Of a DNA stretch of 64,000 nucleotides, positions 1 through 64,000 are shown piece after piece; position 1 is the stretch's first letter, and the number at the start of each line of letters is the position of its first letter. Both the position numbers and the translations under genes were made by a program. The notes below the pieces were generated by a model. It did not search any database, was not told the DNA's origin, and was given only the letters and a program-made list of their open reading frames with translations. The DNA comes from Armatimonadota bacterium. Its GTDB lineage: Bacteria > Armatimonadota > Zipacnadia > Zipacnadales > UBA5352. The stretch is from positions 9,683 through 73,682 of the forward strand of contig JBNJEK010000001.1 of the NCBI GenBank assembly GCA_051745855.1. The letters run 5' to 3'.

Positions 1-67
1 CCGTGCCGTCCTCCAGCTTGCCTGTGTAATGAACCTTCACTGTGTCGCCGGCCGATGCCTGCGCCAT
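1..67 (-). CDS. FKBP-type peptidyl-prolyl cis-trans isomerase, N-terminal fragment running off the window edge
   Basis: The minus-strand translation from the ATG at 67 reads MAQASAGDTVKVHYTGKLEDGT, the classic FKBP/SlyD/FkpB N-terminus (V.VHYTG.L.DGT). An in-frame alternative ATG lies at 82. GGAAGG sits 7 nt upstream of the 67 start. It is truncated by the window edge and is not in the ORF track because it is short. Confidence 0.5.
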   Translation of the reverse strand, partial: MAQASAGDTVKVHYTGKLEDGT

Positions 68-228
68 GATATGCCCTTCCATACTCATATGGCCCCCGGC
101 GTCAGTTGTTCCCGCCGGCGGCCTGCTCTTATTATGCCCCTTCGCGGCAAATCGCTCGAGGCCTTCCCTGATTTCGGCAGATTGCAGTCCGCTGACGCAG
201 GCGCCCCGAATACTGTCAGGGCGTCACC

Positions 229-1650
229 TCACTCGATGAGATTCCCGCGCCCGGGTATGACGCTGCTCCATGGCCTGCCCGCGATGAGCTTCCCGTCCTC
301 GACGAAGCCCTCCGGGCGGTCGCGTAGTTCATCGATCAGGCGCGAGCGCCACAGTTCCACGCTCTCGGAGTGCGTGTCGCTGCCGACGAGGTTGCGGCAC
401 TCGTTCGGGTCCTCGCGCAGGTCGAAGAACTGCTCGCTGCCATCCTTCGGGTCCCAGATGAACTTCTCGAAGCCGTTCGTCAGCCCCATGTGTTCGTTCG
501 CGTGCTCTATGTGAACGTAGTCGCGCCACTGCGTCTCTTCGCCGCGCATCAGCGGCAGCAGCGAGCGGCCGTCCACCGTGTCGGGGATGTCCACCCCCGC
601 CATCTCCAGCAGCGTCGGCATGATATCCGCGTGGGTTGCGGGGGCATCGACGGTGGTGGTCCGCTGCAGACCGAAGCGCTCGGGCGCTCGGACGATGAAC
701 GGGACGCGGGCGCAGCCCTCGTAGGCCCGCTGCTTGCGCCAGAGGTAGTGATCGCCGAGCATCTCGCCGTGGTCGGAGGTGAACACCACGATCGTGTCAC
801 GGTCGAGGTCGCGCCCGATGCCAACCACCGGGTTGAGGAGGCGTCGAAGCTGGTCATCGACGTGGTTGATCAGGCCATAGTACGCCGCGCGGGTGCTCAG
901 CAGCGCCTCGCCCCTCAGATGCACGCGCTGGGGCGCCACGTGCTCGCCGCCCTCGCCGAAGGCCGGTTCATCGGCCCAGTCGCCGATGAACGGCTCAGGG
1001 ACGCCGGTGCGGAGGTAGCGCTCGAAGTAGGGCTTCGGCGGCTGCAGCGGCGGGTGGGGGGCGATGAAGCCGATGGTGAGGAAGTAAGGCGATGACGGGT
1101 CACGGCGCTCGAGGAAGCGCAGGGTCCGCTGCATCGTCCAGTTTGTGAAGTGCAGATGCTCCTCCAGCGGCCATGGATGCGCGGTGTAATCATTGTGCAT
1201 GACGCCACCGCCGAACCAGCCACCGTTGTCCTCGGGCCCCACCTTTTCCAGCCAGTCGAGGTAGGACGAACTGCCGTCCGGGCGGTTCGTCTCCATCTCC
1301 TCAAAGCCGTAGCGCTTCGCAGGCGGATGCTGGTGCATCGAGCGGCCGATCAGGCGTGTCTGATAGCCCGCGTCGCGCAATACGCCGGGGAGGGTCGGCG
1401 GGGCGTCCCACTCGAGATTCCCGCGGTAGCCGACCATCCCGTGTGTCTGGCAGTGCTGGCCGGAGAGCATCGAGCGTCGGACCGCGATGCAGCTTGGGGA
1501 GCCGGCGTAGAAGTGCGTGAAGCGCACTCCCTGGGCGGCGAGGCCGTCCATGTTCGGTGTGAGCAGCACCGGATGCCCCTCGCAACTGAGGCAGTCCCCG
1601 CGCTGTTGGTCGGTGTTGATGAAGATGATGTTCGGTCGCTGGTCGGGCAT
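229..1650 (-). CDS. Sulfatase (S1 / alkaline-phosphatase superfamily)
   Basis: The N-terminus is MPDQRPNIIFINTDQQRGD, the metal-binding start of the family. A formylglycine-type motif SPSCIAVRRSMLSG follows, and the sulfatase core ends VFTSDHGEMLGDH. I placed the start at the internal ATG (MPDQRP) because GGAGGT lies 6 nt upstream; the 44 aa upstream of it in the ORF-track entry look non-native. Confidence 0.85.
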   Translation of the reverse strand: MPDQRPNIIFINTDQQRGDCLSCEGHPVLLTPNMDGLAAQGVRFTHFYAGSPSCIAVRRSMLSGQHCQTHGMVGYRGNLEWDAPPTLPGVLRDAGYQTRLIGRSMHQHPPAKRYGFEEMETNRPDGSSSYLDWLEKVGPEDNGGWFGGGVMHNDYTAHPWPLEEHLHFTNWTMQRTLRFLERRDPSSPYFLTIGFIAPHPPLQPPKPYFERYLRTGVPEPFIGDWADEPAFGEGGEHVAPQRVHLRGEALLSTRAAYYGLINHVDDQLRRLLNPVVGIGRDLDRDTIVVFTSDHGEMLGDHYLWRKQRAYEGCARVPFIVRAPERFGLQRTTTVDAPATHADIMPTLLEMAGVDIPDTVDGRSLLPLMRGEETQWRDYVHIEHANEHMGLTNGFEKFIWDPKDGSEQFFDLREDPNECRNLVGSDTHSESVELWRSRLIDELRDRPEGFVEDGKLIAGRPWSSVIPGRGNLIE

Positions 1651-1720
1651 GAGATGACCTCCGGAAGGCTCTTGTGCGTTCACTGGAAGTGACCTGACGT
1701 GCCCGCGTCCTCGTCGCGGG

Positions 1721-2287
1721 CTATTCCCGATGCAGCGTCGCGGCAAGCAATGTCCCGACGGCCGCGACAAGCAGCGTGTCATCCTCCGTGAGTGGCTTGC
1801 GGCCGTAGCTGGAGGCGATCACCACGCCCAGCAGCGTGCCGTCGGTGGCGATTGGAGCGACGCATGCGTAGCCGATGCCCTGGCTGCGGACGGCGTCCGC
1901 GGCCAGGTTGCCGATGCGCTCATGTGGGGCGATCGCGCGCGCTAACTCCGCGACCTGGCTGATGCCCTTCAACTCGGCCAGCTTTCCGTACAAGAAGAAG
2001 TCCGCGAGCATTGGCTCGTCATCGAGCGGGATGACGACGCTGTGCAGGTCCATGCTCATCGACTCGCGGATCTGCTCGCGCTCATACGTGCCGAGGCTGG
2101 CGTAGCGTATCCTGAGCGATGCGTCGCCGTTCTCGCGGACCATGACGAACACCTGGTCGAGGTGTGTCTCACGCCGCAGGCCGTCGGCGGCGGCCTCGAT
2201 GATGTCCCCGGCATCCGCGCCGTCGTGCACCATGGTCTCGATCGAATCCAGCAGCGACTGTCGCCTGTCAGAGTCGCGCATGCTCAT
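1721..2287 (-). CDS. GAF domain-containing protein
   Basis: The 189-aa product has a GAF-like pattern (LDQVFVMVRENGD...LRIRYA...PLDDEPMLADFFLYG...GIGYACVAPI). I chose the start at MSMRDSD because AGGAGGT lies upstream. Confidence 0.7.
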   Translation of the reverse strand: MSMRDSDRRQSLLDSIETMVHDGADAGDIIEAAADGLRRETHLDQVFVMVRENGDASLRIRYASLGTYEREQIRESMSMDLHSVVIPLDDEPMLADFFLYGKLAELKGISQVAELARAIAPHERIGNLAADAVRSQGIGYACVAPIATDGTLLGVVIASSYGRKPLTEDDTLLVAAVGTLLAATLHRE

Positions 2288-2466
2288 CCTGTCGGTACCT
2301 CCTGAGCGTGCATCCGGTTGCGCCATCCGCCTGGTGGTGCGCGTGGTCGCATGACAATTCTCGATGGACAGTCGAGGGTCCTTCGCGGGGAAAGAAGGAA
2401 GAGCAGGTGATGGCGGGCAAATCTTACGCGAACAACGACTGACGACCAATGCTCCAGGTGATGAAT

Positions 2467-5238
2467 ATGAGACGCGCATGCTTCATCGTGATGGCCGCAA
2501 TCTTTGGCTCGGCATCTCTGAACGCTCAGCCGGCGGAGGATCTCTGCCCGGACGGCAGCTTTGAGACTGCCGGGGGCTGGGAACTCGTGCTCGAGCAGGG
2601 CGCCGAGGGGATGCTGGAGTACGACGCCTCCCGCGCCCGCTCAGGCGAGCAGTCGCTGAAGCTCACGAAGACCAACGGCAGGGGCTACCTCGTTCTGCGC
2701 TCGGTGGAGCCCGTCAGCCCCGAGGTGGGGGAGACATACTTCTTCCGGGGATGGTTTCACGCCGATGAGGCGCCTGTGTCCTCGGTGCTGATGTTCCGCG
2801 TACGGGAGAAGGACGCGAACCTGTCGTACGATTCGATCGATCGCTCCCACGGCTGGTCGGCGCACAGTTTCATCGTGCCGGCGCCGCCGGGCGAGTGGGA
2901 GAAGCGCGTCATCAGCTTCGAGGCCGCTGAGCAGCGCGAGGTACATCTGCACGCGGTGATCTACGGGAATCCGTGCACGGTCTGGCTCGATGACCTGCAG
3001 TTCACGACCGAAGAGATCCGACTTGAATCCGAGAAGCCGGAGCCGATAGAGCGTTTCACCGATGAACAGGTGGACGCGCTGCTCGCGTTGCGCTCCCCGT
3101 CCACCGGCGCGATCGAAGTGCGCGACGGGGTCAGCACCATGGTCGTTGACGGCGAGGCTGTCCCGCCAATGCTCTACAAGGTCTCGGGCTGGGAGAAGGC
3201 GCACTACGCGGATCTCGCATACGCAGGCGTGGACCTCATTACCGTGCCGGTGCAGCTTGGGAACATCCCGATCAGGCCGGGCGTCTGGCTGGGCGAGGAT
3301 GACTACGACTTTACGCTTGCGGAGACGATCATCCGCAACGCCCTGCGCCGCAACCCCAACGCGCGGATCATCCTCGACGTCTGGGCCTACCCCTACGCTG
3401 CATGGGGCGACGAGCACCCGGATGAGTGCTGGACAAACGCGGAGGGGCAGCGGGCCTACACCGACTTCTTCAATGTGAAGGGGTTCGCGGACAGCCTCGA
3501 GGAGTTGGAGGGCGGACGCGACACGTTCTACTGGTACCCCTCGTACAACTCCGACGTGTGGCGCGAGGACGCGTCGGAGGCCATCACGGCGCTGATCGAT
3601 CATCTCAACGACACGCCGCTCGGTAAGGCGATCTGCGCCGCCTTCATCACCGGCGGACATGACGGGCAGTTCGTGATGCTGCGGCCGTACCACGATTTCA
3701 GCGACGGGAGTGTCGAGAAGTGGCACGCGTGGCTGCGCGAGAGCTTCACACTCGACGAGATCGAAGTCCGCTGGGGTGAACGCTACGACAGCTACGAAGA
3801 CATCCCCGTTCCCGCGGCGCCGCCGCGCGGGCAGGGGATGGAGACGAAGCCGCCCTACCAGGGACCGAGTCCGGACCTCGACTACCGCACCTTCGCTGAG
3901 GACCAGACGTGGACGCTGCGCGATCGGCTGGCGCAGGCGGCGAAGGAGGCCATCGGGCGCCCGATCTTCACGCTGGCCTACTCCGCGGGCTCGGACGGCA
4001 TCTTCGACACCGAGCACCTCGACGTCGTGGGGCACATGAGTTACTACCCCTACCGCCGTGCCGGACTGCCGGCTGGCTACGACATCTCTGACGCCTACGC
4101 GCTCCACGGGAAGATGTTCATCCAGGAGCTTGACCTGCGTTCGTGGGTCGGCTCGGTCTACCCGGAAGTCTATCAGACGTGGATCGGCGCGGGGCTCAAG
4201 CCCGATGAGTTCCGCAATATCCACCGGAAGCTGGTGGGGCTGTCACTCGCCGGCGGGCATGGCTGGTGGTACTACGACATGCACCACTACTTCGCCGCGC
4301 CTGAGATTCTGTCGGAGATCAACCGAGTGCGCGAGATTGCGGCCACCGCACAGCCTGAAGGCAGCTTCCAACCCGACGTGTGTGTCGTTTACAAGCCCGG
4401 GCAGGACGCCTACGTCTCCGCGCCGCTGTCCTCGATCATGGGCGGCGAAACCTATCAGATGATGCTGTTGGACACCAGCGGCGTGGCGTATGACAGCCAC
4501 TTCCTTGGCGATGTCCTCGAGCACGAGGAGCTTCAGGACTACCGCGTGTACATCTTCGCCAACACCCGGATGCTCACCGAGGCCGAGCGGGCTGCGATTG
4601 GCGAACGACTTGCGGGCGGCGGCCGCTGGCTGGTCTTCCTCGCCGACAGCGGGTACGTCACGGAGACGGGACCGTCGGTGGAGGCGCTCTCGGATCTCGT
4701 CGGGATGACGATCGCCACTGACGGCGACTACGCGCGCGCTCCTGCATTCGTGGACGTTGCGCACCCGCTGACCGAGGGCGTGCTACCCTTCCAGGGGATG
4801 AGCGAGCTTCTCGTAAGCATCATGACACAGACGGGCGCAAGCTCCTTCACTGGCCGGCCGCAGCGCTTCCGGGTTGAGGACAATGACGCGACCGCGCTGG
4901 CGCATTACGAAGACGGTTCGGTGGCGATGGCGGTGCGCGACCGTGGCGACTGGACGAGCGCATACCTCGGCGCGCCGAACAGCCTTGGTGCGGGGATGCT
5001 GCGGAACATCGCGGAGCAGGCGGGGGCATTTGTCCTCGGCGCAGAGGGCCATGACACGCAGATGAGCGACCGGCTGATCTCTCTGCACGCGCGTCGGACC
5101 GGGCCGACGCGGTTGAACATGCCGGACGGCGTCGAGCGCGTGACGGTGCTGCCGGGCGAAGATGTTGTGGCGGTGGAGGATGGCTCGGTCACGCTGGAGA
5201 CGACGGCGCAGGAGACGTACTGGCTGCTGATGGAGTGA
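2467..5238 (+). CDS. Secreted glycoside-hydrolase-like protein with an N-terminal CBM-like beta-sandwich
   Basis: It has a signal peptide (MRRACFIVMAAIFGSASLNAQP). A CBM4_9-like motif follows (DGSFETAGGWEL...SGEQSLKL), then a long TIM-barrel-like region. The C-terminal region (YRVYIFANTRMLTEAE...RWLVFLADSGY) resembles the GH42-type trimerisation (class-I GATase-like) domain. AGGTGA lies 5 nt before the ATG. Confidence 0.8.
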   Translation: MRRACFIVMAAIFGSASLNAQPAEDLCPDGSFETAGGWELVLEQGAEGMLEYDASRARSGEQSLKLTKTNGRGYLVLRSVEPVSPEVGETYFFRGWFHADEAPVSSVLMFRVREKDANLSYDSIDRSHGWSAHSFIVPAPPGEWEKRVISFEAAEQREVHLHAVIYGNPCTVWLDDLQFTTEEIRLESEKPEPIERFTDEQVDALLALRSPSTGAIEVRDGVSTMVVDGEAVPPMLYKVSGWEKAHYADLAYAGVDLITVPVQLGNIPIRPGVWLGEDDYDFTLAETIIRNALRRNPNARIILDVWAYPYAAWGDEHPDECWTNAEGQRAYTDFFNVKGFADSLEELEGGRDTFYWYPSYNSDVWREDASEAITALIDHLNDTPLGKAICAAFITGGHDGQFVMLRPYHDFSDGSVEKWHAWLRESFTLDEIEVRWGERYDSYEDIPVPAAPPRGQGMETKPPYQGPSPDLDYRTFAEDQTWTLRDRLAQAAKEAIGRPIFTLAYSAGSDGIFDTEHLDVVGHMSYYPYRRAGLPAGYDISDAYALHGKMFIQELDLRSWVGSVYPEVYQTWIGAGLKPDEFRNIHRKLVGLSLAGGHGWWYYDMHHYFAAPEILSEINRVREIAATAQPEGSFQPDVCVVYKPGQDAYVSAPLSSIMGGETYQMMLLDTSGVAYDSHFLGDVLEHEELQDYRVYIFANTRMLTEAERAAIGERLAGGGRWLVFLADSGYVTETGPSVEALSDLVGMTIATDGDYARAPAFVDVAHPLTEGVLPFQGMSELLVSIMTQTGASSFTGRPQRFRVEDNDATALAHYEDGSVAMAVRDRGDWTSAYLGAPNSLGAGMLRNIAEQAGAFVLGAEGHDTQMSDRLISLHARRTGPTRLNMPDGVERVTVLPGEDVVAVEDGSVTLETTAQETYWLLME

Positions 5239-5257
5239 CTGCGGAGGAGATGAGAAG

Positions 5258-6310
5258 ATGAAGTATTCACATGAGAACGTGATCTTCGCGTATGAACCGC
5301 GCATTATCTTCGAGCGCGATGAGACCTGGACATACGCACGGGAGCCGGTCTTCAGGCGCATGCCCGACGACAGCTTCGTCTGCCTGCACTACGCAGGCGG
5401 GCCGCGGGAGCCGCATGATGACAACCTCGTGCTGATCACGCGCAGCGACGATGACGGCGACACGTGGAGCGAGCCGGAGGTGCTCTTCGATCACCCGCAT
5501 CGCGGGGTCTGGTGCACTGAGCTTTTCGTCGAGGAGGGGCCGCCGTGCGCGTTTGTGCACACACTCGAGGCGGCCAGCCGCTACTGCGACCTGCACACCT
5601 TTCGCTCGTGGACCTATGACAGCGGGAGGACGTGGACCGAACCGGCGTCGTTGCCGGGGACGCCGACTCATGTTTCGACCCGCCAGGGGATTGTGCTGGG
5701 CGACGGTGCATGGCTTTTCCCCGTCTACTGGCAGGAGCAGGTGAGCGGCTTTTCGTGGGAGCGCGATCCGGATGACCGGAAGCCGCTTGCGACGCGAAGC
5801 TGGCCTTTCCGCTGCGGGGTGATGCGCTCGGAGGACGGCGGGGAGAGCTTCACCCAGCACGGGTACATCCGCCATCCGGAGGTGACGCTGTGGGAGCCGA
5901 ATGTGGCCGAGGTGGCGGACGGCTGCCTGATGATGCTGATGCGCGCGGAGGGGACGGGCGCGCTGTGGCGCAGTGACTCGTGTGATGGCGGCCTCACGTG
6001 GTCGGAGCCGCATCCGACGGATATTCCGAATCCCTCGACGAAGCTGACGTTGCTGACGCATGACGACGCTGTGATTCTGCTGAACAACCCGAGCGCAGTG
6101 AAAGGGGAGCGCAGGCCGCTTGAGCTGTGGGTGAGCCGCGACCGCGGAGCGACCTGGCCCACGCGACTGACGCTTGCGGACGTGACCGAGGGCCGGGGGG
6201 TGTACTATCCGCACGGTCAGATTGACGCCGAGCGCGGAACGCTCTACGTGGCCTGCGACACCTCGCAGGTGCATTACCTGCTGAAAGTGCCACTGGCGGA
6301 CTTTCTCTGA
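5258..6310 (+). CDS. BNR/Asp-box repeat exo-alpha-sialidase-like (GH33-like) protein
   Basis: Five Asp-box motifs are present: SDDDGDTW, SGRTW, SEDGGESF, SCDGGLTW and SRDRGATW. GGAGGA lies upstream. It has no signal peptide and starts 20 bp after the preceding GH gene, so the two are probably co-transcribed. Confidence 0.8.
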   Translation: MKYSHENVIFAYEPRIIFERDETWTYAREPVFRRMPDDSFVCLHYAGGPREPHDDNLVLITRSDDDGDTWSEPEVLFDHPHRGVWCTELFVEEGPPCAFVHTLEAASRYCDLHTFRSWTYDSGRTWTEPASLPGTPTHVSTRQGIVLGDGAWLFPVYWQEQVSGFSWERDPDDRKPLATRSWPFRCGVMRSEDGGESFTQHGYIRHPEVTLWEPNVAEVADGCLMMLMRAEGTGALWRSDSCDGGLTWSEPHPTDIPNPSTKLTLLTHDDAVILLNNPSAVKGERRPLELWVSRDRGATWPTRLTLADVTEGRGVYYPHGQIDAERGTLYVACDTSQVHYLLKVPLADFL

Positions 6311-6328
6311 GCGGGGGCCGGCCTCGCG

Positions 6329-6685
6329 TCAGATCGCATTGGCGGCGATGATGCTTTCGAGCAGTCGGCCGAGGATCAGCGCGTCGGCCGCATCGTCCTC
6401 GGACGCGTACTGCTCGGGGTCGCGGTTCACCCACGCCTCCGCGACCCGCCAGCAGTCGCCGTCGTCCTGCAGTCTGACACGGAAGATGCAGTTGCCGGTC
6501 CAGCTTCGGCACAGAGAGAACCAGCCGTCATCCTCGAATGCAAACCACCTGTCTTCCTGCGAGCGGGGGATCACCCCCTGGATCAAGGCATTGTACTGCG
6601 AGTCGCTGAGCGTGCGGTTCAGATCAAGCTGTGCCCGTTGGTCAGGCATTCGCTTGTGCGTGTGATTCCCCGGAGTTGCCCTCAT
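6329..6685 (-). CDS. Hypothetical protein (118 aa)
   Basis: The ORF has a good GGGAGGT RBS 6 nt upstream of its ATG. I recognised no domain. It is convergent with the sialidase-like gene. Confidence 0.5.
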   Translation of the reverse strand: MRATPGNHTHKRMPDQRAQLDLNRTLSDSQYNALIQGVIPRSQEDRWFAFEDDGWFSLCRSWTGNCIFRVRLQDDGDCWRVAEAWVNRDPEQYASEDDAADALILGRLLESIIAANAI

Positions 6686-6925
6686 GCAACTACCTCCCGA
6701 CCTGGTCTGTCCCCGTGAGGTATTTCGCGGCCCCGGGGAGGAGGGCCTCCGCGACCTGGTCAGTATGGACCATCGTGCAGACGCGACCTCCGGTGTGAGG
6801 CGTGGCGAGCGAACGGCGGCGAAGACCGGTGGCGGTGAGCGCGGAATGACAATCGTGGGAGGTAGACTGCACCGGGACTGCGAAACTCAATATGCGGGCA
6901 CAGACGCGACATGGAGGTGGCAGCG

Positions 6926-7861
6926 ATGCTTTACCGTGAGTTCGGAAGCACCGGATGGGACGTCTCCGCGATCGGGATGGGGACGTGGAACATCGGCAAT
7001 CAGTGGGGAGAGCTTGATGACGCGACCGCCTGGGAGACGGTTCGCACTGCGTTCGATGAGGGCATGAATCTTTTTGACACCGCCGAATCCTACGGCATTC
7101 CCAACGGCCTGTCGGAGATGCGCCTCGGGGAGGCGCTGTCGGGGATTCGCCACCAGGTTTATGTTGTCTCGAAGATCGGTCACTGGGGGCAGCGGACGGG
7201 CCAGGGAGTACCTTACACGACCGTGGACATGATCCGCATGTCATGCCACGCCTCGCTGCACCGGCTGCGCACCGACTGGGTGGATGTCATGCTCTGCCAC
7301 GTGGCGGACATCGAAGACCCGAGCATCTTCCTGGAGGCATTCGATGTCCTGCAGCAGCGCGGCAAAGTCCGCGTCTACGGCATCTCGACGAACGACCTCG
7401 ACGTACTCAAGCGCTTCAACCGGGACGGCAACTGCTCAGTGGTTGAGGTGAACTACTCGTTGCTGAACTCAGAGCCTGAGCAGGAGTTTCTGCCCTACTG
7501 CGAGGAGCATGGCATCGCGGTGCTGGTGCGGGGGCCGCTGCGGCGGGGGCTGCTGGCTGGCAAGTATGACCTGGACACGGAATTCACGGACAACGTTCGA
7601 CAGGCCTTCAACCCCGGTGGAGAGCAGCGCGAGCAGTACGAGCGCGACATCGCGGGCGTCGAGCGGCTCAAGGAGGTCGTGGAGCCGGGCGAGGAGATGG
7701 TCACCGCCGCACTGCGCTTTGTGATCTCCCACCCGGCGAACCCGGTGGCGATCCCGGGCTGCAAGTCACCCGAGCAGGCGCGGATGAATGCCGCCGCCGG
7801 CGAGCGCGCGCTCACCGGATCAGAGATGGCCGCCTTGCGTGGGGCCCTGCAGGAGGAGTGA
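6926..7861 (+). CDS. Aldo/keto reductase
   Basis: AKR family signatures are present (GMGTWNIG, FDTAESYG, YGISTND). I placed the start at MLYREFG because GGAGGTG lies 6 nt upstream. Confidence 0.9.
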   Translation: MLYREFGSTGWDVSAIGMGTWNIGNQWGELDDATAWETVRTAFDEGMNLFDTAESYGIPNGLSEMRLGEALSGIRHQVYVVSKIGHWGQRTGQGVPYTTVDMIRMSCHASLHRLRTDWVDVMLCHVADIEDPSIFLEAFDVLQQRGKVRVYGISTNDLDVLKRFNRDGNCSVVEVNYSLLNSEPEQEFLPYCEEHGIAVLVRGPLRRGLLAGKYDLDTEFTDNVRQAFNPGGEQREQYERDIAGVERLKEVVEPGEEMVTAALRFVISHPANPVAIPGCKSPEQARMNAAAGERALTGSEMAALRGALQEE

Positions 7862-7866
7862 GCGGA

Positions 7867-8910
7867 ATGCCTGATGGCACCATCCGCTACGCGTGCATCG
7901 GCTGCGGGAGCATTGCCAACAACTATCACCTGCCAGCGCTGGCGCGGATCGAGGCGGCGCAATTTGTCGTCGCCTGCGACATCGATGAGGAGCGCGCACG
8001 TGCCACCGGTGACAGATGGGACGCCCCTGAGATCGCGACCGACTGGGAACTGATCGTCGAGCGCGACGACCTCGATCTCATCTGCGTGTTCACGAAGGTG
8101 GACGCCCACGCGGAGATCACCGTGGCCGCGGCGAATGCGGGGCGGCATGTCTTCGTGCAGAAGCCATTCGCCCGCACTGTCGCCGAAGGGCAGGCGATGG
8201 TGGAGGCGGCGCACGTGGCCGGGGTGCGGATGGTGCCGTCGTTCATGCACAGGTACTTCGATGAGTCGCTGAAGGCGGCGGAACTCGTCCGCGAGGGCGC
8301 GGTGGGGGAGATCGAGTTCATCCGCCAGCGCAACGCGACGCGTAATCCGCGACAGACCGCGCCGGGCTACGGCGGGGCGTTGATGGACATCGGCGCGCAC
8401 GGGATCGACCTGGTGCGCGCGATCTCGGGCAGTGAGATCACGCGCGTCTGCTCGAGGCTCGATGATCCGGGCGTGTCGCCCGACAAAGTGCGCGAGGAGC
8501 GCGATCTGCGCGGCGGCGAGGTCAACGCGTTCATGCTTTACGAGCTTGAGTCGGGCGCGGCGGTGAGTCACGAGGTGCAGTGGTCGCAGGCGGCCGGGGC
8601 TTCGCGCTTTCAGACGGAGATCTACGGCACACACGGGACCATCCTGCTCCGCTCGCCACTGACCGAGGCGGACCTCGCGGTGCATTCGACACCGGACGCC
8701 GAGGACCCGCTCGACGAGTCGATCGACTGGCGGACGCCGGAGTTGCCCGGGCGTGAGATGGGCGCCGCACAGCATGAGGCACTGATCGAGGCCCTGCTGA
8801 CCGGCGAGGACGGCGCGCAGACCGCGGAGGACGGGCTGGCGGTGCTCAGGGTCTGTGAGGCCGCACGGCAGTCGGCGGTGTGTGATCGGTGGGAGGATGT
8901 TTTCGAGTAG
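7867..8910 (+). CDS. Gfo/Idh/MocA family oxidoreductase
   Basis: The N-terminal Rossmann motif IRYACIGCGSIANNYHLPA and HVFVQKPFA are present, followed by the Gfo/Idh/MocA C-terminal fold. An alternative GTG start at 7858 would overlap the AKR stop. Confidence 0.88.
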   Translation: MPDGTIRYACIGCGSIANNYHLPALARIEAAQFVVACDIDEERARATGDRWDAPEIATDWELIVERDDLDLICVFTKVDAHAEITVAAANAGRHVFVQKPFARTVAEGQAMVEAAHVAGVRMVPSFMHRYFDESLKAAELVREGAVGEIEFIRQRNATRNPRQTAPGYGGALMDIGAHGIDLVRAISGSEITRVCSRLDDPGVSPDKVREERDLRGGEVNAFMLYELESGAAVSHEVQWSQAAGASRFQTEIYGTHGTILLRSPLTEADLAVHSTPDAEDPLDESIDWRTPELPGREMGAAQHEALIEALLTGEDGAQTAEDGLAVLRVCEAARQSAVCDRWEDVFE

Positions 8911-9075
8911 GAACGCGGTGGCGGAGGGGAGAAGCGGCGTCGGGCCAGGGCAGGCCCGACCTCCGGACAGCAACGACGAACGGCCCCCTCCGCGCAGTGG
9001 CGGCGCAAACGACGCGCCGCGGGCGGGAGAGTGGAGTAGGACAGACGTATCAGCAACCGAGGGAGGTCACCAACC

Positions 9076-9849
9076 GTGCGCGTTTCATTCATTGTTCGGC
9101 CGGGAGATGACAGGAGAGAGGCGGCGGCTTTTGCGGCGGGCGAGGGGATTGAGGGGCTGGAATTGATGTACCACTCGCCAGAGGCGGGCGACTTCGACGA
9201 CGCCGACGAGGTGCTCGCCATCTGCGAGCAGTACCAGGTGCGCGTCTCAGCGGTCGGCGTCTGGCACATCGGCCTCTCCGATCCGCCTGAGAAGGGCACG
9301 CGGGAGATTGTCGCGGAGGGCCTGGAGTACGCCGGGAAGGTCGGGGCGGACTGCTTCTTCACCGGCGCCGGGGAGCCCGAGGACGAGGACCAGGTGGGCG
9401 CGCTGGCCGAGGTGTGGCCGCACTGGAGCGATCTTGCGAGGGCGCAGGCGTTGGATCTTGCGGTCTACCTCGGTCACAAGGGGAGCTTCCTGTGCAGCGA
9501 AGCGCAGGTCGCGGCAGCGATCGAGCGCGTTGATGGGATCGGACTGAAGCTCGATCCGGTGGGGATTATCCGCAACCTCAATGCCGACCCTTACGACTTC
9601 CTCCACCGCTTCGGAGCAAGCTGCGCGTTCTTCCACGCGAAGGATAAGCTCGCGCTCAGCGACGGTGAGATCGAGCCGCCGCCGGGGATGGGCGAGCTTG
9701 AGTGGGGGCAGATGTTCGGGATATTGTATCAGCACGGCTACGATGGCTGGGTGAGCATCGAGCCGCACGGGAAGTTCTGGAATGCGGCGGACAACCGATG
9801 GCGTTACGTTCGGCTTGCCGAGCGGCACCTGCGGCAGTTCATGGCGTAA
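9076..9849 (+). CDS. Sugar phosphate isomerase/epimerase (xylose-isomerase-like TIM barrel)
   Basis: It has the AP-endonuclease-2 / xylose-isomerase-like TIM pattern (GIEGLEL...HAKD...WVSIEPH). The GTG start has GGGAGGT 8 nt upstream. Confidence 0.85.
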   Translation: MRVSFIVRPGDDRREAAAFAAGEGIEGLELMYHSPEAGDFDDADEVLAICEQYQVRVSAVGVWHIGLSDPPEKGTREIVAEGLEYAGKVGADCFFTGAGEPEDEDQVGALAEVWPHWSDLARAQALDLAVYLGHKGSFLCSEAQVAAAIERVDGIGLKLDPVGIIRNLNADPYDFLHRFGASCAFFHAKDKLALSDGEIEPPPGMGELEWGQMFGILYQHGYDGWVSIEPHGKFWNAADNRWRYVRLAERHLRQFMA

Positions 9850-9868
9850 CCTGAGCACGGTCAGCGGG

Positions 9869-10915
9869 ATGATGGTCATGAGTTCAGTGTCAGAAGAGCT
9901 TTCACGACCACGGACAGTCGACGCCGACATGCCGGACGACATCGAGCCGATCTTCCCTACCGGCGATGAGCCCACGCTGAGCGAGTGGCTGGCGATGCGC
10001 CCGGCGCTGCTCGGGCGGTGGCGCTCGGCGGTCGGAGAGCCGTCTTTCGGCGAATTTGACCGCACGCCCGAGGTGGTCGATGAGTTCGCGACCGACTACT
10101 GCCGTGGCACGGTGCTTCTGCAGCCCACCGGTCCGGAGCAGCGACAGCAGGTTGTCCTGCTGGAGCCGACGGGCGCAGCGACTTCCCCGCGCCCCGCCGC
10201 CGTCGTCCCCTTCTACCACCCCGACCTGATGGCGGGCTTCGATCTTGAGAGGCGCGAGCCTATCGCGGAGCGCCCCAACGTGCAGTTCGGCCGGCACCTC
10301 GTCGAGCAGGGCTTCGTGGTGGCATGCACAGAAGCCTATCCCTTCAACACCGTCCCCGAGCCTGAAGATTCCGCCGGATTTGCGTGGTGGGAAGCGGCCA
10401 CGGAGAAGCTGCTGCGTGAGAACCCGCGCTGGACGGGGATCGGCAAGCTGACGTGGGACACATCGCGAGCCGCCGATCTGCTGCTGGCGCAGCCCGCGGT
10501 TGATGACACGCGGGTGCTGGCGATGGGGCACTCGCTCGGCGGGAAGATGGCGTTTTACGCGACCGCGTTCGACGAACGGATCACCGCGTGCATCGCGTCC
10601 GACTTCGGGATCGCGTGGGATTTCACCAACTGGGATGCTCCGTGGTACTTCGGTGAGCAGATTCACGGCGATGACTTCACGCTCAACGGCCATCACGCGC
10701 TGGCGCTGATCGCGCCACGGTCGTTCCTGTGCATCGCCGGCGAGGCGGATCGGCCCGCAAGCTGGCATTACATCCGGGACGCGCAGCGCGTCTACCGGCT
10801 TTACGATCGCGAGCATGGCGCCGGCTGCTTTTTGCACATGAGCGGCCACCAGCCCACCGAGGAGTCGATCCGTACCGCGTACGCGTGGCTGGGCGAGCAG
10901 TTCGCGCAGGAGTGA
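9869..10915 (+). CDS. Alpha/beta hydrolase (GHSLGG nucleophile elbow), putative esterase
   Basis: It carries a GHSLGG serine elbow and the alpha/beta-hydrolase topology. The start is uncertain (9869 or 9878) because the RBS is weak. Confidence 0.75.
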   Translation: MMVMSSVSEELSRPRTVDADMPDDIEPIFPTGDEPTLSEWLAMRPALLGRWRSAVGEPSFGEFDRTPEVVDEFATDYCRGTVLLQPTGPEQRQQVVLLEPTGAATSPRPAAVVPFYHPDLMAGFDLERREPIAERPNVQFGRHLVEQGFVVACTEAYPFNTVPEPEDSAGFAWWEAATEKLLRENPRWTGIGKLTWDTSRAADLLLAQPAVDDTRVLAMGHSLGGKMAFYATAFDERITACIASDFGIAWDFTNWDAPWYFGEQIHGDDFTLNGHHALALIAPRSFLCIAGEADRPASWHYIRDAQRVYRLYDREHGAGCFLHMSGHQPTEESIRTAYAWLGEQFAQE

Positions 10916-10929
10916 GCAATGCGCCTGCC

Positions 10930-11649
10930 TCACAGCCGGTCGACGTATTGCCCGGGATCGGCCATGAAGTCGCGGTAGAGCTGATAGTGGTCGGTCTCTT
11001 CATACTCGATGGGGGCGATCTGCCCACCATCAAAGCTGAAGATCGTGGCATTCGGGCAGGCCAGCAGGATGGGGGAGTGGGTGGCGATGATGAACTGCGA
11101 ATCCCCGCCGCGCGCGCACTCCACCAGCAACTCAAGCAGCTCAAGCTGCGTGCGCGGCGACAGCGCAGTCTCCGGCTCATCCAGCAGGTAAAGCCCCTTG
11201 ATCGGGTAGCGCGCGCGGAAGTACGACATCAGCGACTGGCCGTGCGACTGTGTCAGCAGCGATTCGCCCCCGAAGTACTTGAGCTGTCCCGGATCATCGT
11301 GCGCCCACTCGTCGAGGATCACCGCGAAGTCGTTGAACGTGTCGGAGCCGAAGTATGAGCCGGGGACGCGCCCGTGCGCCCACTTGATGCGGATGAAGTC
11401 GCCGAGGCGATCCTCCCACGGGTTGTTCACCACGCGCTGGCGGCTCTCCAGCCGCCACTGGTGGACACGGCAGCGCCGGGCGATGGCCGACAGCACCGTC
11501 GACTTGCCGGAGCCGTTCTCGCCCACGAAGAGTGTCACTGGCTCCTCAAAGCGAAGCGTAATGTGTTCGCTGAGGACCGTGAGATTGAAGGGATATGCGT
11601 CATCTGTCGGGTATCTCGCCGGATCAAGGTCAACGCCGTTCAGATGCAT
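10930..11649 (-). CDS. AAA_21-type minimal ABC-like ATPase (orphan)
   Basis: Walker A (GENGSGKST), Walker B (YLLDEPETALSP) and the H-loop (IATHSP) are all present. The protein is 239 aa and has no adjacent partner nuclease. Confidence 0.8.
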   Translation of the reverse strand: MHLNGVDLDPARYPTDDAYPFNLTVLSEHITLRFEEPVTLFVGENGSGKSTVLSAIARRCRVHQWRLESRQRVVNNPWEDRLGDFIRIKWAHGRVPGSYFGSDTFNDFAVILDEWAHDDPGQLKYFGGESLLTQSHGQSLMSYFRARYPIKGLYLLDEPETALSPRTQLELLELLVECARGGDSQFIIATHSPILLACPNATIFSFDGGQIAPIEYEETDHYQLYRDFMADPGQYVDRL

Positions 11650-11801
11650 TCAGGGGCCTGCCTCAGTGAGGACTGCTCGCGCTCGCGAGTATTTCGCCGG
11701 AACGGCGCGAGGACCTGCCCTGCCGGCGAACGCAGGGATTGCGCGGCGGACCGTGGAATGTGTTTCGTATGAAAGCCGATGAGCCGCGAGGGGTGAGTTC
11801 T

Positions 11802-12950
11802 ATGACCGAATCCCATCGGCATCGCGCGCGATGGCTGCTGCTTGTGACTCTCTGTGCGCTCACGTTTTCCGGCTACGCCCGCGCCGAGACATTCGAGGGC
11901 GGCAAACTCGAAATGTACATCAGCACCCACGCCGACCTGCAGGCCGGCAGATATGTCCTCGAAGAAGAGATCGTGGACTTCATCAGCGACGCGCACGCGA
12001 CCCTCGACATTGCGGTGCAGGAGATACGCCGGGAGGAGAATGGCCAGTGGCCGATCGCGGATGCGATCGTGGCGGCCGCGGGGCGCGGAGTGCGGGTGCG
12101 CGCCATCGTCGAGGGCGACTACTACGACGACGGTCACCCCGGCAACCTCGCGTTCTTCGAGCAGCTTGAGCGCGAGCCCGGGGTGGAGATCATCCGGGAT
12201 GGCAACCCCGCGATCTTCCACAACAAATTCGTGATCCGGGATGCGGGCGGAGAGAACGCCGCTCTGCTGACCGGCTCAACGAATTTCACGGACACCGGGA
12301 CGCGCGCGAATTACAATCACATCGTGGTCGTCAACTTCCCGCCGGTGAGCCGGCCGCCGTCATACTACGCGATGCTCGCGCGCTATCAGGAGGAGTTCGA
12401 CGAGGCGTGGAGCGGCGTCTTCGGCAATCAGGCTCCCTCGGAGGAGCCGCTGCGCTGCTGGATCGGACGCACCTACGCGCGGGTGTACTTCGCGCCGGAC
12501 AACGATCCGGACGATCACCTGCTTGACCTGCTCCTCGGGGCGCGACAGTCGCTGGACGTGATGGTCTTCACCTTCGGCTCAAGCTCCCCGCTGATGGCGG
12601 GCGTCATCAACCGCTGGTTCACCTGGGAGCATCAGCGCGCGGGGGGCGCGACGGCTGACCGGCGACTCCGTGTGGCGACGGAGAGTCAGCAGGCGCAGTA
12701 CTGGTCCGCATATCCGCCGCTGCTGGCGATGGGAGTGCCGGTGCGGCTGGAGCGCAATCCGAACGCGAAGCTTCACCATAAGGTCGCGATCATCGACGAG
12801 GCCCGCGTGATCCTCGGGTCGTACAACTGGACACTCGCGGCGAATGATCGCAATGACGAGAACGTGCTTGTGCTGTCCAACCGCGAGGTTGCCGGTCTCT
12901 TCACCGCGGCCTTCGACGAACTGTGGGACGAGGTGCTCGTCGCCCCGTGA
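11802..12950 (+). CDS. Secreted phospholipase-D-family protein (two HKD motifs)
   Basis: It has a signal peptide (RARWLLLVTLCALTFSGYARA). Two HxK(x)4D motifs are present: FHNKFVIRD and LHHKVAIID. GAGGGGTGA lies upstream of the ATG at 11802. Confidence 0.85.
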   Translation: MTESHRHRARWLLLVTLCALTFSGYARAETFEGGKLEMYISTHADLQAGRYVLEEEIVDFISDAHATLDIAVQEIRREENGQWPIADAIVAAAGRGVRVRAIVEGDYYDDGHPGNLAFFEQLEREPGVEIIRDGNPAIFHNKFVIRDAGGENAALLTGSTNFTDTGTRANYNHIVVVNFPPVSRPPSYYAMLARYQEEFDEAWSGVFGNQAPSEEPLRCWIGRTYARVYFAPDNDPDDHLLDLLLGARQSLDVMVFTFGSSSPLMAGVINRWFTWEHQRAGGATADRRLRVATESQQAQYWSAYPPLLAMGVPVRLERNPNAKLHHKVAIIDEARVILGSYNWTLAANDRNDENVLVLSNREVAGLFTAAFDELWDEVLVAP

Positions 12951-12963
12951 GGCGGAGGGAGCC

Positions 12964-14199
12964 TCACTCCGGATCGAGGATCGTTCCGAACTCGCGCAGG
13001 CGCGCCTGGAGCGGCTCCACCGGCAGGTCACGAGCATCGCCGCCCGCGAGCGTCTGCGCGGCGCCGATGCCGGCCGCCTCGCCAAGCGCGAAACCCGGGG
13101 CCATCCGCCGCACCGACGAGTGTGCGACCGCATCGGCGGAGAGGCAGCGGCCCGTGAGTACCAGGTTGGCATACTTCTCCGTCACGAGCGAGCGCCACGG
13201 AACACCGTAGCTGCGCTTGAGACCGTGGTAGATGCCCCGGCCCTCGTTGTCACTCCCGTGGATGTCCACCGGGCATGATGCGCGGGCGATGGTGTCCTCG
13301 AAGTCCCTCCCGCTCTCCACGTCATCGCCACTGAGGGTGTGCAGGCCGCGGATGTGTCGGCTCTCACGCACCCCGAGCGCGGGAGCGGTCTGCGCGATGT
13401 ACGCGTCCTCGAAGCCCTCGACGTTCGCCCGGAGAGTGTTCATGACGCGCCACGCCTGGTCGCGGCACTCGATGGTCGCGGCCGTGAGGTCCTCCACGTC
13501 GAGCGGGTCGTGGTCCTCGACCTCCGTGACGTTCATGTACGCCGAACCGGGCTGCGGCGCCCAGAACATCGCCAGGCCGCGGTAGTTCACCGGGCCCGCC
13601 TCGCGGTAGATCTCGGCGATCTCCGTGCGGTCGGGGCACCGGTCGCGGTCGATGCCCGAGACGAGGAACATCAGCGTGATGCCCTGTGAGCCGACCTCGG
13701 CGGGCACTCCCGCGAAGGCCGCGATGTCGCCGTCGCCGGTCCCGTCCACGACCACGTTACCCCGCAGCGACGTCTCGCCGGACTTTGAGATGACACGGAG
13801 ACCCGTGATGCGGGCGCCGCAGGTCTCCACGCCGGTGACCCACGCGTGATAGAGAAGATCGATCCCGTGGTCGAGCGCGGTCCGCTCCAGCATGTGTTTG
13901 AGGTGCTCCGTTTCACATGACGGGCCGTAGTGCGACATCTCGGTGGCGCTGCCGGGGCGCTGCTGGATCATCTGCTCCAGCAGTCGCCTGCCGGTCCCGC
14001 CGATCACATACTGCCCGCCGATGCCCCAGGTGGTGATGGGCTGAACGAGCCCCAGCGTGGCCATCCCGCCGAGGGCGGCGTAGCGCTCAACGAGCAGGAC
14101 GCTTGCTCCCTCGCGCGCCGCGGCGATCGCCGCCATGCAGCCGGATATGCCGCCGCCCGCCACGATGACGTCCCACGTTTCCTCTCGCAATTGTGTCAT
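12964..14199 (-). CDS. FAD-dependent oxidoreductase
   Basis: It begins MTQLREETWDVIVAGGGISG, an FAD Rossmann fold. GGAGGC lies 6 nt upstream. The 51-codon extension in the ORF track lacks an RBS. Confidence 0.85.
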   Translation of the reverse strand: MTQLREETWDVIVAGGGISGCMAAIAAAREGASVLLVERYAALGGMATLGLVQPITTWGIGGQYVIGGTGRRLLEQMIQQRPGSATEMSHYGPSCETEHLKHMLERTALDHGIDLLYHAWVTGVETCGARITGLRVISKSGETSLRGNVVVDGTGDGDIAAFAGVPAEVGSQGITLMFLVSGIDRDRCPDRTEIAEIYREAGPVNYRGLAMFWAPQPGSAYMNVTEVEDHDPLDVEDLTAATIECRDQAWRVMNTLRANVEGFEDAYIAQTAPALGVRESRHIRGLHTLSGDDVESGRDFEDTIARASCPVDIHGSDNEGRGIYHGLKRSYGVPWRSLVTEKYANLVLTGRCLSADAVAHSSVRRMAPGFALGEAAGIGAAQTLAGGDARDLPVEPLQARLREFGTILDPE

Positions 14200-14416
14200 C
14201 TTCACGCCTCCTGGCGCGTCTTCTCGGGGCGTAGCAAGTTCGCCGAATTGGATCGGGGCACCTCCCGCGTGGAGGTGCTTCCGCGGCGGGGGGGAACCAC
14301 AGTTCGGTCGGCACGCCAATACGCGACGATGAGCTTTGCGCGCATGTAACATCGGCGTGCCGGCAGGACAATCACCGACGAGAAGCGCCGGACATCACCC
14401 ACAGCAGGAGGTCCTC

Positions 14417-15385
14417 ATGAGCTTTCCGAGTTCCCGCAACATTCTGATTGCCGCCACGCTGGCAGGAGTCATTGTTGCAGGCGTTGCCGTCACAGCGAGC
14501 GCGCAGACGCTGCCGATCACGTACAGGAACAGCCTTTACACCATCACCTACGACCAGTCGCAGAAGCTGCTGGAGTGCTCGTCGAATAACGTCAACGCCG
14601 TCTGGCGAACAGAAATCTCTCGTGAGGTGCCGTCCTTTTCGAACATCGGCGCGGTCGCGACGCCGGCCGGTCCTGTCATTGTGTACTGCGAGGATGACTA
14701 TCAGACGAAGTTCGCCATCCCGCACTTCAGGACCGGAAGCCTGCAGGTGGAGAACAGCGGGGAGCCGCTGACCGGTGTGATCGGCCGGGGCTGGTTGCTC
14801 AACGCGCTCTTCCAGGTCGAGGACTACGGCGCAAAGGCCGTCGTGCAATTGCTCGAGCCGCAGAGCGGGTTCAGGATGCGCGAGTACAAGCTGGACATCA
14901 ACATGTGGGGGACGCATCAGGTTCTTGAGACGAGCGACCTGCAGGACTGGACAACCGGGACCGCGCCCGAGTCAGACCGGGTCGTCAATCCCGCTCTCAA
15001 GTTCCAGCTTGATGTCCCCAAGGGCTTCAGGGGCACGCAGGTGGACGAGGTCTCCTACGCGATGTACGGGCCGACGGACAATGTGTTCATGTCGATCTTC
15101 TCGGATGCGGGCGGTTCACCGATTGAGGAGCTTGGTGAGGCGTACATGGCGGAGCTTGGTGTCGAGGTGGTTCACCGTTCGATGGAGACGCTCGACAACG
15201 GAGAGCCGGCCTACCTTCTGATGGGCAACGGGACGATCGAAGCGGTCCCGTCACTGCATGTCGGACTGGTCTACAGCAACGGCACGCACACGTGGGTTAT
15301 CTCGTACACTGGTCGCGCGGACGCCGCCGACGCGTACCTCGAGGCGTTCATGACGATGCTGAATTCGTTCCAGCCGCTGCCGTGA
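14417..15385 (+). CDS. Secreted hypothetical protein
   Basis: AGGAGGT lies 4 nt before the ATG. It has a signal peptide (ILIAATLAGVIVAGVAVTASAQ). I recognised no family. Confidence 0.7.
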   Translation: MSFPSSRNILIAATLAGVIVAGVAVTASAQTLPITYRNSLYTITYDQSQKLLECSSNNVNAVWRTEISREVPSFSNIGAVATPAGPVIVYCEDDYQTKFAIPHFRTGSLQVENSGEPLTGVIGRGWLLNALFQVEDYGAKAVVQLLEPQSGFRMREYKLDINMWGTHQVLETSDLQDWTTGTAPESDRVVNPALKFQLDVPKGFRGTQVDEVSYAMYGPTDNVFMSIFSDAGGSPIEELGEAYMAELGVEVVHRSMETLDNGEPAYLLMGNGTIEAVPSLHVGLVYSNGTHTWVISYTGRADAADAYLEAFMTMLNSFQPLP

Positions 15386-15469
15386 CATGGCGACGGCGAG
15401 GCCGCGAGCGTGTCGACATAGTGCGGGCTCCGTGAAAGTGCTCCGCGGGGCCCGCCTGTCCATGTGCGA

Positions 15470-18028
15470 TCAGGCGGCCCACCTGACATGTGCGGCGTCG
15501 GCGGGATCGACAAGTTCGCCGTGATTCGGCAGCACGCGCGCAGTGTATCCCCACCGTCCGGCGCCGTCGCAGACTATCTCGCCGATGAACCGCTCCCCGC
15601 CGGGGGCAGGGCCGGTGTGCCGCATCCTGATCTCGCGGGGCTCGAGGAATTCCCCCGAACTGTCCACGTTGCCGAACTGCAGTTGAACCATCACGTCGTC
15701 AGGCGAGAGTTCGCCGAGTGCCACGTCGGCGGTGACCGTGATCGTATCAGCATACCACGTGGCCTCGTCGATGTCGTCGGTGATGCGCAGGCACGCGACA
15801 TGAGGCCAGTTGCTCTCAACGCGACGCCGCCATGCCGCGAGATCGCGCGCAGTTCGGAAGCCCTCAGCGGCGAGGGCCTCACTGTGACTGATCGCGGGCA
15901 GGTAGAAGCGCTCGACGTACTCGCCGACCATGCGGTTGGAGTTGAATCGCGGGCAGATCGCCTGCATCGCGCTCTTCATCTTCGCGACCCACCCATGCGG
16001 CGTACCGTCCGCTCCGCGGTCATAGAAGAGGGGGATGATCTCCTGCTCAAGCAGCGTGTAAAGCGCCTCTGACTCCACCTGATCCTGGTGCTCGGGATCG
16101 GCATACTCCTCCCCGCGGCCGATCGCCCAGCCCGTCTCCGGCGAGTAGGCCTCATCCCACCAGCCGTCGAGGATCGAGCAGTTCAGTCCGCCGTTGGCGG
16201 TGACTTTCATCCCGCTGGTCCCGCTGGCTTCCATCGGCCTGCGCGGGGTATTGAGCCACACATCGACGCCCTGCACGATGTACCGCGCCAGTTGGAGGTC
16301 GTAGTCCTCGAGGAAGACGACACGCTGTCTCACCTCCGGGTCATTTGTGAAGTGCACCACGTCGCGGATAAGCTCCTTGCCCGGCCGGTCGTCGGGGTGC
16401 GCCTTGCCGGCGAATATGAGCTGGATGGGGCGGTCGCGGTCGGTGAGCATCGCCCGGAGGCGCTCGCCGTCGCGCAGGATCAAAGTGGCGCGCTTGTACG
16501 TGGCGAAGCGCCGGCCGAAACCAATCGTGAGCGCCTCGGGGTCGAGCGCCTCATGCGCCCGGCTCAGCGCCGCCTGGCCTGCGCCTCGGTGCTGCAGTTG
16601 GGAGTGAAGCTGCCGGCGCGCGACCGCGACCAGCCGCTCTCTGCGGCGCTCGTGGGCGCGCCACAGCTCCGTCTCGGGAATATCCGCGACGCGGGCCCAG
16701 ACGCTCTGATCGCCCGGCTCAGTGCGCCAGCCGGAGCCGAGGTAGCGGTCGAAGAGTGTCGCCATGTCGTCGGAGATGAAGGAGCCCGTGTGAATGCCGT
16801 TGGTGATCGAGTCGATCGGCGTCTCGTCGCAAGGCAGGTCGGGCCACTCATGCGACCAGGTGCTCCGCGAGACCCTGCCGTGCAGCTGGCTGACGCCGTT
16901 GCGCCACGCCGAGAAGCGCAGGGCGAGGACCGTCATCGAGAAGTGTTCGGAGCCGCCGGAGCGCCCGGCGCCGAGCGCCATGAACTCATCCGCGGTGAGG
17001 CCGAGCTTCGGATGATACTGCTCGAAGTAGCGCTCGATGAGGGAGCGCGGGAAGCGGTCATGGCCGGCGAGGACTGGAGTGTGCGTGGTGAAGATGTTGC
17101 CGACGCGAGTGGCCTCGACGGCGTCCTCGAAGGTCAGATCGTGATCCACCATCATCAGCCTCACGCGCTCCAGTGCAAGGAACGCCGCGTGGCCTTCGTT
17201 GAGATGGAATGTCCGCGGTGGCGTTTGAAGGCAGTGTTCGAGTGCCTGCACGCCGCCGATCCCGAGCAGCATCTCCTGGCGGATGCGCATGTCGAGATCG
17301 CCGCCGTAGAGTTGGTACGTTATCTGGCGGTCGGCGGGAGAGTTCGCCTCAGTATTGGTGTCGAGGAGATAAAGTGGGACGCGTCCGACCCTCACCCGCC
17401 AGACATTTGCGTGGACAATCCGGTCGCCGATCGGGACGCGGACGCACAGCGGGCACCTGTCATCCGCGCACTTGACCTGCTCGACCGGCATGGTGTGAAA
17501 GTCGCTTTCGGAGTATTCCTCCTGCTGCCAGCCGTCGGGGTTGAGGTACTGGCTGAAGTAGCCGACCTGGTAGAGCAGGCCAACCCCGACAAGCGGCACG
17601 CCCATGTCGCTGGCGCTCTTGAGATGGTCGCCGGCCAGCACACCGAGGCCGCCGGCGTAGATCGGGAGCGATTCGCTGATACCGTATTCGAGGCTGAAGT
17701 AGGCGATGGTGTCCTCCAGCCGATCCGGATGGTTGCGGGTGAACCATGTCTCACCGCTCAGGTAGCGCTCGAAGTCGGCTGCGACGCGGTCGAGGTGCCC
17801 GCGGAAAGATGCATCGGCGAGCAGTTTCTGCCACCGCTCCTGTCTGATCATACCGAGCATCTTGACAGGGTTGTGACCGGTCTCCTCCCACAGGTCGCGG
17901 TCGATTCGGCGCAGGAGTTCGCGCGCGTCCGGGGTGTAACTCCACCACAGGTTCATTGCAAGGTCTGTCAGCGGTCGCAGGCTCTCGGGCAATCGCGGTC
18001 GGACGGTGTAACTTCGGTAGGCTTTCAC
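15470..18028 (-). CDS. glgP: Alpha-glucan (glycogen/maltodextrin) phosphorylase, GlgP/DUF3417-type
   Basis: The characteristic N-terminus is present (YTVRPRLPESL...LAMNLWWSW-like), with the PLP-enzyme core (FAGKAHPDD, TSGMKV). I placed the GTG start at 18028 because GGAGGTG lies 6 nt upstream. Confidence 0.9.
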   Translation of the reverse strand: MKAYRSYTVRPRLPESLRPLTDLAMNLWWSYTPDARELLRRIDRDLWEETGHNPVKMLGMIRQERWQKLLADASFRGHLDRVAADFERYLSGETWFTRNHPDRLEDTIAYFSLEYGISESLPIYAGGLGVLAGDHLKSASDMGVPLVGVGLLYQVGYFSQYLNPDGWQQEEYSESDFHTMPVEQVKCADDRCPLCVRVPIGDRIVHANVWRVRVGRVPLYLLDTNTEANSPADRQITYQLYGGDLDMRIRQEMLLGIGGVQALEHCLQTPPRTFHLNEGHAAFLALERVRLMMVDHDLTFEDAVEATRVGNIFTTHTPVLAGHDRFPRSLIERYFEQYHPKLGLTADEFMALGAGRSGGSEHFSMTVLALRFSAWRNGVSQLHGRVSRSTWSHEWPDLPCDETPIDSITNGIHTGSFISDDMATLFDRYLGSGWRTEPGDQSVWARVADIPETELWRAHERRRERLVAVARRQLHSQLQHRGAGQAALSRAHEALDPEALTIGFGRRFATYKRATLILRDGERLRAMLTDRDRPIQLIFAGKAHPDDRPGKELIRDVVHFTNDPEVRQRVVFLEDYDLQLARYIVQGVDVWLNTPRRPMEASGTSGMKVTANGGLNCSILDGWWDEAYSPETGWAIGRGEEYADPEHQDQVESEALYTLLEQEIIPLFYDRGADGTPHGWVAKMKSAMQAICPRFNSNRMVGEYVERFYLPAISHSEALAAEGFRTARDLAAWRRRVESNWPHVACLRITDDIDEATWYADTITVTADVALGELSPDDVMVQLQFGNVDSSGEFLEPREIRMRHTGPAPGGERFIGEIVCDGAGRWGYTARVLPNHGELVDPADAAHVRWAA

Positions 18029-18181
18029 TGCGCGCACCTCCGGACGTTCATTCGCTCCCGCAACACCCCTGCAAGCGGCGTACCACGCGCGATTGACTGC
18101 CTGACGAGCGGAGGCGATCAGCAATGCCGGGGCGAAGAACAATCATGCGATGAGTGCGTCGTTGGTCCAAGGAGTGTGCGG

Positions 18182-19279
18182 ATGATGTGCGACGGGCTGA
18201 GAATTGGGCTGGAGATACTCGATTCCCTTGGAGACGCCATCGACGCCGGGATCACCCCCGGCGCGGTCTGCCTCGTCGGGCGCGGCGAGAGGACGCTCTG
18301 CCACGAGGCAGTCGGCCATCGCTGCCTCGAGCCTCAGCGCCTGCCGATGGAGCGCGACACCGTCTTCGATCTCGCTTCGCTGACGAAGCCGTTCGCCACC
18401 GCCACCGTGATTCTGCAACTCGCCGAGCGTGGCGCGCTGTCGCTGGACGATCGGGTTTCGCGCTGGCTGCCAGCGTTTGATCGCGGCGACCGCGCGGGCG
18501 TGACGCTCGCAGATCTGCTGGCGCACTGCTCGGGCCTGCCGGCGTACTGGCGACCGGGCGAGCGCGAGCGGAAGCTGCGGTTGAGCGAGCGCCGTGAGCA
18601 CATGATCGATGCGATCTGCAGCCTGCCGCTCGAATATGCGCCGGGCGAGGGATCAGTGTACTCCTGCCTCGGCTTCATTCTGCTCGCCTCGGTTGCTGAA
18701 GCAGCAGGCGGGTGCCCGCTTGCCGATCTTGCTCGCGAGGGCATCTTTGAGCCGCTGGGCATGGGGGACACGTGCTTTTGTCCGACGCCCGAACTCTGCG
18801 AACGTTGCGCCGGGACCGAGCGACTACCTGAGGGGACGCTGGTCGGCGTAGTGCATGACGAGAACGCGCGCTACCTCGGGGGCGTCGGAGGGAATGCGGG
18901 GCTCTTCAGCACCGCCGCGGATCTGGCGCGCTTCGTTCGGGCGATCCTCGGTGGGGGCGAGCTTGATGGTGTGCGAATCCTGAGCGAGGAGAGTGTTGGC
19001 GCGATGCTCGCGCCCCGCCCGCAACCTGGCGACGTGCCGCGCACGCTGGGGTGGAGGGGAGCGAATCTGGACGATGTTCACCTGCATGGCGCGCCGACAC
19101 GAGACAGCGTCGGTCACACCGGCTTCACCGGGACGTGTCTGTGGATTGACGAGGCGAGTGAGACCTTCATGATCCTGCTGACGAACCGGGTGCACATGGG
19201 GCGCGACGCCGAGATCGACAGGCTGCGTCGGCGCGTGGGAGAGATCGTGGGAGAGTTCATCGAGGAGAGTGCCGGATGA
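18182..19279 (+). CDS. Serine hydrolase, beta-lactamase/transpeptidase-like family
   Basis: The S-x-x-K active-site motif (FDLASLTKPF) and class-C-like beta-lactamase-family features are present. AAGGAG lies 7 nt upstream. The rest of the long +-strand ORF (16088..) is the shadow of glgP. Confidence 0.85.
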   Translation: MMCDGLRIGLEILDSLGDAIDAGITPGAVCLVGRGERTLCHEAVGHRCLEPQRLPMERDTVFDLASLTKPFATATVILQLAERGALSLDDRVSRWLPAFDRGDRAGVTLADLLAHCSGLPAYWRPGERERKLRLSERREHMIDAICSLPLEYAPGEGSVYSCLGFILLASVAEAAGGCPLADLAREGIFEPLGMGDTCFCPTPELCERCAGTERLPEGTLVGVVHDENARYLGGVGGNAGLFSTAADLARFVRAILGGGELDGVRILSEESVGAMLAPRPQPGDVPRTLGWRGANLDDVHLHGAPTRDSVGHTGFTGTCLWIDEASETFMILLTNRVHMGRDAEIDRLRRRVGEIVGEFIEESAG

Positions 19280-20619
19280 ATGAATACGATGCGCCGCGAG
19301 GCCGGTGGGCGGTCGTTGTTACGCTGCTGATCGCAGCTGCTCTGGTCGTGATCGCGATGACGGCATCCTGCCAGCAGCAGACCGATGCGCAGGCGCCGGC
19401 CGCCGCCGCGGACGCGCCGCCGCTTCCCGCCGAGGTCACGGAGGCTCCCGCCGACCGCTGGGCGCGATTCCGTGGATCGGTGGGCTCCGGCGTCGCGCAA
19501 TTTGACGAACTGCCGACCGTCTGGGATGCGCAGACCGGCGAGGGCATCGCGTGGCGCACCGAACTGCCGCTCCCGGGTGCGAACTCCCCGATCATCTGGC
19601 AGGACCGTCTCTTCGTCACCGGGGCGGACGAGCACCGGCGCGAGGTGTACTGCCTTGACCCGCATACCGGCGAGCGCGTGTGGACGGTGCCGGTCGCGGA
19701 GGGCGAGGACTGGCCTGTAGAGCGCATGCACGGCATGACCGGCCATGCGGCGCCGACCGGAGCGACTGACGGTGAGCGCTTCTACGCCTCGTTCCCGACC
19801 GGACATGTGCTCGCGGTTGATCTCGATGGGAACCCCGCGTGGGAGCGGTGGTTTGACTTCAGCGAGGATATCTACGGTCGGGCGACGTCGCTGGTGCTGC
19901 ATGACGGACTGCTCTTCGTGCAGATCGACCTCGGCAAGCCGGACATCGGCGCATCGCACCTGGTGGCGCTCGACAGCGCGACGGGGGAGACCGTGTGGGA
20001 GATCGACCGGCCGGTGCAGGGGTCGTGGACCACGCCGATCGTCATCGACATCGGGGAGCGCGAGGAGATTGTCACGAGCGCAAAGCCGTGGGTGATCGCC
20101 TACGATCCGACCACCGGCGAGGAGTACTGGCGCGCGCGGTGCATCGAAGGCGACTCGGCGCCGTCACCGATCTACGCGAACGGGCGCATCTACGTGGCGA
20201 ACATCTACGCGGAACTGACCGCGATCATCCCGGGTGGCAGCGGGGACGTCACCGAGACGCACATCGACTGGTCGGTGCGCGGGCAATTTCCTGACATCAC
20301 CAGTCCGCTGAGCGACGGCGAACGTGTCTGGACGCTGCACACAAGCGGCGTGCTCGGATGCTACGACGCCGACAGCGGTGAGGAGCAGTACGTGGAGCGT
20401 CTCGGATCGCGCTTCCGCGCGTCACCGTCGCTGGTGGGGGACAGGGTCTATCTGATCGGCGAATCGGGGGAGAGCAGCGTCATCTCCGCGGGCCGCGAGT
20501 TTGAGCAACTCGGCAGCGGGAGCTTCGGTGAAGACGTTCATTCCACGCCCTCGTTCGCGCACGGGAGGATGTATGTGCGGGGGATCGAGCATCTCTTCTG
20601 CGTGGGCTCCGGGGATTGA
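19276..20619 (+). CDS. PQQ-like beta-propeller repeat lipoprotein (BamB-like)
   Basis: Its ATG overlaps the upstream stop (ATGA). It has a lipoprotein signal (LIAAALVVIAMTAS-C) and repeated PQQ/beta-propeller blades. Confidence 0.8.
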   Translation: MNEYDAPRGRWAVVVTLLIAAALVVIAMTASCQQQTDAQAPAAAADAPPLPAEVTEAPADRWARFRGSVGSGVAQFDELPTVWDAQTGEGIAWRTELPLPGANSPIIWQDRLFVTGADEHRREVYCLDPHTGERVWTVPVAEGEDWPVERMHGMTGHAAPTGATDGERFYASFPTGHVLAVDLDGNPAWERWFDFSEDIYGRATSLVLHDGLLFVQIDLGKPDIGASHLVALDSATGETVWEIDRPVQGSWTTPIVIDIGEREEIVTSAKPWVIAYDPTTGEEYWRARCIEGDSAPSPIYANGRIYVANIYAELTAIIPGGSGDVTETHIDWSVRGQFPDITSPLSDGERVWTLHTSGVLGCYDADSGEEQYVERLGSRFRASPSLVGDRVYLIGESGESSVISAGREFEQLGSGSFGEDVHSTPSFAHGRMYVRGIEHLFCVGSGD

Positions 20620-20676
20620 GAAAGCGAGCGGAACGGCCGTGAAGCCGCCCCGCTCGTGGTTTGCATGTCGCAGCAT

Positions 20677-20922
20677 CTACGCCGGCTTCTGCGGCGCCCA
20701 CTCGTGTCCGCATTTCCAGCACTTGATCTGCTCGCCCCAGGTCTCAACGCGATTCTCGGCCTCGCAGTCGGGGCACACGGCGATCTGTGTGTCGCCATCT
20801 TCCGGCGGACCAGTGACAGTCGCAGAATCTTCCTCAGTCGAGCAACCCACGCCTGCAATTGCACCGAGACCCACCAGCAGGCCCCCGGCCCCGACGAGCC
20901 TTACAAACTCGCGGCGATCCAT
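20677..20922 (-). CDS. Small Tat-signal zinc-ribbon protein (81 aa)
   Basis: It begins with RREFVRLVGAGGLL, a twin-arginine-like signal. A CxxC...CxxC ribbon follows (CPDCEAEN...CWKCGH). GAGGTGGAG lies upstream. Confidence 0.5.
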   Translation of the reverse strand: MDRREFVRLVGAGGLLVGLGAIAGVGCSTEEDSATVTGPPEDGDTQIAVCPDCEAENRVETWGEQIKCWKCGHEWAPQKPA

Positions 20923-21006
20923 CGGACATCACTCCACCTCTCATGAAAGTCATCCCATCCCCCGGTGTGCTGACGTTCCGCACTCGCGAAGGTTCTGCCC
21001 GCCGGT

Positions 21007-21762
21007 CTATCTCAGCGCCGAGTGAATCAGCATCCCAGAGGCGATCAGCAGCACCGCGTAGAGGATGCGGCGGAAGATCGCTTCATCAACGCGGTAGTGC
21101 GCGAAGGTGCCGAGGATCAGGCCCGCGATCATGAACGGCGCGCACCAGCCTGCCAGCGTCAGCACCTCCGCGGTGAGGCGCCCCGAAGCCGCCCACTGGC
21201 CGATCAGGATCGTGTTCAGCACCAGCCACAGCAGGCTCATTGTCACGCGGAAGAGCGACTTATCCGGGAGGGCCCGGGCGCAATACACCACGAGCACCGG
21301 CCCGCCTGAGCCGAACGCGCCGTGCACGGCGCCTCCCAGGGGAAGGAGCGCGGTGATCCCGCGGCCCTTCCAGCCGCTGAGGCCACCGTCCTCGGCGCAG
21401 GGGGGATGCGGATGCGCGAGGCCGTGGACGCTGACGATGCCGGTGAACACGCCGAGGACGAGCTTCAGCGGGTTTTCGGGCAGATGCTCCGCCATCACGA
21501 TCCCGACCGGCAGGCCGATGACCACGAACGCGAGGAGCTTGCCGAATGCCGCCCAGTTGATGTGCCCACGGGCCTCGATGACGATGAAAGCCGCCAGCAG
21601 CCACGCCTGCATCACCAGCACCGGCACCGCGACCTCCAGGCCGATCAGCAGTGTGACAAAAGGCAGCGCGAGAACCGTCGCGCCAAAGCCGGTGATCGAC
21701 CCCTGGAAGTTCGTCAGGAAGACGACCAGGAAGATTAGCCCGAGCCGCGCCGCCTCGCTCAC
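21007..21762 (-). CDS. TSUP family (TauE/SafE) sulfite/sulfonate exporter
   Basis: It is a polytopic membrane protein with the TauE/SafE duplication pattern. Its GTG start lies 7 bp after the rpiB-like stop. Confidence 0.85.
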   Translation of the reverse strand: MSEAARLGLIFLVVFLTNFQGSITGFGATVLALPFVTLLIGLEVAVPVLVMQAWLLAAFIVIEARGHINWAAFGKLLAFVVIGLPVGIVMAEHLPENPLKLVLGVFTGIVSVHGLAHPHPPCAEDGGLSGWKGRGITALLPLGGAVHGAFGSGGPVLVVYCARALPDKSLFRVTMSLLWLVLNTILIGQWAASGRLTAEVLTLAGWCAPFMIAGLILGTFAHYRVDEAIFRRILYAVLLIASGMLIHSALR

Positions 21763-21768
21763 AGGTGC

Positions 21769-22269
21769 CTACTCGAGCGTCTCGAGGTCGCGATCGGTGG
21801 CCTCGTCGCCGCGGGCAGCGATCTCGTCGCGGGCCTCCGCCCAGAAGTCGAGTACATCCTGCGGGATGCCCTCGACATCCTGGAACTTCTCGGTCAGGAA
21901 GACCTCCGCCATCCGCTTGCCCTGGTCGGGCGTGACGAGGCTCTCGCCCATGCACATGCAGTTCGCATCATTGACCCACCGCACGAACTCCGCCGCCATC
22001 ACGCTCTCGCAGGAGACCGCGCAGACGCCCCTGAACTTGTTCGCGGCGAGGCTCATTCCCGTGCCGCTGCCGCAGCAGAGGATCGCCCGGTCGGCCTTAT
22101 CCTGCTGGAGCACCCACGCGGCACGCTCGGCGATGGACGGGAACTTGACGAACGTGTCGAAGTCATACGCGCCCACGTCAATGTATTCATATTCGTTCTG
22201 CTCCAGCCACTCGACGATGGCGTTCTTGAGCAGAAGTCCCTTGACGACCGATCCGACGACAACTTTCAT
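21769..22269 (-). CDS. rpiB: RpiB/LacA/LacB family sugar-phosphate isomerase
   Basis: The CCGSGTGMSLAANK active-site motif is present. It lies 5 bp downstream of the transketolase C-subunit gene. Confidence 0.85.
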   Translation of the reverse strand: MKVVVGSVVKGLLLKNAIVEWLEQNEYEYIDVGAYDFDTFVKFPSIAERAAWVLQQDKADRAILCCGSGTGMSLAANKFRGVCAVSCESVMAAEFVRWVNDANCMCMGESLVTPDQGKRMAEVFLTEKFQDVEGIPQDVLDFWAEARDEIAARGDEATDRDLETLE

Positions 22270-22273
22270 GGCG

Positions 22274-23215
22274 CTAACCCTCTCTGCAGGCCTGCTTGAT
22301 GTGCTCGACGTTCATCTCGTGTTTGTCCAGCAGATACTGCTCGGTCGCGACCTCGCCGAACTGATCGTTCACGCCGAGGCGCGTCACGCGCGTCGGCATC
22401 TTCTCCGACAGCACTTCGCACGCCGCCCCGCCGAGGCCGCCGATCACGCTCTGATTCTCCACGGTCACCACGTGCCCGGTCGTCGCCGCCGATTCCAGCA
22501 GGCTGTCCTCGTCGAAGGGCTTGACGGACGCGTAGTGAAAGTGATCGACCGCCACGCCGTCGTCCTCGAGTTCGGCCACCGCCTGCTGCGCGAACTGCGT
22601 CATCCATCCAGTGCTGATCAGTGTCGCCGCGTCCCCCTCGCTCATGCGCACCGCGGTCGCGGGGTCGAACGCGTAGTCGTGGTCGAAGATCTGCGGCTGC
22701 GTGGGGCGGATCATCTGCATGTACATCGGGCCCTCGTGCTCGGCCATCCAGCGGACGCATGAGGCAAGCTCGTACACATCGCACGGAGAGAAGACGGTCA
22801 TGTTCGGCATCGCGCGCATGATCGCGAGATCCTGAAAGCACATGTGCGTGCCACCGTTGGCGCCGGTGGTGATGCCCGGCGCAGTGCCGACGATCTTCAC
22901 GTTCGCGTCGGCGTAGGCCACGGAGATCGTGATCGCGTCGTAGACCCGGCGGGTCGCGAAGGGCGTGAAGCTCGCGCAGAAGGGGATGAATCCCTCCACG
23001 GCCATCCCAGCGCCGATGCCGATCATGTTCGCCTCCGCCACGCCGGTGTCGATGAACCGATCCGGATGCGCTTCAGAGAACGTCGGGATCGTCCCGGAGG
23101 CTTTCCCGAGATCGGCCTCGATGACGGCGATGTTCGGATTACTGTCCGCAAGGTCCACCAGCGTCAGCGCGTAGACGTTGCGCATCTCAAGTTCGTGAAG
23201 CGGAATGTCAGTCAT
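22274..23215 (-). CDS. Transketolase, C-terminal (pyrimidine-binding) subunit of a split enzyme
   Basis: The transketolase Pyr domain (GIAEANMIGIGAGMA) and C-terminal domain are present. Confidence 0.9.
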   Translation of the reverse strand: MTDIPLHELEMRNVYALTLVDLADSNPNIAVIEADLGKASGTIPTFSEAHPDRFIDTGVAEANMIGIGAGMAVEGFIPFCASFTPFATRRVYDAITISVAYADANVKIVGTAPGITTGANGGTHMCFQDLAIMRAMPNMTVFSPCDVYELASCVRWMAEHEGPMYMQMIRPTQPQIFDHDYAFDPATAVRMSEGDAATLISTGWMTQFAQQAVAELEDDGVAVDHFHYASVKPFDEDSLLESAATTGHVVTVENQSVIGGLGGAACEVLSEKMPTRVTRLGVNDQFGEVATEQYLLDKHEMNVEHIKQACREG

Positions 23216-23218
23216 CTC

Positions 23219-24076
23219 TCACTCCACCTCGTAGGGAAGCTCATAATCCTGACAATCGAGGGCGCACATGTACTTCTCAAAATCCTCAGCGTCGCCCACC
23301 TTGATGTTGTGACTCTCCGGCCGATCCTGCACCACCGCGCAGCCGCGTGCCTTCGTGGTGTGTGCGATGATCATGACCGGCCCGCCCTCGAATTCGCGCG
23401 CGGCTTTGACGGTGTCGTGGATGTCATCCCAGTCGTGACCGTCCATCTCCATCACTTCCCAGTTGAACGAGCGCCACTTGTCCGCCAGCGGCTCAAGCGT
23501 CACGACCTCGTCGGTCCTGCCGTCGATCTGCAGCTTGTTGTAATCCGTGATGCCGATGAGGTTGCTCAGCCTGTTGTGACCGGCGAACATCGCCGCCTCC
23601 CAGACCATCCCCTCATCACTCTCACCGTCGCCGACGATGCAGTACACATCGTGACTCTGCCCGCGGATGCGCGCCGCCAGCGCAAAGCCGCAGGCCGCCG
23701 ACATCCCCTGCCCGAGCGAACCGGCGGTCATGTCGATGCCCGTGGTGAGCAGCCGGTCGCAGTGGCTGGGAAGGTTCGTCCCGTTCTCATTGATCGTCTT
23801 GAGCTCTTCCTTCGGGAAGAACCCCTGGTAGGCCAGCGCGACGTAAAGCACCGGTCCCGCGTGGCCCTTGGACATGATCAGGCGGTCGCGTTCCTCCCAC
23901 TGCGGATTGTCGGGGTCGAACTTCATGATCCGCCAGTAAAGACTGATCACCGTCTCCACGAGGCTCAACGAGCCACCGAGGTGGCCCGAGCCGGAGCGGC
24001 AGATCATGTCCGTGATGACGTAGCGAAACTCACCCGCCAGGTCATCGAACGCTTCGCGGTCGAATGCTTCGCTCAT
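23219..24076 (-). CDS. Transketolase, N-terminal (TPP-binding) subunit of a split enzyme
   Basis: The TPP-binding motif GDGESDEG and HLGGSLS are present. Confidence 0.9.
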   Translation of the reverse strand: MSEAFDREAFDDLAGEFRYVITDMICRSGSGHLGGSLSLVETVISLYWRIMKFDPDNPQWEERDRLIMSKGHAGPVLYVALAYQGFFPKEELKTINENGTNLPSHCDRLLTTGIDMTAGSLGQGMSAACGFALAARIRGQSHDVYCIVGDGESDEGMVWEAAMFAGHNRLSNLIGITDYNKLQIDGRTDEVVTLEPLADKWRSFNWEVMEMDGHDWDDIHDTVKAAREFEGGPVMIIAHTTKARGCAVVQDRPESHNIKVGDAEDFEKYMCALDCQDYELPYEVE

Positions 24077-24085
24077 AGAATCTCC

Positions 24086-25213
24086 TCAGAGCATCCGTCG
24101 GTAGATCCCGGCGAGTTGCTCGGGCGTGACCTCGCGCGGGTTGTTCTCCATCAGCGGGTGGAAGCTGCCCTCGACGAGCACCGGGATGTCGTCCGTGGTG
24201 ACGCCGAAGTCAGACAGCCGCGTGGGCAGGCCGGACCTCGCCTTCATCGCCGCGAACGCGTCCGCCATCTGCGCCATGGTCTCAAAGCCTCCGGCCCGTG
24301 CGAGGCGTTCGCCTCGCCCACCCATCGCGGGCGCGTTGAAGCGCATGAAGTGATCGAGCGTTAGCGCGCACGCCGTTCCGTGCGGGAGATGATAGGTGGC
24401 GGAGAACGGGAACGAGCAGGCGTGGACGGCCGCGTTCTTGGGCGCCTGAAAGGCCATCCCGCCCAGCAGCGCGGCCAGCGACATCCCCTCGCGCGCGGCC
24501 AGGTCGGAACCATCCTGCATTACCCGGGGCATGTGCTCAAAGAAGAGCCGCACGGCCTCCAGCGCAAGCGCGTCGGAGATCGGGTTGTGATTGCGCGACC
24601 AGTAGCCCTCGACCGCGTGCGCGAGTGCGTCGAAGCCCGTCGAGGCGGTGACTTTCGGCGGCATCGACTCCGTCAGAGCCGGGTCCACCAGCGCCACCGC
24701 CGGGAAAAAGTTGTCATGTACCAGCGGCGCCTTGACTCCCTTCTCAGGGTCATCGAGCACCGCGATCGGCGTGACCTCACTGCCCGTGCCGGCGGTGGTC
24801 GGGATCGCGATCAGCGGAAGGTGGCGCTCGTCGAGCGCGCCGCCCTCTGAATGATACTTCCGCGCCGGACCGCCCTGCTGTGAGACCGATCCGGCGGCCT
24901 TGGCGCAATCAAGCGAGCTTCCGCCGCCGGCCGCCACCAGCAGATCGGCGTCATGCTCGCGGATCTGCTCACTCAGCGCGTCCACCATCTCCACCGTCGG
25001 ATTCGGCTCGATGTCGGCAAAGACGGGGGTGTCGGCAGGCAGGCGCTCGCGCAGGTCCTCGATGATCGGCAGCTCTGCGAGGCCGCTGTCCGTCACGAGG
25101 ACCGGCCGCCTGCCCAGCGTCTGCGTGATCCCCGGCAGTGTAATCCGTGCGCCTCTGCCGAAGTGGATCTCGGTGGGGTCCGCGAATCTCCAGACATCAG
25201 CGGTCGCTGCCAT
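24086..25213 (-). CDS. Iron-containing (group III) alcohol dehydrogenase
   Basis: The Fe-ADH fold is recognisable (AAGGGSSLDCAKA, metal-site His residues). It is the first gene of the minus-strand operon. Confidence 0.9.
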   Translation of the reverse strand: MAATADVWRFADPTEIHFGRGARITLPGITQTLGRRPVLVTDSGLAELPIIEDLRERLPADTPVFADIEPNPTVEMVDALSEQIREHDADLLVAAGGGSSLDCAKAAGSVSQQGGPARKYHSEGGALDERHLPLIAIPTTAGTGSEVTPIAVLDDPEKGVKAPLVHDNFFPAVALVDPALTESMPPKVTASTGFDALAHAVEGYWSRNHNPISDALALEAVRLFFEHMPRVMQDGSDLAAREGMSLAALLGGMAFQAPKNAAVHACSFPFSATYHLPHGTACALTLDHFMRFNAPAMGGRGERLARAGGFETMAQMADAFAAMKARSGLPTRLSDFGVTTDDIPVLVEGSFHPLMENNPREVTPEQLAGIYRRML

Positions 25214-25454
25214 GTTGGCTCCCCTGCCCTCTTCTATGCCGTGCGCCTGGCTGTCATCAGGTTCCCCGCCCGCCTCCCGATGCCCTTCCGCGCCGCCTCG
25301 CCAGCTGCGGTTTCCCCGCCCCTCGCAAGCTTTCCGACAGGTTTCGCGTCACTTTGCAGGTCCCCGCGTCTTTTCGTGGAAACAATCGAATGCGTGTTGC
25401 TGACTCGTGGTGGCGATCGCCGCCATTTCAGGATCCGCCCGGGAGGGTCATGCG

Positions 25455-26633
25455 ATGGATCAGATCAATGTTGGGCTCGTCGGCTACAACTTCATGGGCC
25501 GCGCACACTCCAATGCCTACCGCCAGGTGCCGTTTTTCTTCCCCGAGCTTGAAGCTGAGCCGGTGATGAAGGTGCTCTGCGGAAGGACGAAGGAGCGCGT
25601 GGACGCCTGCGCTGAGCAGTTCGGGTGGGAGGAGACCGTCTACGACGTCGATGACCTCCTCGCCCGCGACGATATCGACCTCGTTGATATCACTGCGCCG
25701 AACAACCAGCACGCCGAACTGGCCATCAAGGCCGCCGAGGCGGGCAAGCACGTGTTCTGCGAAAAGCCACTCGCGACCAGCGTCGAGGACGGCGAGCGGA
25801 TGGTCAAGGCCGTCCAGGACGCCGGCGTCATCCACATGATCTGCCACAACTACCGCCGCGCGCCCGCGATCTCGCTTGCGAAGAAGATGATCGACAATGG
25901 CGACCTCGGCGAGATCTACCACTGGCGCTCGCTCTACCTGCAGGACTGGCTGATGCCGCCGGAGGTCCCGATGATGTGGCGCGTGCGCAAGGAGATCGCG
26001 GGCTCCGGCTCGCTGGGCGATCTGATGGCCCACTCGATCGACCTCGCGCTCTGGATGCTGGGCGACATTGAGTCACTCGCCTGCACCATGGAGACCTTCA
26101 TCGAGGAGCGCCCGAAGATGGAGAGCTTCGACACCGGACTCGGCGGAAGGGCCTCCGAGGACGCCGAGATGGGCACCGTGGACGTGGACGACGGCGTCGT
26201 TGCGCTCTGCCGCTTCGCCAACGGCGCACTCGGAACGATGGAGGCCACGCGTTTCGCGGCCGGCCACAAGAATTACAACTGGTTCGAGGTCAACGGCTCG
26301 AAGGGCTCGATCCGCTTCAACCTTGAGCGCATGAACGAGCTTGAGTACTACGACTGCGAGGATCCCGGCGACCGCACCGGTTTCCGCCTGATCCAGGCGA
26401 CAGACGACTCGCACCCGTACATGGGCCTGCCTGATGAGGGCGGCCCGCGCTACTGGCCGGTGGCGCATATCATCGGCTACGAGCACACCTTCATCAACAC
26501 GGTCTTCGACCTCTGCCAGGGCATCGCGAAGAATGAGCAGCCGTGGCCGAGCTTCGAGGACGGCCTGCGCACCCAGAAGGTCCTCGCGGCCTGTGAACTG
26601 GCCTCCGATGACGGGATGTGGGTGGAAGTGTGA
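25455..26633 (+). CDS. Gfo/Idh/MocA family oxidoreductase
   Basis: It begins MDQINVGLVGYNFMGRAHS, with EKPLATSVEDG. GGGAGGG lies 7 nt upstream. Confidence 0.9.
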   Translation: MDQINVGLVGYNFMGRAHSNAYRQVPFFFPELEAEPVMKVLCGRTKERVDACAEQFGWEETVYDVDDLLARDDIDLVDITAPNNQHAELAIKAAEAGKHVFCEKPLATSVEDGERMVKAVQDAGVIHMICHNYRRAPAISLAKKMIDNGDLGEIYHWRSLYLQDWLMPPEVPMMWRVRKEIAGSGSLGDLMAHSIDLALWMLGDIESLACTMETFIEERPKMESFDTGLGGRASEDAEMGTVDVDDGVVALCRFANGALGTMEATRFAAGHKNYNWFEVNGSKGSIRFNLERMNELEYYDCEDPGDRTGFRLIQATDDSHPYMGLPDEGGPRYWPVAHIIGYEHTFINTVFDLCQGIAKNEQPWPSFEDGLRTQKVLAACELASDDGMWVEV

Positions 26634-27043
26634 GGAGAGCGGCCAGTCGCCAGCGGCCGCCTACCAGCGAACGGCTGGACGGCCGGGAGCGCGTCGTCCC
26701 GTCGTGCCGTTTAGCCGTTGTCGTTGTGGCCCCGGCGCCCTCGCCGGGGGGGCGTTGCAGGCGTAGCCGTCTGCCGTTCTGGAGGGGCCGGAGAGGGCGA
26801 GATGCCGTTTATCTCGCCCGACGCCGGCCCGGCCGTTCGCCGTAGTCGTTGTCGTCCCGCCGAACGACAAACGGCCGGGCGCAGGCGGAACCACCGGCGT
26901 CGCCGCCCTCGCAAACGGCGCGAGGGCGTGCTCTCCGGCCCCTCCAAACGGCTGGACAAACGACGTGTAACACACCCATCCCGGGCGCCGCGGGGTCCGC
27001 GCCCGATAAAACGACATCCGATCCCTGGAGAGGAGCCGCCCAA

Positions 27044-27187
27044 GTGACCTGGGGGACGGCGATACTGCTCGTGTTCGGAATCTTCATCGTGCTGGGAATC
27101 ATCTTCGGCATCATTGCGCCGAGATTGATGCGTCTCGGAAAGAAGAAACGTGGCCCGTCCGACCGAGGGTTCAAAAGGGAGGAGTAG
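27044..27187 (+). CDS. Small single-TM membrane peptide (47 aa)
   Basis: It has a GTG start with GGAGAGGAG 8 nt upstream. The product is a hydrophobic helix followed by a basic tail (RLMRLGKKKRG). Confidence 0.35.
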   Translation: MTWGTAILLVFGIFIVLGIIFGIIAPRLMRLGKKKRGPSDRGFKREE

Positions 27188-27214
27188 CCGCAGGCAGTCG
27201 GGAGGAACTGGACC

Positions 27215-27421
27215 GTGAGCCGGCGCTGGATACTCGCACTCCTAATCGTCTGGATGGCGGTGCGTCTGGTCTGGTACGTGCCATTGCTGCTGGGAGTGCA
27301 GCAGCCGTCCCCGGCGGCCCTCACTCTCATCATGGCCGTGCTGGACGTACTTGTCTTCATCGTGGTCGTTGCCCACCTGATCCGCTCCGCTGTCGCCCCG
27401 CGATCCGACGGCAGCGAGTAA
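27215..27421 (+). CDS. Small two-TM membrane protein (68 aa)
   Basis: It has a GTG start with GGGAGGA 8 nt upstream and two hydrophobic segments. Confidence 0.4.
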   Translation: MSRRWILALLIVWMAVRLVWYVPLLLGVQQPSPAALTLIMAVLDVLVFIVVVAHLIRSAVAPRSDGSE

Positions 27422-27493
27422 CCTGAACACGGGACCCGTCAAAGGATCCAAACCAACCTTCGTGTCGCTCAATACTGAGGGAGGAGCACAGTC

Positions 27494-28462
27494 ATGAAAG
27501 TAGGAGCGCTTTCCGCCGCGTGGAGTGACCAGTCGCTCGAGGACGTCTGCGCGTACTTCGCTGAGGCCGGACTCGACACCATCGAGATCGGCACCGGCAA
27601 CTACCCCGGCAACGCGCACGCAGATCCGTTCGAACTCAAGGGGAACAAGAAAAAGCGCGAGGACTTTCTCGCCACCGTCAAGGACCACGGCCTTGAGATC
27701 TCCGCGTTCTCATGCCACGGCAACCCCCTGCACCCCGATGATACGGTTGCCGAGGAGCACCACGAGGTCTGGCGCGCCACCTGCGACCTCGCGCAGCAGT
27801 GTGAGGTCACCTGCGTCAACGGCTTCTCCGGCCTTCCCGGCGGCGGCCCCAATGACGAGACGCCCAACTGGGTTGTCGCGCCGTGGCCCGAAGACCATCT
27901 CGAAGCGCTGGAGTACCAGTGGGACCTCGCCATCGACTACTGGAAGCGCGAGAACGATTACGCCGACAAGCGCGGCGTAAACTTCTGCTTCGAGATGCAC
28001 CCGAACTTCCTCGTGTACAATCCCGAGACCCTCATCAAGCTCCGCGAGGCCTGCGGCGACCGCATGTGCGCGAACTTCGATCCCTCGCACCTGTGGTGGC
28101 AGGGCATGGACCCGTCCTCATGCGTCCGCTGGCTGCAGGAGCACGGCGAGGTCATCCAGCACTTCCACGCCAAGGACGTCGCGGTCTACGACTGGAACGC
28201 GCGCGTCAACGGCGTGCTCGACACGAAGCACTACGGCGACGAGGTCAACCGCTCGTGGATCTTCCGCGCGCTCGGCTACGGCCATGACCAGCTTGAGTGG
28301 AATGAGCTCATCTCCACGTTGCGCATGTGCGGCTACGACGGGCCGCTGTCGATCGAGCACGAGGACTCGCTGATGACCGCCAACGAGGGCTTCATGAAAG
28401 CCATTGCATTCCTCCAGGAGGTCGCCATCCAGGAGGAGCCCGGCGAGATGACGTGGGCGTGA
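27494..28462 (+). CDS. Sugar phosphate isomerase/epimerase (xylose-isomerase-like TIM barrel)
   Basis: GGGAGGAG lies 7 nt upstream. TIM-barrel AP-endonuclease-2-like motifs are present (IEIGTG, FEMHP, HAKD, LSIEHED). Confidence 0.9.
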   Translation: MKVGALSAAWSDQSLEDVCAYFAEAGLDTIEIGTGNYPGNAHADPFELKGNKKKREDFLATVKDHGLEISAFSCHGNPLHPDDTVAEEHHEVWRATCDLAQQCEVTCVNGFSGLPGGGPNDETPNWVVAPWPEDHLEALEYQWDLAIDYWKRENDYADKRGVNFCFEMHPNFLVYNPETLIKLREACGDRMCANFDPSHLWWQGMDPSSCVRWLQEHGEVIQHFHAKDVAVYDWNARVNGVLDTKHYGDEVNRSWIFRALGYGHDQLEWNELISTLRMCGYDGPLSIEHEDSLMTANEGFMKAIAFLQEVAIQEEPGEMTWA

Positions 28463-28608
28463 ACGGCAGCTAACGTCGGCGCACGCCGGCGAACGGCAGC
28501 CAACGACAGCAAGCAGCGACGGCAACGGCAACGACAGCGGGCGGATGGCAGGACCTGCCATCCGCCCGCCCCGACAACCCGCTCAGATGGCCCGCTGGAG
28601 GTGGCGTC

Positions 28609-30492
28609 ATGCCGACACGAACCTCCGTTCTTGTGCTCCTGACCGCGCTGCTTGTCGCGTCCCCCCTCATCGCTCAGCCCGGGATGCTCCCTCCGCCCGC
28701 GCAGTCCGATGCACATGCTTCCAGCGTCGCGTTCAGCCCCGACGGTGCTCGCCTCTCCGCCGCCGCGGGGTACACCGTCCGGACCTGGCAGATTGCCTCC
28801 GGCGAGCCCGTCGAGGCGCTCAGCGGACTGGGCGAGGGCGTCATCTGCGTGGCATTCGGCCCCGACGGCAGCCGACTTGCCGCCGCCGGCACCGACGGGG
28901 CGGTGCGCCTCTACGACTCTGAGGGCGCCCTCATTGCCACGCTCGAAGGCCACACCGACTTCGTCCGCGACCTCGACTTCAGCCCCGCAGGCAGCATCCT
29001 CGCCTCAGCCTCCGACGACGGCTCGGTGCGGCTGTGGGACGTCGCCTCGGAAGAACTGCTCCGGGAGATCCCCGGGCATCCGGATTACGTGCGATCGGTC
29101 GCATTCGGCCCGCGCGGGCAACTCATTGCCAGCGGCTGCGACGACGGCATCGTCCGCCTCTGGGACGCCGACACCGGCGAGCTTCTGAGGGAGCTGACCG
29201 GCCACACCGACTACGTGCGCGGCGTTGACATCAGCCCCGAGGGTGACCTTGTTGCCTCGGGCAGCGACGACACCACCGTGCGGCTGTGGAACGCATCCAG
29301 CGGCGAGGAGGTCGCGATCCTGCGAGGACACTCCGACTGGGTGCGCGACGTAGCTTTCAGCCCCGACGGCGCGACTCTCGCCTCCGGCGCCGACGATGGG
29401 CTCGTGAATCTGTGGGACGTGGCCTCAGAGGAGATCGCAGGTGCGCTTGAGTCCGGGGCGTGGGTGATGTCCGTCGCCTTCAGTTCCGACGGTTCGCGCC
29501 TTGCAGCGGCCTCCTCAGACGGCATCGTGAGCCTCTGGGACCCGGCCGGGGAGACGCTGCTCGCGCGGGCGGGAGGCGCGACCCCGATGCTCATGCGCCT
29601 GGCCCTCAGCCCCGACGGGCTGACGCTTGCCGCGGGCGCGCAGACCGGGGAGGTCTGGTTGTGGGACCTGCACAGCGATGATGCCCCGGCGCGCACCATC
29701 GACCTCTCCGGCGTGGATTCTGTCGCCGCGCTTGCATTCAGCCGCGACGGAACGGTGCTGGCGGCGGGAGGTGACGGCGCGCAAGTCCCACTGATCGATC
29801 CGGCCTCGGGTGAGATCATCCGCCGCCTCGACGGTTCGCGGGGAATCGTCACGCTGCACTTCGACCGGCGCGGGCGCCTCCGGGCCGCCGGCGCGGATGG
29901 CTCCGTGCGGGCGTGGAATGTCGAGGAGGGTAGCGTCATCTACGAGGCGGGCGGCGCCGGTCATTCGGTGACGGTGGTGTCCGCGGCCTCGGGCAAGGTG
30001 CTCAAGGGCAGTCGGCGGCCCGCCGACTTCGGTGCGGCCATCTTCACCGCCGATGGCGAGCGCGTACTGGCCGGCTCAGGGCAGGATGGCGCGCTGTGCC
30101 TGGCGCTGTCGCCCGATGAGCGGCTGCTCGCGACCGGAAGCAGGATGGGTACGGTGCAGCTCGGTTCCGCCGAAAAGCTTGACGGCACGATCCTGTCGGG
30201 AGATGCGCACACCGACTACGTGCGCGCGGTCAGTTTCAGCCCCGACGGGCGCTTTGTCGCCTCCGCAAGTGATGACGGCACCGTGAAGCTGTGGTCGGTC
30301 ACACGTCGGAAGCTGGTGCGCACGTTCGAGGGGCACACGGACTGGGTGCGCGACGTGCGTTTCATCGACAACGACCGCCTCGTCTCGGGCGCCGACGATG
30401 GCACGGCGAGAATCTGGAGCGCACGGACGGGTGATCAAGTGCGGGTGCTGCATACCGTCGGTCCGGCCTCCGACAGACTTGCCGCACCGTGA
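28609..30492 (+). CDS. Secreted WD40-repeat beta-propeller protein
   Basis: It has a signal peptide and about 14 WD40 units (e.g. GHTDFVRDLDFSPAGSILASASDDGSVRLWD). GGAGGTGG lies upstream. Confidence 0.9.
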   Translation: MPTRTSVLVLLTALLVASPLIAQPGMLPPPAQSDAHASSVAFSPDGARLSAAAGYTVRTWQIASGEPVEALSGLGEGVICVAFGPDGSRLAAAGTDGAVRLYDSEGALIATLEGHTDFVRDLDFSPAGSILASASDDGSVRLWDVASEELLREIPGHPDYVRSVAFGPRGQLIASGCDDGIVRLWDADTGELLRELTGHTDYVRGVDISPEGDLVASGSDDTTVRLWNASSGEEVAILRGHSDWVRDVAFSPDGATLASGADDGLVNLWDVASEEIAGALESGAWVMSVAFSSDGSRLAAASSDGIVSLWDPAGETLLARAGGATPMLMRLALSPDGLTLAAGAQTGEVWLWDLHSDDAPARTIDLSGVDSVAALAFSRDGTVLAAGGDGAQVPLIDPASGEIIRRLDGSRGIVTLHFDRRGRLRAAGADGSVRAWNVEEGSVIYEAGGAGHSVTVVSAASGKVLKGSRRPADFGAAIFTADGERVLAGSGQDGALCLALSPDERLLATGSRMGTVQLGSAEKLDGTILSGDAHTDYVRAVSFSPDGRFVASASDDGTVKLWSVTRRKLVRTFEGHTDWVRDVRFIDNDRLVSGADDGTARIWSARTGDQVRVLHTVGPASDRLAAP

Positions 30493-30515
30493 CATGCTGC
30501 GGCCTTCGCGGGGTT

Positions 30516-30732
30516 GGACAGGAGAGGTTCGTATCAACGGTTAAGGATTCGGAGACCGCGGCAACGACTCTCCAGGCGAGGGCGCCTGGAGTCCGGAATC
30601 GCAAGACCGATCGGAGTCCGGGCGCCTCGCCCGGACGTCGTTTCCCGCCACCCGGAACCACCTGCGCGGCGTGACACGCCTTTCCTGACCCTATCCTTAA
30701 CCGTTGATACGAAGCCGGACAGGAGATGTTCG
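30516..30732. repeat. Inverted-repeat (MITE-like or structured) element
   Basis: The perfect 19-bp inverted repeat CGTATCAACGGTTAAGGAT (30530-30548) pairs with ATCCTTAACCGTTGATACG (30693-30711). The two repeats enclose 144 bp containing internal hairpins. The element is flanked by a 15/16-bp direct repeat, GGACAGGAGA(G/T)GTTCG, at 30516-30531 and 30717-30732. Confidence 0.6.
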
Positions 30733-30894
30733 CGCGGACCGCGAAGTTGCGAGTAGGCGAAGATGTGTGCTACAATCTGAACGAACGATGGCGGCAGGAC
30801 AGCCATCGGCCGCACTGCGCACTAATGACGGTTGACGGTCGGTGTCAGCCGCATCCTTCCGCCGATGAGCGGGACAGACGGGGAGCGACAAGTG

Positions 30895-31773
30895 ATGGCG
30901 CAACAGATTTACATGGATGGCGAACTGGTCGATCGCGATGAAGCGAAGGTGTCCGTCTACGACCACGGGCTGTTGTACGGCGATGGAGTATTCGAGGGGA
31001 TCCGCGTCTACAACGGGCGGGTTTTCCGGCTTGAGGAGCATATCAGGCGGCTCGAGCGCTCGGCCCGCGCCATCATGCTCGACATCCCGCTCTCCGTCGA
31101 GGAACTGATCGAAGCGCATGTGGAGACGTGCCGCGCGAATGACGTGCACGAGGGCTACATCCGCACGCTGGTGACGCGCGGTGTCGGCGACCTGGGCCTC
31201 GATCCTCGCAAGTGCCCGAAGCCGAGCATCATAATCATCGCGGCGAACATCCAGCTTTACAACCCGGAGCTTTACGAGACCGGCCTGTCGCTGATCACCT
31301 GTTCGACGCGGCGCAACACTGCGGCGAGCCTCGACCCGGGTATCAAGTCGCTCAACTATCTGAACAATATCCTGGCCAAGATAGAATGCAATCTTGCCGA
31401 TGTACAGGAAGGCATCATGCTCACGAGCAATGGCATGGTCTCCGAGTGCACCGGTGACAACATCTTCATCGTGAGCGACGGTGAGGTGGTGACCCCGCCG
31501 ATCTCCGCGGGGATTCTCAACGGCATCACGCGGGCCGCGGTGATGGAGTGCGCGGAGGAACTCGGCATCGCTGTCTCCGAGAAGCTCTTCCCGGTCACAG
31601 AGGTGTACACCGCAGAAGAGTGCTTTCTCACCGGCACTGCCGCCGAACTGGTTCCGGTCATCGAAGTAGATGGAAGAATCATCGGGAATGGGAAACCTGG
31701 AGCGACCACCAAACGTCTATTGGACCGGTTGCACGAACTTACGACCTCAGAAGGAACGCCGATATACGACTAA
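30895..31773 (+). CDS. ilvE: Branched-chain amino acid aminotransferase (class IV PLP)
   Basis: The IlvE N-terminus is present (MAQQIYMDGELV...YGDGVFEGIRVY) with the class IV aminotransferase fold. Confidence 0.9.
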   Translation: MAQQIYMDGELVDRDEAKVSVYDHGLLYGDGVFEGIRVYNGRVFRLEEHIRRLERSARAIMLDIPLSVEELIEAHVETCRANDVHEGYIRTLVTRGVGDLGLDPRKCPKPSIIIIAANIQLYNPELYETGLSLITCSTRRNTAASLDPGIKSLNYLNNILAKIECNLADVQEGIMLTSNGMVSECTGDNIFIVSDGEVVTPPISAGILNGITRAAVMECAEELGIAVSEKLFPVTEVYTAEECFLTGTAAELVPVIEVDGRIIGNGKPGATTKRLLDRLHELTTSEGTPIYD

Positions 31774-32124
31774 AGTGAACCGGATTCGGGAATGATCAAA
31801 TCGGGGACTGGCGATCCGATCCGTTAAACCGACGGTTCGGTCGCGCAGAAGCACCGGACAGATGCCCTCCGTCCCGCCCAGGACTCCGGTGAGAGATCAG
31901 TTGCGGTGGGACCTGACCATGTGAACCTTCGGGGAGATGACGCGGCGCAGGATATGCGGCCGCGCGTCGTGCGACCAGTTTTTTCAAGGCGCGCGCCCCG
32001 ACCTCCCTCTTTCGTGTGCCAATGGTAGACCGCCCGGCGGGCGGCGCGCGGGCTTCAAGTCAGAGCCAGACGCGGAGTCATTCTCTATTCCGGCGCACTC
32101 TCGTGATAAGGAGCTTAATGCAGC

Positions 32125-34572
32125 ATGGAATTGTGGCAAAGATTTACACATCGCGCTCGCAGAGCCATCCTCATTGCCCACGATGAGGCCTCGCAGATGC
32201 GGATGCACCTGATTGGGACGGAGCATCTGCTGCTGGGCCTTATTCGTCTGGGTGAGGGCATGGCTGCCGAGATCCTCCGGTCGATGAACGTGGATCTGCA
32301 CGAACTTCGGGCCGACCTGCGGCGCAACATCGACATGGGATCAGAAGACCAGCCTTCCAACGAAATCTCGTTCACGCCCGAGGCCCAGCGCGTATTGCAG
32401 CTTGCATACGGGCAGGCCAGAGAGCTGGACGATCATCATATCGGAACCGAACACATCCTCCTGGGTCTGGCGCGCGAGGGACGCGGCGCGGCATATCGCA
32501 CCCTGCGCCGGCACAACGTTGAGGCCGCTCGCGTGCGCACCGCGATCCTGAACCTCGCTCGTGCGGACGATGACGGTGACGAGGATGAGAGTGAAACGCC
32601 TACGCTCGATCATTTCAGCCGCGATCTCACCGAGTTGGCCCGCGAGGGGCAACTCGATCCGATCATCGGCCGGGGCGTCGAGCTTGAGCGGGTGGTGCAG
32701 ATCCTCTGCCGCCGCACCAAGAACAATCCGTGCCTGATCGGCGACGCGGGTGTGGGGAAGACCGCGATCGCTGAGGGCCTTGCCCAGCGGATCGCCGAGA
32801 GCGACATCCCCGGGCCGTTGCGCAATCGGCGCCTCGTGGCGCTGGACCTTGCGAGCCTCGTCGCTGGCACGAAATACCGCGGTGAGTTCGAGGAGCGGAT
32901 GAAGCGCGTGATGGAGGAGATTCGAGCCTCCGAGGGCCGAATCATGATCTTCATCGATGAGCTGCACACCATCGTCGGCACGGGCGCGGCGGAGGGCGCG
33001 ATGGACGCGTCCAACATTCTCAAGCCCGCGCTGGCCCGCGGTGAACTGCAGTGCATCGGCGCGACCACCCCAGATGAATACCGCAAGCACGTGGAGAAGA
33101 CGCCCTCACTTGAGCGGCGCTTCCAGGCCGTGCGCGTTGAGGAGCCGACGCCGGAAGAGGCGCTGGATATCCTCTACGGAATCAAGAACCGCTACGAGGA
33201 CTTCCACCATGTGGACCTCACCGAGGACGCGCTGACGGCGGCAGTTGATCTCTCCGCGCGCTACATCACCGAGCGCGCGCTGCCCGACAAGGCGATCGAC
33301 CTGATCGATGAGGCGGGTTCGCGCGTGAAGCTGCGGCGTTATCGCGAAGCGTGTGAGGCGGGTGCGTTCGATGCCGACAGCGAGGCCGGTGATTTTGACA
33401 CGGACTTTTGCGTCGGTGTCGAGAGCGACAGCCCGGAGATGTTCTACTTCCCGGAAAGCGACGAGGACGGACTGGACCTGCCCGACGAGACGGCGGAGCC
33501 GCGGCCTGAGGTGCTTCGGACCGACATCGCGGAGATCGTCTCCACCTGGACAGGCGTGCCCGTCACGCAGCTTTCGCAGGAAGAATCCGAGCGGCTGCTG
33601 GAGATGGAGGGTTCGCTGCGGCAGCGGGTGATCGGCCAGGACGAGTCGATCGCCACGGTCTCACGAGCGGTCCGACGAGCCCGCGCCGGTGTCAAGGACC
33701 CGCGCCGGCCGATCGGCTCATTCATGTTCCTCGGGCCAACCGGTGTCGGCAAGACGCTGCTTGCGCGTGTGCTGGCCGACTACCTCTTCGGCGATGAAGA
33801 TGCGATGATCCGCATTGACATGTCGGAGTACATGGAGCGTTTCGCGGTCTCGCGCCTGATTGGCGCGCCTCCCGGCTACGTGGGCTACGAGGAAGCCGGA
33901 CAGCTTTCCGAGGCGGTCCGCCGCCGCCCCTACTCGGTGGTGCTTTTCGACGAGATTGAGAAGGCGCACCCTGAGGTCTTCAGCATCCTGCTGCAGATCA
34001 TGGAGGACGGGCGTCTGACCGATGCCCAGGGGCGCGTCGTTGACTTCAAGAACACGGTCGTGATCATGACGAGCAATGTCGGCGCTCGGACGATCTCGGA
34101 GACGACCAAGATGGGGTTCTCGACTGCTCAGATCGAGAAGAATGTCGAGCAGGACAAGAAAGAATACGCGCGGATGAAGTCGAAGGTGACCGAGGAGCTG
34201 AAGAAGGCCTTCAGCCCCGAGTTCCTCAACCGTGTGGACGACGTCGTGGTCTTCCACTCGCTCACACAGGAGCAGATTCGCGACATCGTGCAGCTTGAAG
34301 TCGGCTACCTCAACGAGCGGCTGGCCGAGCAGGAGATCCACCTTTCGGTGAGCGAAGAGGTGGAGGAGTTGCTCGCGAAAAAGGGCTTCGACCCGGCGTT
34401 CGGCGCCCGGCCGCTACGGCGTCAGATCCGCTCGCTCATTGAGGATCCGCTGGCCGAGCAGATTCTTTCCTGCGAGGCCCACGAGGGCTGTGAGATACTC
34501 GCGGACCTCGATGAGGACGATGAGCTGACTTTCCGCTTCATCGAAACGGCCGTTACACCCCATCCGGCCTGA
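32125..34572 (+). CDS. clpC: ATP-dependent Clp protease ATP-binding subunit ClpC-like (double AAA+)
   Basis: Two Clp_N repeats are followed by two AAA+ modules (GDAGVGKTA; GPTGVGKT). The linker/M-domain is replaced by an acidic low-complexity insert. Confidence 0.9.
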   Translation: MELWQRFTHRARRAILIAHDEASQMRMHLIGTEHLLLGLIRLGEGMAAEILRSMNVDLHELRADLRRNIDMGSEDQPSNEISFTPEAQRVLQLAYGQARELDDHHIGTEHILLGLAREGRGAAYRTLRRHNVEAARVRTAILNLARADDDGDEDESETPTLDHFSRDLTELAREGQLDPIIGRGVELERVVQILCRRTKNNPCLIGDAGVGKTAIAEGLAQRIAESDIPGPLRNRRLVALDLASLVAGTKYRGEFEERMKRVMEEIRASEGRIMIFIDELHTIVGTGAAEGAMDASNILKPALARGELQCIGATTPDEYRKHVEKTPSLERRFQAVRVEEPTPEEALDILYGIKNRYEDFHHVDLTEDALTAAVDLSARYITERALPDKAIDLIDEAGSRVKLRRYREACEAGAFDADSEAGDFDTDFCVGVESDSPEMFYFPESDEDGLDLPDETAEPRPEVLRTDIAEIVSTWTGVPVTQLSQEESERLLEMEGSLRQRVIGQDESIATVSRAVRRARAGVKDPRRPIGSFMFLGPTGVGKTLLARVLADYLFGDEDAMIRIDMSEYMERFAVSRLIGAPPGYVGYEEAGQLSEAVRRRPYSVVLFDEIEKAHPEVFSILLQIMEDGRLTDAQGRVVDFKNTVVIMTSNVGARTISETTKMGFSTAQIEKNVEQDKKEYARMKSKVTEELKKAFSPEFLNRVDDVVVFHSLTQEQIRDIVQLEVGYLNERLAEQEIHLSVSEEVEELLAKKGFDPAFGARPLRRQIRSLIEDPLAEQILSCEAHEGCEILADLDEDDELTFRFIETAVTPHPA

Positions 34573-34594
34573 CGCCGGGGACGCAGGTAAACCG

Positions 34595-34631
34595 AGAATC
34601 GCCGCCGCCTGTCACGGTCGGCGGCGATTCT
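34595..34631 (+). terminator. Strong hairpin terminator after clpC
   Basis: It is a perfect 13-bp stem (AGAATCGCCGCCG / CGGCGGCGATTCT) with an 11-nt loop, 23 bp after the clpC stop. No U-tract follows. Confidence 0.55.
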
Positions 34632-34781
34632 GCGTTACATAATGGAGGACCGCCCCGTCGGGCGGCGAAATGCCTGACGTCAAATACTGCACATCTGCCG
34701 GAAAGTTTTACACATCCGGGCGCAAAATCACGCGCCCACCGCGAAGCCGTTTGAACACGCGGAATGCAGGGGAGTGAGTTC

Positions 34782-35876
34782 ATGCTCATACGCTGGTTGT
34801 GGTTCCTGTTCGTAGCAGCCGTCACTTTCGCATTCGTTCTCGTCGGCCACTGGGTCGGCAGCATGCTCGGAGACAACCTGATCGGTCCCGACGCCGGTCG
34901 CGACATGCTTCTTTTTCTGGTCGGCGTGAACGCGATCTTCGGTCTGGTCGGCTTCCTCGTCGGATTGTTCCTCTTTCGCAAGCTCATCGGCTGGCTGCAG
35001 CACCTCGAGGAGGTGCCGGTCCTTGACAAGATGGCGGCGCTTGTGGGGACGATCGTGGGTCTCGCCGTCGCCCTGCTTGCGACGATTCCGCTCAACTCAC
35101 TGGAATTCGGACTTGGCCTGCAGATATTCGCATCGATCATCGGCGCGATCCTCGGCGTCATCTTCGCAATGAGCGCCAAGGAGCAGCTTGTCTACGTGTT
35201 TCCGGGTCTGGCGCAACTTGGCAGGAACGTCCAGTCTGATCTGCCGCCGGGGACGAAGATGCTCGACACCAACATCATCATCGACGGTCGCATCTACGAC
35301 ATCTGCTCCACCGGCTTCATTGAGGGCCCGATCTGCATCCCGAACTTCATCCTGCAGGAGCTTCGCCACATCGCCGACTCGGCGGAGGGGCTCAAGCGGG
35401 AGCGAGGCCGCCGTGGCCTCGACGTGCTGAACCGCCTGAAGGCGCTGCCGGAGACAGATGTGATCATCTACCACGACCCCAGCCCTCCGCGCGAGCACAT
35501 GGAGGTGGACGCGCGCCTGGTCAATCTCGCCGCCCGCACCAACTCGGCGGTCGTCACGAACGACTACTCCGTCAACCGGATCGCCAGTCTCGAGGGCGTG
35601 AACGTGCTCAACGTCAATGAGCTTGCCGGCGCGATGCGCCCGACCTTCCTGCCCGGTGAGGACATCACCGTCACGATCATCAAGGAGGGCAAGGAGCCCG
35701 GACAGGGCGTCGGCTACCTTGATGATGGGACGATGGTGGTCGTGGAGCGCGCCGCGCGCATGGTCGGCGAGACGCTCACGGTGATGGTCACCAGTGTGCT
35801 GCAGACCAACGCGGGCAAGATGCTCTTCGCGGAGGTCAGTAGCAACGCGAACGAAAGCGACGGCGAGGACGACTGA
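34782..35876 (+). CDS. PIN/TRAM domain membrane protein (YacL-like)
   Basis: It has N-terminal TM helices, a PIN domain ([11 protein letters not shown]) and a C-terminal TRAM domain. GGGGAG lies 7 nt upstream. The clpC-yacL-ispDF synteny matches that of Firmicutes. Confidence 0.8.
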
Positions 35877-35878
35877 CC

Positions 35879-37087
35879 GTGTCCGAGTCCGACACGACTG
35901 ACACCGGCGGCGTCAGAGCGGCTGCGGTCATCGTGGCGGCCGGGCGTGGCACGCGCTTCGGTGGACCGGTGCCGAAAGTTTTCGTGCCCCTGGCGGGCCG
36001 GCCGATGGTCGAGTGGTCGCTGATCGCCTACGACCGATGCGCGGCCGTCAGTGATATCGTCCTCGTGGTCGCCGCAGACTTCATGGACGAGGCTCGGAAG
36101 ATTGCCGGCGACCGCTATGCGAAGGTGCGCGCGGTCGTCCCCGGGGGGGAGGAGCGTCCCGACTCGGTGCGCGCGGGCCTCGAGGCCCTGCGCGAGGCGT
36201 GGCCGGAGATCGTCTGCGTGCATGACGGCGCGCGGCCGCTCATCGACGAGGAGAGCATAGTTCGCTCGATCGAGGTTGCGCGCGAACACGGTGGCGCAGT
36301 CACCGCGGTCCCCGCGACGGACACGATCAAGCGGTGCGCCGAGGACGGCCGCATCGAAGCAACCCCGCCCCGCTGCGACCTCTACCACGCGCAGACCCCA
36401 CAGACCTTCCGCTATGCGCTGCTGCTGGAGGCATACGAGCGCGCGCGTACGGAAGGGCGCGATGTCACCGACGATGCCTCGCTCGTGGAGCGCATGGGGC
36501 ATCCGGTCTATGTGAGCGAGGGCCATCGCGACAACTTCAAGATCACGACCGCCGAGGACCATGCGCGCGCTCAGTGGCTGCTTGGCAGGCGGGGAGAGGG
36601 CAGGCGAGAGCCGATGCGTGTCGGCAGCGGCTACGACGTGCACGCCCTCGTTGAGGGCAGAGAACTCATCCTCGGCGGTGTGCGCTTTGACGCCGCGGCC
36701 GGGCTTGCCGGTCATTCGGACGCGGACGTGCTCTTCCACGCGATTTGCGACGCACTGCTCGGCGCGGCAGCTCTCGGTGACATTGGCCGGCATTTCCCGG
36801 ACAGCGACCCATCGCTGAAGGGAGCCGACAGCGCGGAGCTTGCGCGGAAGGTAGCGCGGACAGTGGCCGATGCCGGCTGGCGGCCCGTCAATGTGGACGC
36901 GACGGTCATCTGCGAGCGCCCGAAGCTGGCGCCGCGGATCGACGAGATACGCGGCAATATCGCCGCCGCGCTCGGTCTCGACGTGGACGCGGTCTCGGTC
37001 AAGGCGACCACCACCGAGCGGCTTGGCTTCGAGGGCCGCGGCGAGGGCATCGCCGCGGAGGCCGTCGTGCTTGTCGCCCCGAAGTAA
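35879..37087 (+). CDS. ispDF: Bifunctional IspD/IspF (MEP cytidylyltransferase / MEcPP synthase)
   Basis: The N-terminal half is IspD ([12 protein letters not shown]) and the C-terminal half is IspF (GSGYDVHAL...HSDADV). Its GTG start sits immediately after the preceding stop. Confidence 0.9.
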
Positions 37088-37110
37088 CGGCGCACACCGA
37101 GGAGATTGCG

Positions 37111-38589
37111 ATGCATGTCCGCACGGTCCTGCTGCTGTCATGCTGCACCCTTGCGCTCACCACGACGGCCTTCGCTGATCAACTCATCCCTGAGCACGGG
37201 AAGTACTCTGAGAGCTATCAGAGCGACTGGTCGAAGCTGCCGACCGGCAATGAACTGACCGGCCGAGACGAGGCGGATTTTGAGGCGCTGCGCGAGGTGT
37301 CGGGCGAGGATGTTCGGCGCCGTTTCATCGACGAGAAAGAGGTGCGGCTGTCCGGGGACCGCTACGCCGTGCGCTGGGATGACCCCGAGTGTGACAAATA
37401 CGCGCACACGCTCTACTACTTCCGCAACTGCGACCGCGTGATCATCGAGGACATGATGGTCGTTCAGCGCGACCCCGACTGGCGCGCGTCCTCCACGTTC
37501 TTCTTCGAAAGCTGCGGGCGGGTCGAGATACGGAACAGCTACCTCGCCGGGACCTCTGGACGGGCGTTCATCCGCATCGAGGGCTGCGAGGAGTATTTCG
37601 TGGACCGCGTGGAGATCTCAGGACGCGTCTATGAAGAAGTCGGCGGCCCGGCGCGCTGCGGACCGGGCATCTGGGTGAACAACGGCGCTGGATTTCAGCC
37701 GGAGACGGGGCGGCAGCGGTACATCTCAGATGACAATGCCCGCGATCTGCGCTTCGGCGTCATTCAGAACTCGTACTTCCACGACTACGGCCTCACTGAC
37801 CCGGTGCACAACCACGACGCCATCCTCTTCCACGCCCCCGCTGACGGGATCGTCTTCAACTGCTGGTTTGAGAACTGGGAGGCCGATTCGGCGCTTGATG
37901 ATTCTCACCGGCGCAACGACCCCGCGTATCAGAACCACCTTCATCGCATCGAACGGTGCGTTTTCAAGGATTGCCACCGCGTGAAGACGAACGGGGCGGT
38001 GGGCAGTGCCTCATGCTCAATCCTGTGGTGCAACAACCTTTACGTTGACAGTTCGCTCACCGACTATCACACCGGCTGGGAGAACTGGCGCGTCCATGAG
38101 ACATACGTCTTCACGCGGAACAAGGGATACTTCCACGTGATGCACTACCGCGACGGTCTGAAGCTCTTCCGCAACTGCCTGCTTCATTCGGCGGTCTCTC
38201 TGAGGAGCATGTACGAGTCGATGGGCGACACGCCCGATCAGGACATCCACCAGCTTCGCCCCGATTTTTTCATGTACCTGATGCCGGAGCCAGCGAACTG
38301 GCTGCATCCACGCACGGGCAATACGCCGACCATCGAGACATGGCAGCAGTGGCGCGAGGCAGGCCTCGACGAACACAGTACGCTGGCTGAGATCGATCCG
38401 CGGTTCGTCGATGCGGCCTCCGGCGACTATCGCCTGCTGCCCGGATCGCCCGCCGGTGGCGCCGGCACGCCTGAGATGCTGCGCTCGACGGCCCTGCGCC
38501 CGGCCGTGACCCGTGATTTCTACGGCAACCCCCGCCCGAACCCGCCCGGTTGCGGCGCGTTTGAGGTCGCGAAGGTCCCGGTCGAGTGA
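37111..38589 (+). CDS. Secreted right-handed parallel beta-helix protein (pectate-lyase-like fold)
   Basis: It has a signal peptide and repeated PbH1-like beta-helix rungs. GAGGAG lies 7 nt upstream. Confidence 0.8.
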   Translation: MHVRTVLLLSCCTLALTTTAFADQLIPEHGKYSESYQSDWSKLPTGNELTGRDEADFEALREVSGEDVRRRFIDEKEVRLSGDRYAVRWDDPECDKYAHTLYYFRNCDRVIIEDMMVVQRDPDWRASSTFFFESCGRVEIRNSYLAGTSGRAFIRIEGCEEYFVDRVEISGRVYEEVGGPARCGPGIWVNNGAGFQPETGRQRYISDDNARDLRFGVIQNSYFHDYGLTDPVHNHDAILFHAPADGIVFNCWFENWEADSALDDSHRRNDPAYQNHLHRIERCVFKDCHRVKTNGAVGSASCSILWCNNLYVDSSLTDYHTGWENWRVHETYVFTRNKGYFHVMHYRDGLKLFRNCLLHSAVSLRSMYESMGDTPDQDIHQLRPDFFMYLMPEPANWLHPRTGNTPTIETWQQWREAGLDEHSTLAEIDPRFVDAASGDYRLLPGSPAGGAGTPEMLRSTALRPAVTRDFYGNPRPNPPGCGAFEVAKVPVE

Positions 38590-38756
38590 GCCGCATTGCA
38601 GGCCGCTCTGCGACTCGATCATCATGATGCCGGAGGACGAACGGGGCCTCGCGGCGAATGTTCGTCCTGCACGGGAACGAAACGAGCCTGACGGGCGATG
38701 CAGCGCGGACGGACGCCAGAGCCGGGCGCTTTCGGATCGCACGAGGAGGACACAGC

Positions 38757-39584
38757 ATGAGATCGGGGATTGAGCTTGTTGCGGAGGGCTTCGAGTTCCC
38801 GGAAGGGCCGGCGTTTGATGCCCACGGGACGCTTTACATCACGCAGTGCGCCAACGGCTGGATCAGCCGCATCGCCGGCGGCGAGACCGGTGACTACGTG
38901 AACTCGGGAGGCAAGCCGAACGGTCTTGCGTTCGACGAGGAGAACGTGCTCTGGATTGCGGAGGCCGGGACCAACCAGCTTCTGCGCTACGATGGGGAGG
39001 AGCTGATTGAGATCGCCTCTGAGTGGCATGGGGAGCCGCTGCAGAAGCCGAACGATCTGGTCTTCCATCCGGATGGCTCGATCTTCATGACCGGCCCCGG
39101 CGGGTCCACTGAGGACACGCCCATCGGAAAGGTCTACCATGTGACTCCCGACGGAGAACTCACGGTCGTCGCGGATGGTCTGGCCTTCCCGAACGGCCTC
39201 GCGCTGACGGAGGATGCGTCGCAGCTTTACGTGGTGGAGACACACCGGCAACAGATCGTGATCTACGACGTCGACGACGACGGCTCGCTCGATGGCCCGG
39301 ATGAGTTCGCGCAGACGCCCGGTGGTGTAGGCGGAGACGGGATGGCGCTGGATGTTGACGGCAATCTCTACCTCGCGCACTTCGGCATGGGGGAGATTGT
39401 GGTATTTGACGTGGAGGGTTCGCGCATCGACACGCTGCCGGCAGGCGGAGAGAAGCCGACGAACGTGGCTTTCGGCGACGATGACATGCGCGGGCTTTAC
39501 GTGACGGAGGTCGAGACCGGGGCGGTCTATCGTCTTGAGCCGGGACCAGAGGGGCTGCGGCCTTTCCGCGATCCGCGCGGCTGA
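38757..39584 (+). CDS. SMP-30/gluconolactonase/LRE-like six-bladed beta-propeller protein
   Basis: Family motifs are present (EGPAFD, NGLAFD, PNDLVFHPDG, FPNGLAL). GAGGAGG lies 7 nt upstream. Confidence 0.85.
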   Translation: MRSGIELVAEGFEFPEGPAFDAHGTLYITQCANGWISRIAGGETGDYVNSGGKPNGLAFDEENVLWIAEAGTNQLLRYDGEELIEIASEWHGEPLQKPNDLVFHPDGSIFMTGPGGSTEDTPIGKVYHVTPDGELTVVADGLAFPNGLALTEDASQLYVVETHRQQIVIYDVDDDGSLDGPDEFAQTPGGVGGDGMALDVDGNLYLAHFGMGEIVVFDVEGSRIDTLPAGGEKPTNVAFGDDDMRGLYVTEVETGAVYRLEPGPEGLRPFRDPRG

Positions 39585-39676
39585 AGGGCCGCGCGCGGGC
39601 CTCTCCCCCCGGCCCCCTCTCCCGCACTTCGCGCAGCGAAGTGAACGGGACGAGGGGGAGAAGGACAGGGGCGCTG

Positions 39677-39698
39677 GCGGGCTGGAAGCCCGCGTTTT
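39677..39698 (+). terminator. Rho-independent terminator
   Basis: The stem GCGGGC-TGGAA-GCCCGC is followed by GTTTT. It is preceded by a longer imperfect hairpin at 39600-39660. Confidence 0.6.
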
Positions 39699-39782
39699 AG
39701 TCTGGAAATCCGAGACCTTTTCGCGCTCACAGGTGTTATTGATGACACGCGCAGATGAATCAGGCAGCGTGAACGGATACTG

Positions 39783-40760
39783 ATGAGAGAGGTTTTCTAC
39801 TCACACGCAATTCGCGAGGCGCTGGAGGAGGAGATGGCGCGCGACGAGCGCGTCATCCTCATTGGCGAGGATATTGCCGAATACGGCGGGGCATTCAAGA
39901 TCACCCGCGACATGGCGGAGCGTTTCGGCGCGCATCGGGTGCGCAATACGCCGATCAGTGAGAACGGCTTCGTCGGCGTGGCGGTCGGTGCGGCGATGAC
40001 CGGCCTGAGACCGGTCGCAGAGCTTATGTTCATGGATTTCCTCACGCTGGCGATGGACCAGCTTTGCAACCACGCGGCGAAATTTCGCTACCAGTACGGC
40101 GAGCAATGCACGATCCCGCTGGTGCTGCGCTGTCCGGCCGGGGCGGGGCGCTGCTACGGTCCGACACATTCACAGAGCCTCGAACGCTGGCTGATGAGCA
40201 CGCCGGGGTTGCTGGTGGCCGCGCCCGCGACCGCGGAGGACGCCAAGGGCATGCTCAAGTCCGCGATCCGCTGCGATGATCCGGTGGTCTTCATCGAGAG
40301 CAAGCTGCTCTATGGGAAGACGCAGGCTGTGCCGGAGGGTGATTATACGGTTCCGCTCGGCGAGGCGGTGGTTCGCCGCGAGGGCGAGCACGTCACGATC
40401 GTGGCATACTCGCGGATGGTGGATGAGGCGCTGCGGGCCGCCGAGGCGCTGGTCGAGCACGGTGTCGAGGCCGAGGTCATCGATCTGCGCACACTCGCGC
40501 CGCTGGACATCGACACGGTTGCCGCGTCGGTGGAGGCGACCGGCCGCGCAGTTGTGGTCGAGGAGGGAACGCTGACCGGTGGGGTTGCCGCGGAGGTGGC
40601 GCAGCGCATCACGGAGGAGTGTTTCGACGTGCTGGTAGCGCCGCCGATGCGCGTGGCGGCCCTCGACGTGCCGATCCCGTCCAGCCAGGTGCTGGAGGAG
40701 GCGGCGACACCGGACTGGCGTGACATTGCGCAGGCCGCCGCAGATGCCCTGAAGTACTGA
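39783..40760 (+). CDS. 2-oxoacid dehydrogenase E1 component beta subunit (transketolase-like), orphan
   Basis: Its full length matches PDH/BCKDH E1-beta (pyrimidine-binding plus C-terminal domain). No E1-alpha gene is adjacent. Confidence 0.85.
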   Translation: MREVFYSHAIREALEEEMARDERVILIGEDIAEYGGAFKITRDMAERFGAHRVRNTPISENGFVGVAVGAAMTGLRPVAELMFMDFLTLAMDQLCNHAAKFRYQYGEQCTIPLVLRCPAGAGRCYGPTHSQSLERWLMSTPGLLVAAPATAEDAKGMLKSAIRCDDPVVFIESKLLYGKTQAVPEGDYTVPLGEAVVRREGEHVTIVAYSRMVDEALRAAEALVEHGVEAEVIDLRTLAPLDIDTVAASVEATGRAVVVEEGTLTGGVAAEVAQRITEECFDVLVAPPMRVAALDVPIPSSQVLEEAATPDWRDIAQAAADALKY

Positions 40761-40776
40761 AGTGAGGAGAATAACC

Positions 40777-41655
40777 GTGGCCCCGGGCACTCTGGATGCG
40801 ACGATCATCGTTGTGAGTTACAACAAGCGCAAGTACACTGAGCTTTGCCTGACGAGCATGCTCCAGGGCGACCCGATGCCCGGACAGATCGTGGTGATTG
40901 ACAACGGCTCCACCGACGGGACGGTGCCCTTTCTCGAGGACGACTTTCCAGGGCAGGCGGAGGCGGAGGGCGTGCGCTTTGATCTGATCCGCAATGATTC
41001 GAACGTGGGAGCATGCACCGCGCGCAATCAGGGCCTGGCACTCGCCCTCGGTGAATACATCGGGTTCATGGACAATGACATCGCGGTGCGGAGCAGCGGA
41101 TGGCTGTCCACGCTGGCTTCGGTGCTGCGGGAAGATGACGACCACGGAATCGTCGGGCCGAAGCTGGTGTATCCTTTCGAGCCTTACAACATCCAGCACG
41201 CCGGCGCGGCGATCTCGAAGACAGGGCGAGTGAAGTATCTCGGCCGCGGTGAGCCGATTGACGCGCCTGAGCACAACAGGCGGCGTGAGGTGCAGTGTCT
41301 GATCAGTGCGTGCTGGCTGATGAAGTCCGAGATCCCCGAGTGCATCGGGGGGCTTGATGAAGTGTTCAACCCCGCGCAGTTCGAGGACTTTGACTTCTGC
41401 TACCGCGCGCGTGAGGCGGGGTGGACCGTGCTTTACGATCCGGTGGCCGAGATGTATCACTACGAGAGCGTCACCACGGATGCGTCGCCGGATGTCAACT
41501 ACAAGTACATCACGATCCGCAACGGCATGGAGTTCAAGCGGCGGTGGAAGCAGATGTTTGCCGAAGAGGACGGGCCGCCGGACGAAGAGTGCCAGTGGAA
41601 GCAGCTTGAGACGCGGCCGATCGAGCAGACGGGCATCCCACCGATCATCGACTGA
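40777..41655 (+). CDS. Glycosyltransferase family 2
   Basis: GT-A fold features are present (IIVVSYNK, DNGSTDGT, DxD FMDND). I prefer the GTG at 40777 because GAGGAG lies 7 nt upstream. Confidence 0.85.
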   Translation: MAPGTLDATIIVVSYNKRKYTELCLTSMLQGDPMPGQIVVIDNGSTDGTVPFLEDDFPGQAEAEGVRFDLIRNDSNVGACTARNQGLALALGEYIGFMDNDIAVRSSGWLSTLASVLREDDDHGIVGPKLVYPFEPYNIQHAGAAISKTGRVKYLGRGEPIDAPEHNRRREVQCLISACWLMKSEIPECIGGLDEVFNPAQFEDFDFCYRAREAGWTVLYDPVAEMYHYESVTTDASPDVNYKYITIRNGMEFKRRWKQMFAEEDGPPDEECQWKQLETRPIEQTGIPPIID

Positions 41656-41715
41656 CCGCAGCAGTTGCGATACGCACGGGGATGAGATGGATTATAATAA
41701 GGAGTTGAGACGCGG

Positions 41716-41970
41716 ATGTCAGACGGGCAGTTGAAGCAGCGGATCAAGGACATGATCGTCGAGCGCCTCTTCCTCGACGCCGACCCGAATGAGATCGAAG
41801 ATGATGAGAACCTGATGGAAAACTACGAGATCGACTCGGTGAATCTCTTCGAGATCGTCGTCGGGCTTGAGGAGGAGTTCGAGATCTCGTTTGAGGACGA
41901 AGATTTCAGCGTGGATCTCTTCGCCACGGTCAACAACCTTGCCGAGTACGTCGAGCAGAAGCGGAGTTGA
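41716..41970 (+). CDS. Acyl carrier protein
   Basis: It is an 84-aa acidic protein with the phosphopantetheine-site motif IDSVNLFE. Confidence 0.8.
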   Translation: MSDGQLKQRIKDMIVERLFLDADPNEIEDDENLMENYEIDSVNLFEIVVGLEEEFEISFEDEDFSVDLFATVNNLAEYVEQKRS

Positions 41971-41977
41971 CCGGATT

Positions 41978-42790
41978 GTGAGCGGCAGCGAGGAGCGACT
42001 GGTGACCTTCGAGAGCGGAGGGGAGCCGCTCCACGGTGTACTTCACGTGCCCCGCGAGCCGAGCGGAAATGTGTTGGTTTTCTGCCACCCTTTCGCCGAG
42101 GAGAAGAAGTGCGCCCACCGGACGATGGTGGAGGCGGCCCGGGCCTGCGCCGTGGCGGGGTGGGCGGTGCTGGCCTTCGATCAACGCGGCTGCGGCGACA
42201 GCCCCGGCGTATTCGGCGCCCAGGACCTCGCCAACTGGCGCGAGGACATTCGCAAGGCGATGGAGTGCGCCACGCGGGAGACGTCGGCGCGGGCAGGGCT
42301 ACTCGGGCTGCGACTCGGGGGCGCGCTTGCCGCGGAGGTCGCCGAGCATCACGCGGATGTCGCGTGTCTCGTGCTGTGGGAGCCGATCATCGACGGGGAG
42401 CGTTACATCAAGCAGAACCTGCGCCGCTCGATGATCAAGGCGATGATGACGCGTCACGAGGGGGGCGAGAAGAGCGAGGGCGCGGCGGCCGAAGCGGGCG
42501 CGCTGGGGGAGGGAACCGTGGATTTCGACGGTTACCGCGTCCCGGAGGCGATGCGCGAGCAGATCGAGCAGATCGACCTGCTGGAGCCGCCACCTCACTT
42601 TGAAGGCCCGACGCTGGTGCTCAACATTGGGGCCAGCGACAGCGTCTCCGAGCAGATGGAGCAGCTCGCCGATGCCTATCCTCAAGGCAGCGCCATCGCG
42701 GTGCGGCAGGAGCCGATCTGGCAGCGCATCGGCGTGATTGACGCAAACCCGACTATCTCAGCGACGGTTGATTGGTTGCGACAGCAGTGA
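41978..42790 (+). CDS. Alpha/beta hydrolase fold protein with Arg at the nucleophile-elbow position
   Basis: It shows alpha/beta hydrolase topology (FDQRGCGDS, then GLRLGG where the consensus is GxSxG). I inferred the GTG start just after the ACP stop. Confidence 0.7.
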   Translation: MSGSEERLVTFESGGEPLHGVLHVPREPSGNVLVFCHPFAEEKKCAHRTMVEAARACAVAGWAVLAFDQRGCGDSPGVFGAQDLANWREDIRKAMECATRETSARAGLLGLRLGGALAAEVAEHHADVACLVLWEPIIDGERYIKQNLRRSMIKAMMTRHEGGEKSEGAAAEAGALGEGTVDFDGYRVPEAMREQIEQIDLLEPPPHFEGPTLVLNIGASDSVSEQMEQLADAYPQGSAIAVRQEPIWQRIGVIDANPTISATVDWLRQQ

Positions 42791-43665
42791 GCGTAAGGCA
42801 GCGTGAAGCGACGCACAGGCATCTTTTCTTCGACAGCGACGGGCAGCGGGTACTCGGCGTACTGCAAACTCCCGACAGGCCGATGCGCCCGGGCGCGCTG
42901 GTCTTTCTGCACGGATGGGCCGGCTACAGGATCGGCCCGCATCAGATGTTCACCAAGGCGGCGCGGCAGGCTGCCGAGCTGGGCTTCGCATCGCTGCGCT
43001 TCGACTTCCGCGGCCGCGGCGACAGTCAGGGCGACGCGGCGGCCACGACACTTTCTACGATGATCGAGGACGCGCAGCGAGCGGTGGAAGTGGTCTGCGA
43101 CGAGACCGGTGCTGAGCGGGTCGCCCTGATCGGCGACTGCTCGGGCAGCGAGGTGGCGATCGGCGCGGCCACGCTTGATGAGCGCATCGACTCACTGGTG
43201 CTGTGGTCGGCGCCGATCGTGGCAGGCGACCGCTCCGAGGCTGACGCCGCGAAGCGCAGGAGTATGTACTCGACGTATCTCCGCAAGATCTTCCGGCGGG
43301 AGACGTGGTCGAAGCTGCTGGGCGGCCGGCTGCAGCCGGGGATGATCCTCAAGGCACTCACGCGCGGAGGGAAGGGCGCCGGTGAGGAGGGCGCAGAGAG
43401 CGACCGGGAGATCGACTGGTATCATCGCTTCGTGGATTTTGCCGGCGAGGTCATGCTTATCTACGGGGGAAACGACCCGACGACCGACAGCGCACTTGAG
43501 CACTACCGCGAACTGTCGCGGAAGGCCGGGCGCGAGCTCAACCATCACATCGTCGATGGGGCCAACCACGCCTTTTACTCGCTGGGCTGGGAGCAGGAGG
43601 TGCTCGAGGTGAGCCTCGAGTGGCTGTGCGAGCGCTACGCCGCGGGCGAGGGCGCCGATGGCTGA
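42787..43665 (+). CDS. Alpha/beta hydrolase with a Cys nucleophile elbow (GDCSG)
   Basis: It is paralogous to the upstream hydrolase (FDFRGRGDS...IGDCSGS). Its GTG start overlaps the upstream stop (GTGA). Confidence 0.7.
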   Translation: MSVRQREATHRHLFFDSDGQRVLGVLQTPDRPMRPGALVFLHGWAGYRIGPHQMFTKAARQAAELGFASLRFDFRGRGDSQGDAAATTLSTMIEDAQRAVEVVCDETGAERVALIGDCSGSEVAIGAATLDERIDSLVLWSAPIVAGDRSEADAAKRRSMYSTYLRKIFRRETWSKLLGGRLQPGMILKALTRGGKGAGEEGAESDREIDWYHRFVDFAGEVMLIYGGNDPTTDSALEHYRELSRKAGRELNHHIVDGANHAFYSLGWEQEVLEVSLEWLCERYAAGEGADG

Positions 43666-44815
43666 GCGAACACCCAGGCGGGTGATGCTGGTCAACCACG
43701 TGGGCGAGGTGAGCGGCGCGGAGGAGAGCATGCTCACGCTTGTGCGGCACCTTGACCGCGCGCGCTTCGAGCCGGTTGCGGCGGTGCCGGCGGGGCGGCT
43801 GGCCAGGGAGCTTGAAAAACTCGAGGTGCCGGTGAGGCTGATCCCGGAGTTGCGGCTGTCGCGGCGGAGCCTGTGGACCACGCTCGTTGGCGGGATAAAG
43901 CTGCGATCGTGGGCGGGCAGGGTGCGGAGTGTCGTTGAGGAAGCCGGAGCGCATCTCGTGGCGGCCAACAGCCTGACGACGGCGCTGGGCTGTGCGATGC
44001 GTGTAAGTGACGACTGGCCGATGGTCTGGCATGCGCGCGACCTGCAGGCGCCCCGGCGGGCGGTGGGTTACGTGGTGCCACGGGCGCGGCGCATCGCGGC
44101 GATCTCGGCCTGTGTGGCCGATGCGTTGATTGAAAGCCATCGCGACGCCCGATCGAAGACGGTCATGATTCACAACGGTGTTGACACACTGGCCTTCCAA
44201 CCGACGCGGACGGAGCTTGAGGTGCGCGAGGAACTTGGGCTCCCGGTGGCCGCTCCCGTGATCGGGACGATCGGTCAGCTTGTTCCGTGGAAGCGACAGG
44301 ACGTCTTTCTTGAGACTGCGGCGCATATCCTCGCGCACAACAAGGACGCGCACTTCCTGGTGGTGGGCGCGGATTTGTTCGGCGAACACCCCGACTACGT
44401 CGCTGAGCTTCACGCGCTGAGCGAGAGTCTCAATGTGAGCGATCGCGTGATCTTCACGGGCTTTCGTGAGGACATCGCGTCGGTTATGAGCGCGCTCGAT
44501 GTTCTGATACACACCGCTGAGAACGAGCCGCTGGGACGGGTAGTGCTGGAATCGATGAGCCTCGGCGTGCCGTGCGTTGCGGTGGACAGTTGCGGGCCGG
44601 CTGAGATCATCAGAGACGGCGACAGCGGCATCCTCGTATCCCGGCCTGATGCGCGTCAGATGGCCGCGCGCGTCGTCGAGTTGCTCTCGCGACAGGGCGG
44701 CGTGGAGCGCATGGGGCAGGCCGCGCGGCGCCGGATCAACGAATTCTTCAGCGCCGAGCGCATGGCGGAACTGACCGCGGACCTTTACGAGGAGGCGCTA
44801 ACCGCGACGCGGTGA
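43658..44815 (+). CDS. Glycosyltransferase family 4
   Basis: The GT-B C-terminal motif E..G.VVLESMSLGVPCVA is present. Its ATG overlaps the upstream gene by 8 nt. Confidence 0.85.
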   Translation: MAERTPRRVMLVNHVGEVSGAEESMLTLVRHLDRARFEPVAAVPAGRLARELEKLEVPVRLIPELRLSRRSLWTTLVGGIKLRSWAGRVRSVVEEAGAHLVAANSLTTALGCAMRVSDDWPMVWHARDLQAPRRAVGYVVPRARRIAAISACVADALIESHRDARSKTVMIHNGVDTLAFQPTRTELEVREELGLPVAAPVIGTIGQLVPWKRQDVFLETAAHILAHNKDAHFLVVGADLFGEHPDYVAELHALSESLNVSDRVIFTGFREDIASVMSALDVLIHTAENEPLGRVVLESMSLGVPCVAVDSCGPAEIIRDGDSGILVSRPDARQMAARVVELLSRQGGVERMGQAARRRINEFFSAERMAELTADLYEEALTATR

Positions 44816-45975
44816 TGAAGACGGATGCGTCGGATGACGATCGGCTTCACGTGGGAATCGACTGCCTGGTGGTCGCGGATCGGCCCTCCGGTGTCGAGCG
44901 GGCAGTCGTGGGGCTGGCGGAAGGCCTCGCTGAGATCGCGCCGGCGGACCAGCGGTTCAGTCTGATGGTGGCGGCCGGCCGCGAGGATGCGCTGCCGAGC
45001 GGAGAGGGCATTGCGCCCCTGGCGGCGCCGAGGTGGGCGGAGCGGAGGGCGGGTCGCGTCTTCTACGAGCAGGCGCTTGCGGCCACGCGACTGCGGGCGG
45101 AGCAGGTCGATGTGCTTCACGGGGCCGCCTACGTGCTGCCTCACAACTGGGAGGGGCCGTCGGTGGTGACAGTCCACGACGCCATCACCGTCTGCCACGA
45201 GCAGTGGTGTCAGTGGCACAACGTCATACACTACGGACTGGTCATGACGCGCAGCGCGCGCAATGCCAGCGCGGTGATTGTGCCAAGCGAGTTCACGAAG
45301 CGCGAGCTTGTCGAGCATGTCGGCGTTCAGAGGCGGCAGATTCGGGTCGTGCCCCTGGGCGTTGGTGATGAATTCGCGCCCGCCGGGGAGGATGCAGTCG
45401 AACGGGCGCGTCGGCGGCACGGATTGCCCGAGCGCTATGTGCTCTGCGTGGGGAATGTCGAGCCGCGCAAAAACCTGACGGCGGTCGTCAACGCCTTCAA
45501 CCGGGTCGCGGAGGAGACCCCGCACGGGCTGGTGATTGCCGGAAAGCGCGGGTGGAAGTGCGGTGAGATCTGCGCGGAGATGAAGCGGTCGCCTTTCTCC
45601 GAGAGGATCCGGTGGCTCGGCTGGGTGCCGCATGAAGACTTGCCGGCGCTTTACTCCGGTGCGGAGCTCTTCGTGCAGTGGTCGCTGCATGAGGGCTTCG
45701 GCCTGACGCCGCTGGAGGCGATGGCATGCGGGACACCGGCGGTCATATCCGACGGCGGTGCGCTGCCGGAGATCGCCGGTGATGCGGCGCGCGTGGTAGC
45801 GCTGAGCGAGGGGGCGGTGGGACTTTCCGGGGCGCTCGTCGAATTGGCAGGAGACGAGGACGCGCGGGCGGAGATGGCCGAGCGTGGCATCCGGCATGCG
45901 GTGAGATACACCTGGGCCGCGCACGCGGAGGCGGTCGCGCAGACCTACCGGGAGGTTGCCGGTGCGCAGGAGTGA
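44815..45975 (+). CDS. Glycosyltransferase family 4
   Basis: The GT4 motif EGFGLTPLEAMACGTPAV is present. Its start overlaps the upstream stop (TGATG). Confidence 0.85.
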   Translation: MKTDASDDDRLHVGIDCLVVADRPSGVERAVVGLAEGLAEIAPADQRFSLMVAAGREDALPSGEGIAPLAAPRWAERRAGRVFYEQALAATRLRAEQVDVLHGAAYVLPHNWEGPSVVTVHDAITVCHEQWCQWHNVIHYGLVMTRSARNASAVIVPSEFTKRELVEHVGVQRRQIRVVPLGVGDEFAPAGEDAVERARRRHGLPERYVLCVGNVEPRKNLTAVVNAFNRVAEETPHGLVIAGKRGWKCGEICAEMKRSPFSERIRWLGWVPHEDLPALYSGAELFVQWSLHEGFGLTPLEAMACGTPAVISDGGALPEIAGDAARVVALSEGAVGLSGALVELAGDEDARAEMAERGIRHAVRYTWAAHAEAVAQTYREVAGAQE

Positions 45976-47212
45976 ACGTCGTGGGCGGCTGGTCTACGTG
46001 CTCGGCAGTTTTCCGTCGCTGTCGGAGACGTTCATCCTGCGAGAGATGCTCGAGCTTGAGCGGAGGGGCTTCCAGCTTTCAATTCTGTCACTGGAGCCGG
46101 GGGAGGATGTGGTCCACGAGAGTGCGACGGAACTGGCGGACCGCACGGTCTATCGGCCGCCACCGCTGTCGTTGCGCTCGCTGATGGCGGGCGTGGTGGC
46201 GATGGTGCTGCGTCCCTTCGGCTTCTTCGGGGCGCTGCTCTACGCGCTCGGCTGCATCGCTCGTTCTCCCGGCGCCGCCAGCGAGGTGGTCCGGAGCTTC
46301 TGCGCGGCCGCGTTCTTCGCATGTGCCCTGCGCGGGACGCGCCCGAAGCATGTACACGCGCATTTCGCGTCGATGCCGGCGACAGCAGGCCTCCTGCTGG
46401 CGCAGATGCTGGAGACGACGTTCTCAGTTTCTGCGCACGCGAGGGACCTTTTCACCGACGAGTCCGTTCTGATGGACAGGAAGATGCGCGAGGCCGAGTT
46501 CGTGACCGTCTGCACGCAGTTCGGCCTCGAACAGCTCCGCCGTCAGCATCCAATGTCGAGCAGTGAGCGTCTCAATCTGATCTACCACGGGATCGACGTG
46601 GTGGAGCTTATCCCGTCGCCGGACCCGGTCAGCCTCGGAGATCCGCCGCTGATACTGTCGATCGGTCGGCTTGTGGAGAAGAAAGGCTTCCCGATCCTGC
46701 TGCGGGCGGCGGCGATGCTCAGACGCGAGGGCGTGGACTTCCGGCTGAGGATCGTCGGCACCGGACCAGAGGAGGCGGATCTGAGGCGGCTGGCATCGGG
46801 GCTGGCGCTTGAGGAATGCGTGGAGTTTGACGGGGCAATCGCGCACGAGGAACTGATCCCGCTTTTCTGCACGGCAGATCTCTTCGTGCTCGCGTCGATC
46901 GTCGCCAGCGATGGCGACCGCGACGGCCTGCCGAACGTGCTGCTGGAGGCGCTGGCGCTGGAGGTGCCGGTCGTCAGCACGCGCGTCTCCGCCATCCCCG
47001 AGTTGATCGAGCATGAGCGCACAGGCCTGCTTGCGAACCCCGGTGACCCGAAGGGACTCGCCGAGCATATGGAGCGCCTGCTCTTCGACGAGCAGCTTCG
47101 AGCGAAGGTCATCGAGCAGGGGCGCCGCGAGGTGGTTGAGCGCTTCGACGTGACGAGGAACGTCGGGACGCTCGCCGATCTCTTCAGCGAGGTCATGAAG
47201 CGCAGAAGATAA
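45962..47212 (+). CDS. Glycosyltransferase family 4 (WcaL-like)
   Basis: GGGAGGT lies 5 nt before the GTG. The GT4 C-terminal motif (DGLPNVLLEALA) is present. Confidence 0.8.
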   Translation: MRRSERRGRLVYVLGSFPSLSETFILREMLELERRGFQLSILSLEPGEDVVHESATELADRTVYRPPPLSLRSLMAGVVAMVLRPFGFFGALLYALGCIARSPGAASEVVRSFCAAAFFACALRGTRPKHVHAHFASMPATAGLLLAQMLETTFSVSAHARDLFTDESVLMDRKMREAEFVTVCTQFGLEQLRRQHPMSSSERLNLIYHGIDVVELIPSPDPVSLGDPPLILSIGRLVEKKGFPILLRAAAMLRREGVDFRLRIVGTGPEEADLRRLASGLALEECVEFDGAIAHEELIPLFCTADLFVLASIVASDGDRDGLPNVLLEALALEVPVVSTRVSAIPELIEHERTGLLANPGDPKGLAEHMERLLFDEQLRAKVIEQGRREVVERFDVTRNVGTLADLFSEVMKRRR

Positions 47213-47291
47213 ATAAGTGCCCGTGTGCAGTCGGAGAGGCCGGACCCGTTCCGGCCTGTGTCGTTGTCGTCCTGCCATCTTCATCTGAACG

Positions 47292-49109
47292 GTGAGTACT
47301 GTGAGCGACGCTCCTGACGATCGCGACGAACTGGACGAAACGAAGCCTTCGGAGAGAAGCGCGGGGGCTCAGATGACGATCGCCGCGATCATCATCAGCG
47401 CCTTCGGACTGCTCGGCAAGGTGCTCGGCTACGGCAAGGAGATCCTGATCGCCAACTGGTGGGGGCGGGGGGCGGCGGTCGATGCGTTTGTGGTCGTCTA
47501 CAAGTTCATCATCTTCCAGGTGTACACCAAGATTGAGAAGCTTCTGCGTCCCACCTACCTGCCGATCTTCGTCGATCACAGGTCTGAGGGCGAACAGCGA
47601 CAGGCGTGGCATTTCTTCCGCGTCATAGCGACGATCACATTCGTGGTGATGACGGCGATCTCAGTGGCCACCGTCATCTGGGCGCCGTGGATTGTGCGGA
47701 CGTTCTGGCCGGCGCTTGAACTGCCCGTGATCGGCGCGGAACTGCTGCGGATCTCCGCCGGCGCGCTGCTGCTGCTGGTCATGTCGGTGATGGTCGAGTT
47801 GACCCTGCACTCACACAAGGAGTTCACCATCCCGGCAATGGCCGACGCCGGCCGCCAGTTCGTGCTCTTCGGATGCATCGCGGGTCTGGTTGGCTTCGGC
47901 GTCTACGTCGCCGGGGAGCCCAGCGGCATGAAGGCTGCGGCGATCGGCGTACTTCTCGGTGGAGCGACAAGGCTTGTGATGCAGCTTCCGGCCCTCATTC
48001 GTCGCGCCCCTGACCTCCGTCCGGCCGCGCCCGGGAGCGACGAAGCGGGCCCTGTCCTCATTATCATATTCTTCTGGTGGTTTATCCTCCTCGCCGACGC
48101 CGTCCGCCACGTGGGGCGCAGGATTGGCGTCATCTCCGAGGCGACCGACGATGACCCGCGGTTGCTCGACCGCATCGCCGACTACGGCAAGGGCTCAACC
48201 TCCGACGTCGTGAAGATGTTCAGTCTCATCCCGCCGGTGATAGTGGGCCTGCTTTTCTCGATGCTGCGCGGCTACTTCGACAGCCGTTTCGGCACCGACG
48301 CAGGTGAGGGTGTCGTTGCGGCCCTCAACTACGGCCGAATGCTTGCCGACCTTCCGACATTGATCCTCCCCTTCGCTGTGAGTCTCGCCGTCTATCCCTT
48401 CGTGTCAGAGTGGGCCTCGCGCCAGGACAGGCAGGCGCTGGCGGACTCGCTGGTCTCGATGACCCGTGCGATGGTCTTCATCTTCCTCCCGGTGGCCCTC
48501 GGGATGATCGTGTTGGCGAATCCGATCATCGCGACCGCCTTCGAGCGGGGAGCGTTCACCGCACAGGACACCTCGGCGGTGACCCGCGCGCTCGTACCCT
48601 ACTCAGCTGGCCTGCCGTTCTTCGCGGTCGAAGCCTCGATCAACAACTGGTACTTCGCACTCGCCGACACCGCCACCCCCAACTACATCGGCGCGATCAT
48701 GGCGGTGCTGCACATCCTGATTGCCGGCTTCGGCGTCTACGCTCTCAGCGGCAGCATCGGCATCATCGCCGCGGCGCTGTCGGTGTCCAAGGCATTGAAG
48801 GTGATCGTGCTCTATGCCATGCTGCGCAGTCGCATCGGGGAGATCGATCGCGCGGCCGTGATGAGCTTCGTCAGCAGGATGCTTATCGCCACCGTCATCA
48901 TGATCGCGGTCGTCATCGCGATCCGGCAGGGCCTTGCGCCGATCCTGATGGTCGGCGGCACAGTCCACCGGCTCCTGTTTCTCGCCATCGTCGGCGTGTC
49001 CGGCGCCGGCGTCTACCTCGTGGCCGCCTGGGCGCTGCGCATCGAAGAGGTCGGGATGGTCGTCGAGTATGCCCGCGAGAAGATCTCCAGCAAGCTCGGG
49101 GGCAAGTAG
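47292..49109 (+). CDS. MOP-superfamily flippase (MurJ/Wzx-like polysaccharide biosynthesis protein)
   Basis: It has multiple TM helices with MurJ-like N-terminal helices. It carries an unusually long internal hydrophilic insert (about 290-370 aa). The start is uncertain: 47292 GTG or 47373 ATG. Confidence 0.75.
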   Translation: MSTVSDAPDDRDELDETKPSERSAGAQMTIAAIIISAFGLLGKVLGYGKEILIANWWGRGAAVDAFVVVYKFIIFQVYTKIEKLLRPTYLPIFVDHRSEGEQRQAWHFFRVIATITFVVMTAISVATVIWAPWIVRTFWPALELPVIGAELLRISAGALLLLVMSVMVELTLHSHKEFTIPAMADAGRQFVLFGCIAGLVGFGVYVAGEPSGMKAAAIGVLLGGATRLVMQLPALIRRAPDLRPAAPGSDEAGPVLIIIFFWWFILLADAVRHVGRRIGVISEATDDDPRLLDRIADYGKGSTSDVVKMFSLIPPVIVGLLFSMLRGYFDSRFGTDAGEGVVAALNYGRMLADLPTLILPFAVSLAVYPFVSEWASRQDRQALADSLVSMTRAMVFIFLPVALGMIVLANPIIATAFERGAFTAQDTSAVTRALVPYSAGLPFFAVEASINNWYFALADTATPNYIGAIMAVLHILIAGFGVYALSGSIGIIAAALSVSKALKVIVLYAMLRSRIGEIDRAAVMSFVSRMLIATVIMIAVVIAIRQGLAPILMVGGTVHRLLFLAIVGVSGAGVYLVAAWALRIEEVGMVVEYAREKISSKLGGK

Positions 49110-49113
49110 CCTG

Positions 49114-50283
49114 ATGGTCGACGCCGGCCGCATCACAGTCTGTCACGTGCTCGAGGCCACGGAGGGCGGCACCAGGCAGTATCTCAACGACGTGTTGCTC
49201 GGGCTTCCTGCCGACCGTTTCGAGCAGACTGCGGTGGTCTCCACCCTGCGCGCACCTGAATTCGCTGAGGACATCGAGCGTTTCCGCGAGGCCGGAGTGA
49301 GCGTGGAAGTCGTGGAGATGGTGCGCGAGATCGATCGCGAGCAGGACATGCGCGCGTACCGCGAGCTTCGCGCCTTCTTCAGGGCAAACGAGTTCGACGT
49401 CATTCATACGCACAGTTCGAAGGCCGGCTTCCTCGGTCGCGTCGCCGCGTGGCGGGCGCGTAACCCCGCCGTGAGAGTACATTCGCCACACGCTTTCGCT
49501 TTCGAGATGAACGCAGCGCCGTGGCGCAGGCTGCTTTTCCGCACCCTCGAGCGTCTCACCGGGCGCCTGACTCACCTGCTCGTGTGCACATGCGAGGGCG
49601 AGCGGGAAATCGCGGTTCGCAACCGGATCGTGCCGCCGGGTCGGGCCGCCGTAGTGCGCACCGGCGTCGATCTCAAGCGCTTTCACCCTCAGCCTCACGC
49701 ACATCGAATCCGCGAGGAAATCGGCCTGCCCGCGCGCCATCGGATCGTCGGCACGGTCGGCGCGATCGTCGAGCAGAAGGGACATCGAGCGCTGGTTGAG
49801 GCCGCGCCGGCCGTCATCGAGGAGATGCCGCACACCACATTCGTCATCGTCGGGGGCGGCGAGCTGCGTGAGGAGCTTGAAGCGCGCGTCAATGAGCTTG
49901 GTCTCGGCCGTCGGTTTCGCTTTCTCGGCTACCGAGATGATGTCCCGCGCGTGCTTGCCACCTTCGACCTCTTCGTGATGCCCTCGCTGTGGGAGGGCAT
50001 GCCCTACGCGCTGGTGGAGGCGATGGCCGTCGGCGTGCCGGTCGTTGGGAGCGACATTCCGGGGATCGCCGACATCGTGCGTCCTCGGCAGACCGGCCGA
50101 CTGGCGCCCCCCGGTGACCCTGCGGCGCTTGCAGACACGATCCTCACGGCGCTGCGGGAGGACGGGAAGTCCGCCACAATGGCGGAGACGGCTCGCGGGA
50201 TGGTCATGAGTGAGCACTCTCGTAAGCGCATGCTGGCCTCGCTGACGGCGTGTTACGTCCGGCTGATGGAGGACAGAGCGTGA
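49114..50283 (+). CDS. Glycosyltransferase family 4
   Basis: The GT4 motif EGMPYALVEAMAVGVPVV is present. It starts 5 bp after the flippase stop. Confidence 0.85.
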   Translation: MVDAGRITVCHVLEATEGGTRQYLNDVLLGLPADRFEQTAVVSTLRAPEFAEDIERFREAGVSVEVVEMVREIDREQDMRAYRELRAFFRANEFDVIHTHSSKAGFLGRVAAWRARNPAVRVHSPHAFAFEMNAAPWRRLLFRTLERLTGRLTHLLVCTCEGEREIAVRNRIVPPGRAAVVRTGVDLKRFHPQPHAHRIREEIGLPARHRIVGTVGAIVEQKGHRALVEAAPAVIEEMPHTTFVIVGGGELREELEARVNELGLGRRFRFLGYRDDVPRVLATFDLFVMPSLWEGMPYALVEAMAVGVPVVGSDIPGIADIVRPRQTGRLAPPGDPAALADTILTALREDGKSATMAETARGMVMSEHSRKRMLASLTACYVRLMEDRA

Positions 50284-50993
50284 GCAGGGGCAGGCAGGAC
50301 GTGGCCGACGGGCGTCTGCTTCGAGTGACCGACCTCGGTCGGATGGGGCATGCGGAGGCTGAGCGGCTGCAGGAGCGGCTTGTCGAGACGCGCCGCGCGG
50401 GCCGGGTGCCGGATACGCTGCTGCTGGTCGAGCATGACCCGGTGGTGACGATCGGCAGCGCGGTGGAGGAGGGGGCGGCCGAGGTGAGCGCGCAGTTGCT
50501 GGAATCGGCGGGCGCCGAAATGCGTCAGGTAAGCAGAGGCGGGCGAGCGACCTTTCACGGTCCGGGGCAGATCGTCGGCTATCCGATTCTCGATCTCCGG
50601 CAGCACCGCCGCGATCTGCACTGGTACCTTCGGTCGCTCGAGCAGGTGATCATCGACGCACTGGGCGACTTCGGGCTGGACGCCGGGCGCGAGGACGGCC
50701 TGACGGGCGTCTGGGCGGGGGGCAGGAAGATCGCCAGCATCGGGATCGCTGTACGCGGATGGGTGACGTGGCATGGATTTGCGCTCAATCTGGACGTTGA
50801 CGCCCACTGGTGGCGGATGATAGACCCCTGCGGGCTGCGCCCCGATCAGATGGGATCGCTGAGCGATCTCATGACGTCATGTCCATCACGCGAGAGCTTC
50901 TGCGATGCGCTTGCCAGGCAGTTGGGCCACGTCTTCGATCTGCGGGTGCAGAAGATAGTCACGACGGAACTTTTCGAGGAGTCGGCCTTCTAA
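50280..50993 (+). CDS. lipB: Lipoyl(octanoyl) transferase LipB
   Basis: The LipB core is present (FHGPGQIVGYPIL, K-containing GVWAGGRKIASIG). Its GTG start overlaps the upstream stop, and GGAGGA lies 6 nt upstream. Confidence 0.85.
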   Translation: MSRGRQDVADGRLLRVTDLGRMGHAEAERLQERLVETRRAGRVPDTLLLVEHDPVVTIGSAVEEGAAEVSAQLLESAGAEMRQVSRGGRATFHGPGQIVGYPILDLRQHRRDLHWYLRSLEQVIIDALGDFGLDAGREDGLTGVWAGGRKIASIGIAVRGWVTWHGFALNLDVDAHWWRMIDPCGLRPDQMGSLSDLMTSCPSRESFCDALARQLGHVFDLRVQKIVTTELFEESAF

Positions 50994-51081
50994 TATAAGC
51001 GAGCCGGTGGGCTTACGGCCCGCGGGAGTCGATTTCGGCAGCGTCGCATGACGTGATTCCTGGTGCAGCTCGGAGGACAGT

Positions 51082-51765
51082 GTGGCAGCCGAGCAGGTTG
51101 ACATGGCCGAGGAGCTTCGTCCGGTCGCATGGCCGATGTACGGGGTGCACGTCGGTCTCCTGATCGTCGTGTTCGGAACCGTGTACACGGCACAGGTGCA
51201 GGGCGCGGTGACGAGCCTGGAGTACGCCGGCTATGCCGTGATCGGGCTTGCGCTGCTGCTGACCGGGTCGATCAGGGCCGTGGATATCGGTTCGGTCGGC
51301 TCGCGGGGGCTGCTCGCGCTGGGCGCGGCGGTCGCGTTGTACCTTGCGTATGATCCGCAGGTGATGGCATTGCCAGGAGCTGGAATGCTCGCTGAGACTC
51401 CCGTGAGCGCCCTGGGGCCGAGCATGGCTCACTTCGGCGTGGTCATCGCGGGTCTCTTCCTCGGGCTGCAGGCGGCGGTTGATCGGCGCGCATTGCCGCG
51501 CCATGTGCCGTTCCGCGCGGCGGTGGTTGTGGCCGTGGCGCTGCTGGTGGGGCTGAGCATCATCACCTCCACGGCTCTGGGCAGAGTATATGACCTTTCG
51601 ATGACGACGGGCCCGTCGGTGCTTGCGTTTCGCGCAGTGGCATACGGACTGCTGATGATCGTCTGCGTGACGATCCCCGGCGTTCGCCGCGTCAGCCGCG
51701 CCCCACACATCTATCTCGGCCTGGCGCTGATCGGCGCCGTGGTCAGGAATCTCGTGGTGAACTGA
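51082..51765 (+). CDS. Polytopic membrane protein, unknown function
   Basis: It has about 6 TM helices. The GTG start has GGAGGA 4 nt upstream. Confidence 0.6.
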   Translation: MAAEQVDMAEELRPVAWPMYGVHVGLLIVVFGTVYTAQVQGAVTSLEYAGYAVIGLALLLTGSIRAVDIGSVGSRGLLALGAAVALYLAYDPQVMALPGAGMLAETPVSALGPSMAHFGVVIAGLFLGLQAAVDRRALPRHVPFRAAVVVAVALLVGLSIITSTALGRVYDLSMTTGPSVLAFRAVAYGLLMIVCVTIPGVRRVSRAPHIYLGLALIGAVVRNLVVN

Positions 51766-51767
51766 CT

Positions 51768-53099
51768 GTGGCAGCCGAGGCGCGGACAGAAGGTTCAAAG
51801 ACATTCATCGATCGCGTTGAGGATCTGCTCTGGCCACTGACGATCGTGCTTGTGCTGATCGCCCCGAGCCAGTTTTCGTACGCTCTTGACCCGAAGGACG
51901 GCCCGTTCATACTTTACGCCGACCTCTTCGCGGCGGCTCTCTTCGGGCTGTGGGCACTGGTGGTGCTGATCGGGCGGCGCTGGAAGAAGATAGCATATCC
52001 GCCAGCGGCGATCTGGGCGCTGCTTGCTGTGGCCGCGATCTCCGCGCTCGGGGCGACGAGCCTTTCTTCTGCGGTGGTGGAGATCGCCCAGCTCGGCCTC
52101 TACTTCGTGGCGGTCTACGCGCTTTTCGCCAATATCGTGCGCGGACAACACCGGCTGGTGCTGATCGCGAAGATCGTCGCCATCGGGACCACGGTAGCCA
52201 TCGGCTTTGCGCTCTATCAGTACTTCACCGTGGATGACCCGATGGACGTGAGGGGTACATTCGGCAACCGGAACGTATACTCCGCGTACCTCGTGATGGT
52301 GCTTCCGCTGCTCTACGGGATGGCCATCTGGACGCGCGACACCACGCACCGCGCCTGGTTTTTCGTGGTGGTGGCGCTTGGCGCGATGACGATGCTGGCC
52401 GGGCTGCAGTTCTGGTGCCTGATGCTGGTGCTGCTGGTTCTCAGCGCGCTGAAGAGTCTTCGATGGCTCGGATACTTCGTACTCGGTGCGGCGATCATCA
52501 TCACACTCTTTGTCGGCGTGCTGCACACCAACCGCGACGCGGTGTTTGCAGAGGTGACTGATCCGATCGAACGGGGGGAGACGTTCAAGCTCGGTCCGGG
52601 GCATGACCCGGAGCATGTCGTGAAGATGCGCTGGCTCGAGTGGCACCCGGCACTGGTAATGACGGCGGAGAATTTCCCCACAGGCGTGGGTGTCGGTAAC
52701 TATCAGAGGCACATAGGTGAATCAAGTTACTGGGGGATGGTCCCTCGCGCAACGAAGATCGAACCGGACACGAACAACTTGTATCTCGTCATTGCGGCCT
52801 CGATGGGCTTCGTGGGGCTGGTGGCGCTGCTGGCGTGGCTGGGACACCACTGGCGCCTCGCCGAGTCCAACTGGACGGAGGCGAAGGACGCCTGGTCGAT
52901 GGGTGTGTGCTGGGGTCTGCTCGGCAGCGTTTACGGGATAGTGCTGGTAAACATATTCTCCAGCCTCTTCGTCAGAGGAACAAGCTTAGTGTGGGCGTTG
53001 ATCTTCGCGATGATAGCTTCGGTGAGCATTCACGGGTTCGGGGGAAACGATGTTTCGAGCGTCGAGAACGCGTCAAAGCACAGGAGTCGGGAGGACTGA
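51768..53099 (+). CDS. O-antigen ligase / Wzy-type polymerase family membrane protein
   Basis: It has about 10-12 TM helices with a periplasmic loop typical of Wzy_C / O-antigen ligase. Confidence 0.7.
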   Translation: MAAEARTEGSKTFIDRVEDLLWPLTIVLVLIAPSQFSYALDPKDGPFILYADLFAAALFGLWALVVLIGRRWKKIAYPPAAIWALLAVAAISALGATSLSSAVVEIAQLGLYFVAVYALFANIVRGQHRLVLIAKIVAIGTTVAIGFALYQYFTVDDPMDVRGTFGNRNVYSAYLVMVLPLLYGMAIWTRDTTHRAWFFVVVALGAMTMLAGLQFWCLMLVLLVLSALKSLRWLGYFVLGAAIIITLFVGVLHTNRDAVFAEVTDPIERGETFKLGPGHDPEHVVKMRWLEWHPALVMTAENFPTGVGVGNYQRHIGESSYWGMVPRATKIEPDTNNLYLVIAASMGFVGLVALLAWLGHHWRLAESNWTEAKDAWSMGVCWGLLGSVYGIVLVNIFSSLFVRGTSLVWALIFAMIASVSIHGFGGNDVSSVENASKHRSRED

Positions 53100-53101
53100 A
53101 C

Positions 53102-53650
53102 ATGCGTCGCTTCATCGCAACAGCCGTTGTCACATCGCTCGTCGTTTTCGTGGTGGCGGGAGTCGCATCAGCCGCCATGGTGAAGATCGTAGTTGACGCG
53201 GCCGACTACACCTCGATCAAGCCGTCGATGGTGAAGACCACGACCGGCTCTGATGCGGTCGCGAACAAGGCGTACATCCAGATCCCGCTGCGCCGGCCGC
53301 ACGCTACCGAGGAGACGGGCCCCGCCGATGATGGGAATGCAGTGTACAAGATCAATGTGCCGGCGTCCGGCACGTACCAGCTCTGGGCTCGCACCTGGTG
53401 GTACGATTCGTGTGGGAACTCCTTCTTCGTGATCGTGGACAACAAGCCGTCGGTTTACATCGAGGATCCCACCTATCAGACATGGCACTGGGTGAAGGGC
53501 CCCCGGCTCACACTCAGCGCGGGGGAGCACACCATCCGCATTCAGAATCGCGAGGATGGTGCGCGGCTCGATCAGTTCATGCTGATCAACAACACGCAGT
53601 ATGTCCCGACTCGCATTGAGAGTCGCACATCACAGTACATCGTGAAGTAG
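53102..53650 (+). CDS. Secreted CBM-like beta-sandwich protein
   Basis: GGGAGGA lies 6 nt before the ATG. It has a signal peptide and a C-terminal pattern typical of carbohydrate-binding jelly-rolls (GEHTIRIQNREDGARLDQFMLI). Confidence 0.7.
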   Translation: MRRFIATAVVTSLVVFVVAGVASAAMVKIVVDAADYTSIKPSMVKTTTGSDAVANKAYIQIPLRRPHATEETGPADDGNAVYKINVPASGTYQLWARTWWYDSCGNSFFVIVDNKPSVYIEDPTYQTWHWVKGPRLTLSAGEHTIRIQNREDGARLDQFMLINNTQYVPTRIESRTSQYIVK

Positions 53651-53692
53651 CGGACACCACCCCCGAACTTATAACAGGGACTGGAACCGACG

Positions 53693-55720
53693 ATGACCAG
53701 GACGCAGCGATCACCCGGCATCGGAGGCACGCTCGCCGCCATCGCGGCCGCGCTCGTGGTATTGAGCGCGGCTGCAGCGGCACGTACGCCTGCCTTCGCT
53801 CAGGATGCGCCGAAGATGCTCGAAGATACCGCCGAGGCGCCCTACGCCCTCGCGGCCAACCTCCACGTGACAGACCCCGACGCCCTTCACCTGCAGATCT
53901 TCCTCGAACGCCAGGATGCTGACAACGGCTACGTCATCACCTGCACCGCGCGTGAGACATTCGTCGAACGTGTCGTAGACGGTGAGAACGTCCGGATCGG
54001 TCACGGCCGACCGATCGGCGAATTGGTCGCCGACAGCGATCTCGAGTTGACGGTCCGCCGCGACAACTGGCGGATCGTGTTCGTGCTTGACCGGCAGGTG
54101 CTCGCGCAGGCGTGGGACAGCACCCTTGCCGGCGGCGGAGTCGGGTATTCGGTCACAGGCGGCGAGGTCGGCGATGCGCTGGTTCAGCCGCTCGGCAGGG
54201 TGTACATGACCGATGACTTCATGCGCGTCGGTGAAGAGGCCAGTCAGTGGGAACCTGTCAGCGGCACGTGGGAGACGCAGGAACTGCGGGTAGATGAGCA
54301 GAGCGAGCGGATGGAGGCGGACAAGTCCGCGAACGCCTTCAGCTACTGGGGCAAGGGCGGTGAAGAAGAGCCGGCACTGGCCTCGACTGGCTACTGGTTC
54401 TGGAATAACTACCTGGTCGCCGCGGCCGTGCGCGCATCGGAGACAGATCCGCTGGGCCTCGTCGCGTACTACCAGGACCCGGAGAATTACCTGCTCGCCC
54501 GCTGGACTTCTGCCGTGTCGGAGGCGGTCGACGCGAACCTGCTTCAGCTTATCGGTGTTCGCGACGGCGAGCGATCGGTGCTCGCCGAGACCAGTGGCGG
54601 CCACCTCCCGGGACAGTGGTATCAGCTCGAGCTTCGTATCTGCGACGGAGTGGTGCAGTGTCTGGTGGATGACGAGCCGAGGCTGGTCGCGCACTTCGAC
54701 GCCTTCGGACAGGGCCAGCCCGCCCTTTACTGCGAGGGGGAGCGTGGCACATTCTTCGACAGTGTGGCGATCGAGGACTGGGAGGTTCTGAGCGAAGACT
54801 TCGAGCGAACGGCGCCGGGGAAGTGGGTCGTGAGTTCCGGTGACTGGAATCTCGACGGCGGCGCGATGGTCGCGGAGGGTGACGGTCCGCGCCTGGTGGT
54901 CACCGGCAGGCCCGACTGGCAGGGCTACTGGGTCGCCGCGACCGTGGAGATGCGGGGCGCGGCGGGGATCGCCGTCTGTGCCAATGACTCATCGATGTAC
55001 GGGCTGAGATTCGGGACACAGGGCTCCGGTGTGGAGTACGAGGGCCAGGCTCAGTTAGTGCGCGTGGCGGATGGGACCACCGAGGTGCTTTCCTCCGCGC
55101 CCGCGCAGATCGCCCCGGGCAGCAGGCATCGGCTGAAGGTCGTGGCGGATGATGGGCTGCTGACCGGATATCTGGATGGAAAACGGGTGCTTGATGCGTA
55201 CGATGCCGACGCGACCACAGGGCGCATCGGACTGGTCGCCGGGGGAGATGGGGCGGTTCATTTTGACGATGTCTACCTCACGATGATTCCGCCGAAGCGC
55301 ATCGCGCGGGTCACCAAGGAGTTCGCCGAGGATGACGCTCACCCCGAGATGGCGGAGTGGGCCTCCACGCGCGCTCCATGGCTCAAGCCTGACGAGGATG
55401 ACGTGGTCTGGTGGACGAAAGGTGATTACTTCGGCGACAAGACGATTACCCTTGAGATTCCGGGTGTCGAGGCCGCCGATGGCTCCGTCAGACTGACGCT
55501 CGAGGCCGCGCCCGGTGAGGAAGGCTCCGGGGCGACGCTCGTCATTGCGACGGTCGAGGGTGCCGCGAGCGTCACGGCCACGCTGACGGTGGACGGTGAA
55601 GAGATCGGTGAGGAGATAGTCGAGGTCGAGAGCGATCCCTGCCCGGTGCGTTTTGAGCGGAAGGGCACGTGGATCGTCGCTTCAATCGATGGTACTGTTG
55701 TTTTCAATGTAAAGCGCTGA
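53693..55720 (+). CDS. Secreted multi-domain LamG/DUF1080-like (concanavalin-type) protein
   Basis: It has a signal peptide and at least two DUF1080-like jelly-roll units (GKWVVSSGDWNLDGG...HFDDVYLT). Confidence 0.8.
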   Translation: MTRTQRSPGIGGTLAAIAAALVVLSAAAAARTPAFAQDAPKMLEDTAEAPYALAANLHVTDPDALHLQIFLERQDADNGYVITCTARETFVERVVDGENVRIGHGRPIGELVADSDLELTVRRDNWRIVFVLDRQVLAQAWDSTLAGGGVGYSVTGGEVGDALVQPLGRVYMTDDFMRVGEEASQWEPVSGTWETQELRVDEQSERMEADKSANAFSYWGKGGEEEPALASTGYWFWNNYLVAAAVRASETDPLGLVAYYQDPENYLLARWTSAVSEAVDANLLQLIGVRDGERSVLAETSGGHLPGQWYQLELRICDGVVQCLVDDEPRLVAHFDAFGQGQPALYCEGERGTFFDSVAIEDWEVLSEDFERTAPGKWVVSSGDWNLDGGAMVAEGDGPRLVVTGRPDWQGYWVAATVEMRGAAGIAVCANDSSMYGLRFGTQGSGVEYEGQAQLVRVADGTTEVLSSAPAQIAPGSRHRLKVVADDGLLTGYLDGKRVLDAYDADATTGRIGLVAGGDGAVHFDDVYLTMIPPKRIARVTKEFAEDDAHPEMAEWASTRAPWLKPDEDDVVWWTKGDYFGDKTITLEIPGVEAADGSVRLTLEAAPGEEGSGATLVIATVEGAASVTATLTVDGEEIGEEIVEVESDPCPVRFERKGTWIVASIDGTVVFNVKR

Positions 55721-55770
55721 TCGGCGCTGTCGCGCAACGTGAGAATGTGGCGTGCTGTGAGGAATCCGCG

Positions 55771-58700
55771 ATGGTCATGAAAAGGTCTGCGTTCACCGGC
55801 CTGCCGGAAGCAGTTTGCCTCTGTCTGCTGGTGCTGACGGGCATGTCCGCAGCGGCAGCGTCGCTCGACGAGGCGAAGCAGGCGATCGCGTCCGGGGATG
55901 CCGCCGGCGCGGCCGCGATGCTGTCGGAGATCGTGGAGGCGTCGCCGGATCAGCTTGCCGCGCAGTTCTGGCTCGGGCGCGCGCGTTTGGAACTGGGCGA
56001 CCTCAGGGGCGCGGTGTCGGCATTCGAGAATGTTCTCGCGGAGAAACCGGAGTCGGTTGAGTCGCGCTACTGGCTTGCGGAGGTGCTGCTGCGGCAGCGA
56101 CGCTACGCGGAGGCGCGGTCTCACCTCCAGAAGGTTCTTGAGCAGGATCCCGCGCACACGCAGGCACAGAGCGCCCTTGCGGGAGTGCAGGAGGAGCTTG
56201 ACCGCCAGGAGAGCTTGCTCGGGGGTATGCAAAGTGACTGGGTCTTTCCGGCGGACAATCGCATGGTGGCCCTTGAGACAGCGGGGTTGAAGGTCGAACC
56301 TGGCGAGGTGGACATTTACTCTGACCACGTCTACGACTACACCTTCTCCGACCCGCCGACCGACTGGCTGACCGCCGGTGGTCTCTGGGAGGCCACGAGC
56401 CGCTGGACCTGCAGTCCTCAGTGGTCGTGGTTCGGCGGATTCCAGCAGCACGGTCTCGCCGCGCTCTGGAACAAGCGGCAGTTCACGGGAGACATCACCG
56501 TCGAGGTACACGCTGCGTTCAAGATGGGCGTGCATCCGGCGGCGCGATCGTACCGCAACCCCAACGACATGAACGTGACGATCTTCGGGGACGGGATCAA
56601 CCCCTCGAGCGGGTACTCGTTCATCTACGGTGGAGAGCTTAACAGTGCATCGCGCATTATGAAGGGCACGGAGGTGCTGGCCGAGAACCGCGCCCCGGAG
56701 GCGTTGCTGCCGATCTTCGAGGACGGATATCCGTCCACCTACGAGTTTCACCGGAAGTGGTGGATGCTCCGTGCGAGGAAGGCCGGGGACACGCTGACCT
56801 TCTGGGTAGATGATGTGAAGGTGGCCGAGGTGACCGACCCTGATCCGCTCGAGACCGGTCGGGTCGCCATCTGGGCGCGTGACAACGGTCTGATCCTGTC
56901 GCGGATCAAGATTTACTACGAGGGTGAGCAGATCCCGCGGGATCCCATCCCGATGGGGCACCTTGCAGTACGACCGGAAACACAAGTCCACGCGCGACAG
57001 GCCACGATCTCAAGCAGCACGCATCCGGCGCGCGCGACTGACTTCGAGACGGACCTCGCCGGCGTCTCCACCCGCGACGGCGACCAGGGCGCGATGGTCA
57101 CACTCGCCGCGCCAGGTTCGGACGGCACCGGCCGCTGCGCGAAGCTCGTCAATACGTACGCGGGCGGGACTTTCGCGGCGAATCTGCGTGAGGGGCGCTT
57201 CGATCTGCACGAGTTTCCGCGCCTGGCCTTTGACTATCGCCTCGATCCTCAGGCGAAGGTGAATCTGCACCTGACGGTGGATGGTGAGCCGTGTGAGATC
57301 ACTTTCTCCGGACTTGAGACACCGGCTGGTGGACGAACGCTGCTTGGCAGGGTCTCGGGCGTGCGGGCAGACGGGCAATGGCATCACGTGGAGTTCGACC
57401 TGCTCGGACATGCGGAGCGGGCCTTCGGGCCCGACGCGAAGCTCGTGGCCAGCGATCTTTTCATCGGCAACATGTCCAGCGAGGGATATCTTGACGCAGG
57501 CTTTGGTGGGAATCACGCAGGCACAACGATCTGTCTTGACAACCTCGCACTGCTCAAGCCCGGCGGCGGTGACGTGGAGGTGGCTGCAAAGGCCGCGTCG
57601 GGAGTGAGTGTCGATGGCTGGGCGATCAGCTTCGATCAGGACCCGACCGGGCGGCCTGGCGCGGAAGTGACATCGGAGGATGGAACCGCGAGCTTCAGCG
57701 CCGAGGAAGACGGTGTGTGGTATGTTCACGCGATGCCGAGGCTGGCGGAGGATGAGTGGGGAGAGGTCGAACACCTGCCGATCAGACGGGACACCACGCC
57801 GCCGCGGATCGTCTCGGTGGAACCCGGAGGCGACGTGCTCGGCGACGGCGGGCCGGTGCGGATCCATCTCAGTGACGGCGACGGGATCGGCGTCGATCCG
57901 GCGAGCGTGAAGCTGCAGGTGGGGGAGCGCGAGCTGACGATTGAGGACACAGCAGTGAGCTTTGATCCTGCGTCCGAGACACTCAGCGTAGATGTCGCGC
58001 GGCTGGGAGAGACGTTCCCCTCAGGCGGGACGTTGCAGGTGACGCTGCTGGAGCTTGCGGACCGCAATCAGAACGCGGTTCGCGAGGAGAGCTGGGCCTT
58101 CGAGGTCGGCCCCGAGGTGGATAAGGCATCGCCGCCCGCGCCGCAGATCGTGGTGGGCGATGTGCCGGTGATCGCCAACGACTTTGAGGACGGGATGGGC
58201 GAGTGGAGCAACTGGGGTGCCGAGGGCGGGGCGGTCCTGAGCCTCGACCCGACGACCGCAGCGAGCGGCGAGCAGTCGCTGAAGCTTTACAATCCGACGA
58301 ACGGAGGGAGCTTCGGCGCGTATGTCCGAAAGACGGCCTTCGACGCGGGGCGCTACCGCGTGGTGCGTTTCGCGTACAAGATCCCCGAGCGGTTGCGCGC
58401 CGATCTGATGGTGCATGTGAACGGCTCGCGCAAGAGCATCCGATTCACCGACACGGACAGCAGCTACGAGCGGATCGGCGAGATCGAGGATGTGCGAGCG
58501 GACAATCAGTGGCATACCGCCGAGTTTAACCTTTACGAGATGCTCCGCCGGGATGACCCGCACGCGCCCGGGTACAGGGTCCTGCAGATGTGGATCGCCG
58601 ACAGCGGATGGACCTCGAATGCGCCGGGACAGAGCTATCACATCGATGACTTTGAGTTGATCCCGATCGTGAGCGCGGCGGAGCCGCTGCGTCTCGCATG

Positions 58701-60027
58701 GAATGTGCTGGATCTCACGGGCCTGGCGGGCGTCAACTGGACGATCACCGACAGTCCAGTGACTGAGTTGCCGGAGAAGCTGGCGACCACGGACGCGCAT
58801 GTTGAGTACGCTGAGGGTGGCGAGGTGGACGGCTGGCTGCATGTGCGGGCGCAGAACTCGGCGGGCGCCTGGTCGGAGACGGCACATCGGCGGCTGCTGG
58901 TTGACAGCACGCGTCCGACGGCCGCGCAGTTGTCGCCGGCGGCGGATGCGACGACCGCCACCTCGATCGTCGAACTGGAACTTGAGGATGACGGCATCGC
59001 GGGGGTCGATCCGGCGAGCATTGTGCTTGATGTCGGCGGGACGGACTATAAGGTGAGCAACACCGGGCTCACCTACCGCTCTGACCAGGGGCGGCTTGTG
59101 TGGAACTGCGAGGAGACCGCACCGTCGCCGGTGGTGTTCGAAGATGGAGCGGTGGTGGATGTTGCGTTGAAGTCGGCCAGCGACTACGCTGGCAATCCGG
59201 TGACGGGGCTACCGACGTGGACGTGGACGATGGACTACGCGCAGGACAAGCGTCCGCCTCAGATCGCTGAGATCGACTGCAGCACGCATCGGTCGCACAT
59301 TGCGCACACCTTCGAGGACGGCGTCGAGGGATGGGGCAACCGAGGCGGCGGTGAGGGCGCGAGCGTGGAGCATGACACGTCCACCGCCGCGAGCGGAGAG
59401 GGCAGTGTGAAGCTCACGCAGCAGCAGGACGGCGGACACATGCAGGCGCTGCTGACATCCGACGGCTTCGATGCCGAGCGCTTCCCGGTGATCGCCTTCG
59501 ACTACCGCTTCGACCCTGGAGTGAAGCTCGACCTGCTGGTTCATATGAACGGTCAGTGGCGTGCGATCGCGATGACCGACGATCCGAACGGCTCGATCGG
59601 GCGCGTGCCGGGGATGCGCGCGGATGGCAAGTGGCACCACGCATCGGTGAACATCGCTCCGATGCTGAGGCGGCATCAGCGCCGGGGCCCGATGGATGTG
59701 ACGGCGGTCATCGTGGGCGATCGCAACAGCCTTGACAACAAGAAGGGCGCGACGGCGCACTTCGACAACTTCGTCATCGGCAGCGTGGGGACGGTCAAGC
59801 CGGTCTTCCGCTGGAAGGCGACGGACACCACGGGGATCTCAGGGTACTCGTACGTGCTCGATCAGGAGCCGACGACGCAGCCTCCTCTCGAGACGATGGG
59901 GGACAGTGGGGCGAAAAGCTTCGAGGATCTCAAGAGCGGCCTGTGGTTCTTCCATGTGCGGGCGGTTGATGGCGCGGGCAACTGGGGTCCGACGTCACAC
60001 TACGCGATCATGCACTCGGCAGGCTGA
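55771..60027 (+). CDS. Giant secreted TPR / LamG / triple CBM-Ig-like repeat surface protein (1418 aa)
   Basis: It has a signal peptide, N-terminal TPR repeats and a DUF1080-like domain. Three paralogous units of about 330 aa follow, each Y_Y_Y-like, then Ig-like, then a CBM-like beta-sandwich (the CBM-like modules at about 57.03-57.56, 58.18-58.66 and 59.29-59.79 kb). GAGGAA lies 6 nt upstream. Confidence 0.85.
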   Translation: MVMKRSAFTGLPEAVCLCLLVLTGMSAAAASLDEAKQAIASGDAAGAAAMLSEIVEASPDQLAAQFWLGRARLELGDLRGAVSAFENVLAEKPESVESRYWLAEVLLRQRRYAEARSHLQKVLEQDPAHTQAQSALAGVQEELDRQESLLGGMQSDWVFPADNRMVALETAGLKVEPGEVDIYSDHVYDYTFSDPPTDWLTAGGLWEATSRWTCSPQWSWFGGFQQHGLAALWNKRQFTGDITVEVHAAFKMGVHPAARSYRNPNDMNVTIFGDGINPSSGYSFIYGGELNSASRIMKGTEVLAENRAPEALLPIFEDGYPSTYEFHRKWWMLRARKAGDTLTFWVDDVKVAEVTDPDPLETGRVAIWARDNGLILSRIKIYYEGEQIPRDPIPMGHLAVRPETQVHARQATISSSTHPARATDFETDLAGVSTRDGDQGAMVTLAAPGSDGTGRCAKLVNTYAGGTFAANLREGRFDLHEFPRLAFDYRLDPQAKVNLHLTVDGEPCEITFSGLETPAGGRTLLGRVSGVRADGQWHHVEFDLLGHAERAFGPDAKLVASDLFIGNMSSEGYLDAGFGGNHAGTTICLDNLALLKPGGGDVEVAAKAASGVSVDGWAISFDQDPTGRPGAEVTSEDGTASFSAEEDGVWYVHAMPRLAEDEWGEVEHLPIRRDTTPPRIVSVEPGGDVLGDGGPVRIHLSDGDGIGVDPASVKLQVGERELTIEDTAVSFDPASETLSVDVARLGETFPSGGTLQVTLLELADRNQNAVREESWAFEVGPEVDKASPPAPQIVVGDVPVIANDFEDGMGEWSNWGAEGGAVLSLDPTTAASGEQSLKLYNPTNGGSFGAYVRKTAFDAGRYRVVRFAYKIPERLRADLMVHVNGSRKSIRFTDTDSSYERIGEIEDVRADNQWHTAEFNLYEMLRRDDPHAPGYRVLQMWIADSGWTSNAPGQSYHIDDFELIPIVSAAEPLRLAWNVLDLTGLAGVNWTITDSPVTELPEKLATTDAHVEYAEGGEVDGWLHVRAQNSAGAWSETAHRRLLVDSTRPTAAQLSPAADATTATSIVELELEDDGIAGVDPASIVLDVGGTDYKVSNTGLTYRSDQGRLVWNCEETAPSPVVFEDGAVVDVALKSASDYAGNPVTGLPTWTWTMDYAQDKRPPQIAEIDCSTHRSHIAHTFEDGVEGWGNRGGGEGASVEHDTSTAASGEGSVKLTQQQDGGHMQALLTSDGFDAERFPVIAFDYRFDPGVKLDLLVHMNGQWRAIAMTDDPNGSIGRVPGMRADGKWHHASVNIAPMLRRHQRRGPMDVTAVIVGDRNSLDNKKGATAHFDNFVIGSVGTVKPVFRWKATDTTGISGYSYVLDQEPTTQPPLETMGDSGAKSFEDLKSGLWFFHVRAVDGAGNWGPTSHYAIMHSAG

Positions 60028-60097
60028 TGAGCGCCGAAGATAACCCGGGCGGCGCCAGGCGCATGCGCTCGGCGCCGCCTTTTCGTGGGAGGGGAGC

Positions 60098-61777
60098 ATG
60101 GCACAGGCGCAATTGCGGGGTAACGCAGACGACAGCCGCGCGAAAATCGGGCGGATAGCCGGGATCGTGGTGGTGCTGGCGGTTGCGCTGGCCGTCCGGT
60201 TGATCGGCATCGGCTGGGGGCTGCCCGATGACACGCATCTCTTCTCCTATCACCCGGATGAGTTTCACTCGCTCCGCGGGGCACTTTCGTTGGCGCTTGG
60301 CGATGCGAATCCGCACTTCTTCAACTACGGCAGCCTCTACCTTTACCTCGTTGCGGCTGCCGCGGCCCTTGCCAATCCCACGCTCTTCTCACAGGTTGCC
60401 ACAGCGACACCCGGAGGCCCGGTGTTGCCTGAGGCCCTGCGCGAGTGGACCTTCGACGCCCGGATCGTGACGGTGTTGCTTGCGGTCGCGACGGTGGCGG
60501 TGGTGTACGCGACGGCTCGTCGGATCTGGGGGCATCGCGAGGGCCTCGCGGCGGGGCTGCTGCTGGCGCTGGCGCCGCTGCATGTGCTGCACTCGCACTA
60601 CGCGACGGTGGACGTGCCCGGTGCATTCTTCACCGCGTTGGCTTGTTATTTCGCGGTGGCGATGGTGGATGAGCTTAGCTGGCGGAATGTGTTGTGGGCG
60701 GGAGCGGCGTCGGGGCTCGCGGCGAGTATGAAGTACTCAGGCGGGGTGGCGCTGGTGGCGCCGCTGATGGCGTGGGCGATCGTCCGGTGGCGGAAGCGGG
60801 GAGGCGAAGAGGGCGCCTCGTGGAGAGCGTTGGTGGTGATGCCGCTTGTTGCTTTTGCGGCATTCGCATTGACCTCGCCTTACACGTTCATTGACTGGTC
60901 GAGCGCATGGCGTGACATCTCCTTTGAGATGCAACACATGCAGGCAGGCGACGACCCGGGGATGATCGCGCTTTACCCGAGCGGCTGGCTTTTCCATCTC
61001 GGCAACGTGGCACAGGGGAGCGGGTACATCATGCTCGCGGCCGCGGCGGTCGGCCTCGGCACGGGGCTTATGCTGAGACGTCGAGCGCTCTGGCCGCTGC
61101 TGGTGTTCGGCGTGCTGGTATTCGCGATGATCGGTGGCGCGCAGGTGCGTTACGCGCGTTACGCGGTCCCGCTTATACCCCTCGTGGCGGTGTTGGCGGG
61201 CGGAATCGTATCGGAGGACCTTTTCGCGGCGGTTCGCGGCGGCGCCTGGATCACCGCCGGAGCGATCTCAGTGTTGATGGTAGGTTCGGTGCTGGCCTCG
61301 GGGATGATGAGCTACCGCATGCTGGATCGGCTCGTCGCCACCAATGCTCGCGCACAGGCGCTGGAGGTGCTGGAGCGGGAGGTGCCTGAGAAGGGAAGGA
61401 TCGGGCTGATCACCGAGCCGTGGTTCTACCATCCGCCAGTGGACTACTGCAACGGCGGCGTGGCGTTGCGGAGCAACCCGCTCTGGGGAGCGTACCGCGA
61501 TCCGGTCCGCGATTTTGCGATCCTCGGCCTCGATGGCGAGGTCCTGCGCGAGCAGATGCCGGACGCGGTCGTTGTTACCAGGTTCGAGGTTGGCGTCCGC
61601 CTGGCGGCCGGGGATGAAGAGGCTGAGAACTTCATGCGTGTACTCGATGACTCGGGCTACGAGCGGATCAGCTGGTTCCTCAATGTGCCGTGGGGGAGGG
61701 GGGGCGCTCGGCCTCTCGCGCAGGATCTGACCTACCCCTTCCCGTGGATTGAACTGTGGATTCGCGAGGCCGACTGA
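60098..61777 (+). CDS. GT39/GT83-type (PMT/ArnT-like) membrane glycosyltransferase
   Basis: It has N-terminal TM helices with the DD/DE loop motif (GLPDDTHLFSYHPDE) and multiple TM helices. Confidence 0.8.
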   Translation: MAQAQLRGNADDSRAKIGRIAGIVVVLAVALAVRLIGIGWGLPDDTHLFSYHPDEFHSLRGALSLALGDANPHFFNYGSLYLYLVAAAAALANPTLFSQVATATPGGPVLPEALREWTFDARIVTVLLAVATVAVVYATARRIWGHREGLAAGLLLALAPLHVLHSHYATVDVPGAFFTALACYFAVAMVDELSWRNVLWAGAASGLAASMKYSGGVALVAPLMAWAIVRWRKRGGEEGASWRALVVMPLVAFAAFALTSPYTFIDWSSAWRDISFEMQHMQAGDDPGMIALYPSGWLFHLGNVAQGSGYIMLAAAAVGLGTGLMLRRRALWPLLVFGVLVFAMIGGAQVRYARYAVPLIPLVAVLAGGIVSEDLFAAVRGGAWITAGAISVLMVGSVLASGMMSYRMLDRLVATNARAQALEVLEREVPEKGRIGLITEPWFYHPPVDYCNGGVALRSNPLWGAYRDPVRDFAILGLDGEVLREQMPDAVVVTRFEVGVRLAAGDEEAENFMRVLDDSGYERISWFLNVPWGRGGARPLAQDLTYPFPWIELWIREAD

Positions 61778-61810
61778 TGACAGGTTGTGCGTCCGGTGGT
61801 ATGATCGTCA

Positions 61811-62278
61811 ATGATGAGCGTGAGCGAAGCGCCGAACCGGCTTCGAGGGCAGTGCAGCGTGAAATCCGCGCGCGACTACCGCGTTGAGGCGGCCGCGGTG
61901 CTGCTGATCTCGGCGGCCGTGCTGATCCTGGCACGGATCATGCAGCCAAGCCCGGCGGGGTTCGGCACACATGAGCAGCTTTTTGTGATCCCCTGCGCAT
62001 TTCGATGGCTGACGGGCCTGCCGTGCCCTGCCTGCGGTCTGACGACGGCGTTTGCCCTGATGTCCCGGGGCGAGGTTTTTGCGGCGTTTGGGGCGCATGT
62101 GCTCGGGCCGGCGCTTTATCTCTCGACGTGGGGGATGGCCCTGACCGCAGTCACGGCGCTTGCGCGAGGGAGGCCGGCGCTGCCGCAGTGGTTGCGCGGG
62201 AGCGATGGGGCGCGGGTCATGATGGTGCTGATCGGCACCGGCTGGGTGGCAAACCTCGCGATCCATCTTTTGCACTGA
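61811..62278 (+). CDS. DUF2752-like membrane protein (CPxCG motif)
   Basis: The LPCPACGLTTAF motif and 4 TM helices are present. Confidence 0.65.
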   Translation: MMSVSEAPNRLRGQCSVKSARDYRVEAAAVLLISAAVLILARIMQPSPAGFGTHEQLFVIPCAFRWLTGLPCPACGLTTAFALMSRGEVFAAFGAHVLGPALYLSTWGMALTAVTALARGRPALPQWLRGSDGARVMMVLIGTGWVANLAIHLLH

Positions 62279-62456
62279 TCTCGACTCAGATCGCGAGCAG
62301 GACCCGCACTGCGGAGAGAGCGCCGCACCGGGTGGGCGTCATTGGGGAGGCACTCCTCTCGCAGCAGGCGGGGGGCGGTTGTCGTCTTGCCCGCCAAAGC
62401 CGCGTTCGTTTATACTGACTGCCCACAGGCTTAGACGAACCGGGGGAATACTCAGG

Positions 62457-63863
62457 ATGACTGCTCCGCCTGCGACTATCAGACTCCGCTGCATCACCGG
62501 ACTGCTTCTCGTAGTGATGGGTCTCGTGTGCATCAGCCTTCCGGTCGGGGCCGACGGAGAGCCCTGGCGGCTCGGTGTGGACGATGTTGTGTCGGTGCAT
62601 GTGCTCCACCAGCCCGACTTCAGCGTGAATGAGGCGACCGTGAGGCCGGATGGCAGGATCAACGTGCCGGTTGCGGGCGAGGTGGTGGTGGCCGGGAGGA
62701 CGGTGGAGGAGGTCGCGGCACAGATCGAGGACGCATTGCGCGAGGAACTCCGTGAGCCGCGGGTTTCGGTGCGCCTGGTCAGGCGGCATGTGAAGCCGAT
62801 CTACGTGCTGGGGGCGGTGCGCGCGCCCGGTGCGGTGGAGGTGCGTGAGCCGGTGACCGTCGCGGAGGCGATCGCACTCGCACAGGGCCTGAGTGACACG
62901 GCCGCTCCCCGCCAGGCAGTGTTGATCGACGAGGCCGGGGGAGGGCGACGCATCGATGTGTTGAAGGCTTTGCACAGACCCGAGGGCGGCGGCACTGTGA
63001 GGATCAGGCCCGGCGAGACCCTGCTGGTGAGCGCGCAGTTCCTGGTGACAGTGGTGGGACAGGTGGGGGTGTCTGGTCGCTATCCGGCCGAGGAGGGTGA
63101 CCGCGTGGCCGACGCGCTGGCCGCGGCGGGCGGACTGAGCGAGGATGCGGCGGAGGCGGGTTCGGTGGTTCGGGCAGACGGCGAGACGGTGGAGCTTGAC
63201 CTTGAGGCGCTCCTCGACCGCGGCGAAGAAGGAAGCAACGTTGCGCTGCTGCCCGGTGACATGATTGTTGTGCCGCGGGCACGCCGCCGGGTCGCGCTGG
63301 TCGGGGCGCTCAACCAGTCCGGCAAGTATGACTTTGATCCCGGCGATCGTGTGTCAGATGCATTGGCCCTCGGGGGGGATGTTGCGGAGGATGCACTACC
63401 GCGCTCCGCGATGCTGCTGCGACAGGACGGCACCTCGCGCCGGGTTGACGTGGAGGCTCTGCTGCAGGCGAGCGAGGGCGCCGAGAATCCGGAGTTGAGA
63501 GACGGCGACACACTCGTGCTGCCACGGGCGACGGATCGGATCGCGGTGGTGGGGATGGTCGCCAGCCCCGGGCCGCTTCTGCTCGAGCCGGAGATGACGG
63601 TGATGGACGCGATCGCGGCGGCGGGTGGCTGGGAGGCGGAGAAGGCGCATCCTGAGAGGACGATCCTGTGGCGTCAGACCACGGACGGCGTGGAGATGGC
63701 TCATGTGAACGCCAGGAAGCTTCTGCGCGGAGAGGAGGGCGTGGACAATCCGGTGCTGGCAGCCGGAGACATCGTCTTCGTGCCGCGCGATGCATCGATC
63801 ACGCTTGACGAGGTCGCTCGACTGCTGCTGGGCGTCTCCGGCCTGCTGCGCGTCGCATTCTGA
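62457..63863 (+). CDS. Polysaccharide export protein (Wza-like, multiple SLBB domains)
   Basis: It has a signal peptide, a Poly_export domain (LGVDDVVSVHV...DGRINVPVAGEVVVAGRTVEEV) and repeated SLBB units (GDMIVVPR, GDTLVLPR, GDIVFVPR). Confidence 0.85.
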   Translation: MTAPPATIRLRCITGLLLVVMGLVCISLPVGADGEPWRLGVDDVVSVHVLHQPDFSVNEATVRPDGRINVPVAGEVVVAGRTVEEVAAQIEDALREELREPRVSVRLVRRHVKPIYVLGAVRAPGAVEVREPVTVAEAIALAQGLSDTAAPRQAVLIDEAGGGRRIDVLKALHRPEGGGTVRIRPGETLLVSAQFLVTVVGQVGVSGRYPAEEGDRVADALAAAGGLSEDAAEAGSVVRADGETVELDLEALLDRGEEGSNVALLPGDMIVVPRARRRVALVGALNQSGKYDFDPGDRVSDALALGGDVAEDALPRSAMLLRQDGTSRRVDVEALLQASEGAENPELRDGDTLVLPRATDRIAVVGMVASPGPLLLEPEMTVMDAIAAAGGWEAEKAHPERTILWRQTTDGVEMAHVNARKLLRGEEGVDNPVLAAGDIVFVPRDASITLDEVARLLLGVSGLLRVAF

Positions 63864-63866
63864 GGA

Positions 63867-64000
63867 TTATGACTGAATCTTCCGGCGAATCGGCGACTTT
63901 GCGCGAGCACCTGCGGATACTGCGACGCCGGGGTTGGTTGCTGCTTGGCGTGGTGGCAATCTGCGTCGGAGGGGCCGCGGCATGGGCGTTTATCACGCAT
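63867..64000 (+). CDS. Wzz/GumC-like chain-length determinant, N-terminal fragment
   Basis: The N-terminus MTESSGESATLREHLRILRRRGWLLLGVVAICV matches the Wzz N-terminal TM. It is truncated by the window end. Confidence 0.45.

Follow-up and report, generated by a model that had tools for sequence, protein, structure and literature searches.

A probable core of a divergent reductive sulfoglycolytic transketolase pathway in an Armatimonadota gene cluster

Among housekeeping genes, those for split transketolases and RpiB are common, and at the locus studied here the public annotation reads simply transketolase and RpiB/LacA/LacB family isomerase. The question raised by the locus is what such genes do in one tight cluster with an Fe-dependent alcohol dehydrogenase (ADH) and a TauE/SafE permease. 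In the window, i.e. the whole stretch of 64,000 nucleotides (64 kb) of Armatimonadota DNA that was analysed, ORF calling gave five ORFs, all on the minus strand and spanning 21007-25213, which follow one another along the operon as Fe-ADH, transketolase N half (TK-N), transketolase C half (TK-C), RpiB-family isomerase, and TauE/SafE permease:

25214..25406, no strand: presumed promoter region, intergenic, with the operon on one side and a divergent Gfo/Idh/MocA gene on the other
24086..25213, minus strand: Fe/metal-dependent alcohol dehydrogenase, TauF/SqwF-like (375 aa; PF00465 + PF25137)
23219..24076, minus strand: transketolase N-terminal (thiamine diphosphate-binding) half, SqwG-like (285 aa; PF00456, 170 bits)
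22274..23215, minus strand: transketolase pyrimidine-binding and C-terminal half, SqwH-like (313 aa; PF02779 + PF02780)
21769..22269, minus strand: RpiB/LacAB-family aldose-ketose isomerase, SqwI-like (166 aa; PF02502 (LacAB_rpiB), 119 bits)
21007..21762, minus strand: TauE/SafE (TSUP) family permease (251 aa, GTG start; PF01925, 82 bits)

The domain calls are Pfam matches, each well over the curated cut-off, including those of the two-domain proteins (Fe-ADH 160 bits and ADH_Fe_C 161 bits for the ADH, Transket_pyr 126 bits and Transketolase_C 77 bits for TK-C). The third-position GC of 0.85-0.89 in the five frames is what genuine coding sequences should show at a genomic GC of 65%, and the same five genes are annotated in four public assemblies from this Armatimonadota population. 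The gaps between the genes are 9, 3, 4, and 6 nt, and the near-contiguous minus-strand arrangement described at these positions in the first-pass annotation, with gaps of 2-9 bp, was borne out by the measured range of 3-9 nt. Furthermore, the five-gene block was found again in other Armatimonadota genomes (L014 and L097), with 70-84% identity and entirely unlike flanks, which indicates that it behaves as a unit rather than as a chance juxtaposition. Judged by spacing and synteny only, the five genes are presumably co-transcribed. A GGGGAG motif lies 6 nt 5' of the ADH ATG, and the region 25214..25406 may serve as the promoter; a consensus scan of this region gave no sigma-70-like promoter, an Rfam search of it gave no family, and a scan 3' of the TauE gene gave no convincing terminator.

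We consider it likely that the five genes make up the core of a reductive sulfoglycolytic transketolase (sulfo-TK) pathway, of which Armatimonadota and bacteria of the PVC superphylum would share a divergent form. The observations behind this reading are the gene content, order, and spacing, the catalytic residues kept, the phosphate-specific residues lost, the way the proteins group in trees, and the gene neighbourhoods of relatives, and all five steps proposed here are deduced from homology and context. The split transketolase would transfer a C2 ketol unit from 6-deoxy-6-sulfofructose to glyceraldehyde-3-phosphate, giving xylulose-5-phosphate and 4-deoxy-4-sulfoerythrose, and the RpiB-family isomerase would convert sulfoerythrose to sulfoerythrulose. 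A second transketolase turn would free sulfoacetaldehyde, which the TauF-like Fe-ADH would convert to isethionate for export by the TauE/SafE permease. We infer what the substrates are, in which direction the permease transports, and that sulfoquinovose is the ultimate source and entry sugar. The sulfoquinovose isomerase of sulfo-TK pathways is SqvD/SftI (fucose-isomerase-like), not YihS. As the first-pass annotation had remarked, the window contains neither a YihS-like nor a YihQ-like gene, and no YihQ, SqgA-like, SqvD/SftI-like, YihS, SqvB, or sulfosugar importer gene was seen either there or in the flanks, which were followed out to about -26 to +47 kb. For the supply of sulfofructose, the functions of sulfoquinovosidase, sulfoquinovose isomerase, and importer must be encoded elsewhere or be fulfilled in another way.

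The ADH is a putative NADH-dependent sulfoacetaldehyde reductase forming isethionate. Its top PDB match is 6JKO (327 bits, E 1e-96, 43% identity; runner-up 196 bits), the structure of the characterised sulfoacetaldehyde reductase BkTauF (PMC6616044). The active-site residues D192/Q196/F252/T257/H261/F265/H275 of BkTauF correspond to D/H/F/N/H/F/H in the window ADH, and six of these seven positions are either kept or hold a variant reported among BkTauF homologues. At Thr257, a residue whose Ala mutant is inactive in BkTauF (PMC6616044), the window ADH has Asn. The NCBIfam SarD model gave 218 bits on this protein against a cut-off of 700.

At the sequence level, the window proteins form a separate Armatimonadota/PVC clade (clade A), apart from the characterised proteins and with altered active-site signatures. 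TK-N, whose top PDB match is the N chain of a split transketolase (6YAK), keeps all the equivalents of E. coli His26, His66, His100, Gly114, Asp155, Asn185, and His261, and is 61% identical to a Lentisphaeria cluster protein and 48-53% identical to YihQ-linked proteins. In TK-C, R-A-F-A-R stands at the head-group positions (E. coli R358/S385/F434/H461/R520), whereas the published SqwH motif is RAFDR and the canonical one RSFHR (PMC11659671). Of the four phosphate-binding residues, TK-C has lost two (Ser385 and His461, both Ala); it retains both head-group arginines, has Ala where SqwH has Asp, and has Pro462 and Asn469 in common with SqwH-type subunits only. The bootstrap of clade A is 100% for TK-C, and 80% of NJ bootstraps placed TK-C together with the SqwH-type subunits linked to YihQ in a group free of His-type transketolases, the exact A+D-type clade reaching only 49%. 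The grouping on which the first-pass annotation had made its interpretation depend thus tends to be with SqwH-type subunits and is not with housekeeping split transketolases. However, in overall similarity TK-C is no closer to SqwH-type subunits (39-44% identity) than to the canonical subunit of C. hydrogenoformans (42%), which is a point against the sulfo-TK reading.

The isomerase, a putative 4-deoxy-4-sulfoerythrose/erythrulose isomerase, passes only the generic TIGR00689 and stays under the NCBIfam rpiB equivalog cut-offs. The catalytic Cys66 is retained, but Asp9-His10 is changed to V-V, His99 to Val, and Arg110 to Ser; His10 and His99 are likewise missing from the YihQ-linked proteins, whose signature is D-K-S as opposed to V-V-K in the window enzyme. 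A bootstrap of 98.5% separates canonical RpiB from the SqwI-type sequences, which comprise clade A together with those linked to transketolase and YihQ. The protein is not a canonical RpiB, in line with the earlier proposal. It carries a conserved 35-residue C-terminal extension, its AF2 model (pLDDT 90) adopts the RpiB fold, and in metagenomes homologues of 166 residues with identity of at least 59% form at least 120 clusters.

Both transketolase halves are located directly upstream of the isomerase in 16 of the 19 clade-A genomes, and in at least nine of them the ADH immediately precedes TK-N; at L005, L008, and L015, the isomerase and TauE are kept without a complete transketolase. The next-closest isomerases (40-44% identity) come from 15 loci that have both transketolase halves along with SqwD/KL-like genes, an SqvD-like gene, and a YihQ sharing 46-50% identity with the sulfoquinovosidase of E. 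coli. The clade-A core is paired with one of three aldehyde modules, namely Fe-ADH with TauE, a SauS-like acylating sulfoacetaldehyde dehydrogenase with an ADP-forming CoA ligase and a DASS transporter, or an aldehyde:ferredoxin oxidoreductase (AFOR) with a DASS transporter. The latter two adjoin the same transketolase/isomerase core in PVC-phylum relatives, the SauS-like dehydrogenase being found beside it in Lentisphaeria and Verrucomicrobia. In every clade-A cluster with Fe-ADH, a TauE-family gene comes after the isomerase, whereas a DASS transporter replaces it in the clusters with the SauS-like dehydrogenase and CoA ligase or with AFOR. The permease, for which an NCBIfam search gave no match, may be an isethionate exporter resembling in role SqwE, described as a sulfite/sulfonate transporter (PMC12890257). 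SftI-like isomerases are present in four clade-A clusters, some of the relatives having a distant sulfoquinovose isomerase of this type; the gene is fucose-isomerase-like, and its sole NCBIfam match is the sulfoquinovose isomerase SftI. As a separate observation, sulfatases are numerous in clade-A genomes, and several of the clusters have a DUF4838 or GH116 protein as a neighbour. Taken together, the gene order, the likeness to BkTauF, the isomerase split, the TK-C residues, and the contexts of relatives support the sulfo-TK interpretation put forward in the first-pass annotation. Counting against it are the missing sulfoquinovosidase, isomerase, and importer genes in the window and flanks, the departures of the TK-C, isomerase, and ADH signatures from those of the characterised or YihQ-linked enzymes, and the three relatives in which the transketolase is incomplete.

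Alternatively, the same transketolase, isomerase, and reductase chemistry may act on another anionic non-phosphate sugar, either C-sulfonated or an O-sulfated ketose from sulfated glycans, in which case isethionate or a similar C2 anion could be the exported product. We regard this as unlikely, although in its favour are the Ala or Ser in the head-group pocket where SqwH has Asp, the isomerase signature unlike that of YihQ-linked enzymes, the presence of YihQ at none of the clade-A loci, and the abundant sulfatases and neighbouring DUF4838/GH116 proteins. The sulfatases near the clusters, however, are not orthologous (only 25-31% identical to one another), and their presence therefore looks like background abundance. 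The TauF-like ADH, the SftI-like isomerases in four clade-A clusters, and the SauS-like dehydrogenase at the same core, which shares 58-61% identity with its YihQ-linked counterpart and has a sulfoacetaldehyde dehydrogenase as top NCBIfam match (NF047625, 507 bits), also argue against another sugar. It is very improbable that the locus consists of housekeeping non-oxidative pentose-phosphate genes beside an unrelated ADH and a generic TSUP permease, even though the public names are plain, such genes are common, TK-C shares its 42% identity with a canonical subunit, and no second tkt or rpi gene was seen within the 64-kb window: both enzymes have lost the residues described above, the isomerase falls below the rpiB cut-offs and separates from canonical RpiB, a transketolase is found at none of 42 canonical RpiB loci, the block travels whole between unrelated genomic contexts, and the aldehyde module is swapped among relatives. 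Scarcely credible is a taurine-derived sulfoacetaldehyde-to-isethionate disposal pair of ADH and TauE, with transketolase and isomerase functionally separate, since, although BkTauF, the closest solved relative of the ADH, serves taurine nitrogen assimilation with isethionate secretion and a putative isethionate exporter (PMC6616044), no taurine transporter or aminotransferase is adjacent (the sole nearby aminotransferase is of class IV, 5.6 kb off on the other strand) and the ADH keeps its place upstream of TK-N in the relatives.

Compared with the BkTauF system, the sulfo-TK operon proposed here would follow the same logic of sulfoacetaldehyde reduction and isethionate export, and the metal ligands, Phe252, His261, Phe265, and His275 are kept in its ADH; unlike in that system, Thr257 is Asn, taurine genes are absent, and sulfoacetaldehyde would stem from transketolase rather than from taurine transamination. 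The transketolase resembles the canonical split enzyme of C. hydrogenoformans (6YAK/6YAJ) in fold, thiamine diphosphate and Ca ligands, and transketolase histidines, but differs by S385A and H461A and belongs to a separate clade. Likewise, the isomerase has the fold and Cys66 of canonical RpiB (E. coli and M. tuberculosis) but carries D9V, H10V, H99V, and R110S. The reductive sulfo-TK pathway was reportedly described in Clostridium sp. MSTE9 by Liu et al. in 2021, and an oxidative variant is said to have been described in Acholeplasma sp. (SqwD, SqwKL) by Chu et al. in 2023. The families and order of the window genes (Fe-ADH/TK-N/TK-C/isomerase) match those of the reductive pathway of MSTE9 and Faecalicatena spp. 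(SqwF, SqwGH, SqwI, and SqwE), where the order is SqwF(…429)-G(430)-H(431)-I(432) in MSTE9, with 246-249 in Faecalicatena (PMC11659671). A permease of presumed sulfonate type accompanies the genes in the window as in that pathway. Comparison through YihQ-linked proxies, to which the isomerase, TK-C, and ADH are about 40-44% and TK-N about 48-53% identical, adds the split transketolase with Ala at Ser385, Pro462, and Asn469, the isomerase without His10/His99, and the TauF/SqwF-like ADH as common features. In contrast, the window has RAFAR instead of RAFDR, V-V-K instead of D-K-S, the 35-residue extension of the isomerase, and no linked SqvD, SqvB, YihQ/SqgA, ABC importer, or regulator. Unlike the Acholeplasma variant, the window ends reductively (ADH and TauE), without dehydrogenase, ligase, or DASS transporter, whereas exactly the Acholeplasma-type ending (SauS/SqwD-like dehydrogenase and two-subunit ADP-forming CoA ligase) is found in the clade-A loci L011/L012 and L020 of Lentisphaeria and Verrucomicrobia. 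Reports of sulfo-TK have so far come from Firmicutes, Spirochaetes, Thermotogae, and Tenericutes, whereas the host here belongs to Armatimonadota, and the locus would represent a divergent version of the breakdown route of the plant sulfosugar sulfoquinovose that has gone unrecognised in public annotation and published surveys.

The operon probably encodes the core of the reductive sulfo-TK pathway, the transketolase route of sulfoquinovose breakdown, and its proteins fall in a divergent clade of Armatimonadota and PVC bacteria, here called clade A. In the known pathway, SqvD turns sulfoquinovose into sulfofructose; SqwGH, a split transketolase, takes off a C2 unit in each of two cuts, between which SqwI, a PF02502 protein, converts sulfoerythrose to sulfoerythrulose; the sulfoacetaldehyde is then either reduced by the metal-dependent alcohol dehydrogenase (ADH) SqwF, with export by SqwE, or oxidized by SqwD and SqwKL (PMC9594981, PMC12890257). 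We compared the operon with SqwF/G/H/I/E through loci of our genome scan that carry the sulfoquinovosidase YihQ (YihQ-linked loci), which stand in for the proteins of Clostridium sp. MSTE9, the archetype of the pathway. The positions that the first-pass annotation gave for the five genes are borne out exactly by the ORFs, which are separated by gaps of 9, 3, 4, and 6 nt:

24086-25213, minus strand: Fe-ADH, 375 aa (Pfam Fe-ADH/ADH_Fe_C)
23219-24076, minus strand: TK-N, SqwG-like transketolase half, 285 aa (Pfam Transketolase_N, PF00456, 170 bits)
22274-23215, minus strand: TK-C, SqwH-like transketolase half, 313 aa (Pfam Transket_pyr and Transketolase_C)
21769-22269, minus strand: RpiB-family isomerase, 166 aa (Pfam LacAB_rpiB)
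21007-21762, minus strand: TauE permease, 251 aa (Pfam TauE)

All five proteins score well over the curated Pfam cut-offs, and their frames have a third-position GC of 0.85-0.89, which is the mark of genuine genes in this window of 65% GC. The host is an uncultured MAG, and exact-sequence look-ups find the proteins, which NCBI names only generically, in several assemblies that represent a single Armatimonadota population. A consensus scan found no promoter at the operon, no convincing terminator was found there either, and across the whole window neither Rfam nor a tRNA scan gave a match. Downstream of the operon, 84 nt past the TauE stop codon, comes an 81-aa ORF (20677-20922, minus strand), also called in the public assembly. 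It carries a signal resembling the twin-arginine type (MDRREFVRLVGAGG), a Cys in a lipobox-like setting, and a zinc-ribbon motif, CxxC...CxxC.

In TK-N, the SqwG-like half of the split transketolase, all residues checked for thiamine diphosphate and Ca binding and for catalysis are intact, namely the equivalents of E. coli His26, His66, His100, Gly114, Asp155, Asn185, and His261. From modelling, the head-group motif RAFDR has been proposed for SF-transketolases, as against the canonical RSFHR (PMC11659671). At these positions (R358/S385/F434/H461/R520 in E. coli numbering), E. coli TktA and the C. hydrogenoformans enzyme (6YAJ) have RSFHR, and all TK-C subunits of the YihQ-linked loci have RAFDR. 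TK-C of the window reads R-A-F-A-R. Thus, of the canonical phosphate binders Arg358, Ser385, His461, and Arg520 it keeps the two arginines only, Ser385 and His461 both being replaced by Ala, whereas SqwH has an Asp at the position of His461. Every locus-derived clade-A TK-C with an intact N-terminus, including that of the window, reads RAF(A/S)R, and one database representative reads RAFGR. Pro462 and Asn469 are common to clade A and the Asp-type (SqwH-type) TK-C alone.

Overall identity of the window TK-C is non-discriminating (39-44% to the SqwH-type, 42% to C. hydrogenoformans). For a neighbor-joining (NJ) tree with bootstraps, an exhaustive HMMER search supplied 150 further representatives; clades defined by signature failed owing to a few sequences with odd residues, and tree-defined and relaxed criteria were substituted. 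Clade A of TK-C had 100% bootstrap support after this addition, and its nearest neighbors were all Asp-type, with no His-type sequence inside and with C. hydrogenoformans and the other His-type sequences outside. As an exact clade, clade A plus the Asp-type had 49% support; under the relaxed criterion, with all clade-A and YihQ-linked TK-C together and no His-type inside, support was 80%. Grouping of the window TK-C with the SqwH-type is only moderately supported. The firm clustering of the Tkt halves with housekeeping transketolases, which according to the first-pass annotation would tell against a sulfo-TK operon, was not seen in the TK-C tree. Among representatives of split TK-C relatives (P0157-P0306), head groups include RSFYR, RSFDR, RPFDR, RAFHR, and QAMYR, a variety which suggests many uncharacterized substrate specificities.

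The isomerase passes only the generic NCBIfam RpiB/LacA/LacB model and falls below the rpiB equivalog cut-offs (TIGR01120, 95.4 vs 138.65 bits; TIGR02133, 107.8 vs 168.2 bits). Across 185,579 species genomes we found 80 isomerase loci, which, aligned to E. coli RpiB, differ at the following positions:

Canonical RpiB (42 loci and E. coli): Asp9-His10; His at 99; Arg at 110, with few exceptions
YihQ-/transketolase-linked isomerases (Tenericutes, Firmicutes): Asp-Lys-Ser at 9-11; Ile at 99; Trp at 110
Clade-A isomerases, the clade of the window: Val-Val-Lys at 9-11; Val at 99; Ser at 110

Catalytic Cys66 is retained in all three. Where canonical RpiB has Asp9-His10, His99, and Arg110, the window isomerase reads V-V, V, and S; His10 and His99 are likewise lost in the YihQ-linked isomerases, albeit with D-K-S rather than V-V-K at positions 9-11. 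In an NJ tree the non-His99 isomerases split from canonical RpiB with 98.5% bootstrap support, and clade A had 98%. Homologues of 166 residues at ≥59% identity form at least 120 clusters in the database searched; they come from Armatimonadota, WS1, and Lentisphaeria, and the C-terminal extension is conserved in all of them. No SqwI structure is present in the PDB; the AlphaFold model (pLDDT 90) has an RpiB fold, and a fold search confirmed that fold only. These features suggest a transketolase-linked, SqwI-type member of the RpiB/LacAB family. They also bear on the proposal that the operon is a set of housekeeping pentose-phosphate genes, which is very unlikely given that Ser385 and His461 of canonical transketolase are replaced and that the isomerase fails the RpiB signature residues and cut-offs.

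The best PDB match of the window ADH is 6JKO (327 bits, E 1e-96), with the runner-up at 196 bits. 6JKO/6JKP is BkTauF, a biochemically characterized sulfoacetaldehyde reductase (PMC6616044), and is 43% identical to the window ADH; its PDB label, 'methanol dehydrogenase', masks the most informative homologue. The BkTauF active site D192/Q196/F252/T257/H261/F265/H275 corresponds to D/H/F/N/H/F/H in the window ADH. Gln196 to His is a known variant among BkTauF homologues, and an Ala mutant of Thr257 is inactive (PMC6616044); this Thr is an Asn in the window ADH and in most of its relatives. The ADH of a YihQ-linked locus (L033; L-numbers denote loci of relatives from the genome scan) is closer to BkTauF (51% identity) than to the window ADH (43%). 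On the NCBIfam SarD model (NF050025) the window ADH scores 218 bits, below the cut-off of 700, and SarD and TauF themselves share only 28% identity (PMC6616044). At the family level, the window ADH is a putative metal-dependent sulfoacetaldehyde reductase of the SqwF type. The permease matches PF01925 over residues 10-242 of 251 (81.7 bits vs a cut-off of 32.6), which makes it a member of the TSUP/TauE-SafE family.

Gene context in relatives argues in the same direction. Both transketolase halves lie directly upstream of the isomerase in 16 of the 19 clade-A genomes; no transketolase occurs at any of the 42 canonical RpiB loci. Fe-ADH lies directly upstream of TK-N in nine or ten of the 19, each with a TauE-family gene after the isomerase. 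Two (Lentisphaeria L011/L012 and Verrucomicrobia L020) have instead an aldehyde dehydrogenase, a two-subunit ADP-forming CoA ligase, and a DASS anion symporter; in NCBIfam this dehydrogenase matches SauS best, an acylating sulfoacetaldehyde dehydrogenase (507 bits), and it shares 58-61% identity with its counterpart in the YihQ-linked clusters. In L019 (4748-6559), an aldehyde:ferredoxin oxidoreductase (AFOR_N and AFOR_C) and a DASS transporter beside the transketolase/isomerase core stand in for ADH/TauE or SauS/CoA ligase. This could be a third, ferredoxin-linked oxidation of sulfoacetaldehyde, a route of which we found no description in the literature consulted. Three swappable aldehyde modules next to one core, each with an anion transporter, are what would be expected of a core whose product is an anionic aldehyde, and the SauS-like and TauF-like identities point to sulfoacetaldehyde.

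The next-closest isomerases (40-44% identity) are encoded at fifteen loci together with YihQ, at 46-50% identity to the sulfoquinovosidase of E. coli, a SqvD-like gene, the two halves of the transketolase, and genes like SqwD/KL; this is the gene set of the published oxidative sulfo-TK variant. YihQ is absent from every clade-A locus, and a fucose-isomerase-like gene in four clade-A clusters matches only the sulfoquinovose isomerase SftI in NCBIfam (162 bits, well under the cut-off). The main rival explanation, that the same chemistry acts on a different anionic sugar, has to be weighed here against the SauS-like and TauF-like identities, and we regard it as unlikely. Sulfatases near clade-A loci were rejected as a sign of a sulfate-ester substrate; their mutual identity is only 25-31%, so they are not orthologues.

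Three relatives lack a full transketolase. L005 (WS1; 9072-11270) has only the TK-C half (Arg358 equivalent not aligned) with the isomerase and TauE, and the Armatimonadetes loci L008 (10001-11264) and L015 (10001-11474) keep isomerase and TauE only; in L005 and L008 a sulfatase gene adjoins on the opposite strand. These may be either decaying clusters or a use of isomerase and permease that the model leaves unexplained.

Several other genes lie beside clade-A clusters. DUF4838 proteins (PF16126, ~800 aa) directly adjoin the sulfo-TK-like genes in three genomes without YihQ (L014, 11281-13722; L015, about 8082-9725; L025, 3179-5596 and 10534-12942), with mutual identity of only 29-32% and none in the window; they are possibly unrecognized sulfoquinovosidases. 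GH116-family glycosidases adjoin Lentisphaeria and Victivallales clusters (L011, 13007-15448; L017, 8086-10482), which also have an SftI-like isomerase and a class II aldolase-like gene. In Verrucomicrobia/Pirellulaceae (L020, 1082-3303; L024, 4785-7033; L026; L027), a conserved 341-aa Gfo/Idh/MocA oxidoreductase (mutual identity 65-96%) lies upstream of reductive and oxidative versions alike, alongside a Mlc/NagC-like ROK regulator. Its closest structure is 1,5-anhydro-D-fructose reductase, and it is not specifically SqgA-like (SqgA match 69 bits, rank 10).

The earlier observation that YihS-like and YihQ-like genes are missing from the window is confirmed by tblastn with the E. coli proteins and by Pfam maps. 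At E≤0.01, tblastn found no window homologue of YihO/P/Q/R/S/T/U/V, CsqR, or the Lentisphaeria SftI-like protein, and the window has no class II aldolase, SauS-like gene, or ligase homologue. In Pfam maps that take in the window and extend to about 26 kb on the left and 47 kb on the right side of the operon, there is no candidate sulfoquinovose entry enzyme, importer, regulator, or second transketolase. Divergent from the operon are two genes:

25407-26633, plus strand: Gfo/Idh/MocA dehydrogenase
27494-28462, plus strand: xylose-isomerase-like TIM-barrel protein

The pair resembles a sugar 3-dehydrogenase with a 3-keto-sugar lyase or isomerase, and is not kept beside the operon in other genomes. 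The closest structures of the dehydrogenase are 4H3V and levoglucosan dehydrogenase 6A3F, and it scores 397 bits on the NCBIfam levoglucosan dehydrogenase model, below the cut-off of 650. We rejected it as the NAD-dependent sulfoquinovosidase SqgA/GH188, because SqgA (8QC2/8QC3) is outside its top 60 matches, and ruled it out as part of the system, because in L014 and L097 the operon does not have it as a neighbor. Farther away, a plus-strand 1063-aa ORF (16088-19279) is a high-GC artefact over two real genes:

15470-18142, minus strand: glycogen phosphorylase
about 18185-19279, plus strand: beta-lactamase-family gene

A bolder reading, also unlikely, is that the five genes form a sulfosugar module that is self-sufficient and of a hitherto undescribed type. 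One version has the clade-A isomerase, with a rebuilt active-site entrance (V-V-K, Val99) and a conserved C-terminal extension, perform both sulfoquinovose to sulfofructose and sulfoerythrose to sulfoerythrulose, so that SqvD or YihS would be unneeded. In another, the Ala/Ser-type transketolase pocket could be tuned to another sulfonated or sulfated sugar. Under the same bolder reading, the sugar may be released in Armatimonadota/PVC bacteria by non-GH31, non-GH188 glycosidases, such as the DUF4838 or GH116 proteins that adjoin related clusters.

About 10 billion tonnes of sulfoquinovose are produced per year, and isethionate and other sulfonates from its breakdown feed sulfite-respiring and sulfonate-mineralizing bacteria. 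Reviews place sulfo-TK in strictly anaerobic Firmicutes, Spirochaetes, Thermotogae, and Tenericutes (PMC12890257), and for the detection of pathways, recent surveys of aquatic habitats ask for a BLASTp identity of ≥40% to verified enzymes. Clade A spans at least 19 genomes (Armatimonadota, WS1, Lentisphaerota, Kiritimatiellales, Verrucomicrobiota, and Pirellulaceae) and at least 120 metagenomic protein clusters. We found no mention of it in the literature consulted, and a literature search by phylum name gave nothing mentioning sulfoquinovose. Because it lies at or under the 40% threshold and its public names are generic, it has likely been overlooked in sulfur-cycle inventories. Clade A offers natural variants for dissecting how transketolases and RpiB-type isomerases recognize sulfonate vs phosphate, the informative ones being Asp vs Ala/Ser at the His461 position and D-K-S vs V-V-K in the isomerase. 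Two further leads from the clade are a possible third sulfoacetaldehyde route that uses aldehyde:ferredoxin oxidoreductase and a set of candidate new sulfoquinovosidases.

Compared with the known Sqw clusters, the window operon shows no linkage, within the window and the flanks covered, to their sulfoquinovose entry genes (YihQ/SqgA, SqvD/SftI, SqvB, and a sulfoquinovose/SQGro transporter). The description of SqwE goes no further than 'sulfite/sulfonate transporter' (PMC12890257), and a broad literature search on SqwE and TauE gave nothing relevant; the window TauE/SafE permease may be its counterpart. SqwF, G, H, and I are encoded consecutively in MSTE9 (IDs …429 to …432) and in Faecalicatena (…246 to …249) (PMC11659671), and their order, SqwF-G-H-I, is the order of the window genes.

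Follow-up and report, generated by a model that had tools for sequence, protein, structure and literature searches.

A 191-bp non-coding insertion, very probably a MITE, separates a WD40-repeat gene from the ilvE promoter in an Armatimonadota genome

The Correia elements (CREE) of Neisseria produce a TA duplication on insertion, carry IHF sites and promoters, and occur in more than 100 copies. MITEs are usually AT-rich, which is not a defining feature, and orphan MITEs still count as MITEs. In prokaryotes they are described as intergenic elements shorter than 500 bp that form stable stem-loops, carry terminal repeats of 4-30 bp and are flanked by direct repeats (PMC10969869). QMITE2 (Coxiella burnetii, about 190 bp) and Chunjie (Geobacter uraniireducens, 178-235 bp) belong here (PMC10969869). 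MITEAba12 of Acinetobacter baumannii, which is mobilised by ISAba12, has a length of 113 bp, 78% AT and 16-bp terminal repeats (PMC6382973). ISAba12 and its relatives have GGCTTTGTTGCACAAA ends and generate 9-bp duplications (PMC6382973, Table 2). In a full-text literature search we found no report of MITEs in Armatimonadota. This phylum is known almost only from MAGs.

Here, we analysed a 64-kb stretch of Armatimonadota DNA (the window), and we hold with high confidence that its positions 30526-30716 constitute a 191-bp, non-coding and non-autonomous MITE that has inserted downstream of a WD40-repeat gene and ahead of the ilvE promoter. The upstream gene (28609-30492, plus strand) encodes a beta-propeller protein and ends with a stop codon 33 nt ahead of the element. 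The downstream gene, ilvE (30895-31773, plus strand), encodes a class IV branched-chain aminotransferase of 292 aa, whose best homologues are all labelled Armatimonadota, and is followed by a gene for a ClpB-like AAA+ protein. In size, terminal repeats, direct repeats, intergenic position and stem-loop, the element agrees with what has been published on prokaryotic MITEs (PMC10969869). Its G+C content is about 64%. The initial annotation had proposed a MITE or small non-autonomous transposon between these two genes, and this proposal is supported by empty sites in relatives as well as by copies at other loci.

The surroundings of the element contain other repeated or palindromic sequences. The WD40 gene shows periodic DNA repeats of 123-126 nt at 28725-30373, which correspond to the WD40 blades. 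A perfect hairpin, CGGATGGCAGGACCTGCCATCCG, with a 9-10-bp stem lies at 28542-28564, between an AP_endonuc_2 gene ending at 28462 and the WD40 start at 28609. Past the stop of the ClpB-like gene, by 18 nt, positions 34590-34636 form a hairpin whose 23-nt arms are 83% complementary and enclose a 1-nt loop; it is terminator-like but has no U-tract. A putative insertion in the clpB gene of a JGI contig (L017, 6968-8723) was rejected, as the ClpB-like gene is split there into frameshifted ORFs and looks like an assembly or sequencing error.

The borders of the insert were established by comparison with orthologous loci, a check that the initial annotation had proposed. In D1M05_3, an Armatimonadota MAG which is the closest relative found (ilvE 96% identical to that of the window), the WD40-ilvE intergenic region has 201 nt, and its counterpart in the window 402 nt. 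This excess of 201 nt equals the spacing of the direct repeats, thus the whole insert of 201 bp consists of the 191-bp element and a 10-bp target duplication, GGACAGGAGA. When positions 30526-30726 were removed from the window, the junction aligned without gaps with the corresponding loci of D1M05_3 (L012) and of a JGI relative (L015), both of which are empty and hold a single copy of the target. In agreement with this, BLAST placed the window flanks on positions 2009-2093 and 2081-2267 of L012, and the overlap of these two segments is the target. The site is empty in four loci altogether, namely L012 and L013-L015 (two Logan contigs and one JGI contig). The target sequence GGACAGGAGA is single in the empty sites of L012, L013 and L015. 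The window has two copies of it, at 30516-30525 and 30717-30726, and the right copy has the native spacing to the ilvE promoter. An nhmmer profile built from three copies of the element (see below) matched at 30526-30714.

These comparisons also changed the dimensions given initially. The element had been taken for 182 bp, which the empty sites and the other copies correct to 191 bp. The reported 16-bp flanking repeat, GGACAGGAGAGGTTCG at 30516-30531 and GGACAGGAGATGTTCG at 30717-30732, does exist, with 15 of 16 positions matching, but the true duplication covers 10 bp. A target duplication of 16 bp was rejected since GGTYCG is, according to the MAG copies, the element's own tip: the last 6 nt of the left repeat are the tip GGTTCG (GGTCCG in the MAG copies), while on the right a native lookalike sequence occupies these positions.

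We searched for further copies by scanning 185,579 species-representative genomes (one per species) for exact matches to the 18-nt arm GTATCAACGGTTAAGGAT of the left terminal repeat. Seven stretches were found, three of them in D1M05_3, which is the only one of the 185,579 genomes where the 18-mer is borne by an element. The three stretches represent two independent copies, of 206 bp (L005) and 189 bp (L006), as L001 is the far side of a contig break within the L006 copy; together with the window, three independent copies are known. The search for additional copies suggested by the initial annotation has thus yielded related copies at unrelated loci of this MAG. Both are intergenic and adjoin genes for a URO-D family protein, an M48 peptidase and a 593-aa protein, which are unrelated to the neighbours in the window. 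Each copy is flanked by its own duplication: CCGGGATCG/CCGGGATCG in L005 (9/9), GGCCGGACA/GGCCGCACA in L006/L001 (8/9) and GGACAGGAGA in the window (10/10). The three target sites have no motif in common. Outside D1M05_3, four genome matches and a single viral-contig match to the arm had no element around them. Those in L002, L003 and L020 were rejected as chance, the similarity being confined to the 18-mer, and so were those in L004 and L007, which extend over 19-21 nt within coding ORFs.

The L006 copy provides a second pair of filled and empty sites. The intergenic region between the M48 peptidase and URO-D genes measures 342 nt in D1M05_3, the element included, and is empty in three relatives (L047, L048 and L049), with 132, 137 and 147 nt, respectively; the URO-D proteins of these relatives are 83-85% identical. 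After the M48 peptidase stop we observed a GC-rich hairpin (GGGCCCGCGGCC...GCGGGnCC; L001 6109-6160), which is conserved at the equivalent position of L047 and L048. This hairpin is probably the terminator of the peptidase gene, and the MITE inserted just past it.

Other searches gave no further copy. The window itself contains no second one, as judged from mismatch-tolerant searches with the arm, core and flanking-repeat sequences, and from the 24-nt repeat with up to 7 mismatches. The nhmmer profile of the three copies found none in approximately 390 kb of retrieved loci; in JGI metagenome contigs both the core pattern and the 19-nt arm had 0 matches; three patterns gave only chance matches in viral contigs (checked by reading or by search for a second inverted arm); and blastn against a plasmid collection gave nothing relevant. 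The single copy in the window is what would be expected of a palindrome that arose by chance or was generated locally and never moved. However, the inverted repeat is the sole perfect one of at least 17 nt within 3 kb in the entire 64-kb window, the arm had 0 matches in 100 dinucleotide-preserving shuffles even at 3 mismatches, so that zero matches are expected by chance, and related copies exist elsewhere while the orthologous sites are empty. An immobile palindrome therefore has a negligible probability.

Within the MITE, the left terminal inverted repeat GGTTCGTATCAACGGTTAAGGAT occupies 30526-30548 (plus strand) and the right one, ATCCTTAACCGTTGATACGAAGCC, 30693-30716 (minus strand). The tips read GGTTCG... 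on the left and ...CGAAGCC on the right, where the tip GATACGAAGCC is the same in 3 of 3 copies. The inverted repeat had been described as perfect, 19 bp long and spaced by 144 nt; its perfection and spacing hold, but its length is 21 nt (TTCGTATCAACGGTTAAGGAT, 30528-30548 and 30693-30713), and with one indel at the tips it reaches 23-24 nt. Between the repeats we distinguish a short spacer of 14 nt (30549-30562), a core of 79 nt (30563-30641) and a long spacer of 51 nt (30642-30692). The core consists of a closing stem, AACGAC/GTCGT, which encloses two perfect hairpins with 9-bp stems (30570-30591 and 30616-30636), both already recognised in the initial annotation, as was the internal duplicate GGAGTCCGG, present at 30588 and 30613. 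The two hairpins are similar to one another, contain four TCCRGGCG half-sites in total, and are predicted to be able to pair also with each other into one long hairpin. The predicted fold of the element region has an energy of about -112 kcal/mol, with z-scores of -6.7 for the plus and -5.8 for the minus strand.

The three copies were aligned with the MAG copies in the orientation of the window's minus strand. The arm on the side of the long spacer matches in 18 of 18 positions between the window and the MAG copies, and that on the side of the short spacer in 14-15 of 18; the 18-nt sequence GTATCAACGGTTAAGGAT is identical in L005 and L006. The core matches in 74 of 80 positions, whereas the spacers, at about 50-56%, are unconserved across lineages and essentially unalignable (9 matches in 15-16 aligned positions for the short one, 31-34 in 55-69 for the long one). 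Between the two MAG copies the core is identical (79/79). At the core edge of L005 (5955-5990) there is a 17-nt tandem duplication (ACGACGTCCGG...), so that copy sizes vary. The tip with an extra C (GGCTTC) is beside the long spacer in the window and beside the short spacer in the MAG copies, which could result either from inversion of the interior between the terminal repeats or from two independent 1-nt indels.

Conservation of the core so much above that of the spacers is not predicted by neutral decay of a dead transposon, and the core probably serves transposition or persistence, e.g., as a protein-binding or structure-forming module. One may go further and assume that the element is mobile but retained because its core has a function for the host or for the element, be it as a structured small RNA, as a protein-binding platform with the four half-sites, or as a terminator or insulator that separates the WD40 gene from ilvE. 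This would supplement the MITE explanation rather than exclude it, and we regard it as possible, though on the unlikely side. The contrast between core and spacers across two lineages, the identity of the core between the MAG copies and the very stable predicted folds speak for it, and so does the location of the element, which in both the window and L001/L006 immediately follows the stop of one gene and precedes the next. On the other hand, Rfam gave no match, and the two strands do not differ in how well they fold: consensus structures computed from the three copies for each strand showed no informative covariation and favoured neither of them. Moreover, relative to the co-directional flanking genes the core has opposite orientations in the window and in L001/L006 (n = 2), which argues against a strand-specific RNA role. 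Neither a U-tract terminator nor a promoter was found inside the element, and in all the DNA examined (approximately 390 kb) the hairpins occur only within copies of the element. It should also be considered that two lineages were sampled, and that recent transfer combined with replacement of the spacers could mimic constraint on the core. The more specific notion that the core is a selected functional module, carried among Armatimonadota genomes by the terminal repeats, is in our opinion quite doubtful. If true, it would explain why a core of about 93% identity between lineages adjoins unalignable spacers, and it might explain why the interior appears flipped relative to the tips between lineages. 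Whatever its function, the conserved core is the only feature of the MITE that might reveal what a transposase or a host factor recognises in it.

The element has no coding capacity. The ORFs across it are short, spurious and inconsistent in frame between copies, and its six-frame translation had no homologue in either of two collections, of 5.8 billion and 1.84 billion proteins. With respect to RNA, Rfam models gave no match to the whole window at gathering thresholds; for 30400-30950, with E-values up to 10 accepted, the best score was 19.5 bits against a threshold of 50 (E = 0.6), i.e., noise.

Given its strong structure and its position ahead of ilvE, the element could be a cis-regulatory leader of this gene or a pair of operator sites, both of which had been considered in the initial annotation. 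However, a search for sigma-70-like promoters gave a single match in 30300-31000, TTGCGA-18-TACAAT at 30747-30776 on the plus strand, with a TG-extended -10 hexamer, and this match is downstream of the element, the -35 hexamer being about 30 bp away from it. The element is therefore located upstream of the promoter-like site, outside the stretch that runs from the promoter to the start codon. The promoter-like site is conserved in L012, L015 and L016/L018/L019. More precisely, four distinct orthologous loci, which include a clade with ilvE only 83% identical, preserve GACAGGAGAT together with the promoter block GCGAAGTTGCG...TGTG.TACAAT. Orthologous ilvE loci retain both the promoter and a 118-nt leader while lacking the element entirely, and at the orthologous position only the 10-bp target motif is conserved, which makes the paired operators unlikely as well. 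In addition, the related copies adjoin the unrelated genes named above. Since the element is upstream of the promoter and absent from orthologs that keep this promoter, a leader or operator function in ilvE control is extremely improbable.

The motif GACAGGAGAT is also the target of the MITE. The duplication restores a copy of GACAGGAGAT beside the promoter, so that the promoter architecture is preserved, and the insertion was probably near-neutral for ilvE. The motif itself may be a regulator site or an UP-type site. The actual 5' leader of ilvE (30777-30894, 118 nt) is conserved separately from the element. Three hairpins are predicted in it, and the four sequences compared show a few compensatory changes. 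As neither an Rfam match nor a leader peptide rich in Ile, Leu or Val was found for it, it could be an undescribed leader structure.

Long terminal repeats and duplications of 9-10 bp are hallmarks of DDE transposition; insertion of the IS200/IS605 type gives neither. The 9-10-bp duplication suggests a DDE transposase with 9-bp staggered cuts, which for the MITE would come in trans from a full-length insertion sequence whose ends match. Such a transposase would bind the terminal repeats and cut the target with a 9-bp stagger, and gap repair would then leave the 9-10-bp target duplication. The core, being a doublet of similar GC-rich hairpins able to pair with each other, resembles REPINs, and the element might be a palindromic repeat that is moved otherwise, either a REP/REPIN doublet or palindrome-associated element mobilised by an IS200/IS605-type (Y1, RAYT-like) transposase, or one moved by a site-specific recombinase. 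But each copy has long terminal inverted repeats and 9-10-bp duplications of unrelated sequence, solo hairpins were not found in approximately 390 kb, and the absence of a shared motif at the three target sites speaks against it too. We consider movement by such a route very improbable.

Duplications of 8-9 bp are also made by IS1, IS256 and some IS4-family elements. The 9-10 bp duplicated in all three copies of the MITE agree with the 9 bp of the ISAba12 type, and are not specific to that family. The tip GGCTTCGT matches the ISAba12-type tip, GGCTTTGTTG..., in 7 of 8 positions. The IS903 consensus and the IS256 ends also entered the comparison. The full-length terminal repeats were no more similar to the ends of ISAba12, IS903, IS1 and IS256 than shuffled sequence was; among 20 end comparisons (IS1, ISAba12 relatives, the IS903 consensus and IS256) the best shuffle p-value was about 0.01 before correction. 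The other reference ends came from Table 2 of PMC6382973 and from IS1A of E. coli K-12. The window contains no transposase gene and no second pair of arms, even with 7 of 24 mismatches allowed, and no autonomous partner was detected in the approximately 390 kb of retrieved loci or among the exact 18-mer matches in 185,579 genomes. MAGs often lack insertion-sequence copies, and because of this the absence of a partner is weak evidence. The MITE represents a previously undescribed family of an ordinary kind of mobile DNA.

Proteins identical to those of the window's WD40 or ilvE genes are encoded in four NCBI assemblies and two Logan runs. Assemblies of the window's species include GCA_041686575.1, GCA_046498395.1, GCA_964448785.1 and GCA_041685545.1, and that of D1M05_3 is GCA_046540615.1. 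L041 is the only contig of the window's species that spans the locus, and it is 100% identical, the element included. Eight short-read contigs of the same species end within the element, four on each side: the left-hand ones end at 30551, 30551, 30576 and 30711, and the right-hand ones begin at approximately 30641, 30667, 30690 and 30691. Such breaks are typical of repeats or strong palindromes, and they suggest that the element is repeated in its own genome. Four Logan contigs from two runs (L009, L011, L044 and L045) stop symmetrically 3 nt inside each arm, at 30551 and 30690/30691, which could reflect a repeat, structure-driven loss of coverage or heterogeneity of the population. The element accounts for the breaks of short-read assemblies of this organism at the WD40-ilvE locus. 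For annotation, the stretch should be treated as a mobile-element insertion, and not as a regulatory RNA or operator of ilvE, while the clean pairs of filled and empty sites can be used as strain or species markers.

Among the systems described, Correia elements share with the MITE a size of about 100-200 bp, terminal repeats (of about 26 bp in Correia), transcripts forming long hairpins, and insertion near promoters and gene ends. In contrast to their TA duplication, 9-10 bp are duplicated here, and IHF sites and promoters were not detected. REPINs, i.e., REP doublets mobilised by RAYT, resemble the core in having paired, similar GC-rich hairpins foldable as one. They have, however, neither long terminal inverted repeats nor a target duplication, both of which are found here in every copy, and in the approximately 390 kb examined there was no RAYT gene and no hairpin doublet lacking terminal repeats.

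By comparison, QMITE2 and Chunjie are of the same size class and likewise have terminal and direct repeats, an intergenic position or one 3' of an ORF, very stable predicted stem-loop transcripts and variation in copy size. They belong to other phyla, are unrelated in sequence and reach tens of copies per genome, whereas 1-2 copies have been seen so far here. With MITEAba12 the element has in common that it is non-coding, that its terminal repeats start with GG(C)TT, that its 9-bp duplications vary in sequence, that its centre is highly conserved, and that it is mostly intergenic, with filled and empty sites; the copy number is low and variable in both (1-22 per genome). The differences are that MITEAba12 is shorter and AT-rich, with shorter repeats (113 bp, 78% AT, 16 bp) than the present element (191 bp, about 64% GC, 21-24 bp), and that it has a co-resident partner, while none was found here and the terminal repeats show no significant similarity to ISAba12. 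Furthermore, the interior is here a GC-rich double hairpin, and outward-facing promoters were not detected. Overall, the closest counterpart of the element is MITEAba12 as regards the 9-bp duplication and the conserved centre, and QMITE2 and Chunjie as regards size.

Follow-up and report, generated by a model that had tools for sequence, protein, structure and literature searches.

The 64,000-nucleotide stretch of Armatimonadota DNA analysed here (the window) carries the gene of a lone E1-beta subunit of the 2-oxoacid dehydrogenase type within a string of glycosyltransferase (GT) genes, accompanied by genes for an acyl carrier protein (ACP) and the octanoyltransferase LipB. An earlier note on this DNA had left two explanations side by side, namely acyl or lipoyl chemistry in the service of a polysaccharide and housekeeping genes that are simply scattered. 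The comparative evidence presented below favours the former for E1-beta and the ACP, while for lipB it is only suggestive.

Organisation of the gene string

Every gene named in the earlier note is present on the + strand (Pfam and NCBIfam matches), in the order E1-beta, GT2, ACP, two alpha/beta-hydrolases, three GT4, MurJ-like flippase, GT4 and LipB, and gene packing along the string is tight. E1-beta had been described as the first gene after a terminator. Its position as first gene stands, with a 198-nt intergenic gap (39585..39782, + strand) marking the start of the transcription unit, but the terminator is doubtful: the hairpin within the gap (39677-39693, 7-bp stem, GTTTTAG) is a weak match to the consensus, and terminator-type sites in the region number 9 against 7.9 expected by chance. 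Since the hairpin count is at chance level, the gap provides the firmer evidence.

The complete E1-beta gene (39783..40760) encodes Pfam domains Transket_pyr and Transketolase_C and scores 372 bits against NF006667 (PDH E1-beta subfamily, cut-off 321); its closest solved relatives are the PDH/BCKDH E1-beta chains 1ik6, 1um9 and 1w85 (E about 1e-85). The product is one half of a heterotetrameric (alpha2beta2) ThDP-dependent 2-oxoacid dehydrogenase E1. The absence of a partner is genuine, as E1-alpha, E2, E3, LipA and KS all went undetected in the 64-kb window (tblastn with the E1-alpha and KS of a relative; Pfam on nearly all predicted genes). The GT2 gene (40777..41655) follows after 16 nt, its start being that of the public gene calls (the open reading frame opens at 40762).

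The next gene (41716..41970, Pfam PP-binding) encodes a dedicated ACP, with its serine in the motif IDSV; this serine (DSV) is conserved in 14 orthologs. Among NCBIfam models, it fits the cispentacin ACP AmcB best (60 bits, below the cut-off of 80). Downstream lie hyd2 (42002..42790) and hyd1 (42883..43665), both of the alpha/beta-hydrolase fold and, judging from profile matches, members of the exosortase-A-associated hydrolase 2 and 1 families, respectively, with 135 bits against TIGR03101 (cut-off 203) and 121 bits against TIGR03100 (cut-off 168). When aligned to Ser-esterases, hyd1 displays the nucleophile motif GDCSG and a triad Cys86-Asp198-His229, whereas hyd2 has Arg in place of the nucleophile (GLRLG) and lacks the C-terminal catalytic His. 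The hyd1 triad is invariant in 15 orthologs and its Cys is found in 146 of 150 family representatives; the hyd2 Arg is invariant in 16 orthologs. Among the best 150 family representatives, 47 are hyd2::hyd1 fusions (the Arg being present in at least 44 of these), and in two related loci (L181 and L182) the ACP gene is directly upstream of such a fusion. The two hydrolases form an obligate pair, putatively of a Cys-enzyme and a pseudo-enzyme.

The three GT4 genes (43658-44815, 44815-45975 and 45962-47212; span 43658..47212; Pfam) overlap their neighbours by 8, 1 and 14 nt. They are followed by a MurJ/MOP-family flippase (47373..49109; Pfam MurJ; TIGR01695 at 199 bits, below the cut-off of 235), for which a Wzx-like role may be envisaged, and by a fourth GT4 (49114..50283; Pfam). 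The latter shares a GTGA stop/start overlap, read directly at 50280-50283, with lipB (50280..50993). LipB scores 153 bits against TIGR00214 (cut-off 83.6), and its RGG..HGPGQ motif, the Lys of RKIASIG and the Cys of PCG align with Thermus LipB (2qhs). In the earlier note the string ran to lipB; lipB is indeed a member, embedded rather than terminal, as the string reaches at least 63863 on the same strand. It proceeds through a 7-TM protein (51082-51765) and a Wzy_C polymerase/ligase-like protein (51768-53099), in the same order as in two relatives (L179/L180). The region 53102..63863, colinear in L179, encodes a secreted 180-aa protein, a 675-aa 3keto-disac_hyd-like protein and a 1452-aa TPR protein, as well as a PMT_2/GT-C protein (60098-61777) and a Wza-like Poly_export+SLBB exporter (62379-63863).

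Conservation of the string in Armatimonadota

The string is colinear in all close Armatimonadota (Zipacnadia) relatives with a long enough contig (L005/L016, L008/L009, L010-L021, L099, L175 and L179). The order E1-beta-GT2-ACP-hyd2-hyd1-GT4x3-flippase-GT4 is common to all string-type relatives, with GT2 always directly after E1-beta. These relatives display four different upstream contexts, the flanks including an SGL lactonase, an aldehyde dehydrogenase and an opposite-strand MazE. Colinearity in spite of such differing contexts indicates that the arrangement is more than chance, even though gene order can stay conserved without functional coupling. E1-beta is the best-conserved gene of the string (71-93% identity across string-type relatives), while its neighbours have diverged to 37-62%. 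In L099, a glycyl-radical enzyme gene is inserted into the string.

A deeper Armatimonadota lineage (L182; E1-beta 63% identical), whose E1-beta branches off before all the others of the phylum in a neighbour-joining (NJ) tree, has the order E1-alpha-E1-beta-GT2-ACP-hyd2::hyd1 fusion-GT4x3-flippase-GT4-Wzy, so that a complete E1 heads the same string there; LipB is missing from it. In the outgroups (Chloroflexota, Dormibacterota, Firmicutes and others), E1-alpha directly precedes E1-beta at all loci with upstream coverage, and an E2 lipoyl-domain gene directly follows E1-beta at most of them (at a handful, no such gene lies within reach). Loss of the neighbouring E2 with its catalytic domain, together with the gain of GT and KS neighbours, is thus specific to the clade.

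A second locus for E1-alpha and a lipoyl carrier

In Zipacnadia, the E1 system is encoded at two loci, an E1-alpha operon (locus A) and the string of the window (locus B). Locus A is known from the Zipacnadales MAG GCA_052745275.1 (E1-beta 72% identical) and a second relative, rather than from the window's own species. In the MAG, E1-beta-GT2 is on one contig, and another contig bears a five-gene operon, also present in the second genome, that encodes a lipoyl carrier, a FabG-like KR, a FabF-like KS, a Cys-less CLF-like KS' and, as final gene, E1-alpha. The carrier (174 aa) combines a lipoyl domain with an E3/E1-binding domain (E3_binding), matches only the first ~170 positions of E2 models and is devoid of the E2 catalytic domain; it retains the lipoyl-Lys (TEKAT) and the PSBD motif (PARRLARDHG). 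At about 320 aa, the KS' is short and comprises just the N-terminal domain; the E1-alpha of relatives is PDH-type. In other Armatimonadota, 4-nt overlaps join KS-CLF-E1-alpha(-E1-beta). The two loci are complementary: the KS, CLF and KR have no ACP of their own and the string provides one, the lipoyl carrier depends on the LipB encoded in the string, and E1-alpha needs E1-beta.

In a published KO table, K00627 (PDH E2) is zero in all 47 MAG columns. The MAGs are incomplete and K00627 is the only E2 type covered, so another E2 type (sucB, bkdB) or a separately encoded catalytic domain may be present. Most of the MAGs have lpd, lipA and gcvH, and the listing of 2-3 pdhA and 2 pdhB for some Zipacnadia MAGs means that paralogous E1s may exist. 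The hosts are described as anaerobic fermenters using PFOR.

Proposed role and alternative explanations

The best, albeit tentative, reading of these observations is a two-locus ThDP/lipoyl/ACP module that builds an acyl group for the decoration of a Wzx/Wzy glycan. It is favoured by the constancy of E1-beta as first gene despite a changing upstream flank, by the E1-alpha and E1-beta genes heading the same string in the deeper lineage, and by the location of E1-alpha elsewhere with KR, KS/CLF and a lipoyl carrier lacking the catalytic domain. E1-beta is best explained as part of a lineage-specific E1 of the polysaccharide system rather than as a stray PDH gene; these anaerobic Armatimonadota probably use PDH-type chemistry for acylating surface polysaccharide instead of for central metabolism. 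The split of E1 over two operons, the hydrolase pair and the continuation of the cluster past lipB go beyond the earlier note.

In the proposed mechanism, the free-standing carrier would be lipoylated by LipB, with LipA encoded elsewhere. E1 would dock on the binding domain of the carrier, decarboxylate a 2-oxoacid (pyruvate being the default guess) and reductively acylate the lipoyl arm. With no E2 core for transfer to CoA, the acyl group could prime KS/CLF or the dedicated ACP, and a short (3-hydroxy)acyl-ACP would be made by KS/CLF and KR. The ACP-bound acyl group might then be transferred by hyd1, paired with hyd2, via a thioester intermediate to a sugar repeat unit or lipid carrier, and the GTs, flippase, Wzy and Wza would assemble and export the glycan. 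We know of no precedent for KS priming from an acyl-lipoyl domain. Furthermore, in exosortase-A systems the partner of the ACP/hydrolase trio is an AMP-forming ligase instead of an E1, so a link to E1 is not a general property of this module.

The main rival, possible but somewhat unlikely, regards E1-alpha/beta as an ordinary pyruvate or 2-oxoacid dehydrogenase E1 and LipB as the enzyme of general lipoylation, the genes being dispersed in this phylum and E1-beta and lipB merely co-transcribed with an envelope-glycan operon. A score above the curated PDH E1-beta cut-off and a conservation typical of a housekeeping enzyme count in its favour and against the module, and the glycyl-radical enzyme gene of L099 implies that unrelated genes can lodge in the string. 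LipB also favours this rival, being a bona fide enzyme with its catalytic Cys and Lys that is absent from the string of L182. Its closest non-string homolog adjoins lpd, the classical context of lipB. The earlier note had held that its reading would be refuted by a genome with no other lipB in which this copy clearly serves PDH/OGDH lipoylation, and half of this has been borne out: no Zipacnadia MAG in the KO table has more than one lipB, and GcvH, the obvious client, is present. The window copy, probably the single one of the genome, thus almost certainly doubles as the housekeeping enzyme and must serve GcvH too, which renders its placement in the string only suggestive. Nevertheless, hitch-hiking is difficult to reconcile with PFOR-using hosts in which K00627 is missing from every MAG column and the sole lipoyl/PSBD protein found has no catalytic domain. 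It also leaves unaccounted for an E1-beta-GT2 junction that outlasts upstream changes, a complete E1 at the head of the string in the deep lineage, and an E1-alpha translationally coupled to KS/CLF instead of E2/E3.

There are two further alternatives. In one, which is improbable, E1-alpha/beta acts as a ThDP carboligase without E2/E3 and places a pyruvate-derived two-carbon branch on a keto-sugar of the repeat unit, with ACP, hydrolases and LipB unrelated. An E1 heading a glycosyltransferase string with no E2 catalytic domain nearby would suit such a role; two-carbon branching of deoxysugars by PDH-E1-like alpha/beta pairs acting alone has been reported (PMC4802897), and sugars with a hydroxyethyl branch at C-4 are found in polysaccharides of Gram-negative bacteria (PMC4753412). 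However, deoxysugar genes (NDP-sugar 4,6-dehydratase, ketoreductase and others) are absent from string and window by Pfam on nearly all predicted genes, the sequence is nearest to true PDH/BCKDH E1-beta, and neither the lipoyl+PSBD carrier, KR and KS/CLF coupled to E1-alpha nor the conserved ACP would be explained. The other alternative, cofactor supply, is very unlikely: KS/CLF/KR and the dedicated ACP would make octanoyl-ACP, which LipB would use in the lipoylation of carrier and GcvH, with their genes merely interleaved with glycan genes. Octanoyl-ACP is the donor for LipB and is made by mitochondrial type II FAS; moreover, ACP and LipB are encoded in the same string, and the partner operon contains KS/KR together with a lipoyl protein. 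Against this, the ACP is tied to hyd2/hyd1 and not to LipB (it stands beside the pair or fusion in lineages without a string LipB), dehydratase and enoyl reductase are absent from both loci, and the E1 at the head of the GT string is left unexplained.

Comparison with known systems

The proposed acyl-building module shares features with several known systems. The E1 of PDH, BCKDH and acetoin dehydrogenase (Geobacillus PDH 1w85, Thermus 1um9) has the same two E1-beta domains, and the PDH-type E1-alpha of the relatives and the canonical lipoyl-Lys and PSBD of the carrier conform to it; here, however, the alpha and beta genes occupy separate operons, the search for an E2 catalytic domain found none, and KS/CLF/KR and GT/ACP/hydrolases replace E2/E3 as neighbours. 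Acetoin dehydrogenase has an E2 of the AcoC type (NF011457), in which a lipoyl domain is joined in one protein to an acyltransferase of the alpha/beta-hydrolase fold; it offers a precedent for enzymes of this fold taking an acyl group from a lipoyl arm. The carrier matches model positions 4-123 and the hyd1 domain of the fusion the alpha/beta-hydrolase part (positions 70-332, E 9e-9), but at 35-51 bits against a cut-off of 307 and with the domains on separate proteins at separate loci.

The exosortase A (PEP-CTERM/EpsH1) system resembles the string in that hyd1 and hyd2 are best and reciprocal matches of TIGR03100/TIGR03101, adjacent, and located after an ACP in an exopolysaccharide locus; a fused Armatimonadota hyd2::hyd1 homolog exceeds the TIGR03100 cut-off. 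It differs in that the window proteins fall below both curated cut-offs, that the window showed neither an exosortase nor a PEP-CTERM gene, and that E1 takes the place of the AMP-ligase and PLP-decarboxylase partners of that system. In the KS/CLF type II systems (cispentacin AmcF/AmcG/AmcB; FabF/FabG), too, an active KS works with a partner that lacks the Cys, alongside a FabG-like KR and a small ACP of its own. The matches include the AmcF and AmcB models; AmcB is the best for the ACP, while FabF models fit the KS better. All scores are below equivalog cut-offs; the KS' is short, an adenylating loader is lacking, and the genes are coupled to E1-alpha.

AviB1/AviB2 and Plm8/Plm9, proposed to add two-carbon branches in sugar biosynthesis, are also PDH-E1-like alpha/beta pairs without E2/E3 inside glycosylation clusters (PMC4802897). 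Their clusters contain deoxysugar genes and lack a lipoyl carrier, KS/CLF and an ACP-hydrolase module, the reverse of the situation here. In the QncN/QncL/QncM (SclQ1-4) glycolyl-ACP system of the tetrahydroisoquinoline and scleric acid pathways, a ThDP-derived acyl group is loaded on ACP instead of CoA (PMC6335953). By description, it resembles the genes considered here in combining an E1/transketolase-like pair that uses ThDP with a lipoyl domain and an ACP of its own. In contrast to the carrier of locus A, QncL/SclQ4 possesses an acyltransferase catalytic domain beside its lipoyl domain, and the Qnc system feeds an NRPS, whereas the genes described here belong to a Wzx/Wzy glycan cluster with KS/CLF.

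Gene Organisation and Conservation of the String

The product of the gene at 39783-40760 (+) carries the Pfam domains Transket_pyr and Transketolase_C, scores 372 bits against the NCBIfam model NF006667 (PDH E1-beta subfamily; cut-off 321) and has E1-beta subunits as its closest PDB chains (E ~ 1e-85), and is assigned from its sequence as a putative beta subunit of a PDH/BCKDH/acetoin-type E1. It is followed, after a spacer of 16 nt, by genes for a GT2 glycosyltransferase (40777-41655), an acyl carrier protein (ACP, 41716-41970), two alpha/beta-hydrolases (hyd2, 42002-42790; hyd1, 42883-43665), three overlapping GT4 glycosyltransferases (43658-47212), a MurJ-like flippase (47373-49109), a fourth GT4 (GT4d, 49114-50283) and LipB (50280-50993; TIGR00214). 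All of these genes, reported in the earlier note, were recovered on the + strand by Pfam and NCBIfam; the spacers are short or negative throughout, and GT4d and lipB have the GTGA at 50280-50283 in common. That note had placed E1-beta first after a terminator: the gene is indeed preceded by a gap of 198 nt, but the hairpin within it is only a consensus match at chance level. Nor does the string end at lipB, as genes for a 7-TM protein, Wzy_C, a secreted protein, a 675-aa protein, a 1452-aa TPR protein (55669-60027, inside the glycan string and conserved in the relative locus L179), PMT_2/GT-C and a Wza-like exporter run on downstream, and this post-LipB part is colinear in L179.

The 227-aa 7-TM protein between LipB and Wzy_C (51082-51765) was considered as a hidden E2 catalytic domain and rejected, being a seven-helix membrane protein with no Pfam or other family match; its single-sequence AlphaFold model (pLDDT 49) was too poor for a fold search. 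Its gene accompanies LipB in the relative loci L179 and L180, and both are missing from the string of L182, a locus of a deeper Armatimonadota lineage. Upstream of the string lie a 627-aa protein made up almost wholly of WD40 repeats (28609-30492) and, at 32125-39584, genes for ClpC, PIN/TRAM, IspDF, a 492-aa secreted protein of unknown function and an SMP-30/gluconolactonase-like protein. The latter set precedes the string in the window's own family (UBA5352) only, other lineages having other flanks.

An identical E1-beta protein occurs in four Armatimonadota MAGs, and its near relatives carry the labels Armatimonadota, Candidatus Zipacnadia or WS1. When 174 fetched loci were sorted by tblastn with the window proteins, the order E1-beta-GT2-ACP-hyd2-hyd1-GT4x3-flippase-GT4-LipB was found in every close relative (E1-beta 71-93% identical) with a long enough contig. 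This order is kept although the neighbouring genes fall to 37-62% identity, and despite an upstream flank that varies from an SGL lactonase (the window's family) to an aldehyde dehydrogenase (L008) or an opposite-strand MazE/RND (L175). One string-type relative (L099, 1951-4173) has a 740-aa glycyl-radical enzyme between GT2 and ACP. This PFL-like gene was dismissed as a link to pyruvate, since it is of the PFL2/3 dehydratase type (TIGR01774, 509 bits against a cut-off of 678) and is present in one lineage only.

The Missing Partners of E1-beta

The claim that E1-beta has no E1-alpha partner stands for the whole window: neither tblastn searches using the E1-alpha and ketosynthase (KS) proteins of a relative nor Pfam scans covering almost every predicted gene detected E1-alpha, E2, E3, LipA or KS in the 64 kb. 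An E1-alpha lying just beyond the locus or in a nearby inverted segment, the case named earlier as counting against an orphan subunit, was likewise discarded, as tblastn with the E1-alpha of a 76%-related genome was empty on both strands of the 64 kb. E1-alpha is also absent upstream of E1-beta in all of the close relatives (E1-beta 71-93% identical), so that no string-type relative has an adjacent copy there. The Transketolase_N gene at 23219-24076 (-) was rejected as a lost partner: the C-terminal subunit that goes with it is encoded next to it (22274-23215, -), rpiB is close by, and the gene is therefore part of a split transketolase. That locus (21769-25213, -) comprises RpiB (21769-22269), the two transketolase genes and an Fe-ADH (24086-25213). 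Its C-terminal half is the sole other Transket_pyr/Transketolase_C gene of the window, a second "E1-beta-like" architecture but with a partner of its own.

In outgroups from Chloroflexota, Dormibacterota and Firmicutes (E1-beta 49-57% identical), E1-alpha lies directly 5' of E1-beta wherever the upstream region is covered, and in most of these loci an E2 lipoyl-domain gene lies directly 3'. Other Armatimonadota (E1-beta 74-76% identical; L007, L092-94 and L098) have the order KS-KS'-E1-alpha-E1-beta with overlaps of 4 nt, which were also noted at the KS/KS' junction of L007 and L090. The KS retains its active-site Cys (ACASG), while KS' (~320 aa) is without it (AGGTSSG or QGLASAG) and is therefore CLF-like; judged by these motifs and by Pfam and NCBIfam matches, the coupled genes, which occur in the relatives and not in the window, probably encode a type II KS/CLF pair.

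The Candidatus Zipacnadales MAG GCA_052745275.1 has E1-beta-GT2 on contig JBRALA010000225, and on JBRALA010000124 an operon of five genes encoding a 174-aa protein (Biotin_lipoyl + E3_binding), a FabG-like ketoreductase (KR), KS, KS' and, as the last gene, E1-alpha. The same five-gene operon was found in a second genome; it is known from relatives and not from the window's own species. The 174-aa carrier retains TEKAT around its lipoyl-lysine, together with a canonical peripheral subunit-binding domain (PSBD; PARRLARDHG), and stops after the E3_binding domain, the KR start lying 14 nt before its stop codon. Its match to E2 models is confined to their first ~170 positions, and it is therefore without a catalytic core. 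No E2 joining a lipoyl domain to an acyltransferase core was found; the loci recovered have only this lipoyl + E3_binding protein of 174-176 aa.

A complete E1 heads the string in L182-L184, loci of the deeper lineage that were reached via a hyd1 homolog. Their order, E1-alpha-E1-beta-GT2-ACP-[hyd2::hyd1 fusion]-GT4x3-flippase-GT4-Wzy_C, is colinear with the window at 63% identity for E1-beta and 28-53% for the other genes, and has neither a preceding KS nor an internal LipB. All Armatimonadota E1-beta proteins form one clade in a neighbour-joining tree, apart from the operonic E1-alpha-E1-beta-E2 outgroups, with L182/184 basal and KS-type loci nested among string-type loci, in a tree whose deep nodes are unreliable. 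Taken across the loci, E1 is therefore tied leftward to KS/CLF and rightward to GT2-ACP-hydrolases, a chain interrupted at different places in different lineages. A single functional system would be expected to leave such a pattern, which chance adjacency would hardly produce. A metagenome scan with E1-beta gave five close relatives, in none of which KS-CLF-E1-alpha-E1-beta-GT2 is contiguous.

The ACP and Hydrolase Module

The best and reciprocal matches of hyd2 and hyd1 are exosortase-A-associated hydrolase 2 (TIGR03101) and hydrolase 1 (TIGR03100), with scores under the curated cut-offs for the window proteins (hyd1, 121 bits against 168; hyd2, 135 against 203). The fused Armatimonadota homolog P0363 exceeds the cut-off for TIGR03100 (190.5 against 168) and falls under that for TIGR03101 (180 against 203). 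As in the exosortase-A-associated arrangement, the two hydrolases form an adjacent pair beside an ACP in an exopolysaccharide (EPS) locus. Exosortase_EpsH had no match among the window genes scanned (nearly all predicted genes).

At the nucleophile elbow, where the solved esterases have Ser, hyd1 has Cys (GDCSG) and hyd2 has Arg (GLRLG), both invariant in 15-16 orthologs. The triad Cys86-Asp198-His229 is kept in hyd1, while hyd2 is without the C-terminal His. The hyd2 orthologs have an invariant PFAEEKKCAHR (residues 30-40; window 42089-42121) at the position of the oxyanion-hole loop of active hydrolases, which may be the functional site of this pseudo-enzyme.

Searched exhaustively, a set of 1.84 billion representatives yielded 139 relatives below 1e-30. 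The module is widespread in exopolysaccharide loci, with 9393 representative clusters counted at an E-value limit of 1e-3. Among the best 150 representatives, 146 have the Cys and 47 are hyd2::hyd1 fusions, and in at least 44 of these 47 the N-terminal half has the Arg. The fusions examined have an ACP gene immediately 5', and fusions also occur in Lentisphaeria and Kiritimatiellia. The invariant residues, the fusions and the upstream ACP therefore point to an obligate unit of Cys-enzyme and pseudo-enzyme working with the ACP. Given its Cys nucleophile, hyd1 would most naturally act via a thioester acyl-enzyme intermediate; its likeness to AcoC is real but weak (35 bits) and may be taken as a lead only. 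To our knowledge, the ACP + hydrolase 1/hydrolase 2 module is biochemically uncharacterised so far.

LipB and the Metabolism of the Host

LipB scores 153 bits against TIGR00214 (cut-off 83.6), and its motifs and Cys/Lys dyad align with those of Thermus LipB (2qhs), PCG being kept in the orthologs; by score and catalytic residues it is a predicted LipB equivalog. Zipacnadia are described as anaerobic fermenters with PFOR, and pyruvate dehydrogenase goes unmentioned in the genome paper (PMC10290634). In the accessible part of its KO table (Supplementary file 11), K00627 (PDH E2) is 0 in 47/47 MAG columns, an absence read from a single KO across incomplete MAGs; lpd, lipA and gcvH are listed for most of them. 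The same part gives pdhA as 0-3 and pdhB as 0-2 per MAG, some Zipacnadia MAGs having 2-3 pdhA and only 0-2 pdhB, and this surplus of E1-alpha may reflect extra E1 paralogs or KO mis-assignment (PMC10290634).

K03801 (lipB) does not exceed one copy in any Zipacnadia MAG column of that part of the table, and Hebobacteria have lipM in place of lipB (PMC10290634). The window lipB is therefore very probably the sole copy and would have to serve GcvH as well. One half of the refuting case named in the earlier note, that the genome holds no other lipB, agrees with this table, which speaks for published MAGs rather than for the window's own genome. That LipB lies within the string is consistent with a lipoyl-dependent step, without being independent proof of one. 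In L178 (8607-10648; GCA_964552795.1) the nearest non-string LipB (56% identical) has the classical context: its gene overlaps the stop codon of lpd, which encodes dihydrolipoamide dehydrogenase (E3), and an E1_dh gene lies ~8 kb upstream.

A Proposed Acyl Relay and Its Alternatives

The E1 is split over two conserved operons, one with a core-less lipoyl carrier and KS/CLF/KR without an ACP, the other with an ACP and Cys-hydrolase pair without a loader; the linkages are conserved, and no PDH E2 is called (one KO, incomplete MAGs). These parts could be joined in a CoA-independent relay from the split E1 via the free-standing lipoyl carrier and KS/CLF or ACP to the hydrolase pair and a Wzx/Wzy-exported glycan, which is put forward tentatively. 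The carrier would be lipoylated by LipB/LipA; E1 would dock at its PSBD, decarboxylate a 2-oxoacid and acylate the lipoyl arm. The acyl group would then pass to KS/CLF or prime the ACP, rather than CoA, and KS/CLF with KR would form a short (3-hydroxy)acyl-ACP. From this, hyd1/hyd2 may move the acyl group onto the repeat unit or onto the lipid that carries it, the glycan being completed and exported by the glycosyltransferases, flippase, Wzy and Wza. In exosortase-type loci the ACP/hydrolase trio is accompanied by an AMP-forming ligase; by analogy, off-loading is the favoured role of hyd1/hyd2, and loading that of E1/carrier/KS.

Hitch-hiking of housekeeping genes is a possible account of the same loci, as the sequences are canonical and lipB is single-copy, but it leaves the missing E2, the KS coupling and the persisting E1-GT2 junction unaccounted for. 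That the E1 is a C2-branching enzyme like AviB1/B2 or Plm8/9 would explain an E1 without E2 within a sugar cluster (PMC4802897). An AviB1/AviB2-type pair would, however, be expected beside NDP-deoxysugar genes (4,6-dehydratase etc.), which are absent among the scanned window genes and the L182 string, and the lipoyl carrier and KS would be left unexplained, making this reading unlikely. A dedicated supply of octanoyl-ACP for LipB is quite improbable, since loci without LipB still have the ACP linked to the two hydrolases.

Significance and Comparison With Known Systems

If the proposed relay is correct, it would be an undescribed use of 2-oxoacid dehydrogenase parts, in which a lipoyl swinging arm supplies a ketosynthase or ACP and not CoA, a new entry to type II fatty-acid/polyketide chemistry. 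It would also give, for the first time, a functional approach to the widespread module of exosortase-associated hydrolase 1/2 and ACP, the first mechanistic clues being the obligate pairing, often by fusion, of an enzyme that has a Cys nucleophile with an inactive partner that has Arg in its place. The E1/lipoyl genes of strict PFOR-using anaerobes without a recognisable PDH E2 would likewise gain a testable function. Even with a housekeeping E1, the split of E1-alpha and E1-beta over two conserved operons calls for caution in MAG pathway calling.

All parts fall within or close to known families; the new element is their combination, namely a split E1, core-less lipoyl carrier, KS/CLF and ACP/Cys-hydrolase pair in a Wzx/Wzy cluster. 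A narrowly targeted literature search, and hence a weak negative, gave no matching E1 + KS + lipoyl + ACP system. The closest working analogy is QncN/QncL/QncM (SclQ1-4), where glycolyl-ACP is made by a ThDP enzyme together with a lipoyl domain and an ACP (PMC6335953). Common to both are a ThDP E1-like pair, a lipoyl domain and a dedicated ACP, E1-alpha and carrier being taken from the relatives' partner operon. The Zipacnadia carrier is without an acyltransferase, whereas the Qnc lipoyl protein bears an acyltransferase domain and feeds an NRPS.
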